A stretch of 64,000 bases of DNA, taken from positions 329,745 through 393,744 of the forward strand of contig JBAQEZ010000003.1 in the NCBI GenBank assembly GCA_049287005.1, written 5' to 3'. Both the position numbers and the translations under genes were made by a program. The stretch's first letter is position 1. The number at the start of each line of letters is the position of its first letter. Positions 1 to 64,000 of this stretch are shown piece by piece. The notes under the pieces are model-generated. The model was given only the letters and a program-made list of their open reading frames with translations. It ran no database searches and was not told the origin of the DNA. Source of the stretch: Candidatus Moraniibacteriota bacterium (lineage in GTDB: Bacteria > Patescibacteriota > Minisyncoccia > Moranbacterales > UBA1568).

Positions 1-758
1 GAGAGAATGGAGATTTTCGATGAGCGGGAAGCGAAATCTTCTGGATGTGATATAAAAAAATCATAAAACATCGGCGCAGCAGCGACGAAGGCTCCCAGGA
101 TGAAAAGGGCAGCGTGCTTCCAGTAGCGTTGGAGAAAACGTTCGTAGGACAGCATGAGCGCCGGCAGGAGAATCACGAGGATGAGCGGGGCGACGCGAAA
201 CGCGATATACGTATGCAGACCAAGACCGAAGATGATGCCGGAGAAGAGAAAGTCACGGAACTGTCTGGTACGCAGGCCGCGAAAGAAGAAATAAAAGGAG
301 AAGGAGAGGATGAACGTGGTCATGATGGCGCGGAATCCGATGCGGGAAAAGTTGATTGCCCAATAGGAGGTCGCGATCATGAACGCCGCGATGATGCCGA
401 CTGCCCGCCGGTGGAAAAGTTCTTTGCCGAGAAGATAGAGTCCGAGCACCGACAGCGTGCCGAAAAGAATGGACCAGAGTTTGAGTCCGAGAATGGTATT
501 GCCGAGGATGGCGATTGAAAGCGTCTGCAGGTTGATAAAGAGCCCTTCCCGGCCGTAGTTGGCGGGGTAGAAAAGTTTGAAGTCATGGGTCTCGATGGCG
601 TGCAGGGCATCCACGCCGTTGGCGGCCTCGTCAGGATAGATGCCGGTGGGGATGCTGTCGATGTGATAGATTCTGACGGTAAAAGCCAGGATCAGAATGA
701 GAAGCAGAAGAACCGTTGTCGCGACATGGTGCGGACGATACGTGAAGCGTTCAAACAT
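1..758 (-). CDS. GT-C fold glycosyltransferase, ArnT/PMT-like (family 39/83), N-terminal part; the ORF runs off the window start
   Basis: Reverse-strand translation from ATG at 756-758 gives MFERFTYRPHH..IYPDEAANGVDALH.. with many hydrophobic TM segments and the early DE motif typical of ArnT/PMT transferases. The open frame continues to position 1. The plus-strand ORF 114-518 is a shadow of this gene. Confidence 0.6.
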   Translation of the reverse strand, partial: MFERFTYRPHHVATTVLLLLILILAFTVRIYHIDSIPTGIYPDEAANGVDALHAIETHDFKLFYPANYGREGLFINLQTLSIAILGNTILGLKLWSILFGTLSVLGLYLLGKELFHRRAVGIIAAFMIATSYWAINFSRIGFRAIMTTFILSFSFYFFFRGLRTRQFRDFLFSGIIFGLGLHTYIAFRVAPLILVILLPALMLSYERFLQRYWKHAALFILGAFVAAAPMFYDFFISHPEDFASRSSKISIL

Positions 759-821
759 ATATTATTTTTGTTTTTTATGATAGAATTATAGCAAAGATAA
801 GCTGAAAAGAAAAATCAAATC

Positions 822-3467
822 ATGAGAGGTGAAGGAAGAATCGATCCGCAATCATACCGCAAGGGAGAAAAGAGTTTCTCCAAAAGTTTTCCGTTTCCCG
901 AAGATGGGAAAATAATTTTTACGGATGGTATCGCACCACATGTGGAGCAATCTAAAAAGACTCCACCGAGCAAGGGTGACGTTTTTGAAAATACTACGAG
1001 CGGAGATCGTATTGTTGTGCGTGGGGTAAGAACGCAGGGTGGGGAGCAGAATGTTTCGTATATAGAAACGTATTCTCATGGAGGAGCGAAAAATGGGAAG
1101 AAAGTGATGGAAAAGCCGCTCAGAAACTTCACTGTTTTGGCTGCTGTAGCGGAAATGGAGAAGATCGATCCCATCAAGGAAAAGGATCCAGAGCTTTATG
1201 CGGCGTATGAGGAACAGATGGAGAAATTAGCCGCTGCTTTTGTCCGCGAGTTCACGGCCGTTGACAGGTTGATAGATGCATGGGGCGAATCTTTACAAGA
1301 GACGGCCGATATTGATCTGTACGATCAATTGTATGAAGCAATGGAGAAAATAACCAAGCAATGGAACACGCTGGATGATCGTTTCGTGGAACAGGGAAGG
1401 CACAGAATGCGATTGTTCGCTGAACTCCGTGGACTTGAAGGAAAAATGCCCGGAGACCATCGGGCGGAAATCATGGAACCCAAAGCACTCTATGCTGATT
1501 CGGAGTTCCAGCTCGGGACCGAGTTGGTAGAGAAGATATATCAGAACACTCTGCTGGATAAAAAAGTTGAGGCTCTGCAGAAAAAATACGACCGTGCTAA
1601 AGCCGGCAGGATCGCTATCGCTTCGGATGCGCCGAGTCCCGTGGCTTTCGCAGCGCAGGTCAATGATTTATTCGCTTCCATCGGAGAAGCATCATCGTCA
1701 GAAGATATAAAAAGCGTATTGACTCAATTGGGCGCGCTTGAGGAGCGGGTATTCGTGGGAGAAAAGGAGGCTGTCAGCGGCGATGCGGATAAAAAGAGCC
1801 ATCGCGAGAGCAAGGGGAAATGGCTGAAGCGGTTTCGCGATGTAACGGTTGATGATAAGGTGAAGCCATCGGGTAAGCAGGACGGGAAAAAGATCGCTGG
1901 CACCCGGGCGAGAGGAGGATGGACACCAAAAGACGCAGCCTCAGAGCCGGTTGCTCTGCCCTCCGCTGTTTCAGTGGATGAAAATGGTGTAGAATCAAAA
2001 GAAGAAACCACGCAAGCCATGACAGATACTCCCGTCGCCTCACCATCTGTCGCGGAGTATCTCAATAATACCGATACTATGCATCCCAATGAAAATCCAG
2101 CGCAGCCAGATTCCAAAAAACAGGAGTTTTTGGATGCTTTTGCTCAGACCTTTGAAGATTTGAAGGTAAAAATCTCGGGAGCAGAAAATATGAAAGCATT
2201 GAAAGATCTGAAACGCGGCGGCCGGGATGCAAGGTATATGTTTTTTGATCTGGATAACTTTGCCGAGTATCTCAATCATTTGAATGGCAAGAGCAAGGAA
2301 GAGGAGCGCAGGGAAACATTCGATAAGATAGTGGCAGCAGACAAAGAACTGGACAAGCTCTGCCGGGCAAGAAAGAGGCAGCTAGGGGAAGTGGTATCAA
2401 AACAGACAGGTGTCACAGGGCGTCCCACAAAAGAGAGCGGAGAGAGGGCGGCCAGACGGGAGGGCAAAAAACTTTCCAATGAAGAGGTGTTCGCTCAACT
2501 TACCGGCACATTGAAAGTAGGTCGAATTTTTAAAAAGGATGGAGAGCCCTTGCTCATCATACGTTCTGTCACTTCCGAAGGGATAGATATAGAATTTCGC
2601 AATGATACCAAAGATACGGAATGGAAACATGGGAAGATTGGGCCGAAACAAGCGTCAGTATTTTGGCAACAGTTAGAGACAAGCTTCGGTTGGACCGGAG
2701 AGAAGGCATCGATCAGAAAAGCCAGAACTGCTAAACCTCCTTTTCAGCAGCCCATGCCAGTTGATATAGATGAGGCGGTGAGAGAGGCGCATAATAAGGA
2801 TGCGCTCACTGATGAAGAGAGGAAGCATCAGAAAAAAGTAGGTGCAGAAAAAGTAAAATCAAAACAAGCGTCTTTTGCGAACAAGGAGACAGCCAAGGAG
2901 AGAGCGACTAAAGAGCTGGCGGAGTTGCGCGCTGTCATTGAAGAGAAGAAAAAATGGACCCAAGATTTTTTTGCCGATCCGGCGAATGCCGGCCTGGTGA
3001 CGCAGGAATCGCTCGATAATCTCATCAATTATCTGGATAAATTACGGACAGATTCTGAGAGTGCGGTGGCGGATGGCCGGCACAAGAGAGTGTCTTACGC
3101 TCTCAAAGAGGCTCGTGAAGCCAAATTCATGCCAGAAGAGCCGAAGCAGGAGCCAGCCGTCTCAGCGTCGGCGGAGCAGCTCCAGACACCAGAAAGAACC
3201 TATGAAGCGCTGTATACAGAGGCAGAAAAAAGCGGTTATTCTTATACGCTTATCGGCGCTCTCGCTAGCGGCATTCGTACGATGAAGGAAACCTCTCCGG
3301 AATTGGCAGCTCAGAAGGCAAAATATCAGCAGCAGATCGCCGATGCTCTTATCGATAATATGGAAGATACTTTCAAGGTGACAGGAGAAAAACTTGGCTG
3401 GTCGGCGGCAGAAAAGAAAATTTTTATTGCAGAAATCGTCGCCAGCAGTATTGAAAAATTCCTCTAG
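822..3467 (+). CDS. large hypothetical protein (881 aa), highly charged and Lys/Glu-rich, coiled-coil-like, no TM segment
   Basis: Uninterrupted 2.6-kb ORF in a 55% GC background. It is the first gene of a co-directional cluster that ends with the VirD4-like ATPase. No recognisable catalytic motif. Confidence 0.5.
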   Translation: MRGEGRIDPQSYRKGEKSFSKSFPFPEDGKIIFTDGIAPHVEQSKKTPPSKGDVFENTTSGDRIVVRGVRTQGGEQNVSYIETYSHGGAKNGKKVMEKPLRNFTVLAAVAEMEKIDPIKEKDPELYAAYEEQMEKLAAAFVREFTAVDRLIDAWGESLQETADIDLYDQLYEAMEKITKQWNTLDDRFVEQGRHRMRLFAELRGLEGKMPGDHRAEIMEPKALYADSEFQLGTELVEKIYQNTLLDKKVEALQKKYDRAKAGRIAIASDAPSPVAFAAQVNDLFASIGEASSSEDIKSVLTQLGALEERVFVGEKEAVSGDADKKSHRESKGKWLKRFRDVTVDDKVKPSGKQDGKKIAGTRARGGWTPKDAASEPVALPSAVSVDENGVESKEETTQAMTDTPVASPSVAEYLNNTDTMHPNENPAQPDSKKQEFLDAFAQTFEDLKVKISGAENMKALKDLKRGGRDARYMFFDLDNFAEYLNHLNGKSKEEERRETFDKIVAADKELDKLCRARKRQLGEVVSKQTGVTGRPTKESGERAARREGKKLSNEEVFAQLTGTLKVGRIFKKDGEPLLIIRSVTSEGIDIEFRNDTKDTEWKHGKIGPKQASVFWQQLETSFGWTGEKASIRKARTAKPPFQQPMPVDIDEAVREAHNKDALTDEERKHQKKVGAEKVKSKQASFANKETAKERATKELAELRAVIEEKKKWTQDFFADPANAGLVTQESLDNLINYLDKLRTDSESAVADGRHKRVSYALKEAREAKFMPEEPKQEPAVSASAEQLQTPERTYEALYTEAEKSGYSYTLIGALASGIRTMKETSPELAAQKAKYQQQIADALIDNMEDTFKVTGEKLGWSAAEKKIFIAEIVASSIEKFL

Positions 3468-3519
3468 ACGAGGGCGAGGGGCGAAAACATCAAAAGGTGA
3501 AAGCTATTCATAAAAAAGC

Positions 3520-6306
3520 ATGAGCGAAAAAGATATCCTTGCGGCTATTCAAAAAGGAGCGCATATCGCAGGTGAGGAGGCGCGCAAACACTTGGGAGCG
3601 GATATCGCTGCTGCGCGGGTTGCGGCGATGACTCCTGATACTTTAAACGTGGAGCAGGCTGCTGGTCCCGATGCTCCTGTGGCCGTGGAGGCGATATCAG
3701 GAGCGACGGATATTGATGCAACGAATGTAAGAAGTCTTCGTAAAAGAGCAAGAAGAGATAAGGGGGCAAAATTGACAACATCATCGGCTACTCCTGTGGC
3801 GGTTGCCGTTCAACCTGTACCGGAACCAGCATCGGAGCCCGCGGTAGCGGCGGACGTAAAGATGCCGGAAGAGCGGCAGGCGCGGGAATTCGTGGAAAGT
3901 ATCCCGGATGGCGAGGAGATAATTTTGGTGAGCAGGAAAGGGAGAAGGGAACACTATCGGCGGGATGGCGCTGATCTGGTAAAGAAAAATGGCGATATCG
4001 TGACATTACCGGCCTGGAAAAAACATCGGGACGGATGGACACGGTCTCAGGAAGGAGTGAGGATCGAGCCTGTTCCGCAGAAGAAGCAGTTACCGCAGCG
4101 TGAGGGGGAAACAGTCGAGCTCATGGATCCTGTGGCCATGGAACTTTTCGAATACGTGCGACGCGGAGACGGATATACTCTTGTCGGTTCGGACGGCAAG
4201 GATGCTGAGTCGATTACGGCGGACGAACTGGAGCGTTTGCTGCGGACTGGCAAACTGTCCTTTACCGAGCAAGTCGCATCGCTCGACAACGAGGAGCATG
4301 AGCAAGGCGATCCATTGGAGGAGACAGAGCTGTTGCCGCATGACAGTCCTGAGGGCAAAGCGATTCTGGAGCAGTTCGGATTGAATCCAGAGTCCGTCCG
4401 AACGCCGGCCGAGATTGAACAAAACGCCATCGAAGAAAAAATTGCCGCGCTGAAAAACGAGGTGGGAGAGATGCGCGCGAAGTACGCGAAGGAAGACTAC
4501 GAAAGCGCGAATAATTGGAAGAAGCTCGCGGCTTTTTTCCGTCTGAAAAAATCAGATGAAAAAAATGCGGATACCGCGTATTGGAAGGCGCATTATAATA
4601 ATAAGCTCATTGATCTGAAAAATCTGGAGCTTGAGAAAATCAAGTCGTCAGATATGACTGAGGCAGCCGCGAAAAAAGAAATAATCGGTTTGCTCGAGTA
4701 TTATAAAAAGAGTGAGCCGCTTCAGCTCCATGCAGACCGTACACAAGTGAAAGCGGAACATCAAGGATGGCCAGGCAAGGTGATGGGTGCGTTTGAGGCT
4801 ATCGGAAGGAAATACAACCAGCGTTCTCGTAAAGAGAAGTATGTGACTGCGGCGGCATTGTTCGGACTGGCTGGCGCGACTGGCGGTGCCTCGCTTATGG
4901 CGGGGAGATTTTTTTCGAGTGCGGGCACTTTTGTCGGTCTGGATGCTTTTTTTGAAGGAATGGCTGAGAAGAAAATGAATAAGAGAGCCACAGCAGAAGC
5001 TCAGGAAGCGATGTCGGTTTGGGAGGGGCGACGAGAAGAGGGTCGGTTATCGAAAGTGGATATCGAACATTTCAGCGAACTTTTGCAGAATGATATTTTT
5101 GCATCGGATAAAAGGCTCCAAGATCAGAAGCGCAGCGCGTTGTTTCGAAAATCTTTGGCAGCGGCGATGGCGGCGGGCGTAGCCTTCGGCTTGCCCGGGT
5201 GGCTGTTCAATGAGTTGGGCGGACGAGAGTTGGCGGGCGCGACAGCGGGGTTCGTGATGAAGGACCTGGGCGGACGCGAAGCGGCAGATTTGGCCAAAGA
5301 GCAATTGTCAGATGCTTTTCATGGCACCGATATGGCTCATCCCGAGATGGTGATTCATCCCCATAGTCTTGGAGAAACACTCGCGCCTGAACCACAGACC
5401 GCAGAGGCGACCGGTATGACGGATGAGCAGTCGCGCGCCCTGGCAGCATCATCCGCGGAAGCACGGCCCGATTTTATCAATGAATTCGTAACGAAAGATA
5501 TCGTCGTCCGGCAAGGCGACTCGGTATGGAAAATCGCCGACCGATTGGCGAAAGAGCTCGGCCTGGAAGAGAAAAGCCCCCAAAGCACGCATTTTATTGA
5601 TGCGATTAAAGACAAATATGGGGATGTTTTATTGAAAGAAGGGGAAACGATTAATTTTTCATCCCAGGGCATTGATAAGGGCTTTATTGAGAATGCTTTG
5701 GGAGACGCGAAGGCATTGACGGCAGAACAGGCGGCTTCCATCGCGGCCCATGATGTGAAGATTGAGGAATTCGCGGCGGCTCATCCGGATGTCACGCTGA
5801 CGGATGAAAGCGTGGACGCGATCTTGCGGGAGCCAGACGGAGCGGATGTTCCAGCCGATGCGGTATCGGAGACCGGAGGAGATGATGGGGGATTGGTCGC
5901 CAGCACCGCCGTGGCCCATGAGAAGGGTTGGCAGCCTGCGGATATACAGTATGATCGGGATATCGTATTGGGAGCCAAGTATGATGTCACGGCGTACACG
6001 GAGTTTTTCAAGTTGAATCCGGAAGCTTTTCCGCAGTTTAAGAAGGTCGGAGAATCCTATCTGGAATTCATCTTCCAAGGAGATCAGACTGACACGAGGG
6101 CTATCGGAGGGAAAATGTTCGGTGAGTTGCGACGTCTGCCGAGCGAATCTTTGGGTCAGTTTGTCAAAATGGCACAGGAAACCTATGGAAGCAAGTTCGG
6201 CCTGCCCAATCCGAAGGAACAAGTGTATGCATACGTCGCGCGCATGGCGATGCTCGGTATGGAGCATCCGACTGGCAAACTCATCCGTTTACCGCAGGCG
6301 ATATGA
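3520..6306 (+). CDS. large hypothetical membrane protein (928 aa) with two central hydrophobic segments and a possible LysM-like segment
   Basis: Long ORF spaced 52 nt after the previous gene. Hydrophobic stretches YVTAAALFGLAGATGGASLMAG and LAAAMAAGVAFGLPGWLF. The segment DIVVRQGDSVWKIADRLAKELGL resembles a LysM motif. Confidence 0.5.
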   Translation: MSEKDILAAIQKGAHIAGEEARKHLGADIAAARVAAMTPDTLNVEQAAGPDAPVAVEAISGATDIDATNVRSLRKRARRDKGAKLTTSSATPVAVAVQPVPEPASEPAVAADVKMPEERQAREFVESIPDGEEIILVSRKGRREHYRRDGADLVKKNGDIVTLPAWKKHRDGWTRSQEGVRIEPVPQKKQLPQREGETVELMDPVAMELFEYVRRGDGYTLVGSDGKDAESITADELERLLRTGKLSFTEQVASLDNEEHEQGDPLEETELLPHDSPEGKAILEQFGLNPESVRTPAEIEQNAIEEKIAALKNEVGEMRAKYAKEDYESANNWKKLAAFFRLKKSDEKNADTAYWKAHYNNKLIDLKNLELEKIKSSDMTEAAAKKEIIGLLEYYKKSEPLQLHADRTQVKAEHQGWPGKVMGAFEAIGRKYNQRSRKEKYVTAAALFGLAGATGGASLMAGRFFSSAGTFVGLDAFFEGMAEKKMNKRATAEAQEAMSVWEGRREEGRLSKVDIEHFSELLQNDIFASDKRLQDQKRSALFRKSLAAAMAAGVAFGLPGWLFNELGGRELAGATAGFVMKDLGGREAADLAKEQLSDAFHGTDMAHPEMVIHPHSLGETLAPEPQTAEATGMTDEQSRALAASSAEARPDFINEFVTKDIVVRQGDSVWKIADRLAKELGLEEKSPQSTHFIDAIKDKYGDVLLKEGETINFSSQGIDKGFIENALGDAKALTAEQAASIAAHDVKIEEFAAAHPDVTLTDESVDAILREPDGADVPADAVSETGGDDGGLVASTAVAHEKGWQPADIQYDRDIVLGAKYDVTAYTEFFKLNPEAFPQFKKVGESYLEFIFQGDQTDTRAIGGKMFGELRRLPSESLGQFVKMAQETYGSKFGLPNPKEQVYAYVARMAMLGMEHPTGKLIRLPQAI

Positions 6307-6367
6307 GGCTCGGGGGGCGTGTTTCGGATAATCATAAAACAATATAACCATGTAACCCTAAAAACAT

Positions 6368-6673
6368 ATGGCACTTGATCAAGAAGCACTGAAAAAAGAA
6401 TTGATTGAAGTTTTTCATCTGGAAGACGTTCCGGCAAGCAAGCAAGAGGAATTACTGTCCAAAGTAGGAGAGGCGTTGCTCAAGCGGATTTTTCTAGAAA
6501 CCATGGAAAAGATGGGCGATGCGAACGTGACAGAATATGAAGCATTGTTAGACAAGGGAGCCAAACAGGAAGAACTCGAAGCATTTTTTGAAAAGAAGAT
6601 TCCAGGGTATACTGTCTTTGTACGTGGTGTTGTCACGCGATTCAAGGAAGAGATGGCAGAGGGCTTGGTTTAA
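6368..6673 (+). CDS. small hypothetical protein (101 aa)
   Basis: ORF in operon context between the large proteins and the ATPase; acidic and helical in composition. Confidence 0.4.
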   Translation: MALDQEALKKELIEVFHLEDVPASKQEELLSKVGEALLKRIFLETMEKMGDANVTEYEALLDKGAKQEELEAFFEKKIPGYTVFVRGVVTRFKEEMAEGLV

Positions 6674-6707
6674 ACATTTTTTCTCGCAGCGGCGAGCAGC
6701 ACATATT

Positions 6708-7142
6708 ATGTCAGAAGAAAAAATTGAGGGAGGGGTAGAGAGCGGGAAAATGAGTGAAGATGGTTCCGAAAAACAGCCGGGGGATGAAGGAACATTGGAA
6801 ATCTTTCCGGCGCAAGAAAAGGCAGTATCTGCCGAAGGGGAGTCAGAGCGGCTCGAAGGAAAATATAACGAGATTCTTGCGAAAGTGGCGCCTCAGACCG
6901 CGACGAGCGGCCAGTTATCTGATCAGGATGCCATGCTGGATGCCAAGAGTATCAGCGCTACGGTTGATGAAGAAAGCAAGATTCAGAAGCTGCTTGATCT
7001 GGCATCATCCAAGGGGGTTGTCTATGCAGTCAAGGTGGCTCGATCTCTTCAGGATTATTACGCGTTGGATCGGATGCACGACGAGTTGGCGGATAAATTG
7101 TACGCAGGGCTTTTGGCGAAAGGCCTTATCACGAAAGAATAA
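6708..7142 (+). CDS. small hypothetical protein (144 aa)
   Basis: Start reassigned to the internal ATG at 6708 (MSEEKIEGG...) because the 6588 start overlaps the upstream gene. Followed by a GC hairpin CGGGATC-CGC-GATCCCG at about 7176-7192. Confidence 0.4.
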   Translation: MSEEKIEGGVESGKMSEDGSEKQPGDEGTLEIFPAQEKAVSAEGESERLEGKYNEILAKVAPQTATSGQLSDQDAMLDAKSISATVDEESKIQKLLDLASSKGVVYAVKVARSLQDYYALDRMHDELADKLYAGLLAKGLITKE

Positions 7143-7287
7143 AAGGAACCATTTGTTTCATTCGTGTCGCCCGCCGGATCGGGATCCGCGATCCCGCCAA
7201 GGCGGTGGCGCGCAATGCTCTATTTTTTAATTTTAAAATTCAGACATTGTTGAGAAATGAGCAAGTGAGCGTTGGAAATTTTCATCT

Positions 7288-9783
7288 ATGGGAGGACTCG
7301 ATTTTAATAGTATTCTCATGCCATTGGCATGGATTTTCGCCTCCGTGGCGATCGTCAGCGGAGCATATCTGGTCATCCGTAGTTTTTTGCGTTTCCGTTT
7401 TCAAGTGAACCAATCGATTAATATGGATTTGGAAATGATTCGGGTGACACGGAAAGAAGCTCCCGAGGGAGGCAATCAGCAACAGCCGCCGGGCGCGGAA
7501 GCGTGGAAAGAAGAGATCTTGGCTATGGAGCAGCTCCTTTCGTCTCTGACGATGCTCAAGCCCAAGGGAGGCTTTCTGAAGCGATTATTTTTTGATACGC
7601 CGACTATCGTTTTTGAGATTGCGAATCCGTCCTTGAGTGAAGAAATATTTTTTTACCTTTCGGTACCGAAGCGTTTTCGTGAAAACGCGGAAAAACAGGT
7701 GCATAGTTTTTTCCCTCACGCGGTGATTGAAAAAGTTCCTGATTATACTGTTTTCGCTCCGCAAAGCCACACTGCCGTAGCGGTATTGGGACTGGCGCAT
7801 GGACACGCTCTCCCGTTGCGCACCTATCGGACCGTGGACGTCGATCCGCTCAATGAGATTTCCAACGCGCTCAGTAAATTGAATGCGATCGAGGAAGGAG
7901 CCGCTATTCAGATTTTGTTGGCGAGGTCGAATTCTCACTGGCGCGGAGAGGGAAAACATATCGCCCAGAGAATGCAAGAAGGAAAACGGTTGAAGGATGC
8001 AAGAAATCAATCGGTTTTACGTGAAGCCTCTGCTACTTTGGGAAAGGGGATGCTGAGAACATTGACGAGCGGGAAGAATAAAAGCAGCCCAGAGGAAACC
8101 AAACAAGTGAGTCTGACTCCTGAAGAGCAAGAGCTGGTGAAATCTATCGATGAGAAGGCTAACAAGGGGGCGTTTCGTGTGAATATACGTCTTATCGCAT
8201 CGGGAGCGACAGAGGAGCGAGCAGAAGAGATTCTCGGGCACATGGAAAATGCTTTTGGGCAATTCGAAAATCCGGAAGTGAACAATTTTCGTATCAAAAG
8301 ACGTTATAAAGAAAAACGGACCGTGTACGATTTCATTTTCCGCAATTTTGACGATGAAACGGAGATGATCCTGACCGTCGAGGAGCTGGCCAGCATTTTC
8401 CATTTCCCGATTTCTACGACAGCAACGCCGAAAATCAAATGGCTCAAAGCCGGAGCGGCTCCGCCGCCGGTCAATATCCCGCCGGAAGGGCTGCTGCTCG
8501 GCTATAATGATTATCGCGGGGTGAAAACGGATATTCGCATCACGGAGAATGATCGACGACGGCATATGTACGTCATCGGTCAGACGGGCGTGGGCAAATC
8601 CGTCTTTCTGCAAGAAATGGCCAAGAAGGACGCGGCGGCCGGCAAAGGTTTCTGCTTCATCGATCCGCATGGCGATGCCATCGAGGATATTCTGACGGCT
8701 ATTCCCAAAGAACGCGCGGAGGACGTAATCCTGTTTGATCCCTCCGATACGGAACGCCCGATCGGACTCAATATGCTCGAGTATGATCCTGCGCATCCGG
8801 AACAGAAAACCTTCGTCATCAACGAGATGATCGGCATTTTCGACCAGCTGTACGATTTGAAAGCGACGGGAGGGCCGATGTTCGAGCAGTATATGCGCAA
8901 CGCCATGCTCCTGATCATGGAGGATCCGGAGAGCGGATCGACGCTGATGGAGATTTCCAGGGTGCTGGCCGATGAGGAGTTCCGCAGATACAAGCTGTCC
9001 AAATGCAACAATCCGATCGCTTATGATTTCTGGACGAAAGAAGCGGAAAAGGCCGGCGGGGAAGCGGCTCTGGCGAACATGGTGCCGTATATCACCTCCA
9101 AGCTCACCACCTTCATCAGCAACGATATGATGCGGCCGATCATCGCCCAGCAGAAGAGCACGCTCAATTTCCGCGAGATCATGGACGGCAAGAAAATCCT
9201 GCTCGTCAATCTTTCCAAGGGCAAGATCGGTGAGATCAACGCGCGCCTGCTCGGCATGGTCATCGTGGGGAAGATCCTGATGGCGGCCCTGTCGCGGGTG
9301 GATACGCCGGAAGACGAGCGTACGGATTTCTATCTCTATATGGATGAATTCCAGAACGTCACCACCAATTCTATCGCGCAGATCCTTTCGGAAGCGCGCA
9401 AGTATCGGCTGGTGCTGACGATGGCGCATCAGTTCATCGCGCAGCTGAAGGAAGAGATCGCCAAGGCGGTCTTCGGAAACGTCGGATCGCTGGTCTCGTT
9501 CCGGGTCGGATCGGAAGACGGCGAGTTTTTAGAAAAGCAGTTCCTCCCGGTGTTTACGGCGCGTGATCTCATCAATGTGGATAACCGCAACTGTTTCGTG
9601 AAGCTGCTCATGAACAACGAACTGACCAAGCCGTTCAATATGAAAACCTATCCGCCGACGCACGGCAATCAGGAGGTGGCCAACGCCCTCAAGGAGCTCT
9701 CCCGCCTGCGCTATGGCCGCGATGCCACCATCGTCAACCGCGAGATCATGAGTCGCATCAAGCTGGCGGAAAAACCAGTCTAG
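7288..9783 (+). CDS. type IV secretion coupling protein-like P-loop ATPase (VirD4/TraG/TraD/TrwB family), membrane anchored
   Basis: N-terminal TM helix (PLAWIFASVAIVSGAYLVI). Walker A GQTGVGKS, followed by FIDPHGD as in the TrwB/VirD4 IDPKGD motif. Walker B-like FYLYMDEF. C-terminal TMAHQFIAQL matches the motif C/Q-L signature of coupling proteins. Confidence 0.75.
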   Translation: MGGLDFNSILMPLAWIFASVAIVSGAYLVIRSFLRFRFQVNQSINMDLEMIRVTRKEAPEGGNQQQPPGAEAWKEEILAMEQLLSSLTMLKPKGGFLKRLFFDTPTIVFEIANPSLSEEIFFYLSVPKRFRENAEKQVHSFFPHAVIEKVPDYTVFAPQSHTAVAVLGLAHGHALPLRTYRTVDVDPLNEISNALSKLNAIEEGAAIQILLARSNSHWRGEGKHIAQRMQEGKRLKDARNQSVLREASATLGKGMLRTLTSGKNKSSPEETKQVSLTPEEQELVKSIDEKANKGAFRVNIRLIASGATEERAEEILGHMENAFGQFENPEVNNFRIKRRYKEKRTVYDFIFRNFDDETEMILTVEELASIFHFPISTTATPKIKWLKAGAAPPPVNIPPEGLLLGYNDYRGVKTDIRITENDRRRHMYVIGQTGVGKSVFLQEMAKKDAAAGKGFCFIDPHGDAIEDILTAIPKERAEDVILFDPSDTERPIGLNMLEYDPAHPEQKTFVINEMIGIFDQLYDLKATGGPMFEQYMRNAMLLIMEDPESGSTLMEISRVLADEEFRRYKLSKCNNPIAYDFWTKEAEKAGGEAALANMVPYITSKLTTFISNDMMRPIIAQQKSTLNFREIMDGKKILLVNLSKGKIGEINARLLGMVIVGKILMAALSRVDTPEDERTDFYLYMDEFQNVTTNSIAQILSEARKYRLVLTMAHQFIAQLKEEIAKAVFGNVGSLVSFRVGSEDGEFLEKQFLPVFTARDLINVDNRNCFVKLLMNNELTKPFNMKTYPPTHGNQEVANALKELSRLRYGRDATIVNREIMSRIKLAEKPV

Positions 9784-9874
9784 AAAAAGAGCAGGGATCG
9801 AGAGTTATGAATCAGGAAAGAGACTCTTTTGATTTAAGGAAAGCCTTGCTTCGGGGATTTATGGGCGGCTCCCC

Positions 9875-9903
9875 TTGACTTTCTATGTCTTTTGGAGTAT
9901 AAT
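9875..9903 (+). promoter_or_regulatory. sigma70-like promoter: TTGACT, 17-nt spacer, TATAAT
   Basis: Near-consensus -35 at 9875-9880 and perfect -10 at 9898-9903, about 60 nt upstream of the ATG at 9965, which has a GAGGAG RBS. Confidence 0.6.
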
Positions 9904-9964
9904 TGCGATTTGTACCTTTTGAAACAACCGGCAATGGTGCCGATTCCTCCGAGGAGAATGCGAT

Positions 9965-10357
9965 ATGTTGAAAAACTGGCTGAAGGGTCTGATAATCGGT
10001 CTGATGATCATGGGTTGCACGCTGATTCTGATGTTTGCCAGTCTGCTCATCATTTGGATGGCGGGCGGCAATGAACTTTCTCTGCGCCAGCTTCTCATGG
10101 GCGTGCTGCTGAGCTGGTTCCTGGAGGTTGTGATCCTGATACCGCTCGGATCACTGCCGAGAGAGGTGAACAGGAACGCATTCCTGGCGCGTGCCATCTT
10201 CGTGTGGCTCCCGGTGTCCGGCGGGTGGTTCCTGATGCTCCAGGGGATGCCTCTCTGGGTTTTCCCCGCAGGCATGCTGATCTCCTCCACCTGCGTCGGT
10301 TACAACATGATGGTGACGCACGAGAAGAAAAAACAAGCGGCCAGCAGACGTCCCTAG
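9965..10357 (+). CDS. small integral membrane protein (130 aa), hypothetical
   Basis: Four predicted hydrophobic helices; strong promoter and RBS upstream. Confidence 0.5.
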   Translation: MLKNWLKGLIIGLMIMGCTLILMFASLLIIWMAGGNELSLRQLLMGVLLSWFLEVVILIPLGSLPREVNRNAFLARAIFVWLPVSGGWFLMLQGMPLWVFPAGMLISSTCVGYNMMVTHEKKKQAASRRP

Positions 10358-10539
10358 AGACGGAAAGAGATATGCCAAGAGCAGTGAGGGTAAATCCCGA
10401 TAGCTGCTCTTTGTTTTTTCTTTAAAAAGCTTATTACCAAACCTTTCATTATTGACTTATAACTATCAAAGAAGAGACCAAAGTTTTTGAGGAAACCGCC
10501 TCGAAAAATTGCTTTGCTATTGCGGTGGACGTATCTGCG

Positions 10540-13074
10540 CTATTGTTCCAGATTGAGTTTGAATGAGAGAAGGGAATGGGCGGTTGTGACGAGGGCTTCG
10601 CTGGTTTTCTCATTGACGGTAATGGTTTGGGCGTCAGCCAGCGTTTCGGAGAAGTACTGGGCGATGAGCGCGCCGTCTTGGTTCCAGACGAGGATGCGCT
10701 TATTGTCCGCGTCGAGAGCGTAGATGTTGGCTAAGTCTGGATTGGTGAAGAGGCTGGTGACAGAGAGCGGGGTGTTGGGAGACTCGAGGTTTTTCACGAA
10801 ACGGCCGCGAAAAACTGCCGAGACGGTTGTTCGGTTTTGTGCCAGGAAAATGGTCTCATGGATGGCCATTTTTGCACTGTCTTCGATAGCCAGCGTGTCC
10901 TTGAGCCAAGGGGATCCTGTACCAAAGCCGCCTTCTGCGCGTGGGAAACGGTAGATCTGATCCGTGGTTTCATCGAGGACATAGAGGTACGTGAGATAGG
11001 TGCCGATATCCTCTACGCGGGCGTCTGCGGGAAGTGCCAGCGTGTTCTCTGTGAACGTGTGGCTGATGGGACTCCAGGAAAACAGTGCGTTCGTATCGGT
11101 ATAGACAAAAATAAGACGCAAATCATCCATGGGAGAGGCGAATTTGATTGCTCCTTTTCCGGGCGGCAAGGGGTATTGTTTTTCGTCATCGGTACTGAGA
11201 ATATACGCAGAGGTTATGAGGTAAATCTCATCACTGAGTACGACGGACGCAATCACGGAATCTGGTACCGTGGCGATGGTAATAGGCGCGTTGGCTAAGG
11301 CATGAGCGTTTTTTTCGTCCTCGAGAGGGAAGACGGATGTTTCGCTGGGCGCTTGCGGGGTTTCTGCGATCGGCGTCGGACTGTTCTTCGTCGAGATATA
11401 TCGTGCCAGCAGGAGGCTGGTCACCAAAACAGCAGCAGCCAATAACCACAGCATGAGGGTGCGCTTTTCGTATCGGGTGCCGAGCTTTTTGAAGGAACGG
11501 AAGGAATGATTGAACAGATCCCGTGTGGTGCGCATGCCCTTTTCCCAGAGCGCACGCAGGATGAGCCAGCCTGCGTGAAATGTCTTCTGGAGAGCAGCAA
11601 AGGAAGCGGTGACTCGTTTCTTCCGGAATGTTTGAGGAGCAGGCGCTACGACAGAAATGTGCGTTATGGGGGGAGGAACACTGTTTTTTTGATAAAACGC
11701 AGCCAGTTTGTCTCTCATAAAAGGCGGAATGACTTCATCCTCGTCCGCAGCGATACGCGCGGACGCGTTGTGGACAAGCGCTTCCGTGACGGCAGGAGCA
11801 GGGAGAGTACTCTCTATTTTTTTTGCGGAGGACGGCTGTGAGAGCGGAGTCGGGATATGTGCCGTCTGCAGCAGGTTGTCCGGGCGAGTGTTTTCGGCAG
11901 TCGCTTGTGATTTTTTCGGCAGCCGGAGGGTAGCTATTTTTGACGCTGAAGCGACAATACCGTTGCGCAGTTGTTTGCGGAGAAAACGCGTCGTTTTCCG
12001 TGTTACGACGACACTCTGTCTCGAGAGAGCATACAAGAAGAGGAGACTTTGTTTTTTTCCTTTGCGGAGCAGTTTCCCTTGGGAAATGAAAAATGAGCCG
12101 AGGGCATGGGACGAGTCTTGCAACGAGAGTTTGGTGCGTTCGAGGAAGGGGTATCCTTGCGTGTGCCTGGGCGTGTCTCCTTGGACATAGATGTGGCCAG
12201 TTTTGGAATCGGTATATTCTTCCTCAGCATTATTACTCGCATGTTCCGTGGGTTGGCCGGCGGCTTGCTCTGTTGTGGGGCGTGGAACGAAAGCTTGCCC
12301 GCTGAAAACATTCGCGGTCGTTTCCACGGCCTTTTTTGACTCTTTGTGTGGCAGAGGAAGAGGCAGGCCTTCTTTTATATCAACGACGAGAGAACCGCCC
12401 ATATCGAGTTCGTTGATCAAGGCGGTACGGAGAAATTGAGCGAAACGTTCCGTATCCATACGGACAGCATTCTTTTCGAGGTCTTCCATGGGGAGTATGT
12501 CGAAAAGCTCCGGTGAGGTAAGAATAATTTTGTCTTGGGCCATGAGGCGACCGCTTGAGACCTCGACGAATGTTTTGATAGGGTGAATGTTGGATTCTTC
12601 GGAGGCCAGGCCGCTGCTGATTTCGGAAAAATTGTCACCACGCAAGAGCAGAATCTCCGCTTTGCCGGTAACGGAGAAATGGAGGTTATTTTTTTCGAGC
12701 ACGCCCAGCGCGCCGTGCAATTTGCCGAGCCACGCGATATTGCCGTGTTTGACGAGTTCGGCCAAAGCCAGATTGATCTTATGAAGCGCCGCTTCGAAAC
12801 TTTCGATGGAACCACGCCGGGGGTTGCTGAAGTATTCTTTTTTGGCGACAGAAGCGAGAAAATTGATGATGTAGGCCGAATCCTCGCTGTTTTCGGCAAT
12901 TTCAAAAACACCGATCAAAGAGCCGAGGGAGCTCCTGGTGACATTTTCGTCGCTGTAATTGAAAACCTTGACGAATGGTTCGATGGCACGACCGTTCGCC
13001 ACAAGGATTTCCGTTATAACTTTTTCTAATTCGATAGTCGGCCTGATTTTTTCCGGGCGTTTTTTCTCCAACAT
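10540..13074 (-). CDS. large hypothetical protein (844 aa): cytoplasmic N-domain, single TM (MLWLLAAAVLVTSLLLARYI), C-terminal beta-propeller-like repeats
   Basis: Long minus-strand ORF. Repeated YxLD/IYRF-type beta-strand repeats after the TM. Overlapping plus-strand ORFs are antisense shadows. Confidence 0.5.
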   Translation of the reverse strand: MLEKKRPEKIRPTIELEKVITEILVANGRAIEPFVKVFNYSDENVTRSSLGSLIGVFEIAENSEDSAYIINFLASVAKKEYFSNPRRGSIESFEAALHKINLALAELVKHGNIAWLGKLHGALGVLEKNNLHFSVTGKAEILLLRGDNFSEISSGLASEESNIHPIKTFVEVSSGRLMAQDKIILTSPELFDILPMEDLEKNAVRMDTERFAQFLRTALINELDMGGSLVVDIKEGLPLPLPHKESKKAVETTANVFSGQAFVPRPTTEQAAGQPTEHASNNAEEEYTDSKTGHIYVQGDTPRHTQGYPFLERTKLSLQDSSHALGSFFISQGKLLRKGKKQSLLFLYALSRQSVVVTRKTTRFLRKQLRNGIVASASKIATLRLPKKSQATAENTRPDNLLQTAHIPTPLSQPSSAKKIESTLPAPAVTEALVHNASARIAADEDEVIPPFMRDKLAAFYQKNSVPPPITHISVVAPAPQTFRKKRVTASFAALQKTFHAGWLILRALWEKGMRTTRDLFNHSFRSFKKLGTRYEKRTLMLWLLAAAVLVTSLLLARYISTKNSPTPIAETPQAPSETSVFPLEDEKNAHALANAPITIATVPDSVIASVVLSDEIYLITSAYILSTDDEKQYPLPPGKGAIKFASPMDDLRLIFVYTDTNALFSWSPISHTFTENTLALPADARVEDIGTYLTYLYVLDETTDQIYRFPRAEGGFGTGSPWLKDTLAIEDSAKMAIHETIFLAQNRTTVSAVFRGRFVKNLESPNTPLSVTSLFTNPDLANIYALDADNKRILVWNQDGALIAQYFSETLADAQTITVNEKTSEALVTTAHSLLSFKLNLEQ

Positions 13075-13480
13075 ACTTTTTATTCTCGTTCCGACGCGAG
13101 TAGCATAAACGTCGCAAATACACTTTATTATACCACACCTCCGGCGTGAAAGCTCTTCAATAAGAGCTTTTTGGCATTCTTGGGCACAGGGCTGGAAGCT
13201 TTTGGCTGAATAACACGGAGTTTTTGACTTTTCAGCCCTTTTTTCCTATACTGCAGCTAAGAGTCCATTCAATATCTCAACGCATTGGATAAAGAGAAAA
13301 TGTCCTGCTCGTCGGATAAAAGTTCCTGATTTCGGCTGCAAAGCACTCATCGTTCGTCGGCTTCTCGCTCCGCATGCTTTTCGCTCGAAATCAGAAACTT
13401 TTTTCTCGACAGGATATTTTGAACAGACTCTCAGAGGGAATGTCTTTGTTTTCGGTATATTTGGTAACGATTGTAATTCT

Positions 13481-14086
13481 ATGTCATTGGTTCTCTTTGA
13501 TGCTTTATTCGGATCGAAAGCGCGGGCTCGGCTCATTCGTTTTTTCCTTCTCAACCCCGGCGTGGAGTTCGGAACGGCCACGGTTGTTGAAAAGACGCTG
13601 ATTCCAAAACCAGAAGCGACTCGCGAGCTCACCCGTCTTGCCAGGATGAAGTTCGTTATCGAACATTCTCGCAAGGGGAGGAAACAATTTATGGTGAACG
13701 AAGACTTTCCTTTCTATACGGAGCTGAAAAGCCTCGTTTCGAAATTGAACGTCCATGCGCAGTCCCAGGTCTTTCGTAAATTGAAAATAGTCGGAGAAGT
13801 CAAGCTGATTCTTATCAGCGGATTGTTTCTCAATTACGCCAAGAGCAAAGTGGATATGATCCTGGTGGTAAACAACATCAATCGAACCAAGCTCAAGCAT
13901 GCTATCGCGCATTTGGAGGCGGAGGTAGGCAAGGAGATCCGTTTCGTGCTCATGAGTAGCGAGGAACTACACTATCGCTTGAATATGCTGGATCGCTTTT
14001 TCATCGAGTTTCTAGAAGGGCCGTACGAAGAGGTGTCGAACAAAGTTCCGGAGCTCAAGCGTTTTATTGCCGGTTTGAAGAAGTAA
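13481..14086 (+). CDS. winged-HTH plus minimal nucleotidyltransferase-like domain protein (201 aa)
   Basis: N-terminal ARARLIRFFLLNPGVEFGTATVVEKT resembles an ArsR/MarR-like wHTH. ISGLFLNYAKSKVDMILVV fits the Gx..S..DhhLLV signature of pol-beta-type nucleotidyltransferases. Confidence 0.45.
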   Translation: MSLVLFDALFGSKARARLIRFFLLNPGVEFGTATVVEKTLIPKPEATRELTRLARMKFVIEHSRKGRKQFMVNEDFPFYTELKSLVSKLNVHAQSQVFRKLKIVGEVKLILISGLFLNYAKSKVDMILVVNNINRTKLKHAIAHLEAEVGKEIRFVLMSSEELHYRLNMLDRFFIEFLEGPYEEVSNKVPELKRFIAGLKK

Positions 14087-14106
14087 ATAGTGGTAGGAAA
14101 AAACGT

Positions 14107-15177
14107 ATGGTGTCGTGGATAATGATCATTCTTCTGTTCGCGGTAGCCGGCCTCGTCTTGTGGCTGGTTTTTTCTTTGCACGGACGAGAATCTTCCGGGG
14201 ATACCGCCAAGCTAGAGATAGAAAACATGAGCCGGCGTTTCGATACGGAGCTGCATTCGGTCGCCAACGCTTTCAACCAGCAACTCGCGAATTTCCAGCA
14301 TACGTTGGATAATCGTCTGGCAGATAACGGGAAGCGTCTGGATGAGCGTTTGGATACGGCGGCGCGTTCGTATGCGGATGTGCAGAAAGGCCTGGAACAG
14401 ATGCGCCATTCGAGCGAAAAGATCCTCGAGGTGGGCAAAGAAGTCGCCTCGCTTCAGGAAATTTTGAAGGCCCCGAAGATCCGTGGCGGATTCGGCGAGC
14501 TGATGCTCCAGGATTTGCTCTCGCAGATGCTGCCCAAAGAGAATTTTGCCCTGCAGTATGTGTTCAAAAGCGGCGAGGCGGTAGACGCGATTATCAAGCT
14601 GAAGGGAGGATTGGTGAGTGTCGATTCGAAGTTCCCTTTGGAAAACTTCAAGAAGATCATCACCGCCAAAACTGATGAAGAAAAGCGCGTGGCCCGGAAG
14701 CAATTTTATAACGACGTGAAAAAACATGTCGACGCGATCGCCAATAAATATATCGTGCCCGAAGAGGGGACGTTGGATTTCGCGCTGATGTATATTCCGG
14801 CTGAGAACGTGTATTACGAGATCATCATCAAGGATGACGACGAGCAGGGACTTTTGGATTATCTGACGCAGAAGCGCATCATGCCGGTCTCGCCGAATTC
14901 TTTTTATGCGTATATGCGCACGATCTTGTTCGGATTACAAGGACTGCAGATCGAGAAAAGAGCCAAAGAAATCATGGGGCAGTTGGAAAAATTGGCTCGC
15001 GAGCATGAAAAATTCGAGCAGGAGTTCGATATACTGGGTAGTCATATCGGGAATGCTCACAAGAAATATGATGAAGCGGAAAAGCGCTTGTTCAAAGTAA
15101 CGAATCAGCTGGAGCATGCGCGTCTCGGCGTAGAACATAGCGCCGCTGAGCCTTTGCCCGCTCCTGCGGAGGAATAA
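14107..15177 (+). CDS. rmuC: DNA recombination protein RmuC
   Basis: N-terminal TM followed by a long coiled coil. Conserved RmuC core: KIRGGFGELMLQDLL, VDAIIKLKGGLVSVDSKFPLENF, DFALMYIPAENVYYE. Confidence 0.85.
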   Translation: MVSWIMIILLFAVAGLVLWLVFSLHGRESSGDTAKLEIENMSRRFDTELHSVANAFNQQLANFQHTLDNRLADNGKRLDERLDTAARSYADVQKGLEQMRHSSEKILEVGKEVASLQEILKAPKIRGGFGELMLQDLLSQMLPKENFALQYVFKSGEAVDAIIKLKGGLVSVDSKFPLENFKKIITAKTDEEKRVARKQFYNDVKKHVDAIANKYIVPEEGTLDFALMYIPAENVYYEIIIKDDDEQGLLDYLTQKRIMPVSPNSFYAYMRTILFGLQGLQIEKRAKEIMGQLEKLAREHEKFEQEFDILGSHIGNAHKKYDEAEKRLFKVTNQLEHARLGVEHSAAEPLPAPAEE

Positions 15178-15198
15178 CATCCATTTCCACGGCAACCT

Positions 15199-15606
15199 AT
15201 GATGAAACAACCAAGGAGCTCTCAGATGGATTGGAATGCGGATGTTGCCCAATCAGGGAGGGGCGTGTCTTTCTTCGACAATCTGATTGTGCGAGCGCTC
15301 CTCGGCGTGAACATTTTTTGTTGCTGTGTCAGTTTTGGCTTGCTCTGGTACTTTATCAGACCGACTGAGAATATTCTCATCTTGCATTATAATGTATATT
15401 TCGGGGTGGATATCCAAGGTATCTGGTGGCAGGTGTTTATGCTGCCGATAGCGGGGCTCTTTTTTTTTGGAAGCCATCTTTTTTTCGCATATCGTTTTTA
15501 TAGGGAGGCCGAACGCGTTGCTGCTTATCTGATGCTTTTCAGCGCCGGCCTGCTCAATATCGGTATCATCATCGGGAGCGCGAGTATTGCCTTTATTAAT
15601 TACTGA
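15199..15606 (+). CDS. hypothetical integral membrane protein (135 aa)
   Basis: Four hydrophobic helices; tightly spaced between rmuC and the MraY-like gene. Confidence 0.4.
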   Translation: MMKQPRSSQMDWNADVAQSGRGVSFFDNLIVRALLGVNIFCCCVSFGLLWYFIRPTENILILHYNVYFGVDIQGIWWQVFMLPIAGLFFFGSHLFFAYRFYREAERVAAYLMLFSAGLLNIGIIIGSASIAFINY

Positions 15607-15618
15607 TATTTCTGATCT

Positions 15619-16662
15619 ATGCGGATAGAGCTTTTTCTCACTCCATTCGTTACGGCGTTCACTCTGACGGCAGGCTTGATCTTGCTCTTTCTGCTGACGC
15701 CTCTGTTTCGCCGTGCCGTTTGGCGGACAGAGAAACGGCATGGTCGGAAACAAACCATCTCCCGACTGGGCGGCGTATCCATGCTCTTCGCCTTTTCGTT
15801 TGCGGTGTTTTTTGATCCCCATCTTGTTTTGACTCGGGAATTCTATGGATTGTTATTTGGCAGTGTGCTCATTTTTATTTTTGGGCTCTGGGACGATGTG
15901 AGCGAGCTCGGATGGAAAATTCAGGTTTTTTTCCAAGTCGCTTTGACGGTACTTATTTTTATCTTCGGTATACACATCAGTTCGTTCACCAATCCTTTTG
16001 GAGGCGTCTGGATCCTTCCTGCCGATACTTTCGTCTTGCCTGGCTTTCTCCTTCTTTTTGTGTGGATGTTCTTGGTGATGAATGCTATGAATTGGCTCGA
16101 TGGATTGGATGGTCTCTGCGGGGGAGTCTCTCTTATCACCTTTGTAACCATGTTCTTCCTCAGTCTAAAACCGGAAGTTGCTCAACCGCCGATTGCCATT
16201 CTCGCCGTGATCGGTATCGGCGTCGCTTTGGGATTCCTGTTTTTCAATATATACCCGGCGCGCATTCTAGCGGGGACTGTCGGGTCGATGTTTCTGGGTT
16301 TTCTGGTTGCGACACTCGCGGTTATCGCAGGAACCAAGATTGCCACGGCCTTTCTTGTTTTGTCGTTGCCTATCGTCGATGCACTGTTCGTGCTGTGGCA
16401 GCGTCTGCGAGAAGGGACCTCCGTATTCCAGGCAGATAAGCGGCATCTGCACTTCAAACTCTTGGAGCTTGGCTGGTCCGAACGGCGCATTGCCTGGTTT
16501 TTCTTTTTTGTGACGGCCATCATCGCGGTCATTGCTTTGAACACGCAAGCGTTGGGGAAATTGGTCGCCGTATTGTTGGTTTTCTGTATCATTTTCTTTC
16601 TTCTGTTCTTTGTCGATCGCAAGTTGCGATTCAAGAACAGCCGAAAGAAAGCCTCATCATAG
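15619..16662 (+). CDS. polyprenyl-phosphate sugar-1-phosphate transferase, MraY/WecA family (glycosyltransferase family 4)
   Basis: Multi-TM protein with the DD motif region (GLWDDVSEL) and the hallmark NAMNWLDGLDGL. The assignment between MraY and WecA/TagO is not resolvable by eye. Confidence 0.8.
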   Translation: MRIELFLTPFVTAFTLTAGLILLFLLTPLFRRAVWRTEKRHGRKQTISRLGGVSMLFAFSFAVFFDPHLVLTREFYGLLFGSVLIFIFGLWDDVSELGWKIQVFFQVALTVLIFIFGIHISSFTNPFGGVWILPADTFVLPGFLLLFVWMFLVMNAMNWLDGLDGLCGGVSLITFVTMFFLSLKPEVAQPPIAILAVIGIGVALGFLFFNIYPARILAGTVGSMFLGFLVATLAVIAGTKIATAFLVLSLPIVDALFVLWQRLREGTSVFQADKRHLHFKLLELGWSERRIAWFFFFVTAIIAVIALNTQALGKLVAVLLVFCIIFFLLFFVDRKLRFKNSRKKASS

Positions 16663-16670
16663 CAAATCGT

Positions 16671-17159
16671 ATGTATCAAAAAGGAGCGCGTCTTCTGGCA
16701 TCATTTTTTCGGAAACGATTTTTCCTGCTCGGTCTTCTGACCATTTTGTTTGGTATCCGATTTTTCCTCTTTGCAGACGTGGAAAAAATAGAGCCTGCCT
16801 TTTCTCCGACAGGGATACGCATCAGTGGACAGCTCTATCGTTTGGAAATTGCCGAAACGGACGCCGAACGTGCGCAGGGTCTGGGCGATCGAGATACCCT
16901 GTGTGATAACTGCGGGATGCTGTTCATCTTTGCGGATCCGGGGAAATACGCGTTTTGGATGAAAGACATGCGCTTTCCGATCGATATCATCTGGCTGCTT
17001 GGCGACCGGGTGGTTTTTGTAGAGCACGCCGTGAGTCCTGATTTCGCCGGCATCGTGCATCCGACAGCTCCCGCGGACAGGGTGCTGGAGCTCAACGCCA
17101 ATCAAGGAAGCGGTGTCCGTGCAGGGGAGACGGTGCAGTTCGTGTACGAATCCTTTTGA
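16671..17159 (+). CDS. DUF192 (COG1430) domain protein
   Basis: CGMLFIFADPGKYAFWMKDMRFPIDIIWL matches the DUF192 core; N-terminal signal/TM segment. Confidence 0.75.
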   Translation: MYQKGARLLASFFRKRFFLLGLLTILFGIRFFLFADVEKIEPAFSPTGIRISGQLYRLEIAETDAERAQGLGDRDTLCDNCGMLFIFADPGKYAFWMKDMRFPIDIIWLLGDRVVFVEHAVSPDFAGIVHPTAPADRVLELNANQGSGVRAGETVQFVYESF

Positions 17160-17188
17160 AGTCTTCTCTCTGCCTCCAGGGAAACAAT

Positions 17189-17216
17189 AAAACCCCGCCG
17201 TTGCGGGGTTTTATAT
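17189..17216 (+). terminator. rho-independent terminator
   Basis: AAAACCCCGCCGTTGCGGGGTTTTAT hairpin followed by a T-run. Confidence 0.8.
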
Positions 17217-17261
17217 ATTTCAATGAAAGAAAGAACGGCTTGTCTGTGTTGCGGTTCGCGT

Positions 17262-17855
17262 CTAGCGGTAAGCGCTGACACGCGCAGAATATTTCTGTAG
17301 ATTCTGCAATTGCCTCTCGTTCAATGTCTTTGATTTCTCAATGCCTTGTTTGATAAGATCTTTCGAGAATTCTATCGATGTTTTGGTCGTCACCGCGCCT
17401 TGATAGCTGACGTTTTTTCGGAGGTAGTCTTCGATATACACCTTATGTTCGGCGGTCAAAGACGAGTCAGCATTCTTTTCGAGGTAATGAGCGAGCGCTC
17501 GGCGTGCCAAATGCGTCCTGCCGTTTCCCCGTTCAGCTTGTTCGATAAAGGATGTTTCAGTTTCGCGACTCAGTTCCGCGGTCACTACGACGCTATTCTT
17601 TACTTCTGCTTTTACGGCATCTTGGGACTGGGTGTCTTCGGTCTGCACGGTACTCGTCTCGCCGCTCTTCGTATCGAGGAGCGTATTGTCATCGGAGCTT
17701 ATTTGCGTGCGCTGCGAGTATGAGTAAATGCCCAGGGCAATCGCTGCAACAATGAAGACACTGACGATAATACGGAGATTTTCCTGAACCCAAGCCTTCG
17801 CCTGGTCGGCAGAGGATTCTTCGAATATGGGATCTTGTTGTTCCATGGTTTTCAC
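17262..17855 (-). CDS. hypothetical membrane-anchored protein (197 aa)
   Basis: Single N-terminal TM (IIVSVFIVAAIALGIYSY) then a Ser/Thr/Glu-rich region. Confidence 0.45.
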   Translation of the reverse strand: MKTMEQQDPIFEESSADQAKAWVQENLRIIVSVFIVAAIALGIYSYSQRTQISSDDNTLLDTKSGETSTVQTEDTQSQDAVKAEVKNSVVVTAELSRETETSFIEQAERGNGRTHLARRALAHYLEKNADSSLTAEHKVYIEDYLRKNVSYQGAVTTKTSIEFSKDLIKQGIEKSKTLNERQLQNLQKYSARVSAYR

Positions 17856-18387
17856 CTCTCTTTCTAGCTTATAATTAAGATTGTGAAAGTGCTGCTTGCG
17901 TTGAAGCCTGACTAGCGCTTATCAGGGCTATCTTTTATATCATTGATAAGCCGATCGACCTCCTGTCTTTTCATACTACGTCTTTGAAAAATGGCTGTCA
18001 ACTGGACAAAAGAGGTGTTTTTCGGCCTAATGCAGGGGTTTTTAGCCTGATAAAGATGCACGGCGCGTACCGCTCCCGTTTCGTGCGTGTGACGAACCGC
18101 AGGAAAATAAAAATGGAAAAATCAAAATGGAAAATGACCATGCAAAATAAATAAAAAGAAGCTTCCTTCCTGAAAAAAAATAATATTGCGAGAGAACGAC
18201 GTTGCTCCGCCTTGGCATGCGCAATATGGTTATGAAATCACTGGAAATACTTTTGATATTTTTCTGTATGGTGATAGGGAAGTTGAGATATTGTATTGTT
18301 TGTTTCGGTCATTTCATTTTTGATCCGAGAATAATTTTTCTCAAAGAAATTATTTGCTTGTCTACTCTTGACAAATATTTTTTCTCT

Positions 18388-18414
18388 TTGCATTTTGCAA
18401 AAAAAGAGTATAAT
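18388..18414 (+). promoter_or_regulatory. candidate promoter inside the AT-rich island (TTGCAT, 15 nt, TATAAT)
   Basis: Perfect -10 TATAAT at 18409-18414 with an imperfect -35. The spacer is short, so this is weak support only. Confidence 0.3.
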
Positions 18415-18564
18415 AAAAATGTACAGGAAATTTTTTCTGTATCACGCACAAAAAAATAAATATTTGTTGTGTGAAACAAAAAAATAATTCCATATTCTTT
18501 CTCTCTGTTCCATAAACATATGTGACATGAGAAGGGGGAAGTGGTGTAGAAGGAGGTGAATATT

Positions 18565-18687
18565 ATGGCAGCCAAGAAAAAAGCAGCAGCAAAGAAGAAA
18601 GTGGCAAAAAAGGTAACCAAGAAGAAAGTCGCCAAGAAGGCAGTAAAGAAGGTAACCAAGAGAAAAGCTACTAAGAAGCGCAAATAG
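18565..18687 (+). CDS. 40-aa lysine-rich basic protein, histone H1/Hc1-like or ribosome-associated basic peptide
   Basis: Strong RBS AGGAGGTG 7 nt before the ATG. Translation is MAAKKKAAAKKKVAKKVTKKKVAKKAVKKVTKRKATKKRK. A bidirectional terminator follows. The ORF is absent from the ORF track only because it is short. Confidence 0.6.
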   Translation: MAAKKKAAAKKKVAKKVTKKKVAKKAVKKVTKRKATKKRK

Positions 18688-18719
18688 TTTCAACGTTTCT
18701 TGTTCTTTCGGTTCAAATA

Positions 18720-18752
18720 AACAAAAACCCCGTAAATCGGGGTTTTTGTTTA
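18720..18752. terminator. bidirectional rho-independent terminator
   Basis: AAAAACCCCGTAAATCGGGGTTTTT lies between the small basic protein gene (plus strand) and prmC (minus strand). Confidence 0.8.
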
Positions 18753-18795
18753 TTGCACAAGATTTCCAATCTTTTGCATGCAGCGGTTTTGTTTC

Positions 18796-19719
18796 CTAGT
18801 TAGGAAAGGGTGTCTCGATCTGTTCTCGCCGTATCTCTACCACGCGCTCCCGATGTGCGAGATCCGTATGTATTATTGTCTGGGCTGCAGGGAAAAGAGC
18901 CGTGACGCGGGTTGTCAAAAGAGCGGCTTGTTCCGGGCTGATTTCGAGAAAGAGGACAACAGACTTGCATGTATGCAAGAATTTTTTGACGTCTCGGAGC
19001 AGTCGATAATAATGAGCCAGCCCGGCCTCCTCGCTTATGAGCGCGCTTTTCGGTTCGAAATCATGGACATCGGGCGCGGTATTGTCATACATGGATGATG
19101 AGAGATAGGGGAGGTTGGCAGCGATGATGATCTCACCTGCCAAAGCGAGTTCTGTGATGATCGGGGCAAGGAGATCGCCTTCATGAAATCTGATGAGGTT
19201 GTCAACATTCTGTCGCCGAGCGTTCTCTCTCGCGACAGCCAGGGCGCCTGCAGAGATATCTATAGCATGCAGTACGCAGCTGGGAGCGGAGGAATCCGGA
19301 GGTTGTTTCTCTCTTTCTTTCGCGAGAGAAATAATAATATTGCCGCTTCCTGTGCCAATATCGATCATTGTAATCTGGCTTTCGACTTTCAACTTTCGAC
19401 TTTCAACTTCGTTGAGTACCAGCTCAACGATCAGCTCTGTTTCTGGTCGCGGAATCAGCGTATCGGGAGTGACGAGAAAATCACGGCCATAGAATTCTTT
19501 GCGTCCGATGATAGAGGCGACTGGCTCGTGTGCCGCGCGGCGGGCGAAACACTCACGTACTTTCGTTTCAGCAGCGATGTCGAGCTCGTATTCCGGATGC
19601 GCCAGGAGAAACACCTGCTCTTTTTTGGACGCATACGCCAGCAGAATAAAAAAATCTTCCGGAGCGATCCGTGCTTCGGATGGAGAGAGAAAGATTTTCC
19701 GCAATTCGCTGACAGTCAT
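18796..19719 (-). CDS. prmC: release factor glutamine N5-methyltransferase PrmC (HemK)
   Basis: SAM motif IDIGTGSG and NLPY (NPPY-type) motif; sits immediately downstream of prfA in the classic operon arrangement. Confidence 0.85.
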   Translation of the reverse strand: MTVSELRKIFLSPSEARIAPEDFFILLAYASKKEQVFLLAHPEYELDIAAETKVRECFARRAAHEPVASIIGRKEFYGRDFLVTPDTLIPRPETELIVELVLNEVESRKLKVESQITMIDIGTGSGNIIISLAKEREKQPPDSSAPSCVLHAIDISAGALAVARENARRQNVDNLIRFHEGDLLAPIITELALAGEIIIAANLPYLSSSMYDNTAPDVHDFEPKSALISEEAGLAHYYRLLRDVKKFLHTCKSVVLFLEISPEQAALLTTRVTALFPAAQTIIHTDLAHRERVVEIRREQIETPFPN

Positions 19720-19721
19720 AA

Positions 19722-20804
19722 TTACTGTCCGTGCATTTCAAGTTTGCGGCGCATGTCTTCTTCTTCGAGGGCAGTGATGATCTGTTCAAAATTGCCGGCC
19801 AACACTTGGGGGATATTGCTCCAAGACATCTTGATGCGGTGATCGGTGATGCGATCCTGGGGGAAATTGTAGGTACGGATCTTCTCGCTGCGATCACCGG
19901 TGCCGATCTGGCTCTTGCGCGCGTCGCCCTGTTCTTTGGCTTGACGGTCTTCTTCTAGCTGGTAAAGACGGGAGCGCAAGACCTTGAGCGCCTTCTCTTT
20001 GTTTTTGATCTGAGACTTTTCGTCCTGACAAGAGACGACCGTATTGGTAGGGAGGTGGGTGATGCGGACGGCGCTGTAGGTCGTGTTGACGGATTGGCCG
20101 CCCGGGCCGGAGGAACAGAACGTGTCGATACGGAGGTCTTCGGGGCGGATGACGACTTCCACCTCTTCGATTTGTGGCAAAATCACCACGGTGGCCGTGG
20201 ACGTGTGGATGCGCCCGGATTTTTCCGTTTCCGGGATGCGCTGGACACGATGAACCCCGGATTCGTACTTCATTTTCTGATAGACGGGGGCAGTGCTTAC
20301 ACCGCGATTGATTTCAAACACGACTTCTTTGAATCCGCCGACTTCCGTTTGGTTGGAGTGGAGCATGACCGTCTGCCAACCTTGTTTCTCAACGTAATGC
20401 GAGTACATGCGGAAAAGTTCCGCGGCGAAAAGACTGGATTCGTCGCCGCCGGCTCCGCCGCGAATTTCGACGATGACATCTTTCTCATCAGCCGGATCTT
20501 TGGGGAGAAGGAGACGTTTGAGTTCCTCTTCGAGCGTGGATTTTTCTCCCGCCAAAGCGAGATTTTCTTCCATGGCCATAGCTTGGAGTTCGGCCTCTTC
20601 CTCATTCTGGGTCAGTTCGGCATTGCCGCGCATGGCAACTTCAATCGCCCGGAGGCGATGCACGCGTTCCAGAATGACGTCCAGTTCGGATTTGCGCCGA
20701 CTCATGGCGACCATTTTCTTGTGGTCATTCTGCAGCGCCTCACTGGCGAGCGCTGCCTCGAGCTCACGATACTCGGCTTCAATTTTCTGAATCAGATTCT
20801 GCAT
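19722..20804 (-). CDS. prfA: peptide chain release factor 1
   Basis: GGQ motif ([11 protein letters not shown]) and RF1-type codon-recognition domain. Confidence 0.95.
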
Positions 20805-20914
20805 ATTTTTGCTTTATAGAAAGCTCAATCTAAAAATTCTTCACTTCCCGCCCCTGACATCTTTCTGTTTTTATGAAGAACATCTTTTGTTAGCCTACGG
20901 TATTTTGAAAGAAA

Positions 20915-20944
20915 AAACAATCCCGCCAAGGCGGGATTGTTTTG
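20915..20944 (-). terminator. rho-independent terminator downstream of rpmE
   Basis: AAAACAATCCCGCCAAGGCGGGATTGTTTT is a perfect hairpin flanked by A and T runs. Confidence 0.75.
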
Positions 20945-20955
20945 TATAAGTAAAG

Positions 20956-21249
20956 CTAGGCTGCCTGCTTGGCAGTTTTCTTTTCCTCTTCTGCTTTGAC
21001 GGTTTTCTTGGCTTTGGAAACCTTGAGACGATCGGCTTGCTTGGCCTCGGATTTGAGCGAGAGCTTCTTGAAGCGGTCTACTCGGCCAGTGGCATCGATA
21101 AATTTCTTCTTGCCGGTATAGAAGGGATGGCACTGGGAACAGATTTCCGTGCGCATGGTTTCGACGGTCGAGCCAGTTTCCAGCACGGCACCGCAGGCGC
21201 ACGTGATGGTTGCTTCTTTGAAATAATTCGGGTGGATGCCTTGCTTCAT
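20956..21249 (-). CDS. rpmE: 50S ribosomal protein L31
   Basis: MKQGIHPNY...CxxC...C.xCHP matches L31. Start placed at the internal ATG; the listed longer ORF has a spurious N-extension. Confidence 0.85.
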
Positions 21250-21461
21250 AATTTTTTTGATGAAATCACGATAAATATGTATAAACCACTCTAGCATGGC
21301 TCGTTAAAGTTGACAACCCCTGCCAAAAGCGTTTCGCGCGAGCCGCCAGTGGCGGAGGACGACCCTGTCTCAGGATAGGCAAACAAGCCTTAGTAAGCAC
21401 TTGCCAGGTTCGCTGTATTCTGTTACGCTGGTAACTGTATTTTCCTGTTGTTTTCCTGTGG

Positions 21462-21490
21462 TTGACAATAGCATACATCAGACATATTTT
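21462..21490 (+). promoter_or_regulatory. sigma70-like promoter for rpsB-tsf (TTGACA, 17 nt, TATTTT)
   Basis: Consensus -35 at 21462-21467 and a -10 at 21485-21490. A structured ~120-nt leader with hairpins follows, including CCCGCCTAAGGCGGG. Confidence 0.55.
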
Positions 21491-21613
21491 TCCGAGGGAT
21501 CCGTTCCTGGCCTGCCCTGCAGTGCTTTCAGGATCCGTATAAGGAAGAATAGGTGGCCCATTCGGGTGATTCCCGCCTAAGGCGGGTAAATAATTCAATA
21601 AGGAAGTAAGAAT

Positions 21614-22450
21614 ATGTCGGAAACGACTCCAGCAGCAGCCGATGCAGGCGCTTCGCAAAAGGCCCCGCAAGCGGAAATAAGCGAACATTTTTTCGCTACG
21701 TTTGATTTTGCCACAATGGATGTCAGCCTGGAAGGGCTGCTCAAAGCAGGTGTCCACTTCGGTCACCTGAAGTCGCGTCGTCATCCGAAAATGGATCAAT
21801 ACATCTATACGACACGCAAGAATATCAATATCTTGGATCTCGAAAAGACATCCGAGAAACTTCGAGTAGCCGCCAAGTTCTTGGCCGAAGTGACGAAAAG
21901 CGGGAAACCGATTCTTTTTGTCGGTATGAAGAAGCAGACGCAGGATACCGTACAGTCGTTAGCTACACGCTTGGGTGAATCATATGTTATCGATCGCTGG
22001 CTCGGAGGAACACTGACGAATTTCTCCTGCATCAATTCTCGTGCGAAATACCTGAACGAAACCCATGACAAGATCGAACAGGGCGAGTTCAAGAAATACA
22101 CCAAATTCGAACAAGCCAAGAAGAATGAGGAAGTTGAGAAGCTGGAGCGGAAGGTCGGCGGTATCAAGCGTATGGGGCAGTTGCCGGGGGCCATCGTGAT
22201 CGCTGATGTCAAGGAAGCGGCACTGGTTATCCATGAGGCGAGAAAAATGCTTATCCCTGTCATTGGTATTACCGATACGAATACCGACCCGAGCTTTGTC
22301 GATTATCCTATTCCAGGGAACGATGATGCTCTTTCTTCCCTCCGTCTGCTTTTGGGATATTTGGGGAAAACTATCCTTGAAACGAAAGAGAAGGCAGTAG
22401 CTGAGAAGGCTGCAGTCAAGGAAGTAGTCAAAGAAAAAGTAGCTGAGTAA
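21614..22450 (+). CDS. rpsB: 30S ribosomal protein S2
   Basis: LLKAGVHFGH motif and S2 fold signature; RBS AGGAAG. Confidence 0.95.
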   Translation: MSETTPAAADAGASQKAPQAEISEHFFATFDFATMDVSLEGLLKAGVHFGHLKSRRHPKMDQYIYTTRKNINILDLEKTSEKLRVAAKFLAEVTKSGKPILFVGMKKQTQDTVQSLATRLGESYVIDRWLGGTLTNFSCINSRAKYLNETHDKIEQGEFKKYTKFEQAKKNEEVEKLERKVGGIKRMGQLPGAIVIADVKEAALVIHEARKMLIPVIGITDTNTDPSFVDYPIPGNDDALSSLRLLLGYLGKTILETKEKAVAEKAAVKEVVKEKVAE

Positions 22451-22521
22451 TTTTTTGTGGGGCGTTCGTTTGGACTCTCCCGCTAAGAAGCTCCAAGCTA
22501 ATCAGCTAAAAAGCTAAAATT

Positions 22522-23106
22522 ATGAGCTCGATGGAACAAGTGAAGATGCTGCGCGAAAAGACCGGCGCTGGCATCGTTGATGTGAAAAAAGCTTTGGATG
22601 AAGCAAACTATGACGAGGCACAAGCTCTTCTCATCCTTCGGAAACGTGGTCAAGATAAGGCGTTGAAGAAAAGCGATCGGGAGGCACACGAGGGCATTAT
22701 TGTTTCTTATATCCACTCGAATGATCATATCGGCGTTCTGATGAAGCTTTTCTGCGAAACGGATTTTGTGGCTCGTAACGAAGAATTTCGTGAGCTGGGT
22801 CGTGATATCGCTTTGCATATCGCTGCCTCCGCGCCACGGTACGTGAAGCCGGAAGAGGTGCCGGAAGTATCAGTGGAAAAAGAGCGTGAGATTTGGCGCG
22901 AACAGCTTGTCAAAGAGAACAAGCCGCAAGAGCTGATGGAAAAAATTATGGCCGGAAAAGAGGAGAAATTCCGGAACGAAAACGCTCTTTTGACACAGGT
23001 TTTTGTCAAAGATCCGAATAAGACTGTCGGGGAATTGTTGACTGAAAAGATTCAGAAGATCGGAGAAAATATCCAGATAGGCGGATTTGTTCGCTACGAA
23101 ATGTAG
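22522..23106 (+). CDS. tsf: elongation factor Ts (short form, 194 aa)
   Basis: MLREKTGAGIVDVKKAL (UBA-like N-terminus) and TDFVARN core. No SD; an AGCTA-repeat motif precedes it. Confidence 0.9.
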   Translation: MSSMEQVKMLREKTGAGIVDVKKALDEANYDEAQALLILRKRGQDKALKKSDREAHEGIIVSYIHSNDHIGVLMKLFCETDFVARNEEFRELGRDIALHIAASAPRYVKPEEVPEVSVEKEREIWREQLVKENKPQELMEKIMAGKEEKFRNENALLTQVFVKDPNKTVGELLTEKIQKIGENIQIGGFVRYEM

Positions 23107-23174
23107 GCGTTGTCATTGCGCTTGGAATTCCGTCACTCCTTAGGAATTATAATCGACCCTCTTATTCAAGTTCC

Positions 23175-23897
23175 ATGTGGTATCTCATCATCCCACCAAT
23201 CGTCGTTGTCGTCAGTTTGTCATTTGTGTTGTGGTACCTGTCTCGTAAAGGAGCTGATCCGTCGGTCGTGAGAAAGATTTCTCAGTTAGCGGGTGGTGTT
23301 GAACAGAAGGTGTCTTTTTTCCGCACCAAAAATTTTTTTCTGCGTATTTTGGAAAAAACAGCCCATCGTTTCAAGATTTTGTTCCTTCAGATGCACAATA
23401 CTTTGAATGATTTGACGCAGTTACTGAAAGAACGGCGGAGACGCTTTCAAGAAAAAGATGGTACGGTAGCCCTGAAGGCTCCTGGAGCAGCTTCTGCGCA
23501 TGAGGTGGTGTCGGAAAGTCCGCAGCCCCTCCTCCGTTCGCAGGCTGTGGCAATTGCTGGAATGAAGCGGTTTGTTCAGCCTGTACCGACAACAAGACTC
23601 GAGGCGACGGAAGCCGTGTCTCGTCCGATGGTGAGTGAAACGATGGTTCATCCGGAAGAGTCTTATCATAAGACGTCGGCAGACGTTGTCCACGAAGATG
23701 GTCTGATCGCGCGTATCGCCGTCAATCCCAAGGATTTTGTCGCCTATGAGGAGCTGGGTGACCATTATCTCAAAATTGGAAACATGAAAGACGCGAAAGA
23801 ATGTTACCGGCAAGTGCTCAAATTGAGCTCGGTTCAGCGTATGGCGAAGATCAAAATCCGTCGTCTGGAAAAAATGCTTTTGCAGAAAGAACAATAG
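23175..23897 (+). CDS. hypothetical membrane-anchored protein with C-terminal TPR-like repeat
   Basis: N-terminal TM (LIIPPIVVVVSLSFVLWYL). The C-terminus YEELGDHYLKIGNMKDAKECYRQVLKL is TPR-like. Confidence 0.45.
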   Translation: MWYLIIPPIVVVVSLSFVLWYLSRKGADPSVVRKISQLAGGVEQKVSFFRTKNFFLRILEKTAHRFKILFLQMHNTLNDLTQLLKERRRRFQEKDGTVALKAPGAASAHEVVSESPQPLLRSQAVAIAGMKRFVQPVPTTRLEATEAVSRPMVSETMVHPEESYHKTSADVVHEDGLIARIAVNPKDFVAYEELGDHYLKIGNMKDAKECYRQVLKLSSVQRMAKIKIRRLEKMLLQKEQ

Positions 23898-23904
23898 AGA
23901 GATG

Positions 23905-23977
23905 GCCACCTTAGCTCAGTTGGTAGAGCAACGCACTTGTAATGCGTGGGTCCTCGGTTCGAGTCCGAGAGGTGGCT
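23905..23977 (+). tRNA. tRNA-Thr (anticodon TGT)
   Basis: Manual fold: 7-bp acceptor GCCACCT/AGGTGGC, D-arm GCTCAGTTGGTAGAGC, anticodon loop CTTGTAA, T-loop TTCGAGT. Confidence 0.85.
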
Positions 23978-24031
23978 CAGTTTGAATAAAAGAGACGAGT
24001 TTGATAGGATGTGGTAGTCCTTTGTAAATAT

Positions 24032-24114
24032 GGGTAGGTGGTAGAGTGGTCTATTACAACAGACTGTAAATCTGTCGGCTTCGGCCTTCGGGGGTTCGAA
24101 TCCCTCCCTACCCA
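24032..24114 (+). tRNA. tRNA-Tyr (anticodon GTA) with long variable arm
   Basis: Acceptor GGGTAGG/CCTACCC, anticodon loop CTGTAAA, long variable arm, T-loop TTCGAAT. Confidence 0.8.
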
Positions 24115-24121
24115 CAAAAAT

Positions 24122-24151
24122 GAAAACAACTCCCGCAAGGGGGTTGTTTTC
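24122..24151 (+). terminator. rho-independent terminator after the tRNA-Thr/tRNA-Tyr pair
   Basis: GAAAACAACTCCCGCAAGGGGGTTGTTTTC hairpin. Confidence 0.7.
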
Positions 24152-24164
24152 ATTTGGGTAGGAG

Positions 24165-24298
24165 GAAGCCAACTGCTTGGCTTCCGAGAGGGATGAGAAG
24201 GCCGGAACGCTGTACGAGTTTGCCCATAGGGCAAGGCGAGTACCGTGAGGCGGGGTCGCGAAATTTTTCCGTCAGGAAAAATATTTGTGACCGAATCC
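24165..24298 (+). ncRNA. candidate structured RNA / repeat element, copy A
   Basis: Begins with hairpin GAAGCCAA-CTGC-TTGGCTTC, shares the block GTGAGGCGGGGTCGCGA with copy B, has a second hairpin ATTTTTCC-GTCA-GGAAAAAT, and ends TTGTGACCGAATCC. The terminal motif recurs at 24414-24430. Confidence 0.4.
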
Positions 24299-24497
24299 AT
24301 GTTAACGTGAAGGGCGTGAGTAGAAAGCGAGCGAGCGCAGCTTTCTGTGTGTAGCGCCAAGGCTCCGCGTCGGAGCGCGGAGGAATCCCTCTCGCTTACT
24401 GTTAGCAAATTATCTGTGACCGAATCCATTCCGCTGGACTTTTTCGTGAAAATCCTTACAATAGAAAAGTCACCGGAAGTAGATTTTTATTGAAACC

Positions 24498-24944
24498 ATG
24501 CAATTCAAAAAGAAACTTGTTTTTGAAACAGAATATTGGCGTGTTGGTTTGGCTGAAGAACAGACGTATCTTGGCTATTGTGTAGTTGCTTTGAAAAGGC
24601 AGGAAGGATTAAGGGGAGATTTGGTGGATCTTACACAAGAGGAGGCTATTGATTTTTTCAATGTGGTGAAGAAGTTTGAGGTAGCTCTTCGCGGCGCTTT
24701 TGATGCAACGATGTTTAATTGGTCCTGTCTCATGAACAATGCGTACCAGTTGCCGGATCCAAAACCACATGTTCATTGGCACGTGAAGCCACGATATAAT
24801 CATTCAGTTGAATTCGAAGGAGAGACCTTTGAAGATGTGAGATTCGGCCACCATTACACATTACTTGAAAATCTCAATCGGACGGTATCTGAGGAAGTGC
24901 AAGAAAAGATTATTGCAAAGATACAAGAGAGTTTGCCGTTGTAG
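24498..24944 (+). CDS. HIT (histidine triad) family hydrolase
   Basis: HVHWHV histidine-triad motif and HIT-like N-terminus. Its TAG stop lies inside the 5' end of the following tRNA-Thr gene. Confidence 0.75.
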   Translation: MQFKKKLVFETEYWRVGLAEEQTYLGYCVVALKRQEGLRGDLVDLTQEEAIDFFNVVKKFEVALRGAFDATMFNWSCLMNNAYQLPDPKPHVHWHVKPRYNHSVEFEGETFEDVRFGHHYTLLENLNRTVSEEVQEKIIAKIQESLPL

Positions 24945-25008
24945 CTCAGTTGGTAGAGCACGTCATTGGTAATGACGAGGTCATCGGTTCAATCCCGATC
25001 AACGGCTC
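24936..25008 (+). tRNA. tRNA-Thr (anticodon GGT)
   Basis: Acceptor GCCGTTG/CAACGGC, anticodon loop TTGGTAA, T-loop TTCAATC. Confidence 0.85.
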
Positions 25009-25187
25009 AAATAAGAGCAGAGGAGTGTTGATCATGTCGCTCGTCCGTCACGTCATTCGAGCAACGATAGTGACAAGTTGGGCGACAGAGTATTGACCAC
25101 GTCGTTCGCGAGCGACGGTGGTTGACGAAAGCAGTGTTTTCCAGTACAGTGAAAAAGCTTTGTAAACAGCTAGCAATCGAGAGGAAT

Positions 25188-25349
25188 ATGGGACAGATAA
25201 AAGATACGATAGTAAAACTCAAGTGTTCTCTGTGTAGCCGTATCACGCATTACACGAAACGCAATAAGAAAAAAGTGAAAGAAAAGCTTGCGCTCAGCAA
25301 ATATTGCCGTTTCTGTCAGAAGAACGCACCTCACACCGAGAGCAAATAG
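25188..25349 (+). CDS. rpmG: 50S ribosomal protein L33 (zinc-ribbon type)
   Basis: MGQIKDTIVKLKCSLCSRITHYTKRNKKKVKEKLALSKYCRFCQKNAPH has the L33 pattern with four Cys. Start reassigned to the internal ATG. Confidence 0.85.
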   Translation: MGQIKDTIVKLKCSLCSRITHYTKRNKKKVKEKLALSKYCRFCQKNAPHTESK

Positions 25350-25426
25350 TTCTCGGTTTTTGGTAATTTTGGTATAATGAATGTGGTTATGTAAGTTGTA
25401 TAACTTATAGTCACTATTCGTTATTT

Positions 25427-26077
25427 ATGTTGAGAGTAGAAGTAAAAGAAAAAGCGACTGCTCTGCGAGAACAGGGGTATTCGCTTAGTGAAATAAGTCA
25501 ACAGTTAAGTATTTCACAAAGTACCGCCAGCTTGTGGTTGAGGGGCATCAAACTATCTGAGAAAGCCAGGGGAAGAATAGATAGTCTGAGTGTTAGTGGA
25601 AGAAAAAAGGCTGTTGAGACAAATAGAAAAAAAAGAGCGGTAGAGGATATAGAAATAGCAGAAAAAGTAGAGAGGTATTTCTTGGGGCAACAAAAAATAG
25701 ATTCTAAAATTGCATGTGCTTTGTTATACTGGGGTGAAGGAACGAAGTATAGTGGCAATAAGTCTGTTTCTTTCATGAATGCGGATCCAGAAATGATAGG
25801 ATATTTTCTCCGTGCCTTCAGAAACTCCTTTTCTCTAGATGAAAAGAGGCTTAGGGCACTTATCCATTTGCATGAGTATCATGATGCGGACAAACAACTT
25901 AAATTTTGGTCAAATATAACAAAGATTCCCACCAGTCAATTCAATAAATCGTATCTCAAGAAGAACACGGGTAAGAGCGAAAAGGAAAATTATCCAGGCT
26001 GTATCAGCATTAGGTACTCTGATAATAAAGTCTATAAAGAATTGATGCTTATTATAGGAAAACTAGCGAAGATATAA
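25427..26077 (+). CDS. hypothetical HTH-domain protein (216 aa), low GC
   Basis: N-terminal HTH (GYSLSEISQQLSISQSTASLWLRG). Codon usage is visibly more AT-rich than neighbouring genes. It is inserted between rpmG and tRNA-Trp. Confidence 0.5.
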   Translation: MLRVEVKEKATALREQGYSLSEISQQLSISQSTASLWLRGIKLSEKARGRIDSLSVSGRKKAVETNRKKRAVEDIEIAEKVERYFLGQQKIDSKIACALLYWGEGTKYSGNKSVSFMNADPEMIGYFLRAFRNSFSLDEKRLRALIHLHEYHDADKQLKFWSNITKIPTSQFNKSYLKKNTGKSEKENYPGCISIRYSDNKVYKELMLIIGKLAKI

Positions 26078-26085
26078 AATAGAAT

Positions 26086-26156
26086 GCGAGTGTAGTTTAA
26101 CGGTAGAACAGCGGCCTCCAAATCCGCTAGCGAAGGTCCGACTCCTTCCACTCGTG
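26086..26156 (+). tRNA. tRNA-Trp (anticodon CCA)
   Basis: Acceptor GCGAGTG/CACTCGT, anticodon loop CTCCAAA. The T-loop TCCGACT has C at position 55. Confidence 0.75.
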
Positions 26157-26202
26157 CTAGAAATCATTTGGTATTTGTCATTTGAATTTTGATATTTCAA
26201 AT

Positions 26203-26274
26203 GGCCCTATCGTCTATCGGCTAGGACGCCAGGTTCTCATCCTGGTAAGAGGGGTCCGACTCCCCTTAGGGCTA
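26203..26274 (+). tRNA. tRNA-Glu (anticodon CTC)
   Basis: Close to E. coli tRNA-Glu in architecture: 3-bp D-stem GTC/GAC, anticodon loop TTCTCAT, T-arm AGGGG-TCCGACT-CCCCT, acceptor GGCCCTA/TAGGGCT. Confidence 0.75.
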
Positions 26275-26296
26275 CAACGAAGTTGAAGACATAAAA

Positions 26297-26406
26297 CACG
26301 CCAACTGCTTGGCGTGTGTGGGGATGTCGAAAGCCGGAGCGATGCCGCAAGGCTGCGAGGCGGGGTCGCGAGCCATACGTCTCGTATGGACTTGTGACCG
26401 ACTCTC
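26297..26406 (+). ncRNA. candidate structured RNA / repeat element, copy B
   Basis: Hairpin CACGCCAA-CTGC-TTGGCGTG has the same loop as copy A with different stem bases. It shares the block GAGGCGGGGTCGCGA, has a second hairpin CCATACG-TCTC-GTATGG, and ends TTGTGACCGACTCTC. It is bracketed by direct repeats of TAGGGCTACAACGAAG at 26267-26282 and 26407-26422. Confidence 0.4.
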
Positions 26407-26448
26407 TAGGGCTACAACGAAGAACCCTCCTTCAGGCCACATGTTTTT

Positions 26449-26478
26449 TTGACACAAAAGGTACTCTCCTGGTATCTT
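26449..26478 (+). promoter_or_regulatory. candidate promoter for purD (TTGACA, 18 nt, TATCTT)
   Basis: -35 at 26449-26454 and a -10-like hexamer at 26473-26478. Confidence 0.35.
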
Positions 26479-26556
26479 TTCTTATCAAGCCGATTCCAAA
26501 GTAATGTGGCTTGATTGGGTTCTTGAACAATATGCCATCGACAAGGAGAGAATGCT

Positions 26557-27885
26557 ATGAAGAGGATACCGGAACAGCAACGAAAGCCTTTGAGCAGAAT
26601 ATTGGTTATCGGTAGCGGTGGCCGTGAACATGCCATCGCGTGGAAACTGGCGCAAAGCCCAGAAGTGGAAGCGGTGTATGTCGCGTCCGGCAATGTTGGA
26701 ACGGCAAGGGAGCCGAAGGTACAGAATATTCCCATTACCGACATTGCGCTCCTCGCGGATTTTGCAGCGCAGAACAGTATCGATGTGACGGTGGTAGGAC
26801 CTGAAGCGCCATTGGTAGCGGGCATCGTGGATCTGTTTCGCGACCGTGGTCTGAAGATTTTTGGTCCGACGCAAGCAGCGGCGCAATTGGAATCCTCCAA
26901 GACTTTCGCGAAGCGTTTCATGAACCGTTGTCATATACCGACTGCGGACTACTGCGAATTCGCTTCCGCGGCATTGGCACATACCTACCTTGTCAGTCGG
27001 TCTCTTGACGATCTGCCGATTGTGGTCAAGGCCGATTGGTTGGCTGCGGGCAAAGGGGTGGTAGTCGCCAAGAGCCACCGTGAGGCGCACGACGCAGTCG
27101 ACATGCTTTTTGCCGCTACGACTGTGCCGGATCAGGAGAAACGGATCATCATCGAAAACTGCATTGCCGGCACGGAGGCGAGTTACATCGTCATGGTTGA
27201 TGGTCGGAATGTTTTGGCATTGGTGACGAGCCAGGATCATAAACGCCTCCTCGACGACAACAGGGGATTGAATACCGGCGGTATGGGAGCGATTTCTCCT
27301 GCGCCTATCATCACGTCTGCTATGAATACGCGCGTCATGCATGAAATTATCATGCCTGCGGTGCACAGAATGGCCGACGAAGGTATCCCGTACACCGGAT
27401 TTCTCTACGCGGGGCTGATGATCGATGCCGAGAACAACCCATATGTACTCGAGTTCAACTGTCGCCTTGGCGATCCGGAAACGGAAGTGATCCTGATGCG
27501 CTTACGGAGCGATCTGTATCCGCTCATCAGGCACGGCGCGAATGGCACGCTGGATTTGGCGAATGCGGAGTGGGATGATCGCGTAGCGCTCGGCGTCGTG
27601 CTGGCAGCTGCCGGTTATCCAGATAAACCGCGCAAGGGGGATCCAATTTCCGGGTTGCCGCGGGAAACCCCTGACTGCAAAGTCTTCCATGCCGGTACCG
27701 CCGAAGCGGGCGACAAGCTCGTTACGGCGGGCGGGCGCGTGTTGTGCGTGACGGTGCTTGGCGACGATATCGGCGATGCGCGGAGGCGAGCTTACGAAGC
27801 GGTGAAAACCGTTCACTTCGCAGGGGTGCAATACCGGAAAGACATCGGCAAATGTGCTTTGGCGGCAGCCGCTGATGTCAACTAA
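26557..27885 (+). CDS. purD: phosphoribosylamine--glycine ligase
   Basis: VLVIGSGGREHAIAWKLAQS N-terminus and an ATP-grasp core (GFLYAGLMI, EFNCRLGDPE). Confidence 0.9.
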   Translation: MKRIPEQQRKPLSRILVIGSGGREHAIAWKLAQSPEVEAVYVASGNVGTAREPKVQNIPITDIALLADFAAQNSIDVTVVGPEAPLVAGIVDLFRDRGLKIFGPTQAAAQLESSKTFAKRFMNRCHIPTADYCEFASAALAHTYLVSRSLDDLPIVVKADWLAAGKGVVVAKSHREAHDAVDMLFAATTVPDQEKRIIIENCIAGTEASYIVMVDGRNVLALVTSQDHKRLLDDNRGLNTGGMGAISPAPIITSAMNTRVMHEIIMPAVHRMADEGIPYTGFLYAGLMIDAENNPYVLEFNCRLGDPETEVILMRLRSDLYPLIRHGANGTLDLANAEWDDRVALGVVLAAAGYPDKPRKGDPISGLPRETPDCKVFHAGTAEAGDKLVTAGGRVLCVTVLGDDIGDARRRAYEAVKTVHFAGVQYRKDIGKCALAAAADVN

Positions 27886-28069
27886 GCGATTGGCAATGTC
27901 GTGACGGATTCCGTTGCGCAAGGGCGGGAGGTGGTAATATGCACCTTTCGCCCGATTTTTTTATACGATTCTTCCTTTTTGACAAAGAGGCCGTGAAGCC
28001 CTATCCTGTAAAGCTGGCTTTGAGCTGGTTTTCGTCCGTTAACAACCGAAAGAGAAAGCGAGGTCTGGA

Positions 28070-28963
28070 ATGACGACATTTCGGGAGCTGCTCCAAATGC
28101 AGTGGCACGCAAGGAAATTCGTCTGCCAGAGGCTCGTCGGTTATCCCGGCAATGGGCCGCAGGTGGAAAAATTCTGGAATGATAGCGATGAAAACGGAAG
28201 GATTGACGCCGCCAATATCACAATCGTGGAAGCGACCAGCGATATTGTTGGTTCCTACGCGTTGAACCTTGCCTTCTACATCGCGCACGGCGACGAGGGT
28301 ATGCATGCTTTGCGCCAGACTGCCTGGTATATTCGTTCCATCGCACCAGAAATTCTTATCATTCTCGACACCATGGATGTCGGCAATACTGATGCCGGCT
28401 CTGTGCGTATGGTATTTGAGTATTGCCAAGCAGACGCTATCATAGTGAATCCCTACCGCGGTATGGAAGCCGCGCAGCCCTTTCTGGATCAGAAAGACAA
28501 AGGTATTATCGTGCTCTGTCGCACGAGTACCGCAGGCGCAAGTGAGTTTCAGGATCTGATTGTGGGCGTTCCTGAAGGTAGCATCGAACCGCTTGTAGGG
28601 AGAGTCGGATCCGAAGTTCCAAAAACCATGCCGCTGTGGGAATATGTGGCGCATAGGGTATCACGGAATTGGAACGGGAATGGCAATTGTGCGCTCGTCG
28701 TCGGAGCTACGTATCCCCAAGAGCTCTCTCAAGTTCGAAGGATTGCCGGTGATATGCCGATGCTTATCCAGGATATCGGCTTTCGTGATGAAGACGTAGA
28801 AAAAACCGTCACAGCGAGTCAGGACAGTCGCGGCCAAGGGATAATCATCAATTCCCGCGGCAGTATATTCGTCATGAAAGGCTGGGATTTCGCTGAAGCG
28901 GCTCGTTCTGACGCGGAAAAGCTCCATAAGCTGATCAACCGATACTCACAAGAAGGAACTTAA
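28070..28963 (+). CDS. orotidine-5'-phosphate decarboxylase-fold protein (type-2 OMPDC-like paralog), atypical active site
   Basis: TIM-barrel OMPDC-like layout. ILDTMDVGNT stands where the catalytic LDxKxGDIGxT would be, with Met in place of the Lys. Ends NSRGSIFVMKG. Confidence 0.45.
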   Translation: MTTFRELLQMQWHARKFVCQRLVGYPGNGPQVEKFWNDSDENGRIDAANITIVEATSDIVGSYALNLAFYIAHGDEGMHALRQTAWYIRSIAPEILIILDTMDVGNTDAGSVRMVFEYCQADAIIVNPYRGMEAAQPFLDQKDKGIIVLCRTSTAGASEFQDLIVGVPEGSIEPLVGRVGSEVPKTMPLWEYVAHRVSRNWNGNGNCALVVGATYPQELSQVRRIAGDMPMLIQDIGFRDEDVEKTVTASQDSRGQGIIINSRGSIFVMKGWDFAEAARSDAEKLHKLINRYSQEGT

Positions 28964-29028
28964 ATATCGAGCAACCAGAAATCGATGATTCATCAACGCA
29001 GGTCCCTTGAACAGAAAAGGAAAAAGAC

Positions 29029-29823
29029 ATGAAAGCATATCCTTATGCAGATCGTTTGATCGTTGCGGCAGACTTTGTCCCGGTGACTAAATTCCCCGTT
29101 GTTGAAGTTCGCGCGAAGGTCATGAGCTTGGCCGAGCAGCTTGAAGGTCTCGGCGTCGGCTTGAAGCTGAATTCCGGTCTCCGAGTCATGGGCTATGATG
29201 TGCTGCGCGATATCACCTCGCTGGGATTGCACGGATTCGCTGACCTCAAGATCGTGGATATCGAAGAAACCATGGCAACTGACGGCAAATTTCTTGCTCA
29301 TTATCAGCCGCGTTACTTGACGGTGATGTGCAATGCCGGTGCTGTGGCGATTCGCGCCATCGCGAAGGAACTACCGAGTACGCGTGTCATCGGCGTCACC
29401 GTTCCCACCAATTGGGACGAAGCGACATGTCAGGGAGTTTATGGTTGCAGTATCCAAGAGGCAGTGATCCGTCTCGCAGGGATTGCCGCGGATGCTGATT
29501 TGCGCGACATCGTCCTCGCCGCCAAGGAAAACCAAGCAGTCCTGAAGTATGGAATTCTCGAGGGAGACAAATTCAAGCATCTCTGCTGCAACAACCCTGC
29601 CATACGTCCGGAATGGGGCAGGGTGAAACGCGACGATCAAGATCCGAAACGCGTTTCTACCGTCACGGGCGCTTTGCAAGCTGGCGCGCAGCGGCTCATC
29701 GTGGGGCGACCGATACTGACTGCGGTGAAGAATAATGAAGGGCTGCCGCAGAGTCCGAGGGAAGCGGTCATCAGAATCCTCGAAGAGATACATCAGTTTG
29801 TTGTTGAAGACAAGACATCCTGA
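29029..29823 (+). CDS. orotidine-5'-phosphate decarboxylase family protein (type 1)
   Basis: LIVAADF N-terminus, DLKIVDIEETM (DxKxxDI motif) and C-terminal LIVGRPI are the OMPDC signatures. Confidence 0.65.
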   Translation: MKAYPYADRLIVAADFVPVTKFPVVEVRAKVMSLAEQLEGLGVGLKLNSGLRVMGYDVLRDITSLGLHGFADLKIVDIEETMATDGKFLAHYQPRYLTVMCNAGAVAIRAIAKELPSTRVIGVTVPTNWDEATCQGVYGCSIQEAVIRLAGIAADADLRDIVLAAKENQAVLKYGILEGDKFKHLCCNNPAIRPEWGRVKRDDQDPKRVSTVTGALQAGAQRLIVGRPILTAVKNNEGLPQSPREAVIRILEEIHQFVVEDKTS

Positions 29824-29849
29824 AACCGACACGAACGAAAGGAAGTCCC

Positions 29850-30593
29850 ATGAGTATCAAGAAACCAGAAATTGTTTTAGGCGATGTTATCGCGACACTG
29901 AGACGCTGCGATGGGGTATACGAATGCCCGATGAGCACGGAAGGGAAACCTCTTGGCCCGCTGGTCGGTTATGCCGGCCAATACGAAGAGGGCGGAAAAC
30001 TCCTGAATTATGTGGGGTTCGTCTACTACAACGTCGGGAAGGGCGACCAGTGGTCGCATATCTCTTCGGGTTGGGCTATGCGTCATGCTCAGCTCCTGAC
30101 CAAGTATTCGCTTGATGTGTTGGTCGCTGCGCCGATGGGCGGTATCTCCTACATGTCGGTCCTCAAGCTCTATATTGATTGTTGCCGTGGCATCTTTGCC
30201 GAAAAGAAGGTGATCGAAGCGGCACAAGAGGGTAAACGGGAGAAATCCAAGCTCATTCTCGGCAGGTATGACATTTGCGAAGGCGATCGGGTTATCCTGC
30301 TCGAGGACATCGTCAATAACTTCTCGACGACGAAGCAGATGATCGAGCTTGTGGAAAATGCCGGCGGAAAAGTGCAGGCTATCGCTTGCGTGATCAATCG
30401 TTCTCTCAAGACCACGTACTGGGAGGCGCCTGCAAGAGATCCTCTTCCTGTCATCTGTTTGGAACACAGGCCGACGCCGCAATACCGGCAAGACGACCCG
30501 GTTGTGGCGGAATATATCGCTGTCGGAAACGTCATCATGAAGCCGAAAGACCGCTGGGCAGAACTGGTCGCAGCAGAAGCGGCATATGCCTGA
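29850..30593 (+). CDS. phosphoribosyltransferase (type I PRTase)-like protein, divergent
   Basis: RVILLEDIVNNFSTTKQMIELV resembles the PRPP-binding hhhhDD..TTG.T motif but lacks the Gly; follows the OMPDC paralogs. Confidence 0.45.
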   Translation: MSIKKPEIVLGDVIATLRRCDGVYECPMSTEGKPLGPLVGYAGQYEEGGKLLNYVGFVYYNVGKGDQWSHISSGWAMRHAQLLTKYSLDVLVAAPMGGISYMSVLKLYIDCCRGIFAEKKVIEAAQEGKREKSKLILGRYDICEGDRVILLEDIVNNFSTTKQMIELVENAGGKVQAIACVINRSLKTTYWEAPARDPLPVICLEHRPTPQYRQDDPVVAEYIAVGNVIMKPKDRWAELVAAEAAYA

Positions 30594-30756
30594 TTCTCAC
30601 GGACGGGACTGACAAAAGGGTACCGAGTGCATCGCACCACGGACCCTGTTTTTTTACCAAAAAATGCTGATACGAGTTATGATATACTTTATATATAATG
30701 ACTTTTATTTTTTCTTAAGCTAAAAAGCTACCAGCTAATCGCTATAAGCTACCCAT

Positions 30757-31470
30757 ATGTCCACTCTTATTTTTGATATCGAGACGGTCGGGGAGGATTT
30801 TGATAGCTTGGATGAGACCAGCCAAGATGTTTTGACGCGCTGGATCAAGAAGGAATCGGAGAGCGGAGGGGATTATACGGCGGCACTGGCGGATCTGAAA
30901 AACGGCATGGGCTTTTCGCCGCTCACCGGACAGATCGTGGCGATCGGCATCTATGACGCGGAGCGTGAGAAAGGCGCCGTTTATTTCCAATCGTCTTCCC
31001 AGGAGGAAGAAAAAAGTCTTGAGGGGCATGGCTGTAAATTGGTAGTGATGACGGAGAAAGAGATGCTGCGGAAATTTTGGAGCGTCGTGGAAAAGTATGA
31101 GACGTTCGTGACGTTCAACGGTCGGCAATTCGATGTGCCGTTCCTGATGGTGCGTTCGGCCATCCACGGCATCCGTCCAAGCAAGAATCTGCTCTCCAAT
31201 CGCTATCTCAATTCTCAACCAGGCAATGCGCGCCACATTGATCTCTTTGATCAGCTGACGTTTTATGGAGCCATGCGCAAGAAGGGGGGTCTGCATCTGT
31301 GGTGCCGGGCCTTCGGCATCGAAAGTCCGAAAACGCAGGGCGTGGATGGCGATGACGTGAAGGCGCTTTTTGAGAACGGCCAGAGCGCGGACATCGCTCG
31401 CTACAATGCCAGGGATCTGCGGGCCACGTACGAACTCTATACGTATTACACGCGTTTTCTCCAATTTTGA
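30757..31470 (+). CDS. DEDDy-type 3'-5' exonuclease (DnaQ/RNase T superfamily, PolB-exo/YprB-like)
   Basis: Exo I motif IFDIETVG, an internal acidic motif, and a C-terminal YNARDLRATYELY (Yx3D) motif. Confidence 0.65.
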   Translation: MSTLIFDIETVGEDFDSLDETSQDVLTRWIKKESESGGDYTAALADLKNGMGFSPLTGQIVAIGIYDAEREKGAVYFQSSSQEEEKSLEGHGCKLVVMTEKEMLRKFWSVVEKYETFVTFNGRQFDVPFLMVRSAIHGIRPSKNLLSNRYLNSQPGNARHIDLFDQLTFYGAMRKKGGLHLWCRAFGIESPKTQGVDGDDVKALFENGQSADIARYNARDLRATYELYTYYTRFLQF

Positions 31471-31552
31471 TCTTTGGGTTATTTCTCTTGTTTTTGGCTT
31501 TTTTTCTTGGTATACTTTCAATCATGTTCCGAATGATAGTAAACAATACGGT

Positions 31553-32629
31553 ATGCAAATTGAGAACGAATTAAAGGCTTTCAAGGCACGTCTCGATCCG
31601 AAAATCGGGGCGTATTTTGATACGGCGATTGCAAGAACGGGCAAAGAAGACGTGTTCGTAGCAGCTACCCTGGAGTATTCGCGCACCTTTATCCTCGCTG
31701 GCGGAAAGCGGCTGCGGGCAGCTTTCATGTACTATGGGTATCTGGGAGCGGGTGGCACCGAAGAGGAAAAAATCCTGGAGACTTCCATGAGCATCGAGTT
31801 GATCCATGCGTTCCTGCTCGTACATGATGATATCATCGACAAGGACGATACGCGGCACGGTGTGGCCACGCTCCATCAGCACTATGCGGACGCGGGGAAG
31901 CTCTTGTTTCATGGAAAGGATAACGCGCACTTCGGCAATGCTATAGCGATCATCATCGGCGATATGCTGGGCGCGTTCGGCAATGACATTATTTTTTCTT
32001 CCGCTTTTCCCTTGGAACAAAAATTCAAAGCGCTTACGAAACTTCAAGATATCGTTTCTTTCACCGTTATCGGGCAGGCGCAGGATGTCTATATGGAATA
32101 CATGGGTGAGGCGAGCGAAGCAGCCATCCTGGCCATGTATAGGAATAAGACGGCCAAGTACACTGTCGAGGGGCCGCTCTATCTTGGCGCGCTGCTCGCC
32201 GGAGCCTCTCAGGATCTGCTTGACGGATTCTCGGCGTATGCGGTACCGTTGGGTATCGCCTTTCAGATTCAGGACGATATTCTGGGGACTTTCGGCAATG
32301 CGAAGCGGCTCGGCAAGCCCGTCGGCTCTGACATCGCCGAGGGCAAGATCACGCTGCTGGTATCTCGGGCACTGCGGGATGGAACGGCAGAGCAAAAAAA
32401 ACGGATCCACGCGCTGCTTTCCCTGGGAGAACATCTCGAACAGCGGGACATAGAGGAATTCCGAGATATTATACGGGTGACGGGCGCTTTCGACAGTACT
32501 CGGGAGCTGGCAGCAGCATATATTGAAGAAGGCAAGCAGGCTCTCGGTGCGATACGCGCTATCTTGGATCCGCGCGCGTATGACTTTCTTTTTTCCATCG
32601 CAGAGTATATGATGGAACGTGAATATTGA
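31553..32629 (+). CDS. polyprenyl diphosphate synthase (trans-isoprenyl diphosphate synthase, IspA/GGPPS family)
   Basis: First Asp-rich motif LLVHDDIIDKDD and second FQIQDDILG. Start moved to the ATG at 31553 to remove overlap with the exonuclease gene. Confidence 0.85.
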   Translation: MQIENELKAFKARLDPKIGAYFDTAIARTGKEDVFVAATLEYSRTFILAGGKRLRAAFMYYGYLGAGGTEEEKILETSMSIELIHAFLLVHDDIIDKDDTRHGVATLHQHYADAGKLLFHGKDNAHFGNAIAIIIGDMLGAFGNDIIFSSAFPLEQKFKALTKLQDIVSFTVIGQAQDVYMEYMGEASEAAILAMYRNKTAKYTVEGPLYLGALLAGASQDLLDGFSAYAVPLGIAFQIQDDILGTFGNAKRLGKPVGSDIAEGKITLLVSRALRDGTAEQKKRIHALLSLGEHLEQRDIEEFRDIIRVTGAFDSTRELAAAYIEEGKQALGAIRAILDPRAYDFLFSIAEYMMEREY

Positions 32630-32641
32630 TTTTTCGCAACT

Positions 32642-33370
32642 ATGTCTTATCAGGAACCGACAACCGCACCAGTGGAGCTCCCACACCATATAGTCATCAT
32701 CCCGGATGGTAACCGGAGATGGGCGACTGAGCGTGGATTGGCAGCATGGGAGGGTCATGAGGCAGGAGCGAAAAATACGGAGAAGCTTATCCGTGCAGCA
32801 CAGCGTTTGGGTGTCAAGGAGATTTCTTTTTGGGGATCATCTTTGGAAAATCTCGTGAAGCGCCCCGTCCTCGAGAGCAAGGCTCTACTTCGTATTTATG
32901 GAACGTATTTCAAGCAGTTGTTGGAAAGCGAGGACATTCACAAGGACGAGGTCCGGATCCGTTTTATCGGGAGGTGGGAGGAACAATTTCCGGCCACGCT
33001 GAAGAAAATCATGCACGATTGCATTGAAGCGACCAAAAATTATAACAAGCGTTTCCTGAATTTTCTGTTGGCCTACAGCGGAGATGATGACATGCGCCAA
33101 GCCATCCAAAGGATAGCCGCAAGTCTCCCCGCTGGAGACACAGTGACAGACGCGGTCATCAAAGAAAACTTGATGACCAGGGATCTCCCGCCAGTCGACC
33201 TTCTGATTCGTACTGGGAGAGAACCCCATCTTTCGGCTGGTTTCATGATGTGGGATATAGCCAATACCCAGCTGTATTTTTCCGAGAAATATTACCCGGA
33301 TTTTGATGAGGCGGCTTTGCAGGAGGCTTTGGCTGATTATGCTTTGCGAGGGCGGCGTTTCGGGAAATAA
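32642..33370 (+). CDS. uppS: isoprenyl transferase (undecaprenyl diphosphate synthase, cis-prenyltransferase)
   Basis: HIVIIPDGNRRWA and the C-terminal RFG motif. Confidence 0.9.
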   Translation: MSYQEPTTAPVELPHHIVIIPDGNRRWATERGLAAWEGHEAGAKNTEKLIRAAQRLGVKEISFWGSSLENLVKRPVLESKALLRIYGTYFKQLLESEDIHKDEVRIRFIGRWEEQFPATLKKIMHDCIEATKNYNKRFLNFLLAYSGDDDMRQAIQRIAASLPAGDTVTDAVIKENLMTRDLPPVDLLIRTGREPHLSAGFMMWDIANTQLYFSEKYYPDFDEAALQEALADYALRGRRFGK

Positions 33371-33443
33371 ATTTTCTTGACAGGGAACCGGCCTTCCTGT
33401 AATCAAGAGATACGGTATTTCCCGTGTCATCTTGGAGGAAAAA

Positions 33444-33659
33444 ATGTCCGATGGAAAACAATACTTGCTTGAATGCGAACCGAGAGTTGCCGCTGCCGTG
33501 AAGATGGCGATTGAAGCGGGCGGAGCGCAAGGTCTTCGACAGTTGATCGACGACGAGACGGGATTCAGGGTTTTTCTTTTTCGTGGTTCATTCAAAGACG
33601 TGATGTCTGCCCGTATGGCGGGCGCACGGAGCGTGTGTTCTCTCGAATCGGAAGATTAG
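33444..33659 (+). CDS. small hypothetical protein (71 aa)
   Basis: GGAGGA RBS in front of the ATG at 33444; no recognisable domain. Confidence 0.35.
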   Translation: MSDGKQYLLECEPRVAAAVKMAIEAGGAQGLRQLIDDETGFRVFLFRGSFKDVMSARMAGARSVCSLESED

Positions 33660-33888
33660 CCCCTGAGGGTGGTTCAGCCAATGGCTAGCCAACCCTCACA
33701 TCAACTCAAAATGATGATGACAGAGAGTCCCGTAAGACCTGTCAGCTATGTTTGAAGCAGATCCACCGCTACCGCTTGATCTCGCGCGAATCCAGGGAAA
33801 ATCGGTCCTGATGACGCGATATCGGGCATAGCCGCCTACCGGCTTGCGCTTGCCGTTTCCGAGAACTGTTGCAAGAATTAGCGCGGGG

Positions 33889-33917
33889 TTGACAAAAATC
33901 CGAAGCTCGTCTAGAAT
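33889..33917 (+). promoter_or_regulatory. sigma70-like promoter for the infA-rpmJ-rpsM operon (TTGACA, 17 nt, TAGAAT)
   Basis: Consensus -35 at 33889-33894 and TAGAAT at 33912-33917. The ~155-nt leader contains the hairpin CTCCTCT...AGAGGAG followed by a T-run at 34008-34047. Confidence 0.55.
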
Positions 33918-34078
33918 AAGACTACATTTTGAAAAATTGCAGAGATTCAGAAGAAGAGTAACCATCAGCCGTATTTCACGAACGAGGATTGCTTACCAGA
34001 AACAAAACTCCTCTTTTTTTCGTTGTTAAAGCCAGAGGAGATTTTTTAGATTCTGAACATTGTACAGAGAAGCAATAT

Positions 34079-34300
34079 ATGGGAAATGACAAGGAGCTGA
34101 TCAAGGTTGAGGGGGAAGTTTTAGAAACTTTGCCCAGCACCACTTTCCGCGTGCGTCTCGACAATGGTCACGAAGTTCTGGCTCATATTTCTGGCCGCAT
34201 GCGTGTCCATTATATTCGGCTTTTGCCGGGAGATCGCGTAACGCTCGAAATGAGTCCTTATGATCTGTCCAAAGGGAGAATTATATTGCGCAATAAATAA
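34079..34300 (+). CDS. infA: translation initiation factor IF-1
   Basis: [58 protein letters not shown] is canonical IF-1. Confidence 0.95.
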
Positions 34301-34315
34301 ACATTACGAGAGTGT

Positions 34316-34429
34316 ATGAAAGTAAGAGCTTCAGTGAAAAAAATTTGTGTCCACTGCAAAATCGTCAAGCGTCGCGGTAAGGTGTTTGTCATTTGTATCA
34401 CTCCCAAGCATAAGCAGCGCCAGGGCTAA
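34316..34429 (+). CDS. rpmJ: 50S ribosomal protein L36
   Basis: [37 protein letters not shown] with the L36 zinc-ribbon pattern. It is too short to appear in the ORF track. Confidence 0.9.
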
Positions 34430-34449
34430 TAAAACAATCTTGTTTCAAT

Positions 34450-34839
34450 ATGATAAGAATTGCCGGAATTAACCTTCCAGATAACAAGAGAATAGAGGTC
34501 GCGCTGACCTATATTTATGGCATTGGTCTTTCTACAAGCCAAAAGATTCTCGAGGAGTTGACGATCGATGTCGATACTCGCGCGAAAGATATCACCGCTG
34601 AAGACGCGAACCGTTTGCGTGAAGTGATCGAGAAAAAGTTTCGCGTCGAAGGAGAGCTCCGGCATGTCGTCAAAAACAATATCAAGCGTTTGAAAGAAAT
34701 CGGCTGTTATCGCGGGACTCGCCATCAGAAGGGACTTCCTTCCCGTGGGCAGCGGACCAAGACCAATACGCGGACAGTGCGCGGTAACACCCGTAAGACG
34801 ATGGGTAGCGGACGGAAGAAATCATCTGACAAGACATAG
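34450..34839 (+). CDS. rpsM: 30S ribosomal protein S13
   Basis: [26 protein letters not shown] matches S13. Confidence 0.95.
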
Positions 34840-34940
34840 GACGGCTTCTTAGGTGGGTAGCTCGTAGCTTGTAGGGAAACCGAAAGGCAAGAGTGTTCCG
34901 CTAAAAAGCTAATAAGCTAAAAAGCTACACGCAGATAACT

Positions 34941-35387
34941 ATGGAAGAAGAAGTAAAAAAAACTGAAGATACGGGAGTCGCTCCAGAAGCTCCGGTCGGC
35001 GAAACGGCGGCTGTGAAAAAGACCAAGAAATCGAAACGTCAAGTTTTGAAAGGACGGGCGAGTATTCAGTGTACCTATAACAATACGATTATCACGATTG
35101 CTGATCTGAATGGTGCTGTTTTGGGCTGGTCTAGCTCCGGTCACTTGAGTTTCAAAGGTGCCAAGAAGTCGACTCCTTATGCGGCAACGCAAGTAGTCGC
35201 GGATGTCGCCGAGAAAGTGAAGAAATACGGTCTCCAGGAATTGGAAGTATTCGTGAAGGGTGTCGGTAGCGGGCGTGAAGCCTCGATCCGTGCTTTGTCC
35301 AACAACGGATTCAATCTGACCGGTATCAAAGATATTACGCCTATTCCGCACAATGGTTGTCGTCCACGTCGTCCACGTCGTATTTAA
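34941..35387 (+). CDS. rpsK: 30S ribosomal protein S11
   Basis: S11 core (ASIQCTYNNTIITIADLNG...GFNLTGIKDITPIPHNGCRP). Preceded by an AGCTA-repeat motif with no SD. Confidence 0.95.
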   Translation: MEEEVKKTEDTGVAPEAPVGETAAVKKTKKSKRQVLKGRASIQCTYNNTIITIADLNGAVLGWSSSGHLSFKGAKKSTPYAATQVVADVAEKVKKYGLQELEVFVKGVGSGREASIRALSNNGFNLTGIKDITPIPHNGCRPRRPRRI

Positions 35388-35418
35388 GACAGCCTTGAGC
35401 TGTTAGCTAAGAAAAACT

Positions 35419-36051
35419 ATGCCAAACAATATTGATTCCAAATGCAAACTCTGTCGCCGCGCCGGGGAAAAACTCTTTCTCAAGGGAGATCGTTGTTTGT
35501 CACCGAAATGTGCCATGGTACGCCGTCCGTATGCCCCGGGCATCCATGGTCACACTCCATCCCGTGGCGGTAGCGAATTCGGCAGACAGCTTGCGATGAA
35601 GCAGAAAATCAAGCGTCTCTACGGCGTGATGGAGCGTCAGTTCCGTCATCATTTTGATGAGGTACGCAAGACTCCTGGTATCACCGGCGATCAGCTCATC
35701 TCTCGTTTGGAACGACGGTTGGACAACGTGGTGTACCGGCTGGGATTCGCTGCTTCTCGCGCTCAGGCCAAGCAGCTCGTGAGTCACAAGATGTTTTCAG
35801 TGAATGGCACGCGTGTCAATATTCCTTCCTACGAAATCCGCGTCAACGATGTCATTACGCTGAAGGACAATAAGAAGGAAAAACAATTCTTCAAGAATCA
35901 GGAAGAAATTTTGAAAAATAAGAAAGATGTTCCTCATTGGTTGGCACTCGATGCCGAGAAGCAGACGGGGAGAGTGCTCTCTATGCCGGCTCGGGAAGAT
36001 GTCGGTGTCCGAGTGGACGCACAGATGGTTGTCGAATATTACTCGAAATAA
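35419..36051 (+). CDS. rpsD: 30S ribosomal protein S4
   Basis: N-terminal zinc ribbon CKLCRR...CLSPKC and the S4 domain. Confidence 0.95.
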   Translation: MPNNIDSKCKLCRRAGEKLFLKGDRCLSPKCAMVRRPYAPGIHGHTPSRGGSEFGRQLAMKQKIKRLYGVMERQFRHHFDEVRKTPGITGDQLISRLERRLDNVVYRLGFAASRAQAKQLVSHKMFSVNGTRVNIPSYEIRVNDVITLKDNKKEKQFFKNQEEILKNKKDVPHWLALDAEKQTGRVLSMPAREDVGVRVDAQMVVEYYSK

Positions 36052-36135
36052 TTTTAATTCATAATACCTAACAATGTTTCCGGTGAGCGGTCCATACGAA
36101 CAGGTCCGACAGTTCATCCGAAACCACTAAGCGGT

Positions 36136-36927
36136 ATGCAGATCATCACTTCTCCTCAAAAGCCGAAATACACGGCATTGGGAACGAATCATGGTAAGTT
36201 TGAAATCCTGGGCTGTTACCCGGGGTACGGTACGACCGTCGGGAACGCGATGCGTCGCGTGTTGCTTTCCTCTTTGGATGGCGCGGCTGCCAAGTCCGTG
36301 AAGATCAGGGGCGTGTCTCATGAGTTTTCTACTATTCCGGGCGTAATGGAGGATGTCGTGCAGATCATTCTCAATCTCAAGCAAGTCCGTTTCCGTCTTC
36401 ATGGAGATGATACGGTGAAAATAACTCTCAAGAGCAAGGGAGAAGGCGTCGTGACGGCAGGTGATTTCAAGACTTCGTCCGATGTCGAAGTAGTGAATCC
36501 GGATCAGGTTATCGCCACGCTTACCGACAAGAAAACGGAATTCGAAATGGAAGTTGAAGTGGATAAGGGCGTCGGTTATGTGCCGGTAGAAAGCCGTGAA
36601 CACGAAGATCGTGAAATCAGCGTGATCGCCATCGATTCCATCTATACTCCGGTCAAGCGCGTGAACTATGAGATCGAGAACATGCGCGTCGGCAAGCGAA
36701 CGGATTATGATAAGGTGACGCTGGAAGTGGTGACGGATGGCAGTATTTCGCCTGTGGAGGCGTTTGAAAAAAGCGTGGCTATTCTCGTCTCCCAATTTTC
36801 TTCCCTGACTGAAGTGGAGGGAGAAATTCCCGAAATGAAAGAAGAGAGCAGAACGGAAGAGGTCAAAGAGAAAAAAACCAAGAAGGTAACCAAGAAAAAA
36901 GCTGCCAAAGAAGAATCTGCTGAATAA
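36136..36927 (+). CDS. rpoA: DNA-directed RNA polymerase subunit alpha, N-terminal domain only (263 aa), Lys-rich tail
   Basis: Alpha-NTD dimerisation and assembly domain is recognisable. The protein ends in EEVKEKKTKKVTKKKAAKEESAE, with no visible alpha-CTD helix-hairpin-helix. Confidence 0.85.
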   Translation: MQIITSPQKPKYTALGTNHGKFEILGCYPGYGTTVGNAMRRVLLSSLDGAAAKSVKIRGVSHEFSTIPGVMEDVVQIILNLKQVRFRLHGDDTVKITLKSKGEGVVTAGDFKTSSDVEVVNPDQVIATLTDKKTEFEMEVEVDKGVGYVPVESREHEDREISVIAIDSIYTPVKRVNYEIENMRVGKRTDYDKVTLEVVTDGSISPVEAFEKSVAILVSQFSSLTEVEGEIPEMKEESRTEEVKEKKTKKVTKKKAAKEESAE

Positions 36928-36949
36928 TACTACCGAATAAAGAGAGTAT

Positions 36950-37315
36950 ATGAAACACAGACACGCGGGCCGCGTTTTGAGTCGCGGACGAAACCAACGT
37001 CGAGCATTGATCAAAACCTTATTGGGGAGCTTGATCATGCATGAACGGATTACGACGACTGAGGCCAAGGCTAAAGAAATCAAAAATTTCATCGATCAGA
37101 TTGTCAACAAGGCAAAAGTGGGAAGAGCTGATCCGATTCGGCGCGTCGCCATCATCCGCGAGTTTCAGGGCATGATTCCGGAAATGGCATCCAAGAAGCT
37201 GCTCGGTGAGTTCGGCGTACGTTTTGAAGAGCGGGTCAGCGGGTACGTGCGTATCGTGAAGCTCGAACGACGCAAGAGCGATGCCGCAGAAATGGCAATT
37301 ATTGAGTTTGTATAA
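36950..37315 (+). CDS. rplQ: 50S ribosomal protein L17
   Basis: MKHRHAGRVLSRGRNQRRALIKTL matches L17. Confidence 0.95.
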   Translation: MKHRHAGRVLSRGRNQRRALIKTLLGSLIMHERITTTEAKAKEIKNFIDQIVNKAKVGRADPIRRVAIIREFQGMIPEMASKKLLGEFGVRFEERVSGYVRIVKLERRKSDAAEMAIIEFV

Positions 37316-37324
37316 ACGAAACGT

Positions 37325-37741
37325 ATGGCACAGAATAAAAGAACGATGATTGATCGGAAATATCATCTTTTTGATGCAAAAGATAAGGTGCTGGGTCGCT
37401 TGGCGACACAGCTCGCGCGTTTGCTTATGGGCAAACACAAGGTGAGCTACGCTCCGCATATTGACGGGGGCGATTTCGTGGTGATTCTCAATTCTGATAG
37501 TGTCGTCGTCACCGGCAACAAGACGAAGGACAAGATGTATCATCGTTTCAGCGGCTATCCAGGTGGTATCACTTCCATCAATTTTGAGGATCAGGTGAAA
37601 AAAGATTCTCGCAAAGTCATCTGGCAAGCGGTATACAATATGCTTCCCAAGAATGCGCTGCGCGGCAGGATGATGCGGAGACTGCTGATCAATAAGGACG
37701 GCGAGCACAAGCAGAAAGTTATTCACGTGACTCACGAATAA
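37325..37741 (+). CDS. rplM: 50S ribosomal protein L13
   Basis: KYHLFDAKDKVLGRLATQLARLLMGKHK matches L13. Confidence 0.95.
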   Translation: MAQNKRTMIDRKYHLFDAKDKVLGRLATQLARLLMGKHKVSYAPHIDGGDFVVILNSDSVVVTGNKTKDKMYHRFSGYPGGITSINFEDQVKKDSRKVIWQAVYNMLPKNALRGRMMRRLLINKDGEHKQKVIHVTHE

Positions 37742-37748
37742 ACGAATT

Positions 37749-38285
37749 ATGGCAACCAAGAAAGAAACAACCAAGAAGGTGACGGCGAAGAAAGAGATCG
37801 TCAAGGATGACGAAGCTCCAAAAGCGGTCAAGAAAGCTCCTGCAAAAAAGAAAGTTGCAACTGTTTCTGCCGCTGCGTCCGTCGAGGCTGTTGAGGAACG
37901 CTATGTGTACGCTGTCGGTCGTCGCAAGACGGCTGTCGCGCAAGTACGCTTGTATCCGAGCCCGAGCGCAGAGGTGATCGTCAATAAGAAGCCTATCCGT
38001 GAATATTTCGGTACCGCGGCTCTCGAAGCTGTCGCCCTCTCGCCGCTCAAGGTGACTGGTTTGGAAACCGCTTTCAGAGTGTCAGTGGTGGTGCGTGGTG
38101 GCGGACTGCATGGTCAGACCGGGGCTATCAAGCTCGGTATCGCTCGTTGTCTCATCAAGCACGATATCCTGCTTCGCCCTGTTCTCAAAGCACAGGGATT
38201 CCTCACTCGTGATGCCCGTGCGGTAGAACGCAAGAAACCGGGTCTGAAGAAGGCGCGCCGCGCTCCACAATGGGCCAAGCGTTAA
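37749..38285 (+). CDS. rpsI: 30S ribosomal protein S9 with a ~45-aa Lys-rich N-terminal extension
   Basis: C-terminal ...GLKKARRAPQWAKR and the S9 core; N-terminus KKETTKKVTAKKEIVKDDEAPKAVKKAPAKKK. Confidence 0.9.
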   Translation: MATKKETTKKVTAKKEIVKDDEAPKAVKKAPAKKKVATVSAAASVEAVEERYVYAVGRRKTAVAQVRLYPSPSAEVIVNKKPIREYFGTAALEAVALSPLKVTGLETAFRVSVVVRGGGLHGQTGAIKLGIARCLIKHDILLRPVLKAQGFLTRDARAVERKKPGLKKARRAPQWAKR

Positions 38286-38494
38286 GCTTGGGCTAGTGTG
38301 CGGGAAGGGGTCGGGAAAACGGGAGTTTTCCAGTTGCGGAGAGCAGGACGAAGTCCGCTGAGAACGGAGGAGTTCTCAGAGCGCGAAGCGATGCAATGGG
38401 CAAAACGTTAGTTTCGACCACAGGGCGGAAGTCCTATCGGAGATTCCGAAGGAATCTGCAGCGGTGCCAAGCGTTAGGTTTTATCAAGAATCAG

Positions 38495-38524
38495 AACCCC
38501 CTGGATGGCCAGGGGGTTTTTATT
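38495..38524. terminator. bidirectional rho-independent terminator
   Basis: AACCCCCTGGATGGCCAGGGGGTTTTTA lies between the rpsI operon (plus strand) and the HD-domain gene (minus strand). Confidence 0.8.
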
Positions 38525-38543
38525 TTTCGGAGCATCTTATTGT

Positions 38544-39707
38544 CTATCCTATGAAGGTCAGGATTTTTTGCAGCGCCCGAGACTCATCGTTGCTGCCGGG
38601 AATATTTCTTTGTGATGACTCGAGCTTTTTATAGAGGTCGCGGATGACGTATTTCGTGAGTTCGGGTTCGGTGAATTCTATTTCGGCCTCTTTGATGAGA
38701 ATTTCGAGAGCCAAGAGCGGGTGGTAGGAATCCTTGTATGAACGGTCATCCGAAGTGAGCGCATCGTAGACGTCCATAGAGCGCAGGATAGACAGTTCGA
38801 ATCCGAGACGGACGACAGAGGTTTCAGTCTGATAGCGTTGCAAGCGGATGGGACGGTGCTCGTAGTCATGGTGGTGTGAGGCGATGTCGGAGGCGACATA
38901 CATCTTGTGGTGTCGCAGGATCGCTCCAGTGGCCTTTTCGTGGCACTCGAGGACCTTCCGGAAGGTATCGTGCGGGGAAATGCCGTGTCGCTCGAGTTCT
39001 CTGAGAATCTCAGGACTGAATATTTCTTCCAGAGGAACGATATTGAGAGGGTCGGTCGTGTTGAGCGCGTGCACCTGCATAAAATAATGATCCAGTTCGA
39101 CTTCATCGAGCGTTTCAAGTTTTTCCGGGTCGAAATGCCGGTCGCGGCCGTTTTTTCTCGCCCAGTCATTGGCACGCTTTCCCCATTCGCGGCGGGAGTG
39201 ATTATCATGAAGAATTTCGTTCGGTATAGCGGTTTTCCCGATATCATGGAAAAGAGCTGCGGTAAAAAGCTCTTCTAGCGAGCTTTGTTCTATCTCAACC
39301 CGGCTTTTCATATAGGCGGCTGTTTCTCCGGCGCCGGAGGCCATATCGTAGACGAATGCGGCCACCCGGAGTGAATGATCGAAGGTCCGTTTATCGTATG
39401 CTTCGAGTGTCGCCGCTATTTCCCAGTGTTCCGTTCTGAAGTAGGGGTCGAGCTTGCCCAAGATGCCCTCGCAATCAGGCAGCGCTCGCAACCTCTCGAT
39501 GCGCTCGTGAAGCGCTTCGGGGTCTCGTCTGAGTTGTTCCAAAAGAGTGTCGAATCCGGCACAGAGCTGCTGCTCGATTCGTTCTTGTTCGGGTCGCCGT
39601 TCGGAAGAGTGTGAACCTCCGCCTACCGTGGCACCGCTTTCATTGACAACCCGAGACCTTTCTTGTTTTTTGTAGGCTGCACCAAATATTTTTTCTTCGA
39701 ATGTCAT
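38544..39707 (-). CDS. HD-domain phosphohydrolase family protein
   Basis: HSLRVAAF...LFHDIGK is the HD metal-binding motif; further His-rich stretches follow. Confidence 0.7.
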   Translation of the reverse strand: MTFEEKIFGAAYKKQERSRVVNESGATVGGGSHSSERRPEQERIEQQLCAGFDTLLEQLRRDPEALHERIERLRALPDCEGILGKLDPYFRTEHWEIAATLEAYDKRTFDHSLRVAAFVYDMASGAGETAAYMKSRVEIEQSSLEELFTAALFHDIGKTAIPNEILHDNHSRREWGKRANDWARKNGRDRHFDPEKLETLDEVELDHYFMQVHALNTTDPLNIVPLEEIFSPEILRELERHGISPHDTFRKVLECHEKATGAILRHHKMYVASDIASHHHDYEHRPIRLQRYQTETSVVRLGFELSILRSMDVYDALTSDDRSYKDSYHPLLALEILIKEAEIEFTEPELTKYVIRDLYKKLESSQRNIPGSNDESRALQKILTFIG

Positions 39708-39738
39708 ACTGTTTGTGATATTGGATCAAGCAGTTTTC

Positions 39739-41214
39739 TTAGAATCCGAAGAGGCCGCTTTTCTCGGAAAATGGGAACCGACTGACGGCGTTGGTTTCTG
39801 CGTTCCCAGGCGATACGAAGTACACATAATTTTCATCGAAACGTGGGAGAATCTGGAGCAGGGGCGCAGAAAATGTGGCGAGGTCAGCCATGTTCCTCCG
39901 ATCGCGATTATCGAGCTCGATTATTTTCGCGGCGTTACCCAGAGAAAAAATGACGTGTTCATAGTCTTCCGCCCACACCACATTTTTGATCGTATTGGAG
40001 AAACGGGCTATTTGGATCATTGTTCCGCTGGCTCGTACCGGCTGAGCTTCCCAATCGCGGAGGAAATAAGCGAAAATCTCATTATTGGTGAAAAAGAGCA
40101 GTTTTTTGCCATCATCCGAAAATTGTACACCTTTCACGTTGCTATCAACGATGGTTTTCAGAACGATTTCGGAAGGAGAAATTTTATTGTAGACCCAGAG
40201 TTTTCCCGTTTTTTGTTCTCGGATGGTTAGGCGGGCATCATCATAGAGAATGAGCGCATAGAGGCTATCTTGGAGCAGGGTAATCGGTATGGTTGTGATC
40301 TGAGTCGGCGTGCTGTCGACGCTTCCGGCAGGAATGCGATAAATAATGCCATTGTCGTTGCTCAAATAGTAGATGTTCTGACCGGAAAAATTGTAATCCC
40401 GAACGTTTTCTTTGACAAAAAGAGGGGTTGCGTCAGTCGCTCCGGCATCAATACGATTGAGGACATTGTTTGTTACATAGAGCAGGAAGTTCCGATTGGC
40501 TGGATCCCAGCGCGGATTGCGAAGACTCCCTGTCGTTTTTATCTTGGCGAGGTCATGGAGGGAGGTTGTTTGCTTGGTTGCTCTGTCGACCACGAAATAG
40601 TTGCGCCCCCCGGCTTGTTCTATGGGAATGAGTATTTTTTTGTCATCTGGTGACCACTCGATATTTTCCTCGCCATTTTCTGGAAGCGAAACATCGGAGA
40701 GAGAGAAGACTTCCTCTGTCGTTTTGGCATTCGTATCGAGGATATCTACAGTGAAGAGGCTTCCTTGCTTTTTGGCGACAGCCAGCAGCCCTTGCTCCCG
40801 AGCCTGAAAGATTTTCAGGGTGCCTGCGGTGCCTGCGATGCTTTCTTGAGCATTCTTTTCTTTCACCAGAAAGACATTCCAGAATTCTGTCGAGAGCCCG
40901 CTCTGCACGGTGGTTTTTTTGGACCATGGAATGTAGCCTGGTGCAGAGACATCGATGAAATGTTCTCCCGGAGTCAGACCTCCGATGTGGATGGAACGAT
41001 TGAGGAGCCCCAGCTTTTTCTGGGGAATCAGCTCGTTGTCAATGCGGATCTCTACCGTTTCCGGGGTGGATTTGATGGATATCGATCCGGTGTAAATGAA
41101 AATACCCCGTTCGAAATTGAAGCGGTAGCCGAAGGTATAAAAAAGCACTCCGCTGGTAGTGCAGAAAAATAATCCGACGAAAAGCCAGAATAAAAGTGGG
41201 CGGATACGGCGCAT
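39739..41214 (-). CDS. membrane-anchored PEGA-domain protein with TolB-like beta-propeller
   Basis: N-terminal TM, a PEGA-like module (ISIKSTPETVEIRIDNE...DVSAPGYIPW), and WD/TolB-like repeats. Confidence 0.5.
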   Translation of the reverse strand: MRRIRPLLFWLFVGLFFCTTSGVLFYTFGYRFNFERGIFIYTGSISIKSTPETVEIRIDNELIPQKKLGLLNRSIHIGGLTPGEHFIDVSAPGYIPWSKKTTVQSGLSTEFWNVFLVKEKNAQESIAGTAGTLKIFQAREQGLLAVAKKQGSLFTVDILDTNAKTTEEVFSLSDVSLPENGEENIEWSPDDKKILIPIEQAGGRNYFVVDRATKQTTSLHDLAKIKTTGSLRNPRWDPANRNFLLYVTNNVLNRIDAGATDATPLFVKENVRDYNFSGQNIYYLSNDNGIIYRIPAGSVDSTPTQITTIPITLLQDSLYALILYDDARLTIREQKTGKLWVYNKISPSEIVLKTIVDSNVKGVQFSDDGKKLLFFTNNEIFAYFLRDWEAQPVRASGTMIQIARFSNTIKNVVWAEDYEHVIFSLGNAAKIIELDNRDRRNMADLATFSAPLLQILPRFDENYVYFVSPGNAETNAVSRFPFSEKSGLFGF

Positions 41215-41386
41215 AGGAGGGTATATGAATGCCTCTCCAGTATACCGTGAAAGATGGCTTTTTGGGAAGAAAACAGGCTAGGGAGGCTGTGCTGGCGGGG
41301 CATCGTTTTTTTTGACGGGCAGGAAGCGAAAGAGTACACTGGCTGTACCGAACAGGCATGAAGGGTTCGTGTATATTTTTCCTCTT

Positions 41387-41890
41387 ATGTCGCAATTTTT
41401 GGATTTCTTCACCGCGTTGCACCTGCCGAAAAATATTGCTGGAGATTTGTCTCTGTTGTTTCTTTTTGTCGGGATGAGCCTGGGATTCGGCTTCGTATTC
41501 GGCCGCTGGAAGCTCATCAATATCCTGATCAATGTCTATATCGCATTGGCGTTTATTGGTGTGATTCCTGCGACCTGGTTTGCGGCATCACTCTATGCCA
41601 AGGCCGGGATGTTTGTTGTCCTGCTCATTTTTCTCACGGCGATCGATAACCGTCTTTTCGATCTGCATATTTCCAACGCGGGTACAGACTTTTTTTGGCG
41701 GCTCTTCGTGACCAGTATGCTCGTTACCGGGATGGTGGTCAGTGTCATTCTTTCCTTCCTTCCTCAGAAGATTGCCCTCGGCTATATTTCCGCGACGGCT
41801 TTTGGCTATTTCGCTTCGCCATTGGCTCTTATCTTCTGGATGGTGGTACCGCTGCTTTCTCTGCTCTTTATCAACAATCGACTGAAGTAG
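41387..41890 (+). CDS. hypothetical integral membrane protein
   Basis: Five hydrophobic helices. Start chosen at the internal ATG 41387, but the upstream alternative at 41312 is possible. A terminator follows at 41912-41953. Confidence 0.45.
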   Translation: MSQFLDFFTALHLPKNIAGDLSLLFLFVGMSLGFGFVFGRWKLINILINVYIALAFIGVIPATWFAASLYAKAGMFVVLLIFLTAIDNRLFDLHISNAGTDFFWRLFVTSMLVTGMVVSVILSFLPQKIALGYISATAFGYFASPLALIFWMVVPLLSLLFINNRLK

Positions 41891-41911
41891 CGGGTAGCTT
41901 TTGGGAAAATG

Positions 41912-41953
41912 AAAAGCCGCACCCCGAATCTTTGTTCAGGTGTGCGGTTTTCT
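41912..41953 (+). terminator. rho-independent terminator
   Basis: AAGCCGCACC...GGTGTGCGGTTTT stem-loop with a T-run. Confidence 0.6.
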
Positions 41954-42217
41954 TTAGGCGGTGAGAGGGGCATAGGTACGATCGTAGCGCTCTTGCCATT
42001 CGGCGAGTTCTGTATCGGTCACTTTGCAGAGGTATTTCGCCTGAGCGATGGCTTCCAGATCCGCGGGATCGCGGTACCGCTGGAGGAAGACTTGAAAAGT
42101 GGCCACTGTCCGTTTCGCACGCATGTCTACGATGGCTCGGCACACTTGTCGGAACAGCTGGTGACTCTCTTCGCTCGGTTGAGCGACCCGGGTTTTGCGC
42201 GTCTTGTTGGCTTTCAT
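41954..42217 (-). CDS. small hypothetical protein (87 aa)
   Basis: ORF with coding-like composition; basic N-terminus; no recognisable motif. Confidence 0.35.
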   Translation of the reverse strand: MKANKTRKTRVAQPSEESHQLFRQVCRAIVDMRAKRTVATFQVFLQRYRDPADLEAIAQAKYLCKVTDTELAEWQERYDRTYAPLTA

Positions 42218-42221
42218 TTGC

Positions 42222-42668
42222 TTATCCTTCTGTCGTGAATGAAGCGATAGTCGCGTCAGCGTGTACCTGTCCGGCGGCGTTGTGAGGAGGTATCAGATCT
42301 TGATGCACCGCCAGGGACGCTATCGCCAACAGGAGCGATAAGCTGAACCGATGGGGGATATCTTGACTGAAGCAGTAGGTGAGAAGCGGAAGCATCAGAA
42401 AGGGTACGCCATACAGCAACACAGCGCGCGGCGTCAGGCGGACTCCTTTCCTCAGGAAGATATCCACAAGGAGTACGACGATGATGAATTGATAGAGAAC
42501 AAACCCGAGGCGAACGGATGCGGTCACCATCTGCGGAATGACTTCTTTGCCGTTTGGGTCGAGCATGCTGAAATAGAGACCGCCGGCGTAGAGGGAGAGA
42601 AACATAATCCCGAGGCCGCCGATCAAGCTGGGTATCACGAGCGTGAAGCTGAACTTTTCCGTCTGCAT
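42222..42668 (-). CDS. hypothetical integral membrane protein
   Basis: Start at ATG 42666-42668 (MQTEKFSF...); four TM helices. Confidence 0.45.
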   Translation of the reverse strand: MQTEKFSFTLVIPSLIGGLGIMFLSLYAGGLYFSMLDPNGKEVIPQMVTASVRLGFVLYQFIIVVLLVDIFLRKGVRLTPRAVLLYGVPFLMLPLLTYCFSQDIPHRFSLSLLLAIASLAVHQDLIPPHNAAGQVHADATIASFTTEG

Positions 42669-42825
42669 TTTTAAGGTTCTCCTACCGTTACTCAAACACC
42701 ATTGTTTGAGTTTCCTATGATACGGCATAATGATTCAAGAGTCAATTTTTTTGCTTTAAATAAAGGACAGAAAGCCATCTTGTATCCGTCGTGGGTCTAC
42801 CGTACACCCCCTGATGCATGCGCCC

Positions 42826-42854
42826 TTGACAGGGCTCGAACAGTTGTCTATACT
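42826..42854 (+). promoter_or_regulatory. rRNA promoter: TTGACA, 17 nt, TATACT
   Basis: Consensus -35 at 42826-42831 and a -10 at 42849-42854, about 380 nt upstream of the mature 16S 5' end. Confidence 0.6.
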
Positions 42855-43236
42855 GGTTAAGCAATCTATGAGCCTCAAAGCTCGAGTTTGCTTTTGTTTC
42901 TCTTTGTTTTTCTCAGGGTGAAATCAATAAAAGTCTTCGGACTTTTTTTCTAACGCTCTGAAAGTAACTTAACAATTGAGCCAAACCGTTTTACTTCATT
43001 TACCCCTCGTAAATTGGAGTAAGACAAAACAATAAAATAATCACAATTTTTTGTGGTTAGTCCTTGTTTTCTTTTTGTCCCAAGATTTATTTCTGGGATG
43101 AGAGGAAAATAATTGTAACATGAGGTTACACGGAAGAATCTCTATTCGGTAGCAGCGATGCTACCAACTAAATTGAATTTTTTTCTATCTTATTTTTTAC
43201 CTTCGGGTACGAAGTGGGGTGGATTGGATTGAATTT

Positions 43237-44735
<1,499 letters not shown>

Positions 44736-45112
44736 TAGGGAGATAAAGGTGTACGAATTCTGACTCAAAATCAGGTTCACAACCATTATGGTCGTTCATT
44801 ACGCTTTATCTGCAGACGTTTCGACGAAAGCAGACGTAGTAATGAAACATAATAGCATGGAGACTTACGCAAAGGACTAACCACAAAAGGTTTTGATTAT
44901 TGTTTATTTCGGTGAAAGCGCTCTTCAATGAGTAATCCCTCGCGAGGGGATTTCACCGGATAGGTTATCAGGCTTTACGCAACAGTATCCCAAGATAAAG
45001 GAATTTCTTCGGGTATTGCTGTAAGACATTGAAACTCGTCGCAAGACGGGTTTTCTTGTTTTTTGATAGCAAAGTTGACTTGAATAAAAACGAAGATTAT
45101 AATGGGCGTACT

Positions 45113-45376
45113 ATGAAAAAGAAGAAGCTCACGACTATTGAAGATTTGGCAGTACTCATGCCGAATGAGTTTTTAGTAATACAGGAAAGATTCGATGGTG
45201 TAGATAACCGTTTTGATCAGGTTGATAAGCAATTTGATGAGATCAAAGCAGGAATCAAAGAATTGCGCAGAGACATAGAAGATCTGAAACTGCGCACGGG
45301 GGAGATGGTATTTCGTTTTGAAATTAAGGAAATCGAAAAACGCCTGCGCAAATTGGAACTCAAACTGGTTAAATAA
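45113..45376 (+). CDS. small coiled-coil hypothetical protein (87 aa)
   Basis: Start moved to MKKKKLTTIEDL. Heptad-like Lys/Glu/Leu pattern. Located immediately downstream of the 16S gene, where a 23S gene would be expected. Confidence 0.35.
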   Translation: MKKKKLTTIEDLAVLMPNEFLVIQERFDGVDNRFDQVDKQFDEIKAGIKELRRDIEDLKLRTGEMVFRFEIKEIEKRLRKLELKLVK

Positions 45377-45406
45377 GATGAGAATTCTAACGAAGACCAG
45401 CTCGCA

Positions 45407-45445
45407 AGGGCTCCCTCCCATGGCGGGCAGGGTTTTTTGTTTGAC
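45407..45445 (+). repeat. 38-nt repeat element, copy 1 (GGGCTCCCTCCCATGGCGGGCAGGGTTTTTTGTTT)
   Basis: Near-identical copy at 52719-52758, with 33 of 38 nt shared. Both copies sit just after a stop codon and end in a T-run, which suggests a terminator-like role. Confidence 0.5.
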
Positions 45446-45563
45446 AATCTAAGGGAAAAGAGTAGCCTATTTTCAGAGTGTTTTTTCCTCAGGCATTGGG
45501 CCAAGGAAGGCATTTGAGGGGACCGCTAGAGTGCGGTAGATCCCGACAATAGGAGTAGTTCTT

Positions 45564-46625
45564 ATGACAACCAAAATCGGTAAGGGCTTGTGGCAGGAGG
45601 GTGTACACCCGCTGATTAACAGCATGGATGGCCACCTTCAGACCTGGTCACAGTGGAAAGATGAGTTCCGGAACGCCCGTCTCTGCGAGCACTATGAAAT
45701 GCTCATTCGTCGAGGATGGTGTATGGATACCGACGATATCCATGGCGAGGAATCCGTCGAGCGTATTCTGTTCTACTTGCGTATGGCCGAGGGTCATCTC
45801 ACGGCACGGACGCTTGAAAAGCCGGGCGACAGGCGTCATGAGTGGAGTGATATGCGGTCGTCGCTTTGGTGGAATTCTGGACGCGGTACCGATCGGGACT
45901 GGCGTCGGAACCTTGCCCATCTTGCGTACAAAGAGTTTGTCTACAATTTCTTGCGCGACCGGACCATCCGCAATAATGACGAGAGTCAGGCTTCCCGGTA
46001 CCCCTGGCTGAAGTGGATCGTTGACGAACGCGTTATGACGGCGCTTCTCCGCTTCTTCCGGATCGAAAGCGGTGTTATGCCGAACTTTCCAGTGACTGGT
46101 AACAGCGACGAGGACAAAAAAACGGCAGAGATCGTTACGGAAACCCTTGTCAATCTGAGCGCTGCCAAATGGCATATGGGCCATTACTATTCGATGGCAG
46201 GCAAGGAATTGCCCACGGAGTTTCTTGTCAAACACGCACTCACATTCCTGGAAATCCTTTTCGTATTGAAGCGGCTGGATGTCTTCGAGAGGAATGGGAT
46301 GTACATTGCTGGCTATACAAAACTCTCTGATTATGAATTGAGATTGTCGCCAGATGATCCGGGAGTGAAGTTTCCAGAGCCGATATGGTCGCCAATTCAC
46401 TTCGAGGAAACGGAGCTTGCGAAGCTTCGAGACCTGGCTCTTTATGAGCAGTTTGTTTTTCCCGAAGCACGGCTTATAAAGGATGGGTGGGGGCCTTATG
46501 CTTCCCACAGAAGTGAAAAACGAAATCCTGTTTCGATTCATGAGGCCATCACTGTTGTGAACTCCCAGATTGCGAAGATTTACACGCTGATCTGCAATCG
46601 GCAGGGCGTCGACTGGCGGCCATAG
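45564..46625 (+). CDS. hypothetical protein (353 aa), Trp/Arg-rich
   Basis: Long ORF with no recognisable motifs; followed by the terminator GGACGCACCCGCGTCCTTTTT at 46676-46698. Confidence 0.45.
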   Translation: MTTKIGKGLWQEGVHPLINSMDGHLQTWSQWKDEFRNARLCEHYEMLIRRGWCMDTDDIHGEESVERILFYLRMAEGHLTARTLEKPGDRRHEWSDMRSSLWWNSGRGTDRDWRRNLAHLAYKEFVYNFLRDRTIRNNDESQASRYPWLKWIVDERVMTALLRFFRIESGVMPNFPVTGNSDEDKKTAEIVTETLVNLSAAKWHMGHYYSMAGKELPTEFLVKHALTFLEILFVLKRLDVFERNGMYIAGYTKLSDYELRLSPDDPGVKFPEPIWSPIHFEETELAKLRDLALYEQFVFPEARLIKDGWGPYASHRSEKRNPVSIHEAITVVNSQIAKIYTLICNRQGVDWRP

Positions 46626-46717
46626 CAAGGTAGCTTCGACAACAATTTCAGAGGAGATCAATGTATTTCCGACAAGGACGCACCCGCGTCCTTTTTGGTT
46701 TTCAAAGGACCGGATTA

Positions 46718-46749
46718 TATCATAATTTCACGGCCGTGAAATTATGATA
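46718..46749. promoter_or_regulatory. perfect 15-bp inverted repeat with 2-bp spacer (TATCATAATTTCACG GC CGTGAAATTATGATA)
   Basis: The reverse complement of the left arm equals the right arm exactly. It lies in an intergenic region between a terminator and a divergently oriented secreted-protein gene. Confidence 0.45.
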
Positions 46750-46927
46750 TAAATTGAATTGCTGAAAAATCTGCTTACCAGGGCGCCCTCCCAACTACTT
46801 TTTATTTTACTTCTACCCGCTTTCTTGTGATATTCTTGATTTTTACAAATTGAAAACCGCGTAGCTTGGGAGCTAGCGGTTTCAGGTACTTCGTAGTTGC
46901 GAAGCCTTTTTTTAGGGGGGGTGCCGT

Positions 46928-47326
46928 TTAATGCTCTCGTTCCTTGAGATTGAGATTGCGGACGAATTGGGCAACGTCCCAGTGGAAAGAGAGTGCCGGC
47001 CCGAATCCGGTCACTGTCGAGGTGGAGGCGTAGTTTCCATTGTTTCCGCTGGAACTACTTTGAGACACTCCCCAGCCCAACTTGAGCTCGGAATTTTCTC
47101 CTTTCGCTTGGAACCAGGGGTTGACGGCCGTGTAGGTTTGCATCGAGCCGGTGCTCTGGACAGAACACTCGAGTTTGTTCTCGATGCAGAATTCCTCAAA
47201 AGTGAGGATTCTTGTGGACGCCGGTTTTTTGGCTGGCTGGTCGATATTGGTGGTAAAGTACCATCCCAGCGTAGTCAGACCACAGATCAGGAGCAATGCT
47301 GACGCAATCTTACTTGTCTTGCTCAT
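46928..47326 (-). CDS. small secreted protein (132 aa), hypothetical
   Basis: RBS GGAGG 5 nt before ATG 47326. Signal peptide MSKTSKIASALLLICGLTTLGWY. The listed 47338 start is a GTG further upstream. Confidence 0.5.
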   Translation of the reverse strand: MSKTSKIASALLLICGLTTLGWYFTTNIDQPAKKPASTRILTFEEFCIENKLECSVQSTGSMQTYTAVNPWFQAKGENSELKLGWGVSQSSSSGNNGNYASTSTVTGFGPALSFHWDVAQFVRNLNLKEREH

Positions 47327-48081
47327 TTGAGCCTCCACTTAGGTTGTTGACGAACGCAGTCAGAATAAATATTCTGATTCACCATTATAGCACTATTTTG
47401 TGCTTTTGTCAATTGTAGAAAAATGGCTTTCTTTGCTGATTTTCTCCTTCTTTTTTATTTGTCTTGCTATATTGCATTTTTATGTATCTGGGGCTATACT
47501 CGACTGACACTAGAGTTGACCCAGTGAAATTGCTTATTTGATGAGCACCCGCAGAGCGGGATTTTACAGGGTAAACAACTGATATCAGGATTCTTGAGAG
47601 ATGATTCTATCTCACGGATTTCCTACCAGCATCCTGCAACTGTGAAGAAGCAGGAAAAGGATGGGCTTGCTCGAAAGCCGCCCAAGGCCAGGGAAGTCGC
47701 TTCTCAGTCCATGCGCAAGCATACCCGCTCGAAAACCCATGTGCGGAAGGCTAAGCGACGTTATAGAGGTGATAACTTGGCAGGACCGGCACTAGACACG
47801 CCGGCACCCTGTAGCCAGGAAAAAACCTCGGCAAGTGCTGGAGGACGGCAGAGTGCAACGCTCTGTCGGACTACACGAGGGAAAGGAAGCCAACGGTTTC
47901 CTTTCCTCTCTCTCAAGAGTCCTGATACGTATGATAAAAAACCAACTTCCTCTGGATTGGTTTTTTGTTGTATGGTGTGTGACTATCCGAGATAAAAAAA
48001 GCAGCGGGCGCCTCTTGTGAAAAGGGGCGTTCGCTGCGTGAGGGGTAGTGCGTTCCTACCGAAACATGAATTGCATGAAGG

Positions 48082-48909
48082 TTACTTGTTGCCGGCGATG
48101 GCGAAGTTCGTCCAGGTGAGGGCGCCGGCGTAATTGGCGCTGATGGTCACGGTGGCCGGATTGCCCACGGTGCCAGGCAGGGTGTTGTTCGCACCGAGCA
48201 CGGTCAGACTATTGGTTGCTGACCCGCCGTAAGCGAAGCTGCCGATACCGTTGGCCGTGTAGTTGGCTTGGGTGTAGATGCCTTGGCCATTGCCCATTTT
48301 GAAGCTGTTGGCAGAGGCACCGGAACTGGCCAAGATGACTGCGCCGGTGCCGGAGCCGCTGGCGTTGAAGCCGCTGACGTTGTTTGCAGTACCGGTATTC
48401 ACCGTGTAACCGAGACTGAAGGCCGAGCCGCTGGCGTCCATGGTATTGCCGCCCGTGGTGTGCGCCTGGCCGTAGCCCACGTCGTTCATCGACGCGTAGT
48501 TGACGGTCGAGTGCTGTACGAGAGCCGCTGTGCCATCCGAGGACTGCGCGATCGCTGAGATGGATTGGCCGCTGGCGCCGTACATGGGCACGTACGACCC
48601 GATCCGGTTGTTCACCACTTGGATACCGCCGCCACCAGTGACAGATGCGTTGACGTCCAGTTTAGTCGTATCCACGCCGTACCCGTAAGGGTTATCGTTG
48701 TTGTTCAGAAACGAAGCGGTGCCGGCGACAGCGAAGCCGCCTGTCTGCACATTGGCATGCGTGGAGCCGGCTGCTACTGCATCGAAAGTGATGGTGCCAC
48801 TTCCGTTCCAGGTCGAGGTGACCGTGGTCGGAGCGGCGGAGGCTGTAGCCGGAGCCAGTGCTGCCGCGATGGCGAGGGAGAGGATCGTCGTCAAGAGATT
48901 CTTATTCAT
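48082..48909 (-). CDS. secreted Gly/Asn/Thr/Ser/Ala-rich repeat protein (275 aa), candidate CsgG-dependent substrate
   Basis: Signal peptide MNKNLLTTILSLAIAAALAPATASA. No Cys. Imperfect Gly/Asn/Gln/Thr-rich repeats such as GNGQGIYTQANYTANGIG. It is the last gene of the CsgG operon. Confidence 0.55.
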   Translation of the reverse strand: MNKNLLTTILSLAIAAALAPATASAAPTTVTSTWNGSGTITFDAVAAGSTHANVQTGGFAVAGTASFLNNNDNPYGYGVDTTKLDVNASVTGGGGIQVVNNRIGSYVPMYGASGQSISAIAQSSDGTAALVQHSTVNYASMNDVGYGQAHTTGGNTMDASGSAFSLGYTVNTGTANNVSGFNASGSGTGAVILASSGASANSFKMGNGQGIYTQANYTANGIGSFAYGGSATNSLTVLGANNTLPGTVGNPATVTISANYAGALTWTNFAIAGNK

Positions 48910-49056
48910 TCTATTCCCTTTTTAAAAGAAAGCAGGACATTGCCCTGTTTCAAACTAACATAGACCGGATGGCCTACGCCTTTAGTACCGTAGCATAGAA
49001 AAAACCCGGTGTCAAGAGTGACCCCGGGCCTCGTGCAATTTTTGCAGTACTGCTTA

Positions 49057-49998
49057 TTATTGTGTTGGGACAGTGTAGTCGAATGTGACAGGCTTCACGT
49101 AGAAGAACTGCTGATTCGCTTCCAGCTGCCGCATGAGGCTGGCAACCAGCACATCCATCACGGCGTAGTCGATCGGCAACTGGGTAGCTCCACCTACTTC
49201 GCCGGAGATGACGTGGTTATGCGCCGCTGACGTTGCTGTCGCGACACCGCCTACGGCCGTGGCCACGATGCTGGTCACGTCTCCGATGAAACGAGTGATG
49301 TGAAAGCCGGCGCTTTTTCCGACGACGGCCGTCTCGAGAGCGAGAGAGCTCATGACGAGACCTGTCGAGATATCGACGATCCGCAGGATAATGCCCACGC
49401 GTGCCGTCGATCCTTTTACGGAGAAACCGATGGCATCGACGTCGGCACCACCACCACCCGTGGCAACAGAGGAAGCATACATGGAGATGGCTCCCGTGAG
49501 CATGTAATTCGCTCCCGTCAGACCTCCATTCGGACCTCCTTTCTGGATCAGGCCGATATTTTTGGGTACGGTTTGTTGAACCATATCCGAGGATTGCTGC
49601 TTGGAGGGAGCCAGAAACTCATGACTGAGCTTGTACTCTTGCGCGATCAGCCCCAGATTGAAGGGGCTGCGTTCGGCAACCTTGAAACCGGCCAGTCTTG
49701 CATAATTGATCAGCAGGTCGGCACAAGCCTGTGTGACTGCTCGAGAATAGCGGACCTGTTCCGCATCGAGGAATTTGCCGGTTTTGTCCGTGCAGTCTCC
49801 TACCATGAGGACAATGCTTGGATTTGCATTCGATGCCCCTTGTTTGAGTTGCTCGATGAGCGAGAGTCCGGATACGACTTTCTCTCCCACGTATTCAGTC
49901 GGAGGTTCCTTCACGACTGTTAACGATGTACATCCTGTAGCCAAAAAGCCAAGCGCCAGCACTATGGCGAAGCGCGTAAACCAGACTGAATTCTTCAT
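49057..49998 (-). CDS. CsgG-family lipoprotein (curli production/transport component-like secretion channel)
   Basis: Lipobox LATGC. Segments PSIVLMVGDCTDKTGKF, TGANYMLTGAISMYASSVATGGGGAD and RVGIILRIVDISTGLVMSS align in order with E. coli CsgG segments KIFVSVYNIQDETGQF, ANIMVEGSIIGYESNVKSGGVGAR and IAVNLRVVNVSTGEILSS. Confidence 0.75.
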   Translation of the reverse strand: MKNSVWFTRFAIVLALGFLATGCTSLTVVKEPPTEYVGEKVVSGLSLIEQLKQGASNANPSIVLMVGDCTDKTGKFLDAEQVRYSRAVTQACADLLINYARLAGFKVAERSPFNLGLIAQEYKLSHEFLAPSKQQSSDMVQQTVPKNIGLIQKGGPNGGLTGANYMLTGAISMYASSVATGGGGADVDAIGFSVKGSTARVGIILRIVDISTGLVMSSLALETAVVGKSAGFHITRFIGDVTSIVATAVGGVATATSAAHNHVISGEVGGATQLPIDYAVMDVLVASLMRQLEANQQFFYVKPVTFDYTVPTQ

Positions 49999-50030
49999 TA
50001 TTATTCGCCTCTCTGTGTCGGGGGGGGGGA

Positions 50031-50477
50031 TTACTTGGGGCCGTTGGTAGACGTTGATGTCGTCAATGACGAGCCCGGGCCCTGCGATGAATCAACACTG
50101 ACCGCTGAACTGGAGTTGTTCTGCGCCGCCGAATCTTTGAAAGCCGGATCGTGTTGCGTCGAAACATAGACCGATCCGCCGTTTTGCAATAACGGCTGCG
50201 CATTCACATTGGTTTCTCCACCGGTCACAGTCTTGGTGGAGTAGTCGTTGAAAGTCGGCGAGCTCGGAGCAAGCGTGATATTGCCTGGTAGCAATCCTCC
50301 GCCACTCATGCGATAGGCCGCCTGAGCTTCCCAATATCCCGGTGGAACAAATGCTCCACCTGCGGCGGTCGTCGGTTGCCAAGTCATCAAATCGCCAGCT
50401 ATTGCTGCCAGCGAAGTGATTCCCAGAATGAAAAACAGCATGATGCCTTTAAGGATGGCAAACTGTTGGTATTTCAT
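50031..50477 (-). CDS. small secreted protein (148 aa), candidate CsgE/CsgF-like accessory
   Basis: Signal peptide, Gly/Ser/Thr/Asn-rich; immediately upstream of the CsgG-like gene. Confidence 0.45.
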   Translation of the reverse strand: MKYQQFAILKGIMLFFILGITSLAAIAGDLMTWQPTTAAGGAFVPPGYWEAQAAYRMSGGGLLPGNITLAPSSPTFNDYSTKTVTGGETNVNAQPLLQNGGSVYVSTQHDPAFKDSAAQNNSSSAVSVDSSQGPGSSLTTSTSTNGPK

Positions 50478-50763
50478 TGTCGATCTCCTTGGTTGAGGGT
50501 TGTATTGCCGGCTTCGGGAAAAGGGTCACTGTGTTCGGATCTACGAACGATGGAGACACTTGTCCTTGTTCCGTTTCGGCAGGACGCGCTCCACCGGGAG
50601 CACGTAAGTCGAACTCAAGACCCGCCGGAGCGGGAGGTATTCCTGGGTGTTGGGGACAAATCGGCATGGCTGCCGTTTTCTCCACATGCGCCAAGTTTTC
50701 CGAAGATGCTTGTGCGATCAAACCGACCGAAAGAAACACCATCAGAATAACGGACTTGTACAT
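50449..50763 (-). CDS. small secreted protein (104 aa), Pro-rich
   Basis: Start at MYKSVILMVFLSVGLIAQASS (signal peptide); first gene of the minus-strand operon. Confidence 0.4.
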   Translation of the reverse strand: MYKSVILMVFLSVGLIAQASSENLAHVEKTAAMPICPQHPGIPPAPAGLEFDLRAPGGARPAETEQGQVSPSFVDPNTVTLFPKPAIQPSTKEIDNEIPTVCHP

Positions 50764-51037
50764 AACAACTCCTTTCACGTATTTGAACCTGATTGTCAAC
50801 GAACGATTTGACATTTATTGATAGCATATTCCAGCGTTCTTGTCAAGAATGAGTATCCGAGGGTTGAAAACCTATTGAAGCAGCACTTAGTTGACAGGAG
50901 TTTTTCGCGCGAGTATACTTCACAGTGTTGTTTTTTCAAATCCTTTCAAAACAAGATATCCGGATTTTTTCGGTCCGGTATTTTTTTATAATCCAGGAAA
51001 GTATATGTGTGAACATATGCTTTTTATTTTTTGACTG

Positions 51038-52681
51038 ATGCCTATGCACAAATATTTGAGCCTCCAAGAAAAAATAAAGCGGAATTGGAAATCAGGATTG
51101 ACCGTTTCTTTCGTATCGGTACCATTGTCGATCTCATTGGCGGTAGCCGCCGGTGCCACTCCTTTGATGGGGGTGATCACGGCTATTTGGGCCGGACTCA
51201 TCGCCTCTTTTGTCGGCGGAAGCAACTATAATATCGTCGGTCCGACCGGAGCGCTCTCCGGGATCTTGATCGTGTACGCCATGACGTACGGTGTAGCCAT
51301 CCTGCCGATGCTCGCCATCCTGGCGGGACTCTTCATCCTGGTCGTTTATGCTCTCCGTTGGGAGCGGTACATCATCTTCGTCCCATCCAGCGTCGTCCAC
51401 GGCTTTACGCTCGGCGTGGCGTTCATCATAGCTCTCGGGCAGCTCAATTTCGCGCTGGGGTTGCAGGGTCTCGCTGCCCACGAAAGATTGATAGACAATA
51501 TGGCGGAAAGCATGCTTCATCTGAACACTCTCCATTGGTGGACTTTCGCCGTGTTCACTTTCGGAGTGCTGTTTCTTTTCGTTTGGAAAAAGTTTTACAG
51601 TAATGTGCCCGGAGTGATCATTCTTGCTCCGCTCGGCATACTCTTGGGCTATGTTTCCCAGGCGGGTATCGTCGATATCCATCTGCAGACGCTCTTTTCG
51701 AAATTCGGGGACATTTCCGGCAGTCTGTGGGCGATACCGAAGATATCATTGGTCATGAACGAGAATATCGTCACAGGAGCGCTCGCTATCAGCCTGGTCG
51801 CTATCCTGGAAACGTTGTTGTCCGCGAAAGTGGCTGATGGGATGACCAAAACGAAACATAACGTGAGAAAAGAAGTACTCGGCGCCGGTCTTGCCAATAT
51901 CGCATCCGGCGTATTCGGAGGGATACCGGCCACGGCTGCTCTGGCGAGAACCGCGCTCAATATCAAGAGCGGGGCGACCGACAAGATGTCCGCGACCATC
52001 AATAGCGTCTGTGTCATTCTTATTTCCCTCGTGTTCCTTTCCGTATTCAAATATCTCCCGCTTTCCATTATTGCCGCTGTGCTTGTTTTTATCGCCATCC
52101 AGATGGTCGAGAAAAAACACTACATCGCCATCTATAGGAATGATAAGTCGGCCCTGTTCGTCTCTCTCTTGGTAGCGGTGGTCACTATCGTCATCGATCC
52201 GATGTCCGGACTGTTGATGGGGGCCGCGGCCGCGCTGCTCATCTTTGTCGACAAAATGTCAAAATCTGAAGCGGAAATAACGATCAACAAGAACAAGAGG
52301 ATCATCCGCAGGGTGAATGCGACCCAGCTGCTCAAGACCAAGGATCATGGGGATGTCCTGGTCTACCGTTTCGCCGGACAGCTGACGTATGTCAATGTCC
52401 GCTCGCATATGAATACGATCGTGGCGATGAACGGCGGCGCCAAGTTCGTGATACTCAGTTTGCGCAACCTGTTTTTCATCGATATGGATGGCGTCGAGGC
52501 GCTCGGGGAAATGATCGATATCCTGGAGGCCAAAGGCAAGAAAGTTTTTATTTCCGCCATCAGCGGATTGGTGAGCGATTCCTTGAAAAAGGAACATTGG
52601 TCTATCGAAATGCACAAGAAAGAACGGGTGTTCGAGAGTACCCAAGACGCCCTCCAATCGATTGATGCGGTGTCCGCCTGA
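51038..52681 (+). CDS. SulP family anion transporter with C-terminal STAS domain
   Basis: The SulP signature region VGPTGALSGIL and surrounding residues, multiple TM helices, and a STAS domain (VLVYRFAGQLTYVNV...FIDMDGVEAL). Confidence 0.85.
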   Translation: MPMHKYLSLQEKIKRNWKSGLTVSFVSVPLSISLAVAAGATPLMGVITAIWAGLIASFVGGSNYNIVGPTGALSGILIVYAMTYGVAILPMLAILAGLFILVVYALRWERYIIFVPSSVVHGFTLGVAFIIALGQLNFALGLQGLAAHERLIDNMAESMLHLNTLHWWTFAVFTFGVLFLFVWKKFYSNVPGVIILAPLGILLGYVSQAGIVDIHLQTLFSKFGDISGSLWAIPKISLVMNENIVTGALAISLVAILETLLSAKVADGMTKTKHNVRKEVLGAGLANIASGVFGGIPATAALARTALNIKSGATDKMSATINSVCVILISLVFLSVFKYLPLSIIAAVLVFIAIQMVEKKHYIAIYRNDKSALFVSLLVAVVTIVIDPMSGLLMGAAAALLIFVDKMSKSEAEITINKNKRIIRRVNATQLLKTKDHGDVLVYRFAGQLTYVNVRSHMNTIVAMNGGAKFVILSLRNLFFIDMDGVEALGEMIDILEAKGKKVFISAISGLVSDSLKKEHWSIEMHKKERVFESTQDALQSIDAVSA

Positions 52682-52718
52682 TGCCCTCTTGCTGCTTCTT
52701 TCTTTCGGCCAACCTGAG

Positions 52719-52758
52719 AGGGCTCCCTCCCAAGGCAGGCAGGGGTTTTTGTTTCATG
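52719..52758 (+). repeat. 38-nt repeat element, copy 2
   Basis: GAGGGCTCCCTCCCAAGGCAGGCAGGGGTTTTTGTTT; see copy 1 at 45407. Confidence 0.5.
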
Positions 52759-52843
52759 TGGAAAACTTTTTCCCAGAAGCACCTTCACATTTTGCTGAAA
52801 AGTGGTATAATTGGGATGTCACTTTGATAACAAACACAAAATC

Positions 52844-53275
52844 ATGTTGAAAATAAAAAAGAGCACTGCGCTGATCGCGCTGGTGGTGTTGGTGAGCGTC
52901 TTCGTGTATTACCGGTACGCGACAAAAATATTGCAGGTGAATAAGGGCAAGGAAGCGATCCCGACGACCGAGGTTCTGCCGGTCGCATCGAAAAAAGTGA
53001 GCGCGGTAGTGAGTTATATGGTGACGGAGGACAAAAAAGACACGCTCCGATTCGCTCTGACGCTGGATAAGCAAGGAATAATCACCGAGGTTGCCACGCT
53101 GGACGCGGAGACGAATGAAGTTCCTGAAAAGAAAAAGCCGTTCAATGAGCAGGTCTCGGTTATGATCGTAGGGAAGAAATTAAGCGAACTCTCGGCCATT
53201 GATAACGTCGCCAAATCGACTTTGACGACGAATGCTTTCAACAGCGTCGTCGATCAACTGAAAGCGCAGCTCTAA
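52844..53275 (+). CDS. membrane-anchored FMN-binding-domain-like protein, probable ApbE flavinylation substrate
   Basis: N-terminal TM. The C-terminal DNVAKSTLTT resembles the D.[VI]SGAT.[ST] flavinylation motif. It is immediately upstream of and abutting apbE. Confidence 0.5.
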   Translation: MLKIKKSTALIALVVLVSVFVYYRYATKILQVNKGKEAIPTTEVLPVASKKVSAVVSYMVTEDKKDTLRFALTLDKQGIITEVATLDAETNEVPEKKKPFNEQVSVMIVGKKLSELSAIDNVAKSTLTTNAFNSVVDQLKAQL

Positions 53276-53278
53276 GTG

Positions 53279-54148
53279 ATGGAAAAATTTTCTTTTACCG
53301 GATTGGGGACAGAGTGGTCTGTCACCGTTGACGGCCAACCGTTACGAGACCAGGCACAGGCGGCCATTCTCCGCTTTGTTCAGGAGTTCGAAGCCCGCTT
53401 CTCGCGGTTTTTGCCGGGATCTGAAGTCAATACATTCCGAGAATCGCCCGCGGGCGATTTTATGCTTTCTCGGGAATTCGCACTCTTGCTGGCTACGGCG
53501 GACCGGCTGAGGGTTTTGACCAATGGCGCCTATGATCCAGCCGTGGCCAGCGCGCTCGAAGATGCCGGCTATGGCGCTCAGTATGGATTGAAGCCGCTCG
53601 CAAAAAGCGAGGGAGCACGCGTTCCCGGATGGTCGCTCGCAGGCGACAGGCTGACGATCGAGGGTCCGATTGCATTTGATCTCGGAGGTATTGGGAAAGG
53701 ATATTGCATCGATCGGGTAGCTGAGATAGTTAAGCGTTTTGGATATAATTATTTTCTTGTGGATGGCGGTGGAGATATGACGGCGACAACGAAAGCGGAC
53801 GGAAGCACATGGCGGATTGCCGTTGAATATCCCGGGAAACCGGATACGGCTGCGAGCATTGTGAATTTATCAAATCAGGGGATCGCTGTATCAGACAGTT
53901 TTCGTCGGCGCTTTGGAAAAGGGCATCATTTGATAGATGCACAAAAGAGAAAACCAGTGGAGAAAATCATCGGGTGTGCCGCCGTAGCGAGAGATGCCTG
54001 GGCGGCTGACTGCATGACTTCCGGACTTTTCTTCGCGCCACCTGAGAATTATCACGCTTTGGCACAGGAGTTCGAAGCTAGTTATATCGTTTTTCAAAAC
54101 GATGGGACGGCAAAAGTAAGTCCTGATTGGCAAGGGGAATTATTATGA
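53279..54148 (+). CDS. apbE: FAD:protein FMN transferase (ApbE family)
   Basis: ApbE core FDLGGIGKGYCIDRV and the GGDMTA region; the ATG at 53279 follows the listed GTG. Confidence 0.85.
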   Translation: MEKFSFTGLGTEWSVTVDGQPLRDQAQAAILRFVQEFEARFSRFLPGSEVNTFRESPAGDFMLSREFALLLATADRLRVLTNGAYDPAVASALEDAGYGAQYGLKPLAKSEGARVPGWSLAGDRLTIEGPIAFDLGGIGKGYCIDRVAEIVKRFGYNYFLVDGGGDMTATTKADGSTWRIAVEYPGKPDTAASIVNLSNQGIAVSDSFRRRFGKGHHLIDAQKRKPVEKIIGCAAVARDAWAADCMTSGLFFAPPENYHALAQEFEASYIVFQNDGTAKVSPDWQGELL

Positions 54149-54191
54149 GTGGGGTTTGACTTCCCTTCTGTTTTTTGCGATACTCCATTGA

Positions 54192-55634
<1,443 letters not shown>

Positions 55635-55924
55635 ACCGGAAGTTTCAAACCTCCGCTTAAGATAGTTCATCAATATAACGATGCTATTGGAAGCGGAGGC
55701 TATTTTTTTGATTCTGCGTAAATTCGAATATGTTTGACTTTTTTCTTTCGGCAATTTATACTATTGGCACAGGGGTTACTATTGAATACGGATGTATGCG
55801 AGGAAATATTAGTTTCATTATTAAGACAAAGACAAGCTCATTTTTGAGAGCTGGTTTTTGACTTTCTTCTGAACTTCCAAGGAAATTTCAAACGAGCTCT
55901 CAAGAAGGGCTCGTTTTTCTTTTT

Positions 55925-56254
55925 ATGGAGGAAAATCAAATGCCAAGTTTAGAGAAACAGAACCTTAATAATCAGCAATCCGATGCAAACAAGGAGCAAG
56001 CACGTTTTTGTAGTGCTATACGCGAAGCCTTTAGTTTGTTGAAAAAACAAAAGAAAGGATGTGTCGTCATTGATACTGGCTTCATTTTTCGTACGCATAG
56101 GCTAGTCCTTGAGCTCACGGAAAATGGTTGGGTTTTACGGCCAAATAATTATCTTCATCCCTCGGAGGTAATCAAACGTTACCCAGAAAGGAGTCGTCGC
56201 GCGCGATTTTACAGAATGCGCCATGCCCAAAAATGTTGGCTCAGCCTTGTTTGA
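55925..56254 (+). CDS. small hypothetical protein (109 aa)
   Basis: ORF preceded by a hairpin; no known motif. Confidence 0.3.
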   Translation: MEENQMPSLEKQNLNNQQSDANKEQARFCSAIREAFSLLKKQKKGCVVIDTGFIFRTHRLVLELTENGWVLRPNNYLHPSEVIKRYPERSRRARFYRMRHAQKCWLSLV

Positions 56255-56393
56255 TTGGAATAACAGTCACTGGAGCAGAACCTTGCTCCAGTTTTTCTTT
56301 GTTAAAAAGCATTTTTTGAGAAAAAAAACGGCCGCATCCTTGGGGGATTCCCAAAGACACGGCGTGAAAAGTTTTGTATACAAGCAGGGGATG

Positions 56394-57944
56394 TTACTCC
56401 CATTCGATCGTTGCGGGGGGCTTGGTGTTGTAATCGAAGATGCAACGAGAAATGCCATGCGTGCTCGTTGCTATTGCCCGGATTTCTTCTTCGATATCCC
56501 GCGGCAGGTAGTAGGGATCAGCTGTCATGAAATCGACTGACACAACCGGACGAACAGCGATGACCGGGCCATAGACGCGGCTGTCACCTTTTTGGCCTGT
56601 GGTATTGATTCCCCACAATCCGACGACGAGCTGTGAAATCATTTCCAGGTGGCCGGTGCGTTCGAGAATGAGACTGGTACCCTCTTCTTTTTCAGCGACA
56701 ATGTCAAGGCGCTGGAGAGTGACCGGAATACCAATCACCCTTGGGATATTACCCGGTCCTGGAAAGGGCGGACGATTGTAGACGCTTTCTGGGAGACCAG
56801 CCTCCCGTCCCAAGAGACGTACTTGATGCTTGAAAAGATGTGCCAAAGGAGTGAGCTCTTTAAAGCCGAGCTCTTTCCATGGGATACCCTTGTTGTGATG
56901 GGTTTTGATGTGGACTCCACCCCGGTGTCCCGATTCAATTTCATCCGCGATGTTGGTACCATCGCCCATCGTCACTCCTTCCTTGAACCGCTGGCGGAAG
57001 GCGACGATTTGTCGAGTGTAAATGCCCTGGAATATCTTGCGCTTCTCTTCGCCATTGATGGTGTGAGCGAAAGCTTCATCCACTTCATCTCTTGCATCCA
57101 AAAGGTGCCAGGGCAAGCCGAGATGTTTGGCGATGCTCTTCTGAAAAGCAACATCACCCCTTCGCTGGTTGCCACAGTCCACGGTGACCAAGTGCGTGCG
57201 GTCTTTCAGTTCCTTTGGGACATGGGCGGCCATGGTCGAAGAGTCAACGCCGGCGCTGAAGGGAATGACGAGCTGGCCGTCACCAACGATCTCAATGATA
57301 CGCTCGCGGATAGCATCGCCTTCTCGCGATTTTTGTATGTTGGCTTGGCATCCGGCGATCTTCGTCAGAAAGTTGACGATCATCTTTTCTCCCCACTTCG
57401 TGTGAGTTACCTCGGGATGGAATTGGACTGCCTCATGCGTACCATCGCCCATGGCCGCGAGCACATCCTGACCTGTGTAGGCATAAGCGGTAAAGCCAGG
57501 CGGGACTTTTACGACACGATCCCCGTGATTGGACCAGACCACTTGCTCCGATGGCATTTCGCTGAGGAGGCTACCGTGATGAATGATACGCAAGTTGGTT
57601 CTGCCGTGTTCAGGCTGGCCGGGTTTGACCTCTCCTCCGAGGAGATAAGCCATAGCTTGCATGCCGAAGCAGATTCCGAAAATTGGCATGAGCCGTCCAT
57701 CTTTCCGCTTGAGGTCAAAGAGTTCTTTGGGTGGCAGAGGAGCGTCTTTGTCATCCACGCTCATTGCGCCGCCGGAGAGAATGACGGTTTGAACGGGATT
57801 TTGGTTGAGCCAATTCATGAGGCCTTCCAGTCCTATGACCGTAGAACGAAAACCATGCTTTTCAACGACTTCCTTGATCTTGAATGTAGTTTGCGACCGG
57901 CATTGGACGATTGCGACTTGCGGGAGATTCGAGGCTGTAAGCAT
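56394..57944 (-). CDS. guaA: GMP synthase (glutamine-hydrolysing)
   Basis: GATase domain (GICFGMQ), ATP-PPase SAGVDSS, and the C-terminal KPPATIEWE signature. Confidence 0.95.
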   Translation of the reverse strand: MLTASNLPQVAIVQCRSQTTFKIKEVVEKHGFRSTVIGLEGLMNWLNQNPVQTVILSGGAMSVDDKDAPLPPKELFDLKRKDGRLMPIFGICFGMQAMAYLLGGEVKPGQPEHGRTNLRIIHHGSLLSEMPSEQVVWSNHGDRVVKVPPGFTAYAYTGQDVLAAMGDGTHEAVQFHPEVTHTKWGEKMIVNFLTKIAGCQANIQKSREGDAIRERIIEIVGDGQLVIPFSAGVDSSTMAAHVPKELKDRTHLVTVDCGNQRRGDVAFQKSIAKHLGLPWHLLDARDEVDEAFAHTINGEEKRKIFQGIYTRQIVAFRQRFKEGVTMGDGTNIADEIESGHRGGVHIKTHHNKGIPWKELGFKELTPLAHLFKHQVRLLGREAGLPESVYNRPPFPGPGNIPRVIGIPVTLQRLDIVAEKEEGTSLILERTGHLEMISQLVVGLWGINTTGQKGDSRVYGPVIAVRPVVSVDFMTADPYYLPRDIEEEIRAIATSTHGISRCIFDYNTKPPATIEWE

Positions 57945-58208
57945 GGTAGTTATCCTCTCGGTAGGAAGGGTTGATGGGATACAGATTGGAAATGAACTTC
58001 CCCACAGGCTAGCAGAAAAGCCATATTTTGGGAAGAAATCAAGTTCTAGTCCGAAAACTTGTGCGACTGGCCCCTCTTTTCTTTTTGTGCGGTTTCGTTG
58101 ACTGGAGGATGAACTTTTGCTACTCTATAATATGGTCTTTAAAAATATATTCTAGCGAGGCTTTATTAAAGCCTTATTTTTGCAACTGTTTCCTGAAAGG
58201 AGGATGTC

Positions 58209-58928
58209 ATGGCGATGAAAGTAAAACCAAGGATTTGGGTGTTGGCATCGGGTGATGCAACTGGCGGTGGTTCCGGTTTTCAGGAAATGGTGGAATACAC
58301 CAAGACAGAGCCTGCCATACTACACGCCGAGATTGTTGGTGTGACATCAAACCATCCTTCTGGCGGAGTGTTCAAGAGAGCTCGCGCGCTGGGGATGGGA
58401 GGCATCTTTCATTACTGGCCTGGACCTTTTACGGCAGCAGGATACCGCGAGCGGTTCGAAGCATCTGGTGCGGAATGGATCATGTGTTCTGGGTGGCTGT
58501 ATCCGGTCTCTGGTCTGAATCCGGCGAGAACCGTCAACATCCATCCGGGACCGCTGCCGCGCTTCGGCGGCAAGGGGATGTGGGGGCACCACGTTCACGA
58601 GGCGGTCATGGCTGCCTATCATCGTGGCGAACTGCAGCAGAGTGCCGTGACGATGCACTTCGTTTTTGACTATGAAGAGCAGAAAAAGCGAGGGGTCGCT
58701 GACCCATACGACAAGGATCCGATCATCTGTCAATTTCCTGTCCTCATCCGCCTCGACGATACGCCGGAAACGTTGGCGAAACGGGTGAACGAGGTGGAGC
58801 GGGTCATGCAATCCCGCGTCCTCGATCTTCTCGTGAATGGGCACGTCTGGTTGGACGATGGCGGCGGGGTGCAGTATGACCTGCTCGCCGGCATGACACT
58901 TTCTGCGATGGGAGGGATGCCCCGATAG
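58209..58928 (+). CDS. purN: phosphoribosylglycinamide formyltransferase-like (PurN family)
   Basis: RIWVLASG N-terminus and NIHPGPLPRFGG (compare PurN NIHPSLLPxF.G). Confidence 0.65.
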   Translation: MAMKVKPRIWVLASGDATGGGSGFQEMVEYTKTEPAILHAEIVGVTSNHPSGGVFKRARALGMGGIFHYWPGPFTAAGYRERFEASGAEWIMCSGWLYPVSGLNPARTVNIHPGPLPRFGGKGMWGHHVHEAVMAAYHRGELQQSAVTMHFVFDYEEQKKRGVADPYDKDPIICQFPVLIRLDDTPETLAKRVNEVERVMQSRVLDLLVNGHVWLDDGGGVQYDLLAGMTLSAMGGMPR

Positions 58929-59199
58929 CTCGGTGGATTTTCATAGCTCCGCCAATGAACGCCGCATCCTAGAGTTGCTTGCCGCTTGCCGCTCGAATCA
59001 TGGGTTGCCAGCGGTTTTTCTTTTTCTTGCCTCTTTTGAGGCCTTTTGATAGACTATGAGACCTGCTTTGGCAGGCGAGGCGCCCTTTAAAAACCTGTAT
59101 TTTAACGAAGAGCCAGCTAGATTTCAGCCAGTGGAGGTTGTTTTTGGCCTTCACAGCCATATTCGCAGTTTCGTGCAGTTCAACCAGAGGAGAGTCACC

Positions 59200-61950
59200 A
59201 TGGCTATCACTCGTATTGTTGTCGCGCCGCAGAAGGAGTCGGGGGAGTCTCCGGATGATATCTTTTGCATCATCAATCTGGAAACAGCAATCCCTCTCTC
59301 GAATGTTTCCGTACTACATTCCTTGTTTGCTGACGGTATCACGGCAGATGTCGTGGAAATGATGCCGGCAGGAAACTTCAAGGAAGTCATGTACCACAAC
59401 GGTGTCATCGATCCCAAGCAGCAGGCGATCATTGAGCTCTGCGCCAAGCGGGGCGTCGCCGTTGAAGCGGTCAAGGTGGGCTATCGGTACTACGGCAAGA
59501 GCATGAACGACCTGTATGTGAACAAGGTCGTGCATATCGCTTTCACCGCAGAACCGCAGCTCACAACGCTCAAGCCCAGCGGCGTCCGTCAGGAGATGCA
59601 ATATTTCGATCTCTGCGTGATGGAAGATACAACGCTGACACAGCTGAGCCAGGATCGCGAGTTGCATCTTTCGCTCTCGCAGATGAAGCAGCTGGTACAC
59701 TTCCAGAAACAGCTCGGCCTCCTCGCGGTATCTGATGTCTATCTGGAAACATTCGCTGCCTTCTGGAGCGAGCACTGCTTTCACACGTTGTGGAAGGCAC
59801 TCGGCCTGTTCAAGATGCTCAAGGCGGCGACCGCCCGTATCGGCAATCCCAATTTGCTGTCGGCTTTTGTTGACAACGCCGGCGTGTGGGATTTCTACGA
59901 TGGGCTCGCCCTCCTGTTCAAGCTCGAGACGCACAACTCACCGACGCAGTCCGAGCCCTTCGGTGGGCAGATGACGAAATTGGGCGGGGTCATTCGTGAC
60001 ATTCTCGAGAATGGCCTCGGCGCCAAATCTATCGGCAACCTGGAGCTCACCGTCATCGGCGAGCTTGTGCGCAAGCGCTATTCGGAATTGCAGGGCGCTA
60101 TGTCGGCATCCGTGATGGCTCGGGAGACCGTGCGGGCGATCGCCAGTTATGGCAACCCGATGGGCATTCCGATGCTGTTGGCACGCATGATGAGCCACCC
60201 GGACTTCAGCGGCAAACCATTCGCACTCGGCGGCACCGTCGGTATCACGACTCGGGCCGCCGCGGAAAAGGGCGTGCCTCATGAGGGCGACCTGGTGGTG
60301 CTCGTCGGCGGACGGACAGGCAACGATGGGTTGCACGGAGCGACGATCAGCTCCGGTGGCATTACCGAACATACCGATAGCGGTGACAAAACGCATGTGC
60401 AAATCGGCCTCCCATTCACGGAACAGAAGATGGTGCGGGCCGGAGTTGCACTGCGTGACGCTGGCTGTTGCAGCGCGCGCAATGATTTCGGCGCGGCCGG
60501 CATCGTGTCGTGTTTCGGTGAAATGGGCAAGGGTACAGACGGGGTGGGCGGCATTCTCGTCAATCTCGCCTTGGTGCCGCTGAAGTGTGCCGGCATGGCG
60601 AATTGGCAGATCGCTCTCTCTGAAAGTCAGGAACGCTTCGGTCACGCCGTGAAACCGGAGAAATGGGCAGAGGCACGGGCTATCTACGAGCAGTACGGTC
60701 TGGAAGCGACGGTCATCGGCGTCTTTACCAAGAGCCAGCGTTTTCAGATGTTCTATGACGCTGGCGTCATATCGGTGCCGGGGATGGAGCTGTCGGGCGA
60801 AATTTGCCTGGATGTTCCGTATGCGTTTTTCGACGAATGTCCCTTGCCCGAAGTCGTTGTGCAGGAACCGGTACGAGCGATGAAATCGTTACTCTGCCCG
60901 AAATATCCGAAAATCACGCCTGCCAATGTGAGAGAGATGGGTCTGCATGTCGTCGGGCATTTCGATGTCTGCGATCAATCCTCCGCGATAACGCAGTATG
61001 ACGCATCGGTCCAGGGAATTACCTTCCAAGGGCCGCTCTATGGCAAGGATTACAACGTCGCTACGTCGCTGGCGGTTCTCCGTCCGGTGTTCGGAAAACC
61101 TTTCGGGGCTACGGTGAGTATCAGTTTTTCGCCGTGGCATTTCGAAGCGGATCCGGTCAGTGCTGCTGTCAATACCATGATGGACGTCCTAGTGACCCAA
61201 GTGGTGGCCGGCGTGCAGGTGCAGGACATTGCGCTGTCGGATAATTTCTACACCGATGGTGCTGATCCGGTATCGCTCTGGTATCTGCGTGAACAGGTTA
61301 AGGCGCTGACAGGCCTTTCTCTCATCACCGGAACGCCGTTCATCACGGGGAAGGACAGTTCGTCGGGGCGCGGGACATTCGGTGGTGTTACTGTCAAAGT
61401 GCCGCCGAGCGTCGCCATTACCGCATTGGGCAAAGTGCCCGATGTGCACCGGCTCGTGCCTCATCAATGGCAAGGGGCGGGGAACAAGCTTGTTGTTTTG
61501 GGGCCGCGCGCTGTGCTTCTCGACGGGTCGATCCTCTCTTCGTCACTGGGTATTGCCGGAACGACTTTGGACCGCTTCCCTGTTGCAGAGGCGCGGACCT
61601 ACCTGGAAGAGCTCGACGCATCGGCTCGGCAAGGCGTCTTCGCATCGGCTGTGCCTATCAACCGCGGCGGAGTATTCCTGCGTTTGTTCGAAGGCATCGA
61701 GGCTTCGGGGCTGGGATTCGAGGCGGAGGTGTGTGCTGAACTCTTTCCGGAAAGTATGGGATGTGTTCTGGTGGAAGTTTCACCGGAGGATGCGGAATGG
61801 CTTCTTCAGGAATCCGATTTTGATACGCTCGTGGTGGGAACCATCGTGTCGGATCGGAAGCTATCGGTTCAAGGGGTGGAGTTTGATCTCAATTCGCTCC
61901 GCCAGGTATGGCAGGGCACATTCAAGGAGGCACTCTATGGCAACGAGTAG
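59200..61950 (+). CDS. purL: phosphoribosylformylglycinamidine synthase subunit PurL (with PurS-like N-terminal segment)
   Basis: ETHNSPTQSEPFGG (PurL ETHNHPS motif) and duplicated AIR-synthase-like domains. Start at ATG 59200 with a GAGGAGAG RBS; the listed 59056 start gives a spurious N-extension. Confidence 0.85.
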   Translation: MAITRIVVAPQKESGESPDDIFCIINLETAIPLSNVSVLHSLFADGITADVVEMMPAGNFKEVMYHNGVIDPKQQAIIELCAKRGVAVEAVKVGYRYYGKSMNDLYVNKVVHIAFTAEPQLTTLKPSGVRQEMQYFDLCVMEDTTLTQLSQDRELHLSLSQMKQLVHFQKQLGLLAVSDVYLETFAAFWSEHCFHTLWKALGLFKMLKAATARIGNPNLLSAFVDNAGVWDFYDGLALLFKLETHNSPTQSEPFGGQMTKLGGVIRDILENGLGAKSIGNLELTVIGELVRKRYSELQGAMSASVMARETVRAIASYGNPMGIPMLLARMMSHPDFSGKPFALGGTVGITTRAAAEKGVPHEGDLVVLVGGRTGNDGLHGATISSGGITEHTDSGDKTHVQIGLPFTEQKMVRAGVALRDAGCCSARNDFGAAGIVSCFGEMGKGTDGVGGILVNLALVPLKCAGMANWQIALSESQERFGHAVKPEKWAEARAIYEQYGLEATVIGVFTKSQRFQMFYDAGVISVPGMELSGEICLDVPYAFFDECPLPEVVVQEPVRAMKSLLCPKYPKITPANVREMGLHVVGHFDVCDQSSAITQYDASVQGITFQGPLYGKDYNVATSLAVLRPVFGKPFGATVSISFSPWHFEADPVSAAVNTMMDVLVTQVVAGVQVQDIALSDNFYTDGADPVSLWYLREQVKALTGLSLITGTPFITGKDSSSGRGTFGGVTVKVPPSVAITALGKVPDVHRLVPHQWQGAGNKLVVLGPRAVLLDGSILSSSLGIAGTTLDRFPVAEARTYLEELDASARQGVFASAVPINRGGVFLRLFEGIEASGLGFEAEVCAELFPESMGCVLVEVSPEDAEWLLQESDFDTLVVGTIVSDRKLSVQGVEFDLNSLRQVWQGTFKEALYGNE

Positions 61951-62581
61951 AAGAAGGGTGAGCGTGCTCTATGCGCCCGGAACCAATACCGAGGAAGAAA
62001 CCCTGGAGGCTTTGCGGCTTGCCGGGGGCGATCCTCGCCTGGTTTTTCTGAAAGATCTCCGCACCGGCAAGGAGCGGATTACCGATTGCGATTGTTTCGT
62101 CGTACCGGGCGGCTTCTCCTATGGGGACTATCCGGAAACGGGCGTGGCCGTCGCTGAGTTTCTCGGTGATCAATTCCCTCTGCTCGTGGAACAGAAGATC
62201 CCGACTATCGGCATCTGCAACGGTATGCAGATCCTGATGCGGGCGGGGCATTTCGGGCCGGGGTTGGCGATGACCGAGAATGACTCGGGTGTTTTTGTCA
62301 GTCGGCCTATCCGGCACCGCGTCGAGGAAACGGACTGTCCGTGGACTCGGGGGTTGGCGGGACAAGTGCTGACTTTCCCAGCCGCCCACCGTTACGGCAA
62401 GCTCGTGGGGCCAGAGGTCGGCACAGCGAAGGTCGTCATGACATATGATGGCCTATCGCCGAGCGGGAGCAGGATTGCGGCCATCTACGTCGGTAACAGC
62501 ATCGCGATGATGGACCATCCTGAACGGTTGCCGGACGATGAGCAATGTCTCAAGATTTTCCGCAACGGTCTCGCTGCCTGA
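61937..62581 (+). CDS. purQ: phosphoribosylformylglycinamidine synthase glutaminase subunit PurQ
   Basis: VLYAPGTN...VPGGFSYGD...IGICNGMQIL (GATase class I, Cys nucleophile). ATG at 61937 with an AAGGAGG RBS; overlaps the purL stop by 14 nt. Confidence 0.85.
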   Translation: MATSRRRVSVLYAPGTNTEEETLEALRLAGGDPRLVFLKDLRTGKERITDCDCFVVPGGFSYGDYPETGVAVAEFLGDQFPLLVEQKIPTIGICNGMQILMRAGHFGPGLAMTENDSGVFVSRPIRHRVEETDCPWTRGLAGQVLTFPAAHRYGKLVGPEVGTAKVVMTYDGLSPSGSRIAAIYVGNSIAMMDHPERLPDDEQCLKIFRNGLAA

Positions 62582-62766
62582 AGCGGAGCAAAGAAAGGAG
62601 GAAAAAGGACCCTGCTAGTCAACGACTGGCGGGGCTTCTTCATTTATATATGTATTCTTATGAAACTTGCCTCTTTGGAGCGCTTCTGATAGGGTTTGAA
62701 TCAAGGAGACTCGGTCAGCGTATCGAGTCGTTTTTTAACAGTATTATTCCAAAAAGAGGTGAGAAG

Positions 62767-63936
62767 ATGGAACAAAGTCAATATGCACGGCTCGGCGTTG
62801 ATGCGGGTAAGGGCTCCGTTCGGAAAGTATTCGGCCAGCTCGTCGATAACGATTTTCCCGGGGCGTTCGTCAATATTATCCGCGATCCGGAAAGGCCTGG
62901 CGAGGTGCTCACCGGGCACGTGGATGGGGACGGCAGTAAGTTCGTCCAGCGCGTCCTCATGCTTCGCGAACTCGGCGATCCCGCAGTTTTCCGTGGGGCG
63001 GCGGACGATGCTCTTTCCATGAACACGGGGGATATCGCGGCGGCCGGTTTCGTTTCCGGGCTGATGATCGTCAAGGACGTTATCGATCTGAACCGCTTTC
63101 ATGTTCCGAAAGATGTCGTCATGGAACAGATCGGCGACCGCCTGGCGGAACTTAAAGCCCTCTATCGCCAGCATGGTTTCAAGATGTATTTCTTGGGTGG
63201 CGAGACAGCGGATCTGCCTCATCAGGTGCAGACGGGAGTATTGAATGTCTGCGTCGATGCGCGGGCAGAGGAAAGCGACCTGGTCCTCGGAAACGTACAG
63301 TCAGGTGACCTCATCTGGGGATTTGCCAGCGACGGCCAGGCTGTCTGGGAAGACGAGCCGAATTCCGGTATCATGTCCAATGGTCTGACGTTGGGCAGGA
63401 TGTGTACGATGTCCCGGGATTACACGGCCAAATATCCTGATTTGGTGAGGCAGGACGGAACCTATGAAGGACGCTTTTTCGTGAATGATGATGGAAAGGG
63501 CCGTCTCATTGGCGAAGCGCTGATTTCTCCGACGCGGCAGTGGGCCATCCTCATCAAGGTTCTCCTGGACAAGTTGAAAGAGCGGAAGCTTATTCATTTG
63601 CTTCACGGCATCACGATGAATACCGGCGGTGGCGCGACCAAGGTTCTGCATCTGGGAAAGGGAGGGATCATCTATCAGAAACAGATGCCCGCTCCGCCGA
63701 AAATTTTCGATGTCATTCAGGCTGAATCCGGCGAAGCCTGGCGCAATATGTACGAGGATTTCAACTGCGGCATCGGCATCGATATCGTCGGTGACGACAG
63801 GCTCGAGCCTCTCTTGTCTGAGGTGCGCGAGGAAACGGGTGTGCATCTCTATGTCCTTGGGGAATGCGAGCCCTGGGCCGGAGAGGGGAACAAGGTGGCG
63901 TTGCAAACCCCCTTTGGGTATTTCGACGCCTACTGA
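62767..63936 (+). CDS. purM: phosphoribosylformylglycinamidine cyclo-ligase-like (PurM/AIR synthase family)
   Basis: GVDAG, HVDGDGSK, GGETADLP and TGGG...FNCGIGI match PurM blocks. Start at ATG 62767 with an AGAGGTGAG RBS. A terminator hairpin at 62707-62736 separates it from purQ. Confidence 0.75.
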   Translation: MEQSQYARLGVDAGKGSVRKVFGQLVDNDFPGAFVNIIRDPERPGEVLTGHVDGDGSKFVQRVLMLRELGDPAVFRGAADDALSMNTGDIAAAGFVSGLMIVKDVIDLNRFHVPKDVVMEQIGDRLAELKALYRQHGFKMYFLGGETADLPHQVQTGVLNVCVDARAEESDLVLGNVQSGDLIWGFASDGQAVWEDEPNSGIMSNGLTLGRMCTMSRDYTAKYPDLVRQDGTYEGRFFVNDDGKGRLIGEALISPTRQWAILIKVLLDKLKERKLIHLLHGITMNTGGGATKVLHLGKGGIIYQKQMPAPPKIFDVIQAESGEAWRNMYEDFNCGIGIDIVGDDRLEPLLSEVREETGVHLYVLGECEPWAGEGNKVALQTPFGYFDAY

Positions 63937-64000
63937 TTTCCCCGGGCCGAGACATTCGAGCATCTGAAATCTGAAACAGCACTGGCATCAAGCGGGCCCA

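Follow-up and report, generated by a model that had tools for sequence, protein, structure and literature searches.

A conserved gene for a short lysine/alanine-rich protein behind a structured RNA leader in Candidatus Moraniibacteriota

CPR/Patescibacteria account for a large share of bacterial diversity, cannot be cultured on their own, and carry lineage-specific genes of which the majority have no assigned role. In one such genome, an unusually AT-rich intergenic region beside prmC ends in a very short open reading frame (ORF), half of whose codons specify lysine. Is this frame a gene, how would it be expressed, and what could so basic a product do in the cell? We addressed these questions in a window of 64,000 nucleotides (nt), the whole stretch of DNA analysed, together with the equivalent loci of related species.

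A 40-residue basic protein conserved among relatives

Positions 18565-18687 on the forward (+) strand are a genuine monocistronic gene in a metagenome-assembled Candidatus Moraniibacteriota (CPR/Patescibacteria) genome. The translation, MAAKKKAAAKKKVAKKVTKKKVAKKAVKKVTKRKATKKRK*, is exactly the 40-amino-acid (aa) poly-Lys/Ala basic protein that an earlier note on this DNA had proposed. The peptide comprises 20 K, 2 R, 9 A, 5 V, 3 T and 1 M, with a net charge of +22, a mass of 4.46 kDa, a pI of ~12, a K+R content of 55% and no acidic or aromatic residues. Removal of Met1 would bring the calculated mass from 4463.7 to 4332.5 Da. Repeat units of the form [A/V/T]2-K2-3 run along its entire length, from the MAAKKK start to a (K/R)RK end, and this uninterrupted Lys/Ala repeat contains no folded domain. 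AlphaFold, run on the single sequence, returns one long helix with a pLDDT of 92, which we take as helix propensity only, the input being a +22 peptide in isolation. Neither a signal peptide nor a membrane segment is found in the 40-aa sequence. An antimicrobial or amphipathic membrane peptide was rejected, as the hydrophobic moment is 0.12 and there is no large hydrophobic residue (L/I/F/W/Y) beyond Met1. The mechanical ORF list of the window holds the same ORF begun at an upstream in-frame GTG (18556-18687), and public assembly GCA_049304235.1 annotates the 40-aa gene.

The ORF was found in all 22 related Moranbacteria-type species loci whose flank reaches far enough to be counted, and in 15 additional metagenome copies. 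Its location is constant in 22 of 22, with prmC on one side and the gene of a conserved 194-aa membrane protein on the other, and the frame, the ribosome-binding site (RBS) and the terminator are likewise kept throughout. Orthologues retain the MAAKKK start and a KKRK end and range from 22 to 61 aa, a length set by the number of repeats, with differences that are whole units and always in frame. The codons of the conserved ends vary at their third (wobble) positions. Lysine is encoded in the orthologues by AAG and AAA in a ratio of 273:96 (74% AAG), compared with ~40% AAG in neighbouring genes; no A-run in the ORFs exceeds 7 nt, and shuffling the Lys codons lengthens the runs (P = 0.015). In the orthologues the ATG sits 6 nt past an invariant GGAGGTGA. 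By sequence comparison, then, the gene is both conserved and constrained as coding sequence.

The alternative is that the frame is open by chance, in intergenic DNA rich in purines and in AT, and is no gene at all. Such purine-rich DNA lacks stops in several frames, two open antisense frames also span the ORF in nearly all orthologues, and HMM searches give no significant homologue, the last being a consequence of the low-complexity sequence. However, all 22 species loci, whose PrmC is just 42–59% identical, retain the ORF together with its start, Shine–Dalgarno (SD) sequence, stop and terminator, so the ORF is more than chance. The codon-position pattern and the gene call in public annotation point the same way. 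Conservation and the codon-position pattern already refute the chance-frame reading, which we regard as next to impossible. The earlier note had set against the gene a possible lack of conservation, or loss of the frame, in relatives; instead, both ORF and frame persist in every one of the 22 loci, with variation at wobble positions.

Translation signals and terminator

Upstream of the start codon, AGGAGGTG at 18551-18558 is separated from the ATG by a 6-nt spacer (AATATT). It lies within a 10-nt SD sequence, AAGGAGGTGA (18550-18559, +), placed 5 nt before the ATG, which is the exact complement of the 16S rRNA 3′ terminus encoded in this window and, the 16S end itself aside, occurs as a perfect copy only here in the 64 kb. 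The SD is unpaired in the predicted leader fold and in the minimum-free-energy (MFE) structures of 13 of 18 orthologues. The RBS, once described as near-perfect, is in fact a perfect 10-nt complement, whereas the 7-nt spacer given with it is 6 nt long.

The ORF is followed by a short pyrimidine-rich 3′ untranslated region (18688-18713, +), which the downstream sequences of orthologues show to be partly conserved (TTCTTTnGGTT motif), and then by a bidirectional intrinsic terminator (18714-18755, serving both strands). The latter was identified by folding and orthologue comparison and is common to the small gene and the convergent prmC (18796-19719, reverse (−) strand; stop at 18796). Its hairpin has a stem of 15–17 bp between an A-run and a T-run (A5/T5), with CCCCG/CGGGG at the stem top, and its folding energy is −24.1 kcal/mol for the + strand (z = −5.7) and −23.0 kcal/mol for the − strand (z = −5.5). 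The element therefore has the GC-rich stem-loop and U-run of a rho-independent terminator, together with the A-run/T-run arrangement of a bidirectional one; the T-run is itself part of the stem, which hid the element from a simple pattern scan. An equivalent hairpin lies 3′ of every orthologue. These energies on two strands, and this conservation, bear out the strong bidirectional terminator suspected at the outset.

A tripartite AT-rich region with a conserved predicted promoter

The region 17860-18560 has a GC content of 0.358, compared with 0.504 for the whole window. It contains the lowest-GC 200-nt stretch of the 64 kb (18288-18487, 0.24) and the lowest-GC 400-nt stretch (18101-18500, 0.285), each more than 4 standard deviations below the mean, and no other segments of the window are as AT-rich as those upstream of the small gene and of 16S rRNA. 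The AT-rich island initially drawn at 17860-18560 is thus real as an average, but only a core at ~18100-18540 is truly AT-rich (GC 0.299); the part at 17860-18099 has a GC content of 0.454.

Alignment of the intergenic region from 18 orthologous loci divides the island into three: the promoter and leader of the divergent neighbour (17847-18001), a variable spacer, and the promoter and leader of the small gene. The spacer (~18010-18340), delimited by comparison of relatives and lying between the two divergent promoters, keeps its AT-richness in all relatives but neither its sequence nor its length, and the whole intergenic region measures 570–1000 nt; at 18102-18147 the spacer carries three loose 13–14-nt repeats, GGAAAATnAAAATGGAAAA. 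As the earlier note maintained, the island holds no credible ORF: there are only mechanical ORFs of 45–85 aa, the middle varies in length and sequence among relatives, and the remainder is conserved promoters and leaders. The accompanying picture of a ~0.7-kb regulatory leader has to be trimmed, in that there is indeed a conserved putative promoter, with a structured leader of ~145 nt, but the island is not one element, and only ~18368-18564 belongs to the small gene. The idea of curved DNA gains no support, as the helical phasing of A-tracts in the window is no better than in a gap-permuted control (z = 0.4) and is marginal over 18 orthologues (mean z = 1.7); gap permutation served as the control because a mononucleotide shuffle inflates the z-scores. 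An oriC in the island was also rejected: there is no TTATCCACA-like DnaA box (at most 1 mismatch) in 17860-18560 and no skew switch, the cumulative GC skew climbing steadily through the region.

The predicted promoter of the small gene is of the sigma-70 type, TTTGCA-16-TATAAT (18387-18414, +), and agrees with the sigma-70 consensus at 10 of 12 positions. Its TATAAT (18409-18414) is invariant among relatives, and the 16-nt spacer consists of a T-run and then an A-run. The 16S promoter of the same genome is a canonical TTGACA-17-TATACT. An invariant TTGACA box (18368-18373, +) also precedes the small gene, 35 nt upstream of the −10 element (35–38 nt in diverged copies); this is too distant for it to be the −35 element of the TATAAT. 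The arrangement TTGACA-N30-40-TATAAT occurs once in the window and in none of the shuffles. These promoter-like elements are conserved, and transcription would start near ~18421.

A structured leader outside known RNA families

RNAalifold, pair counts and a covariance model delineate a structured 5′ leader at 18421-18564 (+), its start being predicted. RNAalifold places a hairpin H1 (18422-18441) within 1–2 nt of the predicted 5′ end, followed by a hairpin H2 (18442-18474), an A-rich single-stranded linker (18475-18486) and an extended H3 (18487-18547), in which a pyrimidine tract pairs with a purine tract. The core stem of H3 (18508-18514/18519-18525) closes a conserved loop, (A/G)AAC. Across the three leader hairpins, 94.7% of the alignment cells are paired (92–95% over the counts made) and 15 of 21 pairs show compensatory changes; none of 500 shuffles scored as high, and slid controls reached 18–65%. 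The covariance-model alignment favours the structure, having been fitted to it; alignment with MAFFT leads to the same result. The covariance model has one match in the window, at 139.6 bits. The MFE of the leader in the window is −38.9 kcal/mol (z = −3.5), and the entire predicted transcript (~335 nt) folds with a z-score of −5.9. Nucleotide conservation is stricter in the non-coding leader than in the ORF interior. By these comparative measures, the predicted leader structure is conserved among relatives.

An Rfam scan of the whole window at gathering thresholds returned 16S and tRNAs only, and a scan of 17000-19500 in E-value mode gave no match inside 18421-18564 and noise elsewhere. Lysine riboswitches, T-boxes, ribosomal-protein leaders and other known leaders were excluded on the lack of an Rfam match in the leader, and a leader peptide or attenuator on the arrangement 3′ of the ORF, where a terminator and then a convergent gene follow. 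Mimicry of rRNA was likewise not seen, the leader having no similarity to 16S beyond the SD/anti-SD pairing (23S lies outside the window). A 5′-terminal hairpin occupies the classic mRNA stabiliser position of the ompA and aprE types, which H1 resembles in lying 1–2 nt from the predicted 5′ end, and a covarying multi-hairpin leader before the gene of a putative nucleic-acid-binding protein recalls the autoregulatory leaders of ribosomal proteins. The leader here differs from both in matching no Rfam leader, and would add a structured cis-regulatory RNA outside Rfam.

Family searches and comparison with known basic proteins

A phmmer-type search with the 40-aa peptide retrieved none of 5.8 billion proteins at E ≤ 0.01. 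With a profile built from 23 orthologues the best E-value was 5e-3, and it brought unnamed matches that include similar small ORFs and K/A-rich N-terminal tails elsewhere. The MAAKKK...K/A module also forms the N-terminal tail of 88–93-aa proteins elsewhere, and thus acts as a portable tail. The window peptide has no match in Pfam at E ≤ 1 and hits 0 NCBIfam families at E ≤ 1, and a PDB sequence profile search gave 0 matches at E ≤ 10. Individual models agree: Hc1 (PF07432), a family with an N-terminal dimerisation domain ahead of its Lys-rich C-terminus, matches neither the window peptide (E ≤ 1) nor the 23 orthologues (E ≤ 10); HC2 (PF07382) matches neither, the lengths being 22–61 aa here and 165–237 aa there; HU/IHF (PF00216, Bac_DNA_binding) matches neither; and linker histone H1/H5 (PF00538) is unmatched by a protein too short for a winged-helix domain. 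No Pfam or NCBIfam model of bS21, bS22, bL34, bL36, bL37 or bTHX is matched. The likeness to H1 and Hc1 proposed earlier therefore survives as composition, shared with the H1 tail, Hc2, BpH1 and KPAA tails, and not as family, since no Hc1, HC2, H1 or HU model matched and the lack of a folded domain places the protein outside the Hc1 and H1 families. The literature yielded no relevant account of a Lys-rich or nucleoid protein of CPR bacteria.

The C-terminal domain of H1 and the protamines are disordered when free, fold on DNA, neutralise its charge and condense it. The 40-aa protein resembles the Lys/Ala-rich H1 tail and the extremely basic protamines in its lack of acidic residues and its high predicted helix propensity, but it has neither the winged-helix globular domain nor the (S/T)PKK motifs of H1, and is Lys-based where protamines are Arg-based. 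Common ancestry with either is not demonstrable in low-complexity sequence. Small ribosomal proteins such as bS22, bL37, bTHX and eL41 are 20–40 aa long and more than 40% basic, and are encoded by easily missed ORFs with strong RBSs; they have, however, a fixed length and specific conserved non-basic residues, whereas the Lys/Ala family is a repeat with a threefold length range.

A close design is that of chlamydial Hc2 (hctB) and Hc2-like proteins such as Bordetella BpH1, which consist of consecutive short units of two or three basic residues plus A/V/T, spread charge evenly, vary in size by repeat number with the frame kept, and bind DNA and RNA (PMC2848022). Units of 2–3 basic residues and 2 A/V/T residues and length variation by repeat number are shared with the small protein, as a resemblance of design and not evidence of homology. 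Hc2 itself is 165–237 aa long, with 36-aa higher-order repeats of pentamers and a distinct C-terminal domain, whereas the 22–61-aa family is tail only; Hc2 comes from a different phylum and is developmentally regulated through a small RNA, whereas the small gene has a constitutive-looking promoter and a structured leader. The disordered Lys/Ala-rich tail of Pseudomonas PhaF, made of KPAA repeats, binds mRNA upstream of the SD and activates translation (PMC12818456), and AlgP associates with polyphosphate granules (PMC9239181). These tails, too, are Lys/Ala-rich repeats whose number varies between species, but they are carried on folded N-terminal domains and contain proline (KPAA), whereas the 40-aa protein is free-standing, almost proline-free and denser in charge (55% K+R).

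Likely function and its alternatives

With HMM and structural families unmatched, functional assignment draws on composition alone. We put at about even the chance that this is a high-output gene for a tail-only polycation that binds nucleic acid electrostatically and independently of sequence, chromosomal DNA being the likeliest main target. The AT-rich upstream region and perfect −10 element may drive strong transcription; H1, with which the predicted transcript opens, would occupy the position of an mRNA stabiliser; and the A-rich unpaired linker, the single-stranded 10-nt SD and the strong terminator may further favour high expression. The polycation would then neutralise charge and compact DNA as the H1 C-terminal tail, Hc2, BpH1 and protamines do, with RNA binding as a probable secondary activity and the conserved leader as a possible feedback site for the protein itself. 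That the product is abundant, that it binds nucleic acid and chiefly DNA, and that it regulates itself are all inferred. Luef et al. in 2015 reportedly described roughly 1 Mb of DNA in a ~0.01 cubic-micrometre cell. A more far-reaching version, a protamine-like, tail-only nucleoid protein that is among the most abundant molecules of the cell, serves as the principal counter-ion of DNA and regulates itself through the three-hairpin leader and/or AT-rich DNA, is tentative, and we rate it well short of even.

Composition does not tell DNA apart from RNA, the ribosome or polyphosphate as the partner, and RNA is bound by both Hc2 and PhaF. The alternative to be taken most seriously, with perhaps one chance in four, is a basic peptide that associates with RNA or the ribosome. 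It could be a small ribosomal protein peculiar to the lineage, or a chaperone of RNA or a translation factor whose disordered Lys-rich chain binds mRNA or rRNA; the leader would then be its autoregulatory target, as in ribosomal-protein operons. The covarying leader recalls those of ribosomal proteins, the expression signals match translation genes in strength, and the neighbourhood is translational (prfA-prmC, rpsB-tsf); PhaF, through its KPAA-type tail, contacts mRNA 5′ of the SD and activates translation (PMC12818456), and Hc2 binds RNA strongly (PMC2848022). Against it, close relatives range from 22 to 61 aa through repeat number, an unusual spread for a ribosomal component present in fixed stoichiometry, the small ribosomal protein models in Pfam and NCBIfam are unmatched, and the gene, which converges on prmC and has a promoter and a terminator of its own, is never within a ribosomal-protein operon; nor does the leader resemble 16S beyond the SD (a comparison with 16S only, as 23S is outside the window).

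Pure electrostatics would also permit a role as counter-ion or organiser of another polyanion, such as polyphosphate granules or anionic envelope polymers, and the H1-like, Lys/Ala/Pro-rich AlgP does associate with polyphosphate granules and space them (PMC9239181). We consider this improbable: AlgP and PhaF have a folded N-terminal domain besides the tail and the 40-aa protein has none, no signal peptide or membrane segment fits an envelope role, and the conserved neighbourhood lacks polyphosphate genes. Slightly less probable still is that RNA is the functional product, as the ~335-nt transcript or a cis element, with translation of the Lys-rich frame incidental or a sensor of Lys-tRNA supply or poly-Lys stalling. 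The stricter conservation of leader nucleotides than of the ORF interior and the good fold of the whole predicted transcript (z = −5.9) would fit such an RNA. However, there is no downstream gene to regulate, a strong terminator and then a convergent gene coming next, and Rfam families are unmatched. The perfect SD, fixed ATG spacing, conserved termini, wobble variation, in-frame length changes and AAG bias avoiding slippery A-runs all argue for selection on the translated product.

Homology tools cannot score this very short gene, and trypsin-based proteomics would be blind to its product, every tryptic fragment of which has at most 4 residues. Yet it ranks with the most strongly conserved features around it, and its signals look designed for maximal output. 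Lys-rich micro-ORFs thus merit keeping, not filtering as low-complexity noise. Should the polycation be the main DNA-condensing or charge-neutralising molecule, a synthesisable 39–40-mer would give access to genome packing in ultra-small cells; it would represent chromatin reduced to a minimum and peculiar to one CPR lineage, with analogous small ORFs in other uncultured lineages.

The divergent neighbour

The gene on the other side of the island (17262-17846, −), a conserved neighbour, encodes a 194-aa membrane-anchored hypothetical protein with more than 1400 homologues, all hypothetical, and no Pfam match. A single JGI label reads 'negative regulator of sigma E activity'; it seems to be an automatic assignment and was given no weight. 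Alignment of the 18 loci defines its 5′ leader (17847-17966, −; 5′ end predicted from the promoter), with a conserved SD, CTAGAAAGAGAGGTGAA, and the conserved blocks GGCTTCAACGCAAGC and AGGGGGTCGATA. The same alignment gives its putative promoter (17973-18001, −), TTGACA (18001-17996) separated by 17 nt from TAGTAT (17978-17973), in which a TGTCAAC block is invariant among relatives.

A conserved gene for a short polycation

The small gene at 18565–18687 (+) encodes a 40-amino-acid (aa) protein, MAAKKKAAAKKKVAKKVTKKKVAKKAVKKVTKRKATKKRK, followed by a stop codon. Its composition (20 K, 2 R, 9 A, 5 V, 3 T and 1 M) gives a net charge of +22, a mass of 4.46 kDa and a pI of ~12. The basic-protein open reading frame (ORF) and near-perfect ribosome-binding site (RBS) that the earlier note had proposed are both borne out, with the spacer to the ATG corrected from 7 to 6 nt. 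The RBS AGGAGGTG occupies 18551–18558, and the Shine–Dalgarno (SD) 10-mer AAGGAGGTGA (18550–18559) is the exact complement of the 3′ end of the window's 16S rRNA gene (43238–44734), with no other perfect copy in the 64 kb except the 16S end itself. The strong bidirectional terminator described in the same note is also present: a hairpin at 18714–18755, beginning 27 nt past the stop and common to the small gene and the convergent prmC (which ends at 18796), has a 15–17-bp stem flanked by an A-run and a T-run and folds with −24.1 kcal/mol on the plus strand and −23.0 on the minus strand (z −5.7 and −5.5). The peptide itself and the flanking proteins have exact matches on contigs of a Candidatus Moraniibacteriota metagenome-assembled genome, and its NCBI record (GCA_049304235.1) calls a 40-aa gene at exactly this position.

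A PrmC-based scan, with one genome per species, yielded 26 Moranbacteria-type loci for comparison. The small ORF is found in all 22 that reach far enough past prmC, starting with MA(A/T/V)KKK and ending with (K/R)RK; L011 and L025, whose loci stop too early, were left out of this count. The two most distant loci, L026 (PrmC 38% identical) and L027 from Uhrbacteria, have no such ORF near prmC. Orthologues range from 22 to 61 aa, every difference being in frame through gain or loss of an [A/V/T]2-K2–3 unit, and where the conserved end codons vary, they do so mainly at the third position. Relatives thus clearly show neither the loss of the ORF nor the loss of frame that the earlier note had named as grounds for abandoning it. 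A pattern scan of metagenomes brought in 15 further copies, of which some have diverged leaders. The Lys codons of the orthologues are AAG rather than AAA at 273:96 (74% AAG), against ~40% AAG in neighbouring genes; the longest A-run in any orthologue is at most 7, and runs are shorter than under permuted Lys codons (P = 0.015), which fits with selection against the slippery poly(A) that Koutmou et al. reportedly described in 2015. Two antisense frames are likewise open, a side-effect of the purine-rich sequence. We regard the ORF as almost certainly a real, translated gene, and a chance ORF as a negligible prospect.

Gene order is conserved as well. In the window, the gene for a 194-aa membrane-anchored hypothetical protein, hyp194 (17262–17846, −), lies on one side, and prmC (18796–19719, −), prfA (−), then rpsB and tsf on the other. 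Across loci the arrangement is Tsf-RpsB-PrfA-PrmC-small ORF-intergenic region (570–1000 nt)-hyp194-DUF192-GT4-hyp135-RmuC, and it is retained in L061, a locus whose PrmC is only 34% identical. In L003 (5537–7026), L019 and L028, the segment between prmC and the DUF192 gene is flipped without moving: the divergent hyp194/small-ORF pair and its intergenic region are inverted as a single block, suggesting that the pair is kept together.

Two side observations concern individual loci. An N-run at ~4990–5090 of L023 breaks the orthologous ORF inside its repeat region, which was evidently hard to assemble, or masked; this orthologue may exceed 61 aa. In L098 and L104, a multi-pass membrane protein of 108 aa that begins with MAAKKTTTG, and is unrelated to the small protein, has the same RBS/start context TAGAAGGAGGTGAnnATTATGGC, so that this motif alone is not diagnostic.

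AT-rich island and predicted promoter architecture

The lowest-GC 200-nt (0.24; 18288–18487) and 400-nt (0.285; 18101–18500) segments of the window both lie upstream of the small gene, against a mean of 0.504 (s.d. 0.05–0.06). The island had been drawn as 17860–18560; its AT-rich core spans ~18100–18540, whereas 17860–18099 has 45% GC. Aligning the whole intergenic region from 18 loci separates three zones. Zone A (17847 to ~18010, −) belongs to hyp194 and contains its SD CTAGAAAGAGAGGTGAA, a ~120-nt leader with conserved blocks and a promoter, TTGACA-17-TAGTAT (18001–17973). Zone B (~18010–18340) is AT-rich in all relatives, with neither sequence nor length conserved. Zone C (~18340–18564, +) is highly conserved, comprising an invariant TTGACA (18368–18373), a T-run/A-run segment that includes a weak −35-like TTTGCA, a putative −10 element TATAAT, also invariant (18409–18414), and a ~145-nt leader. 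A regulatory role, as first suggested, is supported for part of the long AT-rich leader, of which only ~18368–18564 belongs to the small gene.

The window has a single TTGACA-N30–40-TATAAT arrangement, and shuffled sequences have none. Because the spacing is 35–38 nt in diverged copies, this TTGACA cannot be the −35 element of the TATAAT, in contrast to the canonical 16S promoter of the window (TTGACA-17-TATACT, 42826–42854). The upstream box could be an activator or α-CTD site, or a second promoter.

The suggestion of curved DNA gained no support. Against a control in which the gaps between A-tracts were permuted, the window shows no helical phasing (z 0.4 at 10.5 bp), and the 18 orthologues give a marginal signal (mean z of 1.7, P 0.05 uncorrected). 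A replication origin is rejected, since the island contains neither DnaA boxes nor a switch in GC skew. The variable spacer carries three loose direct repeats GGAAAATnAAAATGGAAAA, 13–14 nt apart (18102–18147), which are unconserved in relatives.

A covarying 5′ leader

RNAalifold predicts three hairpins in the leader. H1 (18422–18441) begins within 1–2 nt of the predicted start of transcription (~18421); a hairpin at the mRNA 5′ terminus is a classic stabiliser position, as in ompA, aprE and ermC. H2 (18442–18474) is followed by an A-rich unpaired linker and an extended H3 (18487–18547), whose core stem bears a conserved (A/G)AAC loop and is surrounded by a pyrimidine tract paired to a purine tract. 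A MAFFT alignment of 19 sequences has 92.3% of cells paired and compensatory change in 10 of 21 pairs, with 43 cells changed on both sides, a number reached in 0 of 500 shuffles; slid registers are 18–61% paired. The covariance-model-fitted alignment of 32 sequences leans towards the structure because it was fitted to it (94.7% paired; 15 of 21 pairs; 96 cells, 0 of 500 shuffles; slid registers 18–65%), and the unfitted alignment agrees with it.

In the window, the predicted fold of the leader has a free energy of −38.9 kcal/mol (z −3.5). The covariance model has one match in the window (18413–18570, 139.6 bits), and all its strong matches in related loci (at least 45 bits) lie ahead of the small ORF. 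Rfam gave no match to the leader, which has no resemblance to 16S rRNA beyond the SD. In the minimum-free-energy folds of 13 of 18 orthologues the SD is unpaired; in the remainder it base-pairs to a CCUC(C) tract, which hints at a possible alternative fold. The leader might mediate feedback.

Relation to known basic proteins

Searches of Pfam, NCBIfam and PDB sequences, with the single peptide or with a profile, matched no family, as expected for low-complexity sequence. The peptide is therefore not Hc1, HC2, a linker histone, HU or a small ribosomal protein as the family models define them. The H1/Hc1-like character read from its composition survives as a resemblance in design to Lys-rich repeat proteins: short units of 2–3 basic residues plus A/V/T, even charge and variation in repeat number. 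Such a design is seen in Hc2 and Bordetella BpH1, which bind DNA and also RNA (PMC2848022); the KPAA tails of PhaF, which bind mRNA shortly before the SD, activate translation (PMC12818456); and AlgP associates with polyphosphate granules (PMC9239181). Unlike these, the small protein has no folded domain and amounts to a free-standing tail, nearer to protamine in concept. AlphaFold models it as a single helix (residues 2–39, pLDDT 92), which may be read as helix propensity only. An amphipathic membrane-active peptide is argued against by a hydrophobic moment of 0.12 and by A and V being the only non-polar residues beyond Met1.

Profile searches also turned up comparable free-standing ORFs from other uncultured lineages. 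In L083 (3097–3198, MAAKKKAAKK...SAKRA) and L087 (3034–3141, MAAKKRKAAKK...AKRRR) they lie directly upstream of secA, lack an SD and were extended by gene callers to spurious upstream starts; both have a perfect DnaA-box-like TTATCCACA ~130–150 nt upstream of the ATG. The tail also occurs as a module, fused N-terminally as MAAKKK...K/A-rich sequence to a conserved domain (...ELIDTGTNKLYVRRNARGTSFKEVDDVGRSL...) in five 88–93-aa proteins (P0003, P0008, P0009, P0038 and P0048).

Proposed role

The protein's function, which we infer in its entirety, probably involves nucleic-acid binding. Our preferred reading, at roughly even odds, is an abundant polycation that would bind nucleic acid electrostatically, with chromosomal DNA as its likeliest main target, which it would neutralise and compact. 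DNA is favoured because the closest designs (the H1 tail, Hc2 and BpH1) are DNA condensers, because orthologues tolerate a threefold range of lengths, as a dependence on bulk charge would predict, and because cells of the CPR are very small and their DNA is tightly packed, as Luef et al. reportedly observed in 2015. Candidatus Moraniibacteriota belongs to the Parcubacteria group of the CPR (Patescibacteria). The chief rival, a role on RNA or the ribosome, draws on the likeness of the leader to ribosomal-protein leaders and on the PhaF precedent; we consider it possible but doubtful beside chromosomal DNA. Other polyanions, such as polyphosphate, are improbable partners, and a transcript acting as RNA only is slightly less probable still.

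A bacterial Lys/Ala-rich, H1-like polycation is an already known kind of molecule. The variant seen here is a tail-only, CPR-specific form of 22–61 aa with a conserved promoter architecture and a covarying leader not in Rfam; our literature search found no description of it. The protein is invisible to homology tools and, because all its tryptic fragments are of at most 4 residues, to tryptic proteomics.

Neighbouring gene and other features of the window

Hyp194 is 70–84% identical across species, above the 42–59% of PrmC, and examination of the protein gave no functional clue. Its conserved leader (17847–18001 region, −) includes blocks AGGGGGUCGAUA and GGCUUCAACGCAAGC, together with a variable hairpin whose arms seem to covary, and its SD context is similar to that of the small gene. 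The ~380-nt 16S leader (within 42826–43237) ranks second for AT-richness in the window; the window has no 23S gene, which may mean that the rRNA genes are unlinked. Downstream of tsf, a cluster of five tRNA genes (Thr-TGT, Tyr, Thr-GGT, Trp and Glu-CTC) lies among small ORFs at 23905–26275.

Follow-up and report, generated by a model that had tools for sequence, protein, structure and literature searches.

Tandem AAGCTAAn arrays just upstream of start codons in a Candidatus Moranbacteria genome and other CPR lineages

What does a short tandem repeat do directly ahead of start codons that have no Shine-Dalgarno (SD) sequence? The question is raised by a 64,000-nucleotide stretch of a Candidatus Moranbacteria (CPR) genome, here called the window. 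The original prediction held that AGCTA motifs precede four SD-less genes in it, and that the motif could be an SD-independent translation enhancer, a binding site for a regulator or a promoter element. The repeat sequences that it quoted are found where it placed them, at tsf, an exonuclease gene, rpsK and rpsD. At the first three genes the repeat unit is the 8-base AAGCTAAn, arranged head-to-tail on the coding strand 5' of the start codon. Each array has four or five AGCTA/GCTA units with a spacing of 7-8 nt, all on the + strand, and ends 5-13 nt from the ATG.

The tsf array (22481..22516, + strand) has five units, CGCTAAGA, AGCTCCA, AGCTAATC, AGCTAAAA and AGCTA, with CGCTA at 22481, AGCTC at 22489 and AGCTA at 22496, 22504 and 22512. 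The T of its final AGCT lies at -7, counted from the ATG at 22522, where the gene for EF-Ts begins (194 aa, 22522..23106, + strand, Pfam PF00889). The array of the exonuclease gene (30717..30751, + strand; AAGCTAAA, AAGCTACC, AGCTAAT, CGCTATA and AGCTA) carries AGCTA at 30718, 30726, 30733 and 30747 and CGCTA at 30740; here too the final T lies at -7, the ATG being at 30757. This gene encodes a PolB-exo-like 3'-5' exonuclease (237 aa, 30757..31470, + strand; Pfam PF10108, PF13482 and PF03104, with domains including DNA_pol_B_exo2/RNase_H_2). At rpsK (S11, 148 aa, 34941..35387, + strand, Pfam PF00411) the units CGCTAAAA, AGCTAATA, AGCTAAAA and AGCTA (34899..34927, + strand; CGCTA at 34899, AGCTA at 34907, 34915 and 34923) place the final T at -15 from the ATG at 34941. 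TRF reports head-to-tail copies with a period of 8 at tsf (3.1 copies, 22495-22519) and at rpsK (3.5 copies, 34900-34927), as for a simple tandem repeat. The rpsD site (35398..35409, + strand), ahead of the S4 gene (210 aa, 35419..36051, + strand, Pfam PF00163 and PF01479), consists of two weak units, AGCTGTT (AGCTG at 35398) and AGCTA at 35405; its final T is at -11, and alone the site is not significant.

Clusters of at least three AGCTA spaced 6-10 nt apart occur three times on the + strand of the window and never on the - strand, and 300 simulated windows (first-order Markov) contained none (mean 0.0). The claim of a tandem motif thus stands for tsf, the exonuclease gene and rpsK, and is weak for rpsD. 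With up to one mismatch, AGCTANNNAGCTA has 10 matches against 1.7 expected. Rfam 15 returns no match in the whole window at gathering thresholds and, in 22300-35600, none overlapping an array up to E = 5; we found no description of AAGCTAAn arrays in the literature.

Do the arrays stand in for an SD site? Like one, the array is a short, purine-rich, sense-strand mRNA element 5-10 nt 5' of the start codon, and the location expected of an SD site (sense strand, 5-13 nt upstream) is seen in the window, with the final AGCT at -7 for tsf and the exonuclease gene, -15 for rpsK and -11 for rpsD. All four lack an SD 4-mer at -18..-4, as had been predicted. The contrast drawn with classical SD sites elsewhere is another matter. 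AAGGA, GGAG or GAGG sites do precede rpsB and four genes at 26557-30593, but any SD 4-mer is found at only about 18 of the 57 ORF starts in the window, so that lacking one is the norm and not peculiar to motif-bearing genes. About two thirds of the genes in the window, some 39 besides the array-bearing ones, have neither an SD nor an array. Unlike an SD site, the array consists of 3-8 copies of its unit, 8 nt apart, and is found at only about 5% of genes. The 16S 3' tail, which reads ...CACCUCCUUUCUAGGG / ...GAAUCACCUCCUUUCUAGGG, holds no complement to it, nor does the rest of the 16S, where TTAGCT, TAGCTT and TTAGC are all absent; the best array-16S duplexes land in internal 16S helices. The lack of a 16S complement and the SD-less genes without arrays argue against the array as a Shine-Dalgarno substitute, the role that the original prediction implied. 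Orthologues in close relatives have neither array nor SD, and at tsf the first ATG and its 'aaaattATG' context are kept in relatives. Because these orthologues cope without either, any effect of the array is dispensable. AAGCTAAn arrays probably tune gene expression rather than replace the ribosome-binding site.

The same octamer is found well beyond this genome: (AAGCTAAn)3-8 recurs in many CPR lineages with identical seven fixed bases and at several loci per genome. We compared a motif-selected sample of about 55 CPR loci with a motif-unbiased one, in which loci were picked by S11 homology. In the former, arrays are sense-oriented just 5' of the ATGs of mostly translation and housekeeping genes (S13, S3, L22, L6, L21, L2, L14 and S21; EF-G, MreB, HrcA, NusB, SSB and NrdR; CysS, FolD, AtpE and FtsE), and they also lie between co-directional cistrons within r-protein operons. 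In the latter, all seven arrays of at least three units are sense-oriented, 8-18 nt from r-protein ATGs. A strict 8-nt period runs across the three gene-proximal units of the CPR arrays. Of about 46 motif-selected cases, 14 have the T of the final AGCT exactly at -7, the mode; a second class has T at -1 (AAGCTATG). The motif is dispersed and multi-copy: three arrays lie in the 64-kb window, and the 8-kb loci L054, L064, L069 and L093 have 2-5 copies each. The original prediction was to fail if the motif belonged to a dispersed repeat without ties to gene starts. This is half the case, for the repeat family is dispersed yet closely linked to the starts of genes.

Could the arrays be promoters? 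Leaderless-mRNA promoters of Actinobacteria and Deinococcus, the 'group C' of GeneMarkS-2, have a TANNNT box whose last base is at -7 relative to the ATG (PMC6028130; PMC4007540). By this analogy the last units would be a -10-like element (nAAGCT, with A-11 and T-7) driving leaderless or very short-leader transcripts, and inverted pairs would be back-to-back promoters; if true, this would explain the missing SD. The nAAGCT hexamer does take up A-11 and T-7, with no SD, at tsf, at the exonuclease gene and in the 14 modal cases of about 46 in CPR. The adjacent starts are all ATG, and in L004 and L109 two divergent genes are each preceded by an array that reads outward. The geometry is absent, however, from rpsK (-15), rpsD (-11), all seven unbiased-sample arrays (-10 to -14) and the class with T at -1, so many copies are out of register. 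The hexamer matches TATAAT at only two or three of six positions and has no -35 in register, and within r-protein operons some arrays have an inverted arm that points towards no gene.

Moreover, the genome has canonical TTGACA/TATAAT promoters, and these are found further upstream. Full promoters stand 28-38 nt upstream of the arrays in L015 (TTGACA-17-TATACT) and L049 (TTGACA-16-TATACT). In the window, consensus matches to sigma-70-like boxes precede the exonuclease-gene array (30654..30699, + strand), namely TTACCA-18-TATGAT at 30654-30683 and TATAAT (6/6 match) at 30694-30699, 18 nt upstream of the array. Upstream of solitary arrays in general, -10 boxes are not significantly enriched (20 of 37 against 17.1 +/- 2.7 in shuffles). 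A leaderless promoter would have no other promoter or leader before it, whereas L015, L049, the TATAAT of the window and the intra-operon position of some arrays would all provide one. We therefore regard leaderless transcription from the last units as very improbable, and a self-sufficient promoter role for the array as unlikely on these sequence grounds. The boxes at L015, L049 and the exonuclease locus would put the arrays there in 5' UTRs, and with a canonical promoter upstream at some loci and a between-cistron position at others, the arrays most likely lie in the mRNA leader. What survives of the original enhancer, regulator-site and promoter options is their common core, a start-codon-associated, strand-specific cis element.

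We tentatively propose that the arrays are transcribed as part of the leader and act there in cis, modulating how translation starts or what becomes of the mRNA, a reading drawn from sequence comparison to which we give somewhat less than an even chance. The arrays of the window would be copies of a dispersed, fast-evolving tandem octamer, (AAGCTAAn)3-8, characteristic of CPR/Patescibacteria genomes. Lying on the coding strand, most likely within the mRNA leader, and ending a few nucleotides, most often five, ahead of an SD-less AUG, the array may work on its own mRNA as an A-rich part of the translation-initiation region that does not depend on an SD. Its role would be to assist or adjust the loading of 30S subunits at highly expressed genes of a mostly SD-less genome, and its recognition would probably be by a protein or the ribosome surface, not by 16S pairing. 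Such an element would be modulatory and dispensable, since between related species the arrays arise, lengthen, decay and disappear. Several observations count against this reading: start regions of array genes show no special predicted accessibility, orthologues cope with neither array nor SD, sense hairpins have no stability advantage, and -10 boxes are not significantly enriched ahead of solitary arrays. Many other 7-9-nt repeat families also take up these positions in CPR genomes, so that recognition of a specific sequence may be unimportant.

Bacteroidota and cyanobacteria have SD-independent, A-rich ('Kozak-like') initiation regions, and A/U-rich enhancers or standby sites depend on S1; both kinds of signal are compositional and position-specific. 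The array is similar in that it is A-rich, directly 5' of the AUG and in an SD-poor genome: the A content of -30..-1 is 47-50% at tsf and rpsK, against typically 20-40% in other window genes. It differs in that a conserved 8-mer, with GCU at its core, is repeated, and the predicted accessibility of the start regions of array genes is unexceptional (ranks 12, 16 and 31 of 57).

Regular spacing invites another comparison. TRAP (the trp RNA-binding attenuation protein) and CsrA bind several regularly spaced short leader motifs that overlap the initiation region, as the arrays do in their putative leaders; the motif is different here, the period is 8 nt against 5-6 nt for TRAP, and the targets are not conserved between relatives. 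An array might be a multimeric platform for a sequence-specific CPR protein, either as TRAP- or CsrA-like RNA sites over the initiation region or as a DNA operator between promoter and ATG, and this protein would co-regulate the translation apparatus and other growth genes. The same seven fixed bases at several loci per genome in distant CPR lineages, the strict period of the three proximal units and the dominance of ribosomal proteins and factors in the gene set all fit such a platform, as does the final unit (-11..-7), which overlaps the region that a 30S subunit would cover. We nevertheless judge it unlikely: no cognate protein is known for AAGCTAAn arrays, those of tsf and the exonuclease gene are not conserved in close relatives as a stable regulon would be, and repeat families of unrelated sequence sit at equivalent positions. 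Still less probable, in our estimate, is that AAGCUAAn (perhaps also AACUAAn) arrays are a CPR-specific, sequence-recognised expression signal, a second 'ribosome-binding code' spread by copying, preferred by translation-apparatus genes and recognised not by the anti-SD but by some part of the ribosome or initiation machinery peculiar to the lineage.

AAGCTAAn arrays are evolutionarily labile and come and go between related species. The tsf array is absent in the closest relatives, and that of the exonuclease gene is absent in L203, L205 and L207, where a different gene precedes the exonuclease gene. The rpsK array has a homologous copy in L207/L125 and is decayed in L203 and L205; at the rpsD position L207 carries CGCTAAGAAGCTACTTACTA, and L203 and L205 have no copy. 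Over shorter distances we found no copy-number variation of the kind that marks a VNTR contingency locus: three independent same-population assemblies (L001-L003, a small sample) do not differ in the tsf array, nor does L001 in that of the exonuclease gene, the only two differences being at 24110 and 24119.

Are the arrays then simply neutral or selfish repeats, arising by slippage and inverted duplication or by MITE/REP-like copying in short CPR spacers, and close to ATGs only because free space is there? Their fast gain, loss and decay at orthologous sites are in keeping with this, as is the want of any structural or accessibility signal. Tandem arrays of 7-8 nt, and more broadly of 7-9 nt, are very numerous in the intergenic spacers of CPR genomes, diverse in sequence and often arranged as inverted pairs, and AAGCTAAn is just one family of them. 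In L064, near-identical arms occur at two loci of one genome, 5' of the L2 and L14 genes. Mere filling of space would not be expected to produce the phase peak at -7. The strict orientation (7/7 sense in the unbiased sample, and inverted pairs always with the T-arm first) and the bias to translation genes also count against the idea. Where a spacer is long, the array lies close to the gene; at the exonuclease locus it is the last 40 of 163 nt. In the unbiased sample, AGCTA- and AACTAA-type units together account for about 20% of arrays, a share well beyond the random 7-mer expectation. A neutral or selfish origin alone consequently seems to us somewhat unlikely.

REP/BIME, ERIC and the MITE-like Correia elements of Neisseria are multi-copy intergenic repeats, often imperfect palindromes, that are co-transcribed with their neighbours and patchy between relatives; Correia elements also carry outward-facing expression signals. 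AAGCTAAn arrays are likewise multi-copy, intergenic, probably co-transcribed and patchy, and about half of the copies have an inverted arm, but their arms are tandem 8-mers of variable number with no fixed element length, and many copies, those of tsf and the exonuclease gene among them, are solitary and not palindromic. Borg elements contain A-enriched, fast-evolving intergenic tandem repeats, proposed to be regulatory, whose units mostly have lengths not divisible by three, are longer than those described here and are essentially unique to each locus (PMC9879509). The arrays share the A-richness, fast evolution, intergenic location and a unit length not divisible by three with Borg repeats; they differ in that one unit recurs at many loci, across phyla, and its position with respect to the start codon is fixed.

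About half of the CPR copies, including rpsK, have an inverted copy 5' of the array and can form a hairpin; the arrays of tsf and the exonuclease gene have none. The order of the pair is always 5'-TTAGCTT...AAGCTAA-3', a T-arm and then an A-arm. CPR arms have 2 to 8 units, and the arm nearer the gene equals or exceeds the distal one in unit number in 17 of 19 inverted pairs. In the proposed leader element, the upstream (TTAGCTTn)k would pair with the array to leave the last one or two units single-stranded, and the hairpin might also insulate the cistron that follows, or stabilise it. The sense RNA hairpin is more stable than the antisense one in only 5 of 17 cases, and so gives no sign of selection on an RNA hairpin. 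Array flanks inspected by eye show no evident target-site duplication. Between rpsM and rpsK, the inverted arm and a predicted stem-loop occupy 34843..34898 (+ strand; TAGCT at 34858 and 34865), and the arm is predicted to pair partly with the first rpsK array units (RNA fold of 34840-34943, -28.5 kcal/mol, z = -1.75). This arm is kept in L207/L125 and partly in L129. Directly 5' of the tsf array, a stem-loop that is not part of the repeat is predicted at 22452..22488 (+ strand), overlapping the first unit; the predicted fold of 22451-22524 has -19.4 kcal/mol (z = -1.9).

The repeat is built of AAGCTAAn units that follow one another head to tail, with a period of 8 nucleotides (nt), now and then 7, on the coding strand just before the start codon. 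At tsf (ATG at 22522) the array comprises CGCTA at 22481, AGCTC at 22489 and AGCTA at 22496, 22504 and 22512; at the exonuclease gene (ATG at 30757) AGCTA occurs at 30718, 30726, 30733 and 30747, with CGCTA at 30740. The T of the last AGCT lies at -7 in both. At rpsK (ATG at 34941) CGCTA at 34899 precedes AGCTA at 34907, 34915 and 34923, and the same T lies at -15. These three arrays are solid. The fourth locus of the original prediction, rpsD, is marginal, a weak copy of only two units (AGCTG at 35398 and AGCTA at 35405; ATG at 35419, T at -11). Pfam identifies the products as EF-Ts, a PolB-exo-like 3'-5' exonuclease, S11 and S4. The + strand of the window has three clusters of at least three AGCTA spaced 6-10 nt apart and the - strand has none; 300 simulated windows (first-order Markov) likewise gave none. 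AGCTANNNAGCTA, with at most one mismatch, has 10 matches in the window against 1.7 expected. We rejected an AGCT-specific restriction-modification or methylation signal, since the window shows no avoidance of AGCT (observed/expected 0.93).

The genome belongs to the CPR/Patescibacteria and, judging from the organisms named as sources in the Tsf cluster, to Candidatus Moranbacteria: its Tsf protein is identical to an NCBI entry annotated Candidatus Moraniibacteriota, and the relatives of that protein are annotated Moranbacteria. Contig JBAQNY010000010.1 of GCA_049304235.1 matches the window. The tsf start contains two in-frame ATGs three codons apart (22522-22533, ATGAGCTCGATGGAA). Gene callers take either one in relatives, giving 194 or 191 amino acids; the relatives keep the first ATG with its 'aaaatt' context and vary in the three codons between the ATGs.

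Does the array stand in for a Shine-Dalgarno (SD) sequence? The 16S gene (43238-44734) has a canonical 3' end, ...CACCUCCUUUCUAGGG. No 23S gene follows it in the remaining ~19 kb of the window, so the rRNA genes appear unlinked. The complement of the array unit (TTAGCT, TAGCTT or TTAGC) is absent from the window's 16S. SD-like pairing was rejected on duplex energies, which are best in internal helices of the 16S, with no such site at the 3' tail or in an accessible loop. An SD 4-mer occurs at -18 to -4 of about 18 of the 57 ORF starts in the window, versus 8 in a control region, and arrays mark 3 of the roughly 39 genes without one. The original prediction set array genes against genes with classical sites; rpsB and the genes at 26557-30593 do carry AAGGA or GGAG sites, but most genes in the window have neither an SD nor an array. 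An SD is almost never present in the rpsM-rpsK spacer of 80 relatives, with or without the array, and those that lack the array show no gain of an SD at rpsK, as substitution of one for the other would require. Because the 16S has no complement, most SD-less genes have no array and rpsK of relatives is SD-less regardless, the array does not replace the SD. Most genes of this genome initiate without an SD although the anti-SD is canonical. SD-less starts in the window are typically A-rich with T at -1 (for example, aaaattATG or aaaaagtATG). Several are preceded at 40-55 nt by TATAAT-like boxes and are therefore leadered yet SD-less.

The element extends far beyond one genome. A scan for AGCTAANNAGCTAANNAGCTA in one genome per species (GTDB) returned at least 119 loci. 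Among the matches listed, about 43 are named CPR lineages by their record titles: Peribacteria/Peregrinibacteria, Parcubacteria groups, Nomura-, Buchanan-, Specht-, Dojka- and Roizmanbacteria, 'Saccharibacteria' and Gracilibacteria/Altimarinota. Loci titled 'bacterium', 'Gammaproteobacteria' or 'Bdellovibrionales' (L015, L049, L062, L079, L091, L101 and L005) have the array architecture of CPR loci and were counted in the CPR-type set on architecture alone. The CPR proportion of matches is far above the CPR share of sequenced bases, a denominator that is our own estimate. The non-CPR matches listed are mostly plain microsatellites or palindromic AGCTAATT arrays of Bacteroidota. The latter (L007, L008, L013, L067, L115 and others) contain AGCTAATT three times, read identically on both strands, and look unrelated to the CPR element.

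CPR arrays among these matches have three to eight units, usually led by a pseudo-unit yCTAAnA, and lie in the sense orientation just 5' of an ATG. The genes that follow encode S13, S3, L22, L6, L21, L2, L14, S21, EF-G, MreB and HrcA, as well as NusB, SSB, NrdR, CysS, FolD, AtpE, FtsE and others. In 14 of about 46 CPR-type cases listed, the final AGCT has its T at -7; smaller groups have it at -6, -8, -1, -10 and -13 to -16. Loci chosen by S11 homology, blind to the motif (~455 kb), contain seven distinct arrays of at least three units; all seven are in the sense orientation and end 8-18 nt 5' of the ATG of rpsM, rpsK or rpsD. The concern that the motif is a dispersed repeat unrelated to gene starts is thus half borne out: the repeat is dispersed, but it is tied to starts. 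The tRNA genes in the loci, which could separate promoter from translation signals, number 12, too few for this purpose; none has a sense array upstream.

The CPR/Patescibacteria make up a very large share of bacterial diversity that is almost entirely uncultivated, and to our knowledge their gene expression is essentially unstudied. A conserved, position-constrained repeat before ribosomal protein and factor genes offers a testable handle on SD-independent initiation or leader regulation. Because it recurs throughout the CPR and is constrained in position, the element is moderately interesting and directly testable.

One explanation for such placement is that the array is a -10-like promoter of leaderless mRNAs. 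The shared -7/-11 geometry of tsf and the exonuclease gene resembles that of a leaderless -10 box, but nAAGCT agrees with TATAAT at only two or three positions and the -35 register shows no conservation. Moreover, consensus matches reveal canonical TTGACA/TATAAT promoters in this genome and upstream of arrays: L015 (rplU) has TTGACA-17-TATACT and L049 (hrcA) TTGACA-16-TATACT, 28-38 nt 5' of their arrays, and in the window TATAAT lies 18 nt 5' of the exonuclease array. Arrays also occur between cistrons of ribosomal protein operons. We consider a leaderless promoter improbable. The upstream promoters, the intercistronic positions and the poor match to TATAAT and -35 sequences instead suggest that the arrays belong to the mRNA leader, although the solitary arrays listed show no significant excess of upstream -10 boxes (20/37 versus 17.1 in shuffles).

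In about half of the CPR copies listed, an inverted array, (TTAGCTTn)k, and a short loop (TTAGGnnnnCCTAA) come before the repeat, giving a predicted hairpin. The rpsK copy in the window also has this partner; the tsf and exonuclease copies lack it. The order in the listed pairs is always 5'-TTAGCTT...AAGCTAA-3', and in 17/19 of them the arm next to the gene equals or exceeds the far arm in number of units, so that one or two units would usually be unpaired beside the AUG. Because the inverted arm in many cases has no gene in front of it, as within ribosomal protein operons, it is more than just a second signal serving a divergent gene. The sense fold is more stable than the antisense fold in only 5/17 listed pairs, and folding predictions thus provide no evidence for selection on the RNA hairpin itself. 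A stem-loop unrelated to the repeat is predicted just 5' of the tsf array. The stem-loop between rpsM and rpsK (34843-34898, TAGCTCGTAGCTTGTAGGGAAACCGAAAGGCAAGAG) is better conserved than the array among the window, L207/L125 and L129, and may have a function of its own within the alpha-operon region.

Three relatives are syntenic over all four loci (L203, L205 and L207; Tsf identity 88, 78 and 76%). The tsf array is missing from all three, and from 19 contigs of another close population; only the 'aaaattATG' context is retained. The exonuclease array is missing from the same three relatives, where a gene of ~115-140 amino acids that the window lacks precedes the exonuclease gene. The gap compared is 30594-30756 of the window against L203:12753-13112, L205:15472-15824 and L207:13714-14207; in the window it holds promoter-like boxes and the array, and upstream of it the window and L205 share a conserved terminator-like sequence. 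The rpsK hairpin and array are common to the window and L207/L125 and are decayed but recognizable in L129, L203 and L205. Two or three units precede rpsM and rpsD in L207 or L205, unlike in the window or L203, and other relatives have heptamer arrays of AACTAAn or repeats of unrelated families in the rpsM-rpsK spacer. The arrays are identical in three assemblies of one population, which thus show no strain-level variation in copy number. The array is thus gained and expanded, and decays and disappears, as species diverge; it is dispensable. The original prediction of a translation enhancer, regulator site or promoter element holds insofar as this is a start-associated cis element; it is not a conserved regulon.

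The AAGCTAAn array is one prominent family within a general CPR architecture. CPR spacers are packed with tandem arrays of 7-9 nt units (TTATAGACT, CAATTGT, CCCTTACAA, GCAACTA, AAGGATTA and others), often as inverted pairs in which the arm nearer the gene stops 5-10 nt short of the ATG. Examples are L064:1600-7700, L016:5259-5941, L031:6305-6377 and L179:1236-1348; in L064 most spacers of the S10 ribosomal protein operon hold one such array. Among 158 arrays sampled without regard to motif, the period was 7 in 86, 8 in 17, 9 in 15 and 6 in 10. AGCTA-type and AACTAA-type arrays account for 13/132 and 15/132 in the unbiased sample, a share far above random 7-mer expectation, yet neither type is dominant. 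Rfam families do not overlap the arrays at gathering thresholds or permissive E-values. We found no description of the element or of this architecture in the full-text literature; the arrays are undescribed in a Peribacteria genome paper (PMC4736985) and a report on Borg tandem repeats (PMC9879509). The element is akin to dispersed intergenic repeats and SD-independent leader elements, and is itself a novel variant. Gene finders and motif tools may misread such arrays, and those of period 7 or 8 fill much CPR intergenic space.

What, then, might the array do? It would sit in leader or intercistronic RNA, 5' of an SD-less start, and there modulate translation initiation or mRNA fate. We favor, tentatively, such a transcribed cis element at highly expressed SD-less genes, because of the strict sense orientation, the proximity to the ATG with a phase preference, the bias toward translation genes and the position downstream of promoters. 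Against it stand the dispensability of the array, the many unrelated families at the same positions and an unremarkable predicted accessibility (the computed opening energy of -18 to +12 is not unusually low for array genes). A neutral or selfish repeat is a less likely account of the same arrays, which would then be traces of an unusual process of mutation or copying in reduced genomes. Somewhat more doubtful still is a binding array for a putative regulator.

Upstream of rpsB (~21490-21613), the window shares a conserved leader of ~100 nt with L203, L205 and L207 (...gttcctggcctg...cagtgctttca...aggtgg...); it has no Rfam match and may be an S2-type autoregulatory leader. Viral contigs yielded 60 matches, mostly unrelated microsatellites or coding repeats, with no clear CPR-phage signal among them. 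In one phage family (L227, L243, L259, L260 and L262; IMG/VR), (AGCTAACA)3-4 is flanked by a hairpin on one side and a canonical AAGGAG SD on the other, before a conserved gene encoding MVKVVEKVVTNKVRF... (171 amino acids where the ORF is complete). Here the array unit occurs in a clearly SD-using context.

Follow-up and report, generated by a model that had tools for sequence, protein, structure and literature searches.

Within the 64,000-nucleotide stretch of DNA analysed here, hereafter the window (Candidatus Moraniibacteriota bacterium, GCA_049287005.1, JBAQEZ010000003.1:329745-393744), two short segments of similar architecture follow tRNA genes, copy A behind tRNA-Tyr and copy B behind tRNA-Glu. 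A sequence-only reading had proposed that they belong to a structured RNA family or represent a small mobile element. The question raised by this locus is what such segments are, and why the end of a tRNA gene is repeated around them.

Two copies behind tRNA genes

The proposed two-copy architecture of shared motifs and covarying hairpins was borne out, with copy A at positions 24156-24300 and copy B at 26296-26422, and every feature that had been claimed for them was present in the sequence where it had been placed. The 64-kb window contains the conserved central block GAGGCGGGGTCGCGA at just two places, 24247 and 26357, and the terminal motif TGTGACCGAMTC is found at 24286, 24415, and 26393. 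Between A and B, the first hairpin (GCCAA-CTGC-TTGGC) differs by three compensatory outer pairs. The second hairpin is of different sequence and nevertheless paired, with five compensatory pairs; the covariation described for it thus holds, but GGTCGCGA and TTGTGACC, which had been listed as separate features, are the two strands of a single helix, P3. The plus strand of both copies folds far better than shuffled sequences (z = -5.2 and -5.1, respectively), while the minus strand folds less well. Three other assemblies have the region at 99.98-100% identity, which excludes an assembly artefact. A covariance model derived from other genomes scores B with 63.6 bits (26318-26413; E ~1e-16) and A with 52.9 bits (E ~1e-13; 52.9-58.3 bits for the match at 24187-24306), the next match in the window reaching 11 bits. 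Neither copy matches a known family in Rfam 15, where nothing was obtained over A or B at the gathering score or at E<=10; searches at gathering and permissive settings returned nothing over the orthologue of A in the relative L121 or over typical members in six other loci.

Copy B is the more complete of the two in its arms. Its host gene is tRNA-Glu(CTC) (26203-26275, plus strand; ARAGORN, Rfam), the 3' part of which forms the left repeat S_L (26257-26282, plus strand), which runs from the T-loop CGA through the 3' strands of T-stem and acceptor and the discriminator into the trailer CAACGAAG. Hairpin 1 follows at 26296-26317 (plus strand), where ACACGCCAA-CUGC-UUGGCGUGU folds; a hairpin with the CUGC loop is found in 32 of 122 family members. 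The 5' arm X, GUGGGGAUGUCG (26318-26329, plus strand), is the reverse complement of the T-loop/T-stem end of tRNA-Glu according to the covariance-model alignment and the statistics of helix P1, and it pairs with 26399-26408, G.U pairs included. The core (26330-26398, plus strand) consists of AAAGCCGGAG, the P2 hairpin, GAGGCGGGGUCGCGA (26357-26371), the P3 hairpin, and UUGUGAC; in the relative L124 it is about 93% identical. The right repeat S_R, CGACTCTC-TAGGGCTACAACGAAG (26399-26422, plus strand; direct repeat D8), supplies the 3' strand of P1 and repeats the 3' strand of the tRNA-Glu acceptor together with the trailer. The 16-nt repeat that had been reported around B is therefore real but longer than described, since it begins at the T-loop CGA and extends over 26257-26282 and 26399-26422, the right copy being slightly shortened by a deletion. 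Apart from 26267 and 26407, the window contains no match to its segment TAGGGCTACAACGAAG when up to 3 mismatches are allowed, about 0.3 such matches being expected by chance. In relatives, which were reached through homologues of a TPR protein, S_R tracks the species-specific tRNA-Glu sequence, and S_R equals S_L at 19 of 19 positions in lineages whose P2 and P3 have wholly diverged. Loci of the B type have no terminator between tRNA and element and a single one after S_R. The nearest homologues of the window's purD, after the self-match, share 60-64% identity and are mostly annotated as Betaproteobacteria/Burkholderiales.

Copy A follows the same design with a decayed right arm. The T-loop-to-3'-end segment CGAATCCCTCCCTACCCA of its host gene tRNA-Tyr(GTA) (24032-24115, plus strand; ARAGORN, Rfam) is mirrored in the 5' arm of A. 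Gene and arm are joined in a long hairpin (24111-24162, plus strand) made up of the tRNA-Tyr 3' strand with its trailer, a terminator-like stem-loop, and a complement ending in GGGTAGG (inverted repeat I1, with 83% complementarity between arms of 24 nt and a T-run after the stem). The arm X (24156-24197, plus strand), delimited from sequence, fold, and the direct repeat D10 with the tRNA 5' end, is split by hairpin 1. The part before the hairpin, GGGTAGGAG (24156-24163), is complementary to the acceptor 3' strand of tRNA-Tyr; hairpin 1, GGAAGCCAA-CUGC-UUGGCUUCC, occupies 24164-24185; and the part after it, GAGAGGGAUGAG (24186-24197), combines the complement of the 3' strand of the T-stem with a GAG/CGA junction. 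L121 has its arm split in the same way, and its hairpin 1 differs by a compensatory change. The core (24198-24294, plus strand) comprises AAGGCCGGA, a long P2 hairpin, GAGGCGGGGUCGCGA (24247-24261), P3, and GA, with GGUCGCGA (24254-24261) pairing with UUGUGACC (24285-24292) in P3. Comparison with the L121 orthologue reveals five compensatory double substitutions and no disruptive one, and the similarity stops right after GACCGAATC. Of the right tRNA-Tyr copy only (CGA)ATCC is left (24293-24300, plus strand), the repeat stopping at CGAATCC. Decay has gone just as far in the orthologues of L121 and L123, and in L121 a tRNA-Thr gene lies directly 3' of the element.

The third occurrence of the terminal motif had been taken for a further partial copy. 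The motif is present, but the segment is not a partial copy of the A/B family. It repeats the final 23 nt of A, AAATTATCTGTGACCGAATCCAT (24407-24429, plus strand; direct repeat D6 of 24278-24300, 91% identity), and it brackets a 114-nt element of another family, core3, which is inserted in the 3' end of A (24301-24414, plus strand; blastn) and carries the motifs AAGGGCGUGAGUAGAA, CUGUGUGUAG, GUCGGAGC, and GGAGGA in this order, with a decayed tRNA-Tyr-like tail, ATCCCTCTCGCTTAC. Over 80 nt it is 96% identical to positions 6836-6915 of L125, where the element, at 6820-6935, stands behind tRNA-Trp with perfect tRNA-Trp arms, and it is 79% identical to positions 6453-6532 of L124 (blastn). The assignment to core3 replaced that of a degenerate tandem copy of core1, the core of A and B. 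The core3 element is a member of a second family built to the same design.

Anatomy and distribution of the family

A and B belong to a family of elements of ~90-140 nt that is widespread and has not been catalogued. Members were collected by a pattern scan, which yielded at least 120 loci, and then with covariance model R1. Among the matches listed for the scan, 87 carry a CPR label and 14 an Elusimicrobia label, and 8 are GC-rich and due to chance; R1 recovered at least 128 copies in about 100 sources or species, nearly all of them Patescibacteria/CPR. A literature search by topic and by sequence motif returned nothing relevant, the work found on CPR tRNAs dealing with group I introns in anticodon loops.

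The conserved core reads (U)CGAAAGCCGGA-P2-GAGGCGGGGUCGCGR-P3-YYGUGACCGA and forms a three-way junction that is closed by helix P1. On the 3' side of this helix, strand S repeats the neighbouring tRNA or tmRNA directly, starting at C56-G57-A58 of the T-loop and reaching about 0-3 nt beyond the discriminator; on the 5' side, strand X is the reverse complement of S. The tRNA-end repeat forms the closing helix because of this complementarity of the 5' side, and the upstream tRNA remains whole, since there are two copies of S. Sites and genomes have the core in common, while the arms are site-specific. Where X is of full length, P1 amounts to a contiguous copy of T-stem plus acceptor stem of 12-17 bp. 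X also includes the complement of the non-palindromic loop positions 59-60, reading GGAAUCG, GGACUCG, and GGAUUCG for T-loops with CGAUU, CGAGU, and CGAAU, respectively. Both core ends bear halves of the T-loop palindrome (UCGAAAG... and ...ACCGA(A)), and the 3' end of the element, GUGACCGA/N with the slash marking the boundary, resembles the target GGUUCGA/N. The repeat has a fixed left end and a variable length of ~7 to >55 nt, S being typically ~19-25 nt long, with 90-200 nt between the repeats. The att-like duplication of a tRNA 3' end around a very small insert, which had been described for B, is accordingly supported, and its start at the T-loop CGA is the defining architecture of the family and not a peculiarity of B. 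That the 5' side is the reverse complement of the tRNA end, that A shares the design, that the family extends through CPR and Elusimicrobia, and that the supposed third copy marks a second family are additions to the sequence-only reading.

In the fetched loci, an element stands on the same strand at 97 of 163 tRNA/tmRNA genes, covering 19 amino-acid classes as well as tmRNA. About 20% of the non-index tRNAs are occupied, and some loci have an element at every tRNA. In most tRNA-linked copies the repeat starts at the T-loop CGA, with the tRNA upstream left intact; its other end mostly lies no more than 3 nt from the end of the tRNA as called. A real terminator separates tRNA and X in many loci, and in several X directly abuts the terminator stem without a spacer. 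The right copy carries a CCA that is missing from the gene copy in five loci (L001, L035, L048, L052, and L055), elsewhere some left copies carry it, and many repeats share a genomic CAA or a longer trailer past the mature end. ARAGORN and the Rfam tRNA and tmRNA models did not call A or B. An identity as tRNA, tRNA pseudogene, or tmRNA was rejected, because X carries the complement of loop positions 59-60 and is therefore not a T-stem 5' strand plus loop; for the same reason, and because the complements of acceptor and T-stem are contiguous, a duplicated tRNA interrupted by the core in its T-loop was discarded.

Across 124 distinct copies, 90.2% of the cells of the alignment pair, compared with 35-44% in slid controls. 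Double changes occur at 29 of the 32 pairs, and none of 500 shuffles reaches the observed values. A G.U wobble is kept at P3 pair 5 in 122 of the 124 copies, so that compensatory change is combined with the strand asymmetry of G.U pairs, as is generally asked of structured noncoding RNAs. Together with the compensatory changes between orthologous copies, this covariation supports the structural side of the original proposal. The hammerhead, twister, pistol, and hatchet ribozymes and the k-turn were weighed as candidate readings of the junction sequences, with no model match and no diagnostic core. Few copies have both a CUGC loop in hairpin 1 and a CAGCAG loop in P3, and a kissing interaction between these loops was therefore discarded.

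Proposed insertion or host function, and the origin of the arms

With a probability of about one half, the A/B family represents miniature, protein-less insertion modules for the 3' part of tRNA and tmRNA genes, which would at the same time encode a three-way-junction RNA on the sense strand, as predicted from covariation. Several observations point to movement. Cores that are 95-97% identical stand at different tRNA types in different CPR classes, for instance at tRNA-Ser in Saccharibacteria (L001) and at a tRNA-Trp tail in Parcubacteria (L004), and the core3 copy mentioned above lies behind different tRNAs in the window and in a relative. Perfect tandem units are found in L016, L041, L076, and L093, and unrelated cores are stacked at single tRNAs. 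Insertions in protein genes occur at T-loop-like sites, with the gene end duplicated, in the rpsI stop region (L039, L063) and at the 3' end of topA (L024). In L109, a tyrosine-integrase island occupies the same T-loop site and directly adjoins an element. The agreement of S_R with S_L (19 of 19) despite full divergence of P2 and P3 belongs here as well. Clustering of ORFs within +/-4 kb of ~110 loci gave no protein enriched beside the elements, only housekeeping genes in at most 10 loci per cluster.

In the mechanism proposed, the body of the element, consisting of spacer or terminator, X, optional hairpin 1, and core, would enter and leave by recombination within S. Entry would be a Campbell-type event at the att-like T-loop site, as for tRNA-targeting genomic islands, with the recombining enzyme supplied in trans. 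Repeated recombination of S_L with S_R would keep the two copies identical in active elements and generate tandem arrays, while copies that no longer move would lose the right arm, as copy A may have done. The folded RNA would probably be made within the tRNA operon transcript and be under purifying selection, and for that reason would do something for the element or the host.

Such modules share with integrative elements that target tRNA and tmRNA genes (islands, prophages, and ICEs with tyrosine integrases) the insertion in the 3' part of the gene, the direct repeat from the T-loop to about the 3' end that regenerates it, the tandem accretion at one tRNA, and the targeting, in some cases, of the 3' end of a protein gene, which then receives a surrogate end. 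They differ in measuring 90-140 nt instead of kilobases, in carrying neither an integrase nor any other gene, in serving 19 tRNA classes with one core, and in possessing the reverse complement of the att segment and a covarying three-way junction. Like MITEs, CIMEs (att-flanked, integrase-less ICE derivatives), and REPINs, they are small, protein-less, multi-copy, hairpin-foldable, and presumably mobilised in trans, with inverted-repeat arms, but unlike these they are strict in site and orientation for T-loop-like sequence. Whereas MITEs have fixed terminal inverted repeats, a target-site duplication of fixed short length, and an autonomous transposase partner, here the arms X and S derive from the target and differ for each tRNA, the core alone being shared; the duplication is a long one that varies in extent and is fixed at one end; and no partner transposase was detected in the viral, phage, and plasmid collections or in the flanking ORFs.

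Against the reading as insertion modules it has to be held that simple Campbell integration fails to explain one core at 19 tRNA classes, with X being part of the body and yet tRNA-specific; recombination between elements in the conserved core blocks, or some other rewriting of the arms, is therefore needed. With ~19-25 nt, S is also short for RecA-type recombination. The conserved G.U pairs, tandem G.A, and compensatory evolution in orthologues point to a function of the RNA itself, which purely selfish DNA would not need. Finally, the exact empty-site string for B had 0 matches in metagenomes, and every contig with the CAACGAAG trailer carries the element; an L125-type strain is devoid of B, but its downstream context is different. 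No related sequence was detected in IMG/VR by pattern scan or in phage and plasmid collections by blastn. Neither a recombinase nor a circular form nor a precise empty site was detected.

A less probable alternative is a resident, non-mobile gene for a host noncoding RNA that is transcribed with the tRNA operon. P1 would then mimic the acceptor/T-stem minihelix, so that RNase P, RNase Z, and the CCA-adding enzyme set the ends, and the arms would match by local duplication with gene conversion or by selection. The strong purifying selection on structure in orthologous copies, with unpaired nucleotides and the G.U wobble conserved, would fit such a gene, as would the strand, which is always that of the tRNA, the single terminator past S_R at B-type loci, the contiguous stem copy provided by full-length X, and the tracking of species-specific tRNA changes by S_R. 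However, in copy A of the window and its counterparts in L121 and L123, all of them old and conserved, nothing of the acceptor part remains in the right arm, and the minihelix is therefore not needed for whatever conserves the core. The terminators between tRNA and X in many loci, the rpsI and topA insertions, which duplicate coding sequence useless for mimicry, the near-identical cores at unrelated tRNAs of distant genomes, the tandem arrays and stacked unrelated cores, and the occupancy of merely ~20% of non-index tRNAs also argue against it. Compared with tRNA-like minihelix RNAs (the tRNA-like domain of tmRNA, the Y-RNA-like YrlA, and 3'ETS-derived sRNAs), the family has in common that P1 can reproduce the acceptor/T-stem stack and that it sits in the trailer of tRNA operons, but it has no analogue of T-loop or D-arm, the identity of its helix varies with the neighbouring tRNA, its right arm is dispensable in old copies, and it is not recognised by ARAGORN or by the Rfam models for tRNA, tmRNA, and YrlA.

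More speculatively, and in our estimate rather unlikely, the elements may constitute a new class of mobile element with RNA as the active part. The X/S clamp would serve as a programmable pair of guides for both strands of the tRNA T-arm and acceptor, and at insertion the arms would be rewritten to match the target, either through template switching or through a reaction that is RNA-guided or ribozyme-assisted and uses host enzymes. A core of ~70 nt could in this way colonise any tRNA, tmRNA, or T-loop-like site without a protein, a strategy that the unrelated cores core1, core2 (found in L121 at 8906-9078), and core3 would share.

It is improbable that the arms are written at each insertion by template switching or another RNA-mediated step. 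A polymerase would copy the tRNA or its gene from the 3' end to the T-loop, switch to the core at the UCGA microhomology, and fold back to copy X into S, X resembling a primer-binding site. Retroviral reverse transcriptases halt at m1A58 on primer tRNA. S starts just after A58 and mostly ends near the tRNA 3' terminus, X is a true reverse complement with loop positions 59-60 included, the core ends bear the T-loop palindrome halves, X abuts the terminator stem in several loci, and five right copies possess the CCA absent from the gene. X is complementary to positions 59-73 and beyond, and like the primer-binding site of retroviruses and LTR elements it pairs with the 3'-terminal ~18 nt of the tRNA, ending after A58. 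In contrast to these, there is no consistent TGG (the complement of CCA), no linked reverse transcriptase, and no LTR, and a sense copy of the tRNA segment stands on the other side. CCA is moreover not systematic and sometimes found in left copies instead, genomic CAA or longer trailers beyond the mature end are part of many repeats, and X can be imperfect where S_L and S_R are perfect, as in L117. A survey in which group II introns were not detected in Patescibacteria (PMC13011429) also counts against template switching.

That the elements are deletion remnants of integrase-bearing islands or prophages at tRNA genes, of which just the att-proximal end was kept, is very improbable. The classic T-loop-to-3'-end form of the repeat and the integrase island of L109 would agree with it, but more than 120 independent loci have the same minimal 90-140-nt architecture without coding remnants, the core is a covarying structure with strand asymmetry, the collections searched hold no related viral, phage, or plasmid sequence, and no full-length island with the core next to attP was found. 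A cis-regulatory leader or riboswitch for the downstream gene (a HIT-family gene after A, purD after B), suggested by a three-way-junction RNA upstream of a nucleotide-metabolism gene, is already contradicted because no downstream gene is conserved: these genes are unrelated over 100 loci, with the upstream tRNA as the constant neighbour, the L121 orthologue of A is directly followed by tRNA-Thr, and no Rfam riboswitch matches.

Significance

The genomes of CPR/Patescibacteria are tiny and have scant room for junk, yet an element accompanies about one in five non-index tRNA genes of the carrier loci that were examined. Together with their core2 and core3 relatives, the elements explain many of the "partial tRNA" repeats, contig breaks, and hypervariable tRNA clusters in CPR assemblies, and the family merits a curated covariance model. 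If mobile, they would be the smallest known kind of gene-regenerating, site-specific insertion element and would point to a trans-acting or RNA-based recombination activity on the universal T-loop sequence, with potential as a tool. If they are host RNAs, they would constitute a major unannotated RNA family in tRNA operons across a large share of bacterial diversity.

Copies A and B and the family defined by their core

The window derives from a CPR genome (Candidatus Moraniibacteriota) and carries, between positions 23,905 and 26,275, the genes for tRNA-Thr(tgt), tRNA-Tyr, a HIT-family protein, tRNA-Thr(ggt), rpmG, a 216-aa ORF, tRNA-Trp, and tRNA-Glu. Copy A (24156-24300) follows tRNA-Tyr and copy B (26296-26422) follows tRNA-Glu. 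All features that the sequence-only reading had named for the two copies were borne out by sequence checks. The conserved central block GAGGCGGGGTCGCGA is found exactly twice within the 64 kb, the terminal motif TGTGACCGAMTC three times; hairpin 1, with its CTGC loop, differs between the copies by three compensatory outer pairs, and the second hairpin is compensatory throughout. The direct repeat around copy B, TAGGGCTACAACGAAG, occurs only twice in the window even at three mismatches, a stringency at which about 0.3 matches would be expected by chance. On the plus strand the two copies fold with z-scores of -5.2 and -5.1 against shuffles, while the minus strand folds less well. Three other assemblies match the region at 99.98-100% identity. 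The HIT-family ORF (24498-24944) overlaps the start of tRNA-Thr(ggt) (24935-25008) by 10 nt and is missing at the corresponding position of the relative L121.

With one genome scanned for each species, a degenerate pattern joining conserved block and 3' motif matches at least 120 loci, with about 8 expected by chance. Among the matches listed, 87 are CPR by record title (Saccharibacteria, Paceibacterota/Parcubacteria, Microgenomates, WWE3, Peregrinibacteria, and others) and 14 are Elusimicrobia; the remainder comprises a few oddly binned MAGs and eight GC-rich chance matches. From 47 of the pattern-matched sequences a covariance model was built, and the search proposed in the sequence-only reading yielded 128 copies from 100 sources, about 20 of which had escaped the pattern scan; in the window it finds A and B and nothing else. 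The likewise proposed Rfam scan revealed no known family behind either copy, Rfam 15 giving no match for A, B, the L121 orthologue of A, or typical members. There was no match to the element in IMG/VR, phage, and plasmid collections, and in the literature searched by topic and by motif it is nowhere described. Matches are also present in MAGs labelled Gammaproteobacteria and Verrucomicrobiota, and in a MAG labelled Bdellovibrionales (L009) the element and its flank are near-identical to those of a Moraniibacteriota MAG (L074); together, this suggests that the contigs are mis-binned CPR sequences and that the labels do not name true hosts.

In the direction of the tRNA, 5' to 3', a locus consists of the tRNA, a spacer that often contains an intrinsic-terminator-like hairpin, the 5' arm X, optionally hairpin 1 (CUGC loop; 32 of 122 copies), (U)CGAAAGCCGGA, helix P2, GAGGCGGGG, helix P3, GA, and the tRNA-end copy S. 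P2 is a variable hairpin with an invariant base, GCC/GGC, and an internal loop, GGA/GA; in P3, GGUCGCGR is paired with YYGUGACC and the distal part varies. S directly repeats the adjacent tRNA from T-loop positions C56-G57-A58 onward, with the boundary falling between GGTTCGA and N in the tRNA and between GACCGA and N in the element. It spans the 3' strand of the T stem, the 3' strand of the acceptor stem, and the discriminator, and its end mostly lies no more than about 3 nt from that of the tRNA. The arm X matches S in reverse complement and includes the counterparts of loop positions 59-60, which are not palindromic; it is therefore no copy of the 5' strands of the tRNA itself. X and S together form the closing helix P1, in which G.U pairs are tolerated; in copy B, C-to-T changes in the right tRNA-end copy, S_R, preserve the pairing.

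In a 47-sequence MAFFT alignment, 86.8% of the cells pair, as against 37-44% in slid controls. The 128-sequence model alignment gives 90.2% against 35-44%, with changes on both sides in 29 of 32 pairs and pairing values unmatched by any of 500 shuffles. In P3, 122 of 124 copies have a G.U wobble at one and the same pair, where the search pattern would have admitted G-C or A-U, and tandem G.A variants (GAG opposite CGA) are found at the boundary of P1 and the junction. This strand asymmetry, together with the tandem G.A variants, argues for the core1 family, to which A and B belong, being a folded sense-strand RNA; the folded molecule may, alternatively, be single-stranded DNA.

Comparison of copy A with its orthologue in L121, whose flanking TPR protein is 62% identical to that of the window, indicates that the fold is under selection at its site. 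Five compensatory double substitutions and no disruptive changes separate the two; one lies in hairpin 1, two lie in inner P2, and one changes the P2 base, elsewhere invariant, from GCC/GGC to GUC/GAC. The similarity stops directly after GACCGAAUC. The acceptor part of the right arm of copy A is lost in all three species (the window, L121, and L123), and the core is still conserved. Orthologues of copy B are located behind tRNA-Glu in three further Moranbacteria lineages. They have the left spacer (CAACGAAGTTGRAGACA) and hairpin 1 in common, while the P2 and P3 hairpins are entirely different. Their right arm is identical to the local tRNA-Glu end (19/19 in two lineages) and tracks a change in the acceptor stem, the window having TTAGGGCT and the other lineages TTGGGGCT.

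Occupied sites and sharing of cores

Of 163 tRNA and tmRNA genes in the fetched loci with sufficient downstream sequence, 97 have a same-strand element within 200 nt; once the index copy of each locus is left out, about one fifth of the remaining tRNAs are occupied. Some loci are fully occupied (three of three tRNAs in L081). The hosts cover 19 amino-acid classes of tRNA as well as tmRNA, the latter called by ARAGORN in L047 and L080 and inferred in L070 from the neighbouring smpB gene and the T-arm.

Cores that are 95-97% identical, even in stems that other family members vary freely, reside at different tRNA types in different CPR classes, and the arms of such near-identical cores are wholly unlike. 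Examples are L001 (tRNA-Ser, Saccharibacteria) and L004 (tRNA-Trp tail, Parcubacteria), or L086 (Ser) compared with L031 (Val) and L090 (Glu). Units of 140-330 nt are perfectly repeated in tandem in L016, L041, L076, and L093, and long repeats extend into a second unit in L005, L007, L010, L066, L111, and L117. In the window, the 7-8 nt after S_R (CAACGAAG) repeat the start of the left spacer of the element itself; since the right flank differs in the relative L124, they are best taken for what is left of a second tandem unit.

Protein genes, too, harbour elements at T-loop-like sites, with a duplication of the part of the gene that lies downstream. One such site, TGGTCGAAACGC, is formed by the final codons of rpsI, the gene for ribosomal protein S9, in two distinct Patescibacteria (L039, ~4440-4580; L063, ~4590-4880, oriented coordinates); in L063, the terminator is duplicated. 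Behind topA in L024 (6540-6937), the 3' coding end has a second, diverged copy (at least 55 nt, with about 10% difference), which leaves the ORF complete. There, X reverse-complements the gene sequence at the site, reaching 9 nt upstream of the repeat. No protein families are enriched within 4 kb of the elements. In L109, a tyrosine-integrase gene (2469-3503, oriented; Pfam Phage_integrase, E = 1.7e-15) belongs to an island ending at a partial tRNA-Gln 3' end, which immediately precedes a core1 element (3620-3840). A classical island and a mini-element are accreted here at one att site; classical integrases therefore use the same site.

The supposed third partial copy in the window turned out to be a member of another family of clamp-type elements, core3 (24301-24414). 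Its sequence, AAGGGCGYGAGUAGAA..CUGUGUGUAG..GUCGGAGC..GGAGGA, is followed by a tRNA 3'-end copy. The window's core3 interrupts copy A at its T-loop-like 3' end, with the 23-nt repeat AAAWTATYTGTGACCGAATCCAT on either side (24278-24300 and 24407-24429). The core3 copy of the relative L125 (6820-6935), behind tRNA-Trp, is 96% identical to that of the window and has perfect tRNA-Trp arms, the right one of 18 nt; that of L124 (6437-6560), 79% identical, lies behind tRNA-Glu and core1. Different cores are stacked at one tRNA. A further core of about 150 nt, core2, which is not among the Rfam families, shares the terminator-X-core-S design at the tRNA-Glu 3' flank of L121 (8863-9078) and L123 (4605-4850); right of it, L123 retains two older tRNA-Glu ends in succession, of which the outer is of the window's TTAGGGCT type.

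The tRNA cluster of Moranbacteria

The 216-aa ORF between rpmG and tRNA-Trp (25427-26077, plus strand) matches HTH_23 weakly and contains a LAGLIDADG-like motif (LLYWGEGTK), with homologues in L123 (1581-2189) and L124 (5236-5886). The L123 homologue has a duplicate of the 5' half of tRNA-Tyr in its flank, which suggests a mobile homing-endonuclease-like gene that would also target tRNA genes. The anticodon loop of tRNA-Tyr contains an intron-like insertion of about 200 nt in L123 (2228-2440), L124 (6770-6990, minus strand), and L125 (5676-5870); the tRNA-Tyr of the window lacks it. The insertion probably represents a group I intron of the type reported for Patescibacteria (PMC13011429).

Right after the tRNA-Glu/element site lies the purD region (26557-27885, and on to ~30600), in which purD is followed by OMP-decarboxylase-like and phosphoribosyltransferase genes; L123 has purM at this position. 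After the self-match, the best purD matches share 60-64% identity and are mostly annotated Betaproteobacteria or Burkholderiales. Such nucleotide-synthesis genes are unusual in CPR genomes and look as if they had been acquired horizontally. Between L124-L131 and L125/L128, an identical 275-aa TPR protein is followed by completely different sequence, the tRNA-Tyr/tRNA-Thr segment being inverted, with GIY-YIG and HTH ORFs and other tRNA-Tyr alleles. The cluster is a recombination hot spot in Moranbacteria.

Mechanism and relation to known systems

The architecture comprises a left boundary fixed in the T loop, a duplicated 3' segment of the target, and a shared core in target-specific inverted arms, in tandem or stacked arrangement and with no cis-encoded protein. 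Insertion and excision would preferably be explained by recombination inside S, the T loop serving as an att-like site, in a Campbell-type event as for tRNA-targeting islands, catalyzed by a putative enzyme acting in trans. Such recombination would account for the repeat, the tandem arrays, and the stacking, for the left and right tRNA-end copies being homogenised in some elements and S_R decayed in others, and for the spacer start trailing S_R in the window. The weak point of the Campbell model is X, which lies inside the element and yet is matched to each tRNA. Transfer of a core to a new tRNA therefore needs either recombination between elements by way of the conserved core blocks or rewriting of the arms.

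A serious rival is that the arms are made by a template switch or an RNA-mediated step. S starting directly after A58, the resemblance of X to a primer-binding site, and halves of the T-loop palindrome at both core ends would fit; CCA, however, is not systematic, repeats extend beyond the mature end in some copies, and there is no linked reverse transcriptase. A non-mobile host RNA, one using a minihelix mimic for its processing, accounts for selection on the fold and co-orientation with the tRNA, but leaves unexplained the insertions in protein genes, core sharing between sites, stacking, and the dispensable right arm. Island remnants and a riboswitch are poorly supported.

The core1 element resembles tRNA-site integrative elements in its effect on the target, and MITEs and CIMEs in being tiny and protein-less. 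It departs from both in what defines them, having neither integrase, fixed terminal repeats, fixed-length duplication, nor autonomous partner. A mechanism new in kind has a low but real probability. With both fold covariation and insertion architecture found, the earlier proposal of a structured family or small mobile element holds, and we rate core1 as a candidate gene-regenerating, tRNA-targeted insertion element that would be reduced to a structured RNA module.
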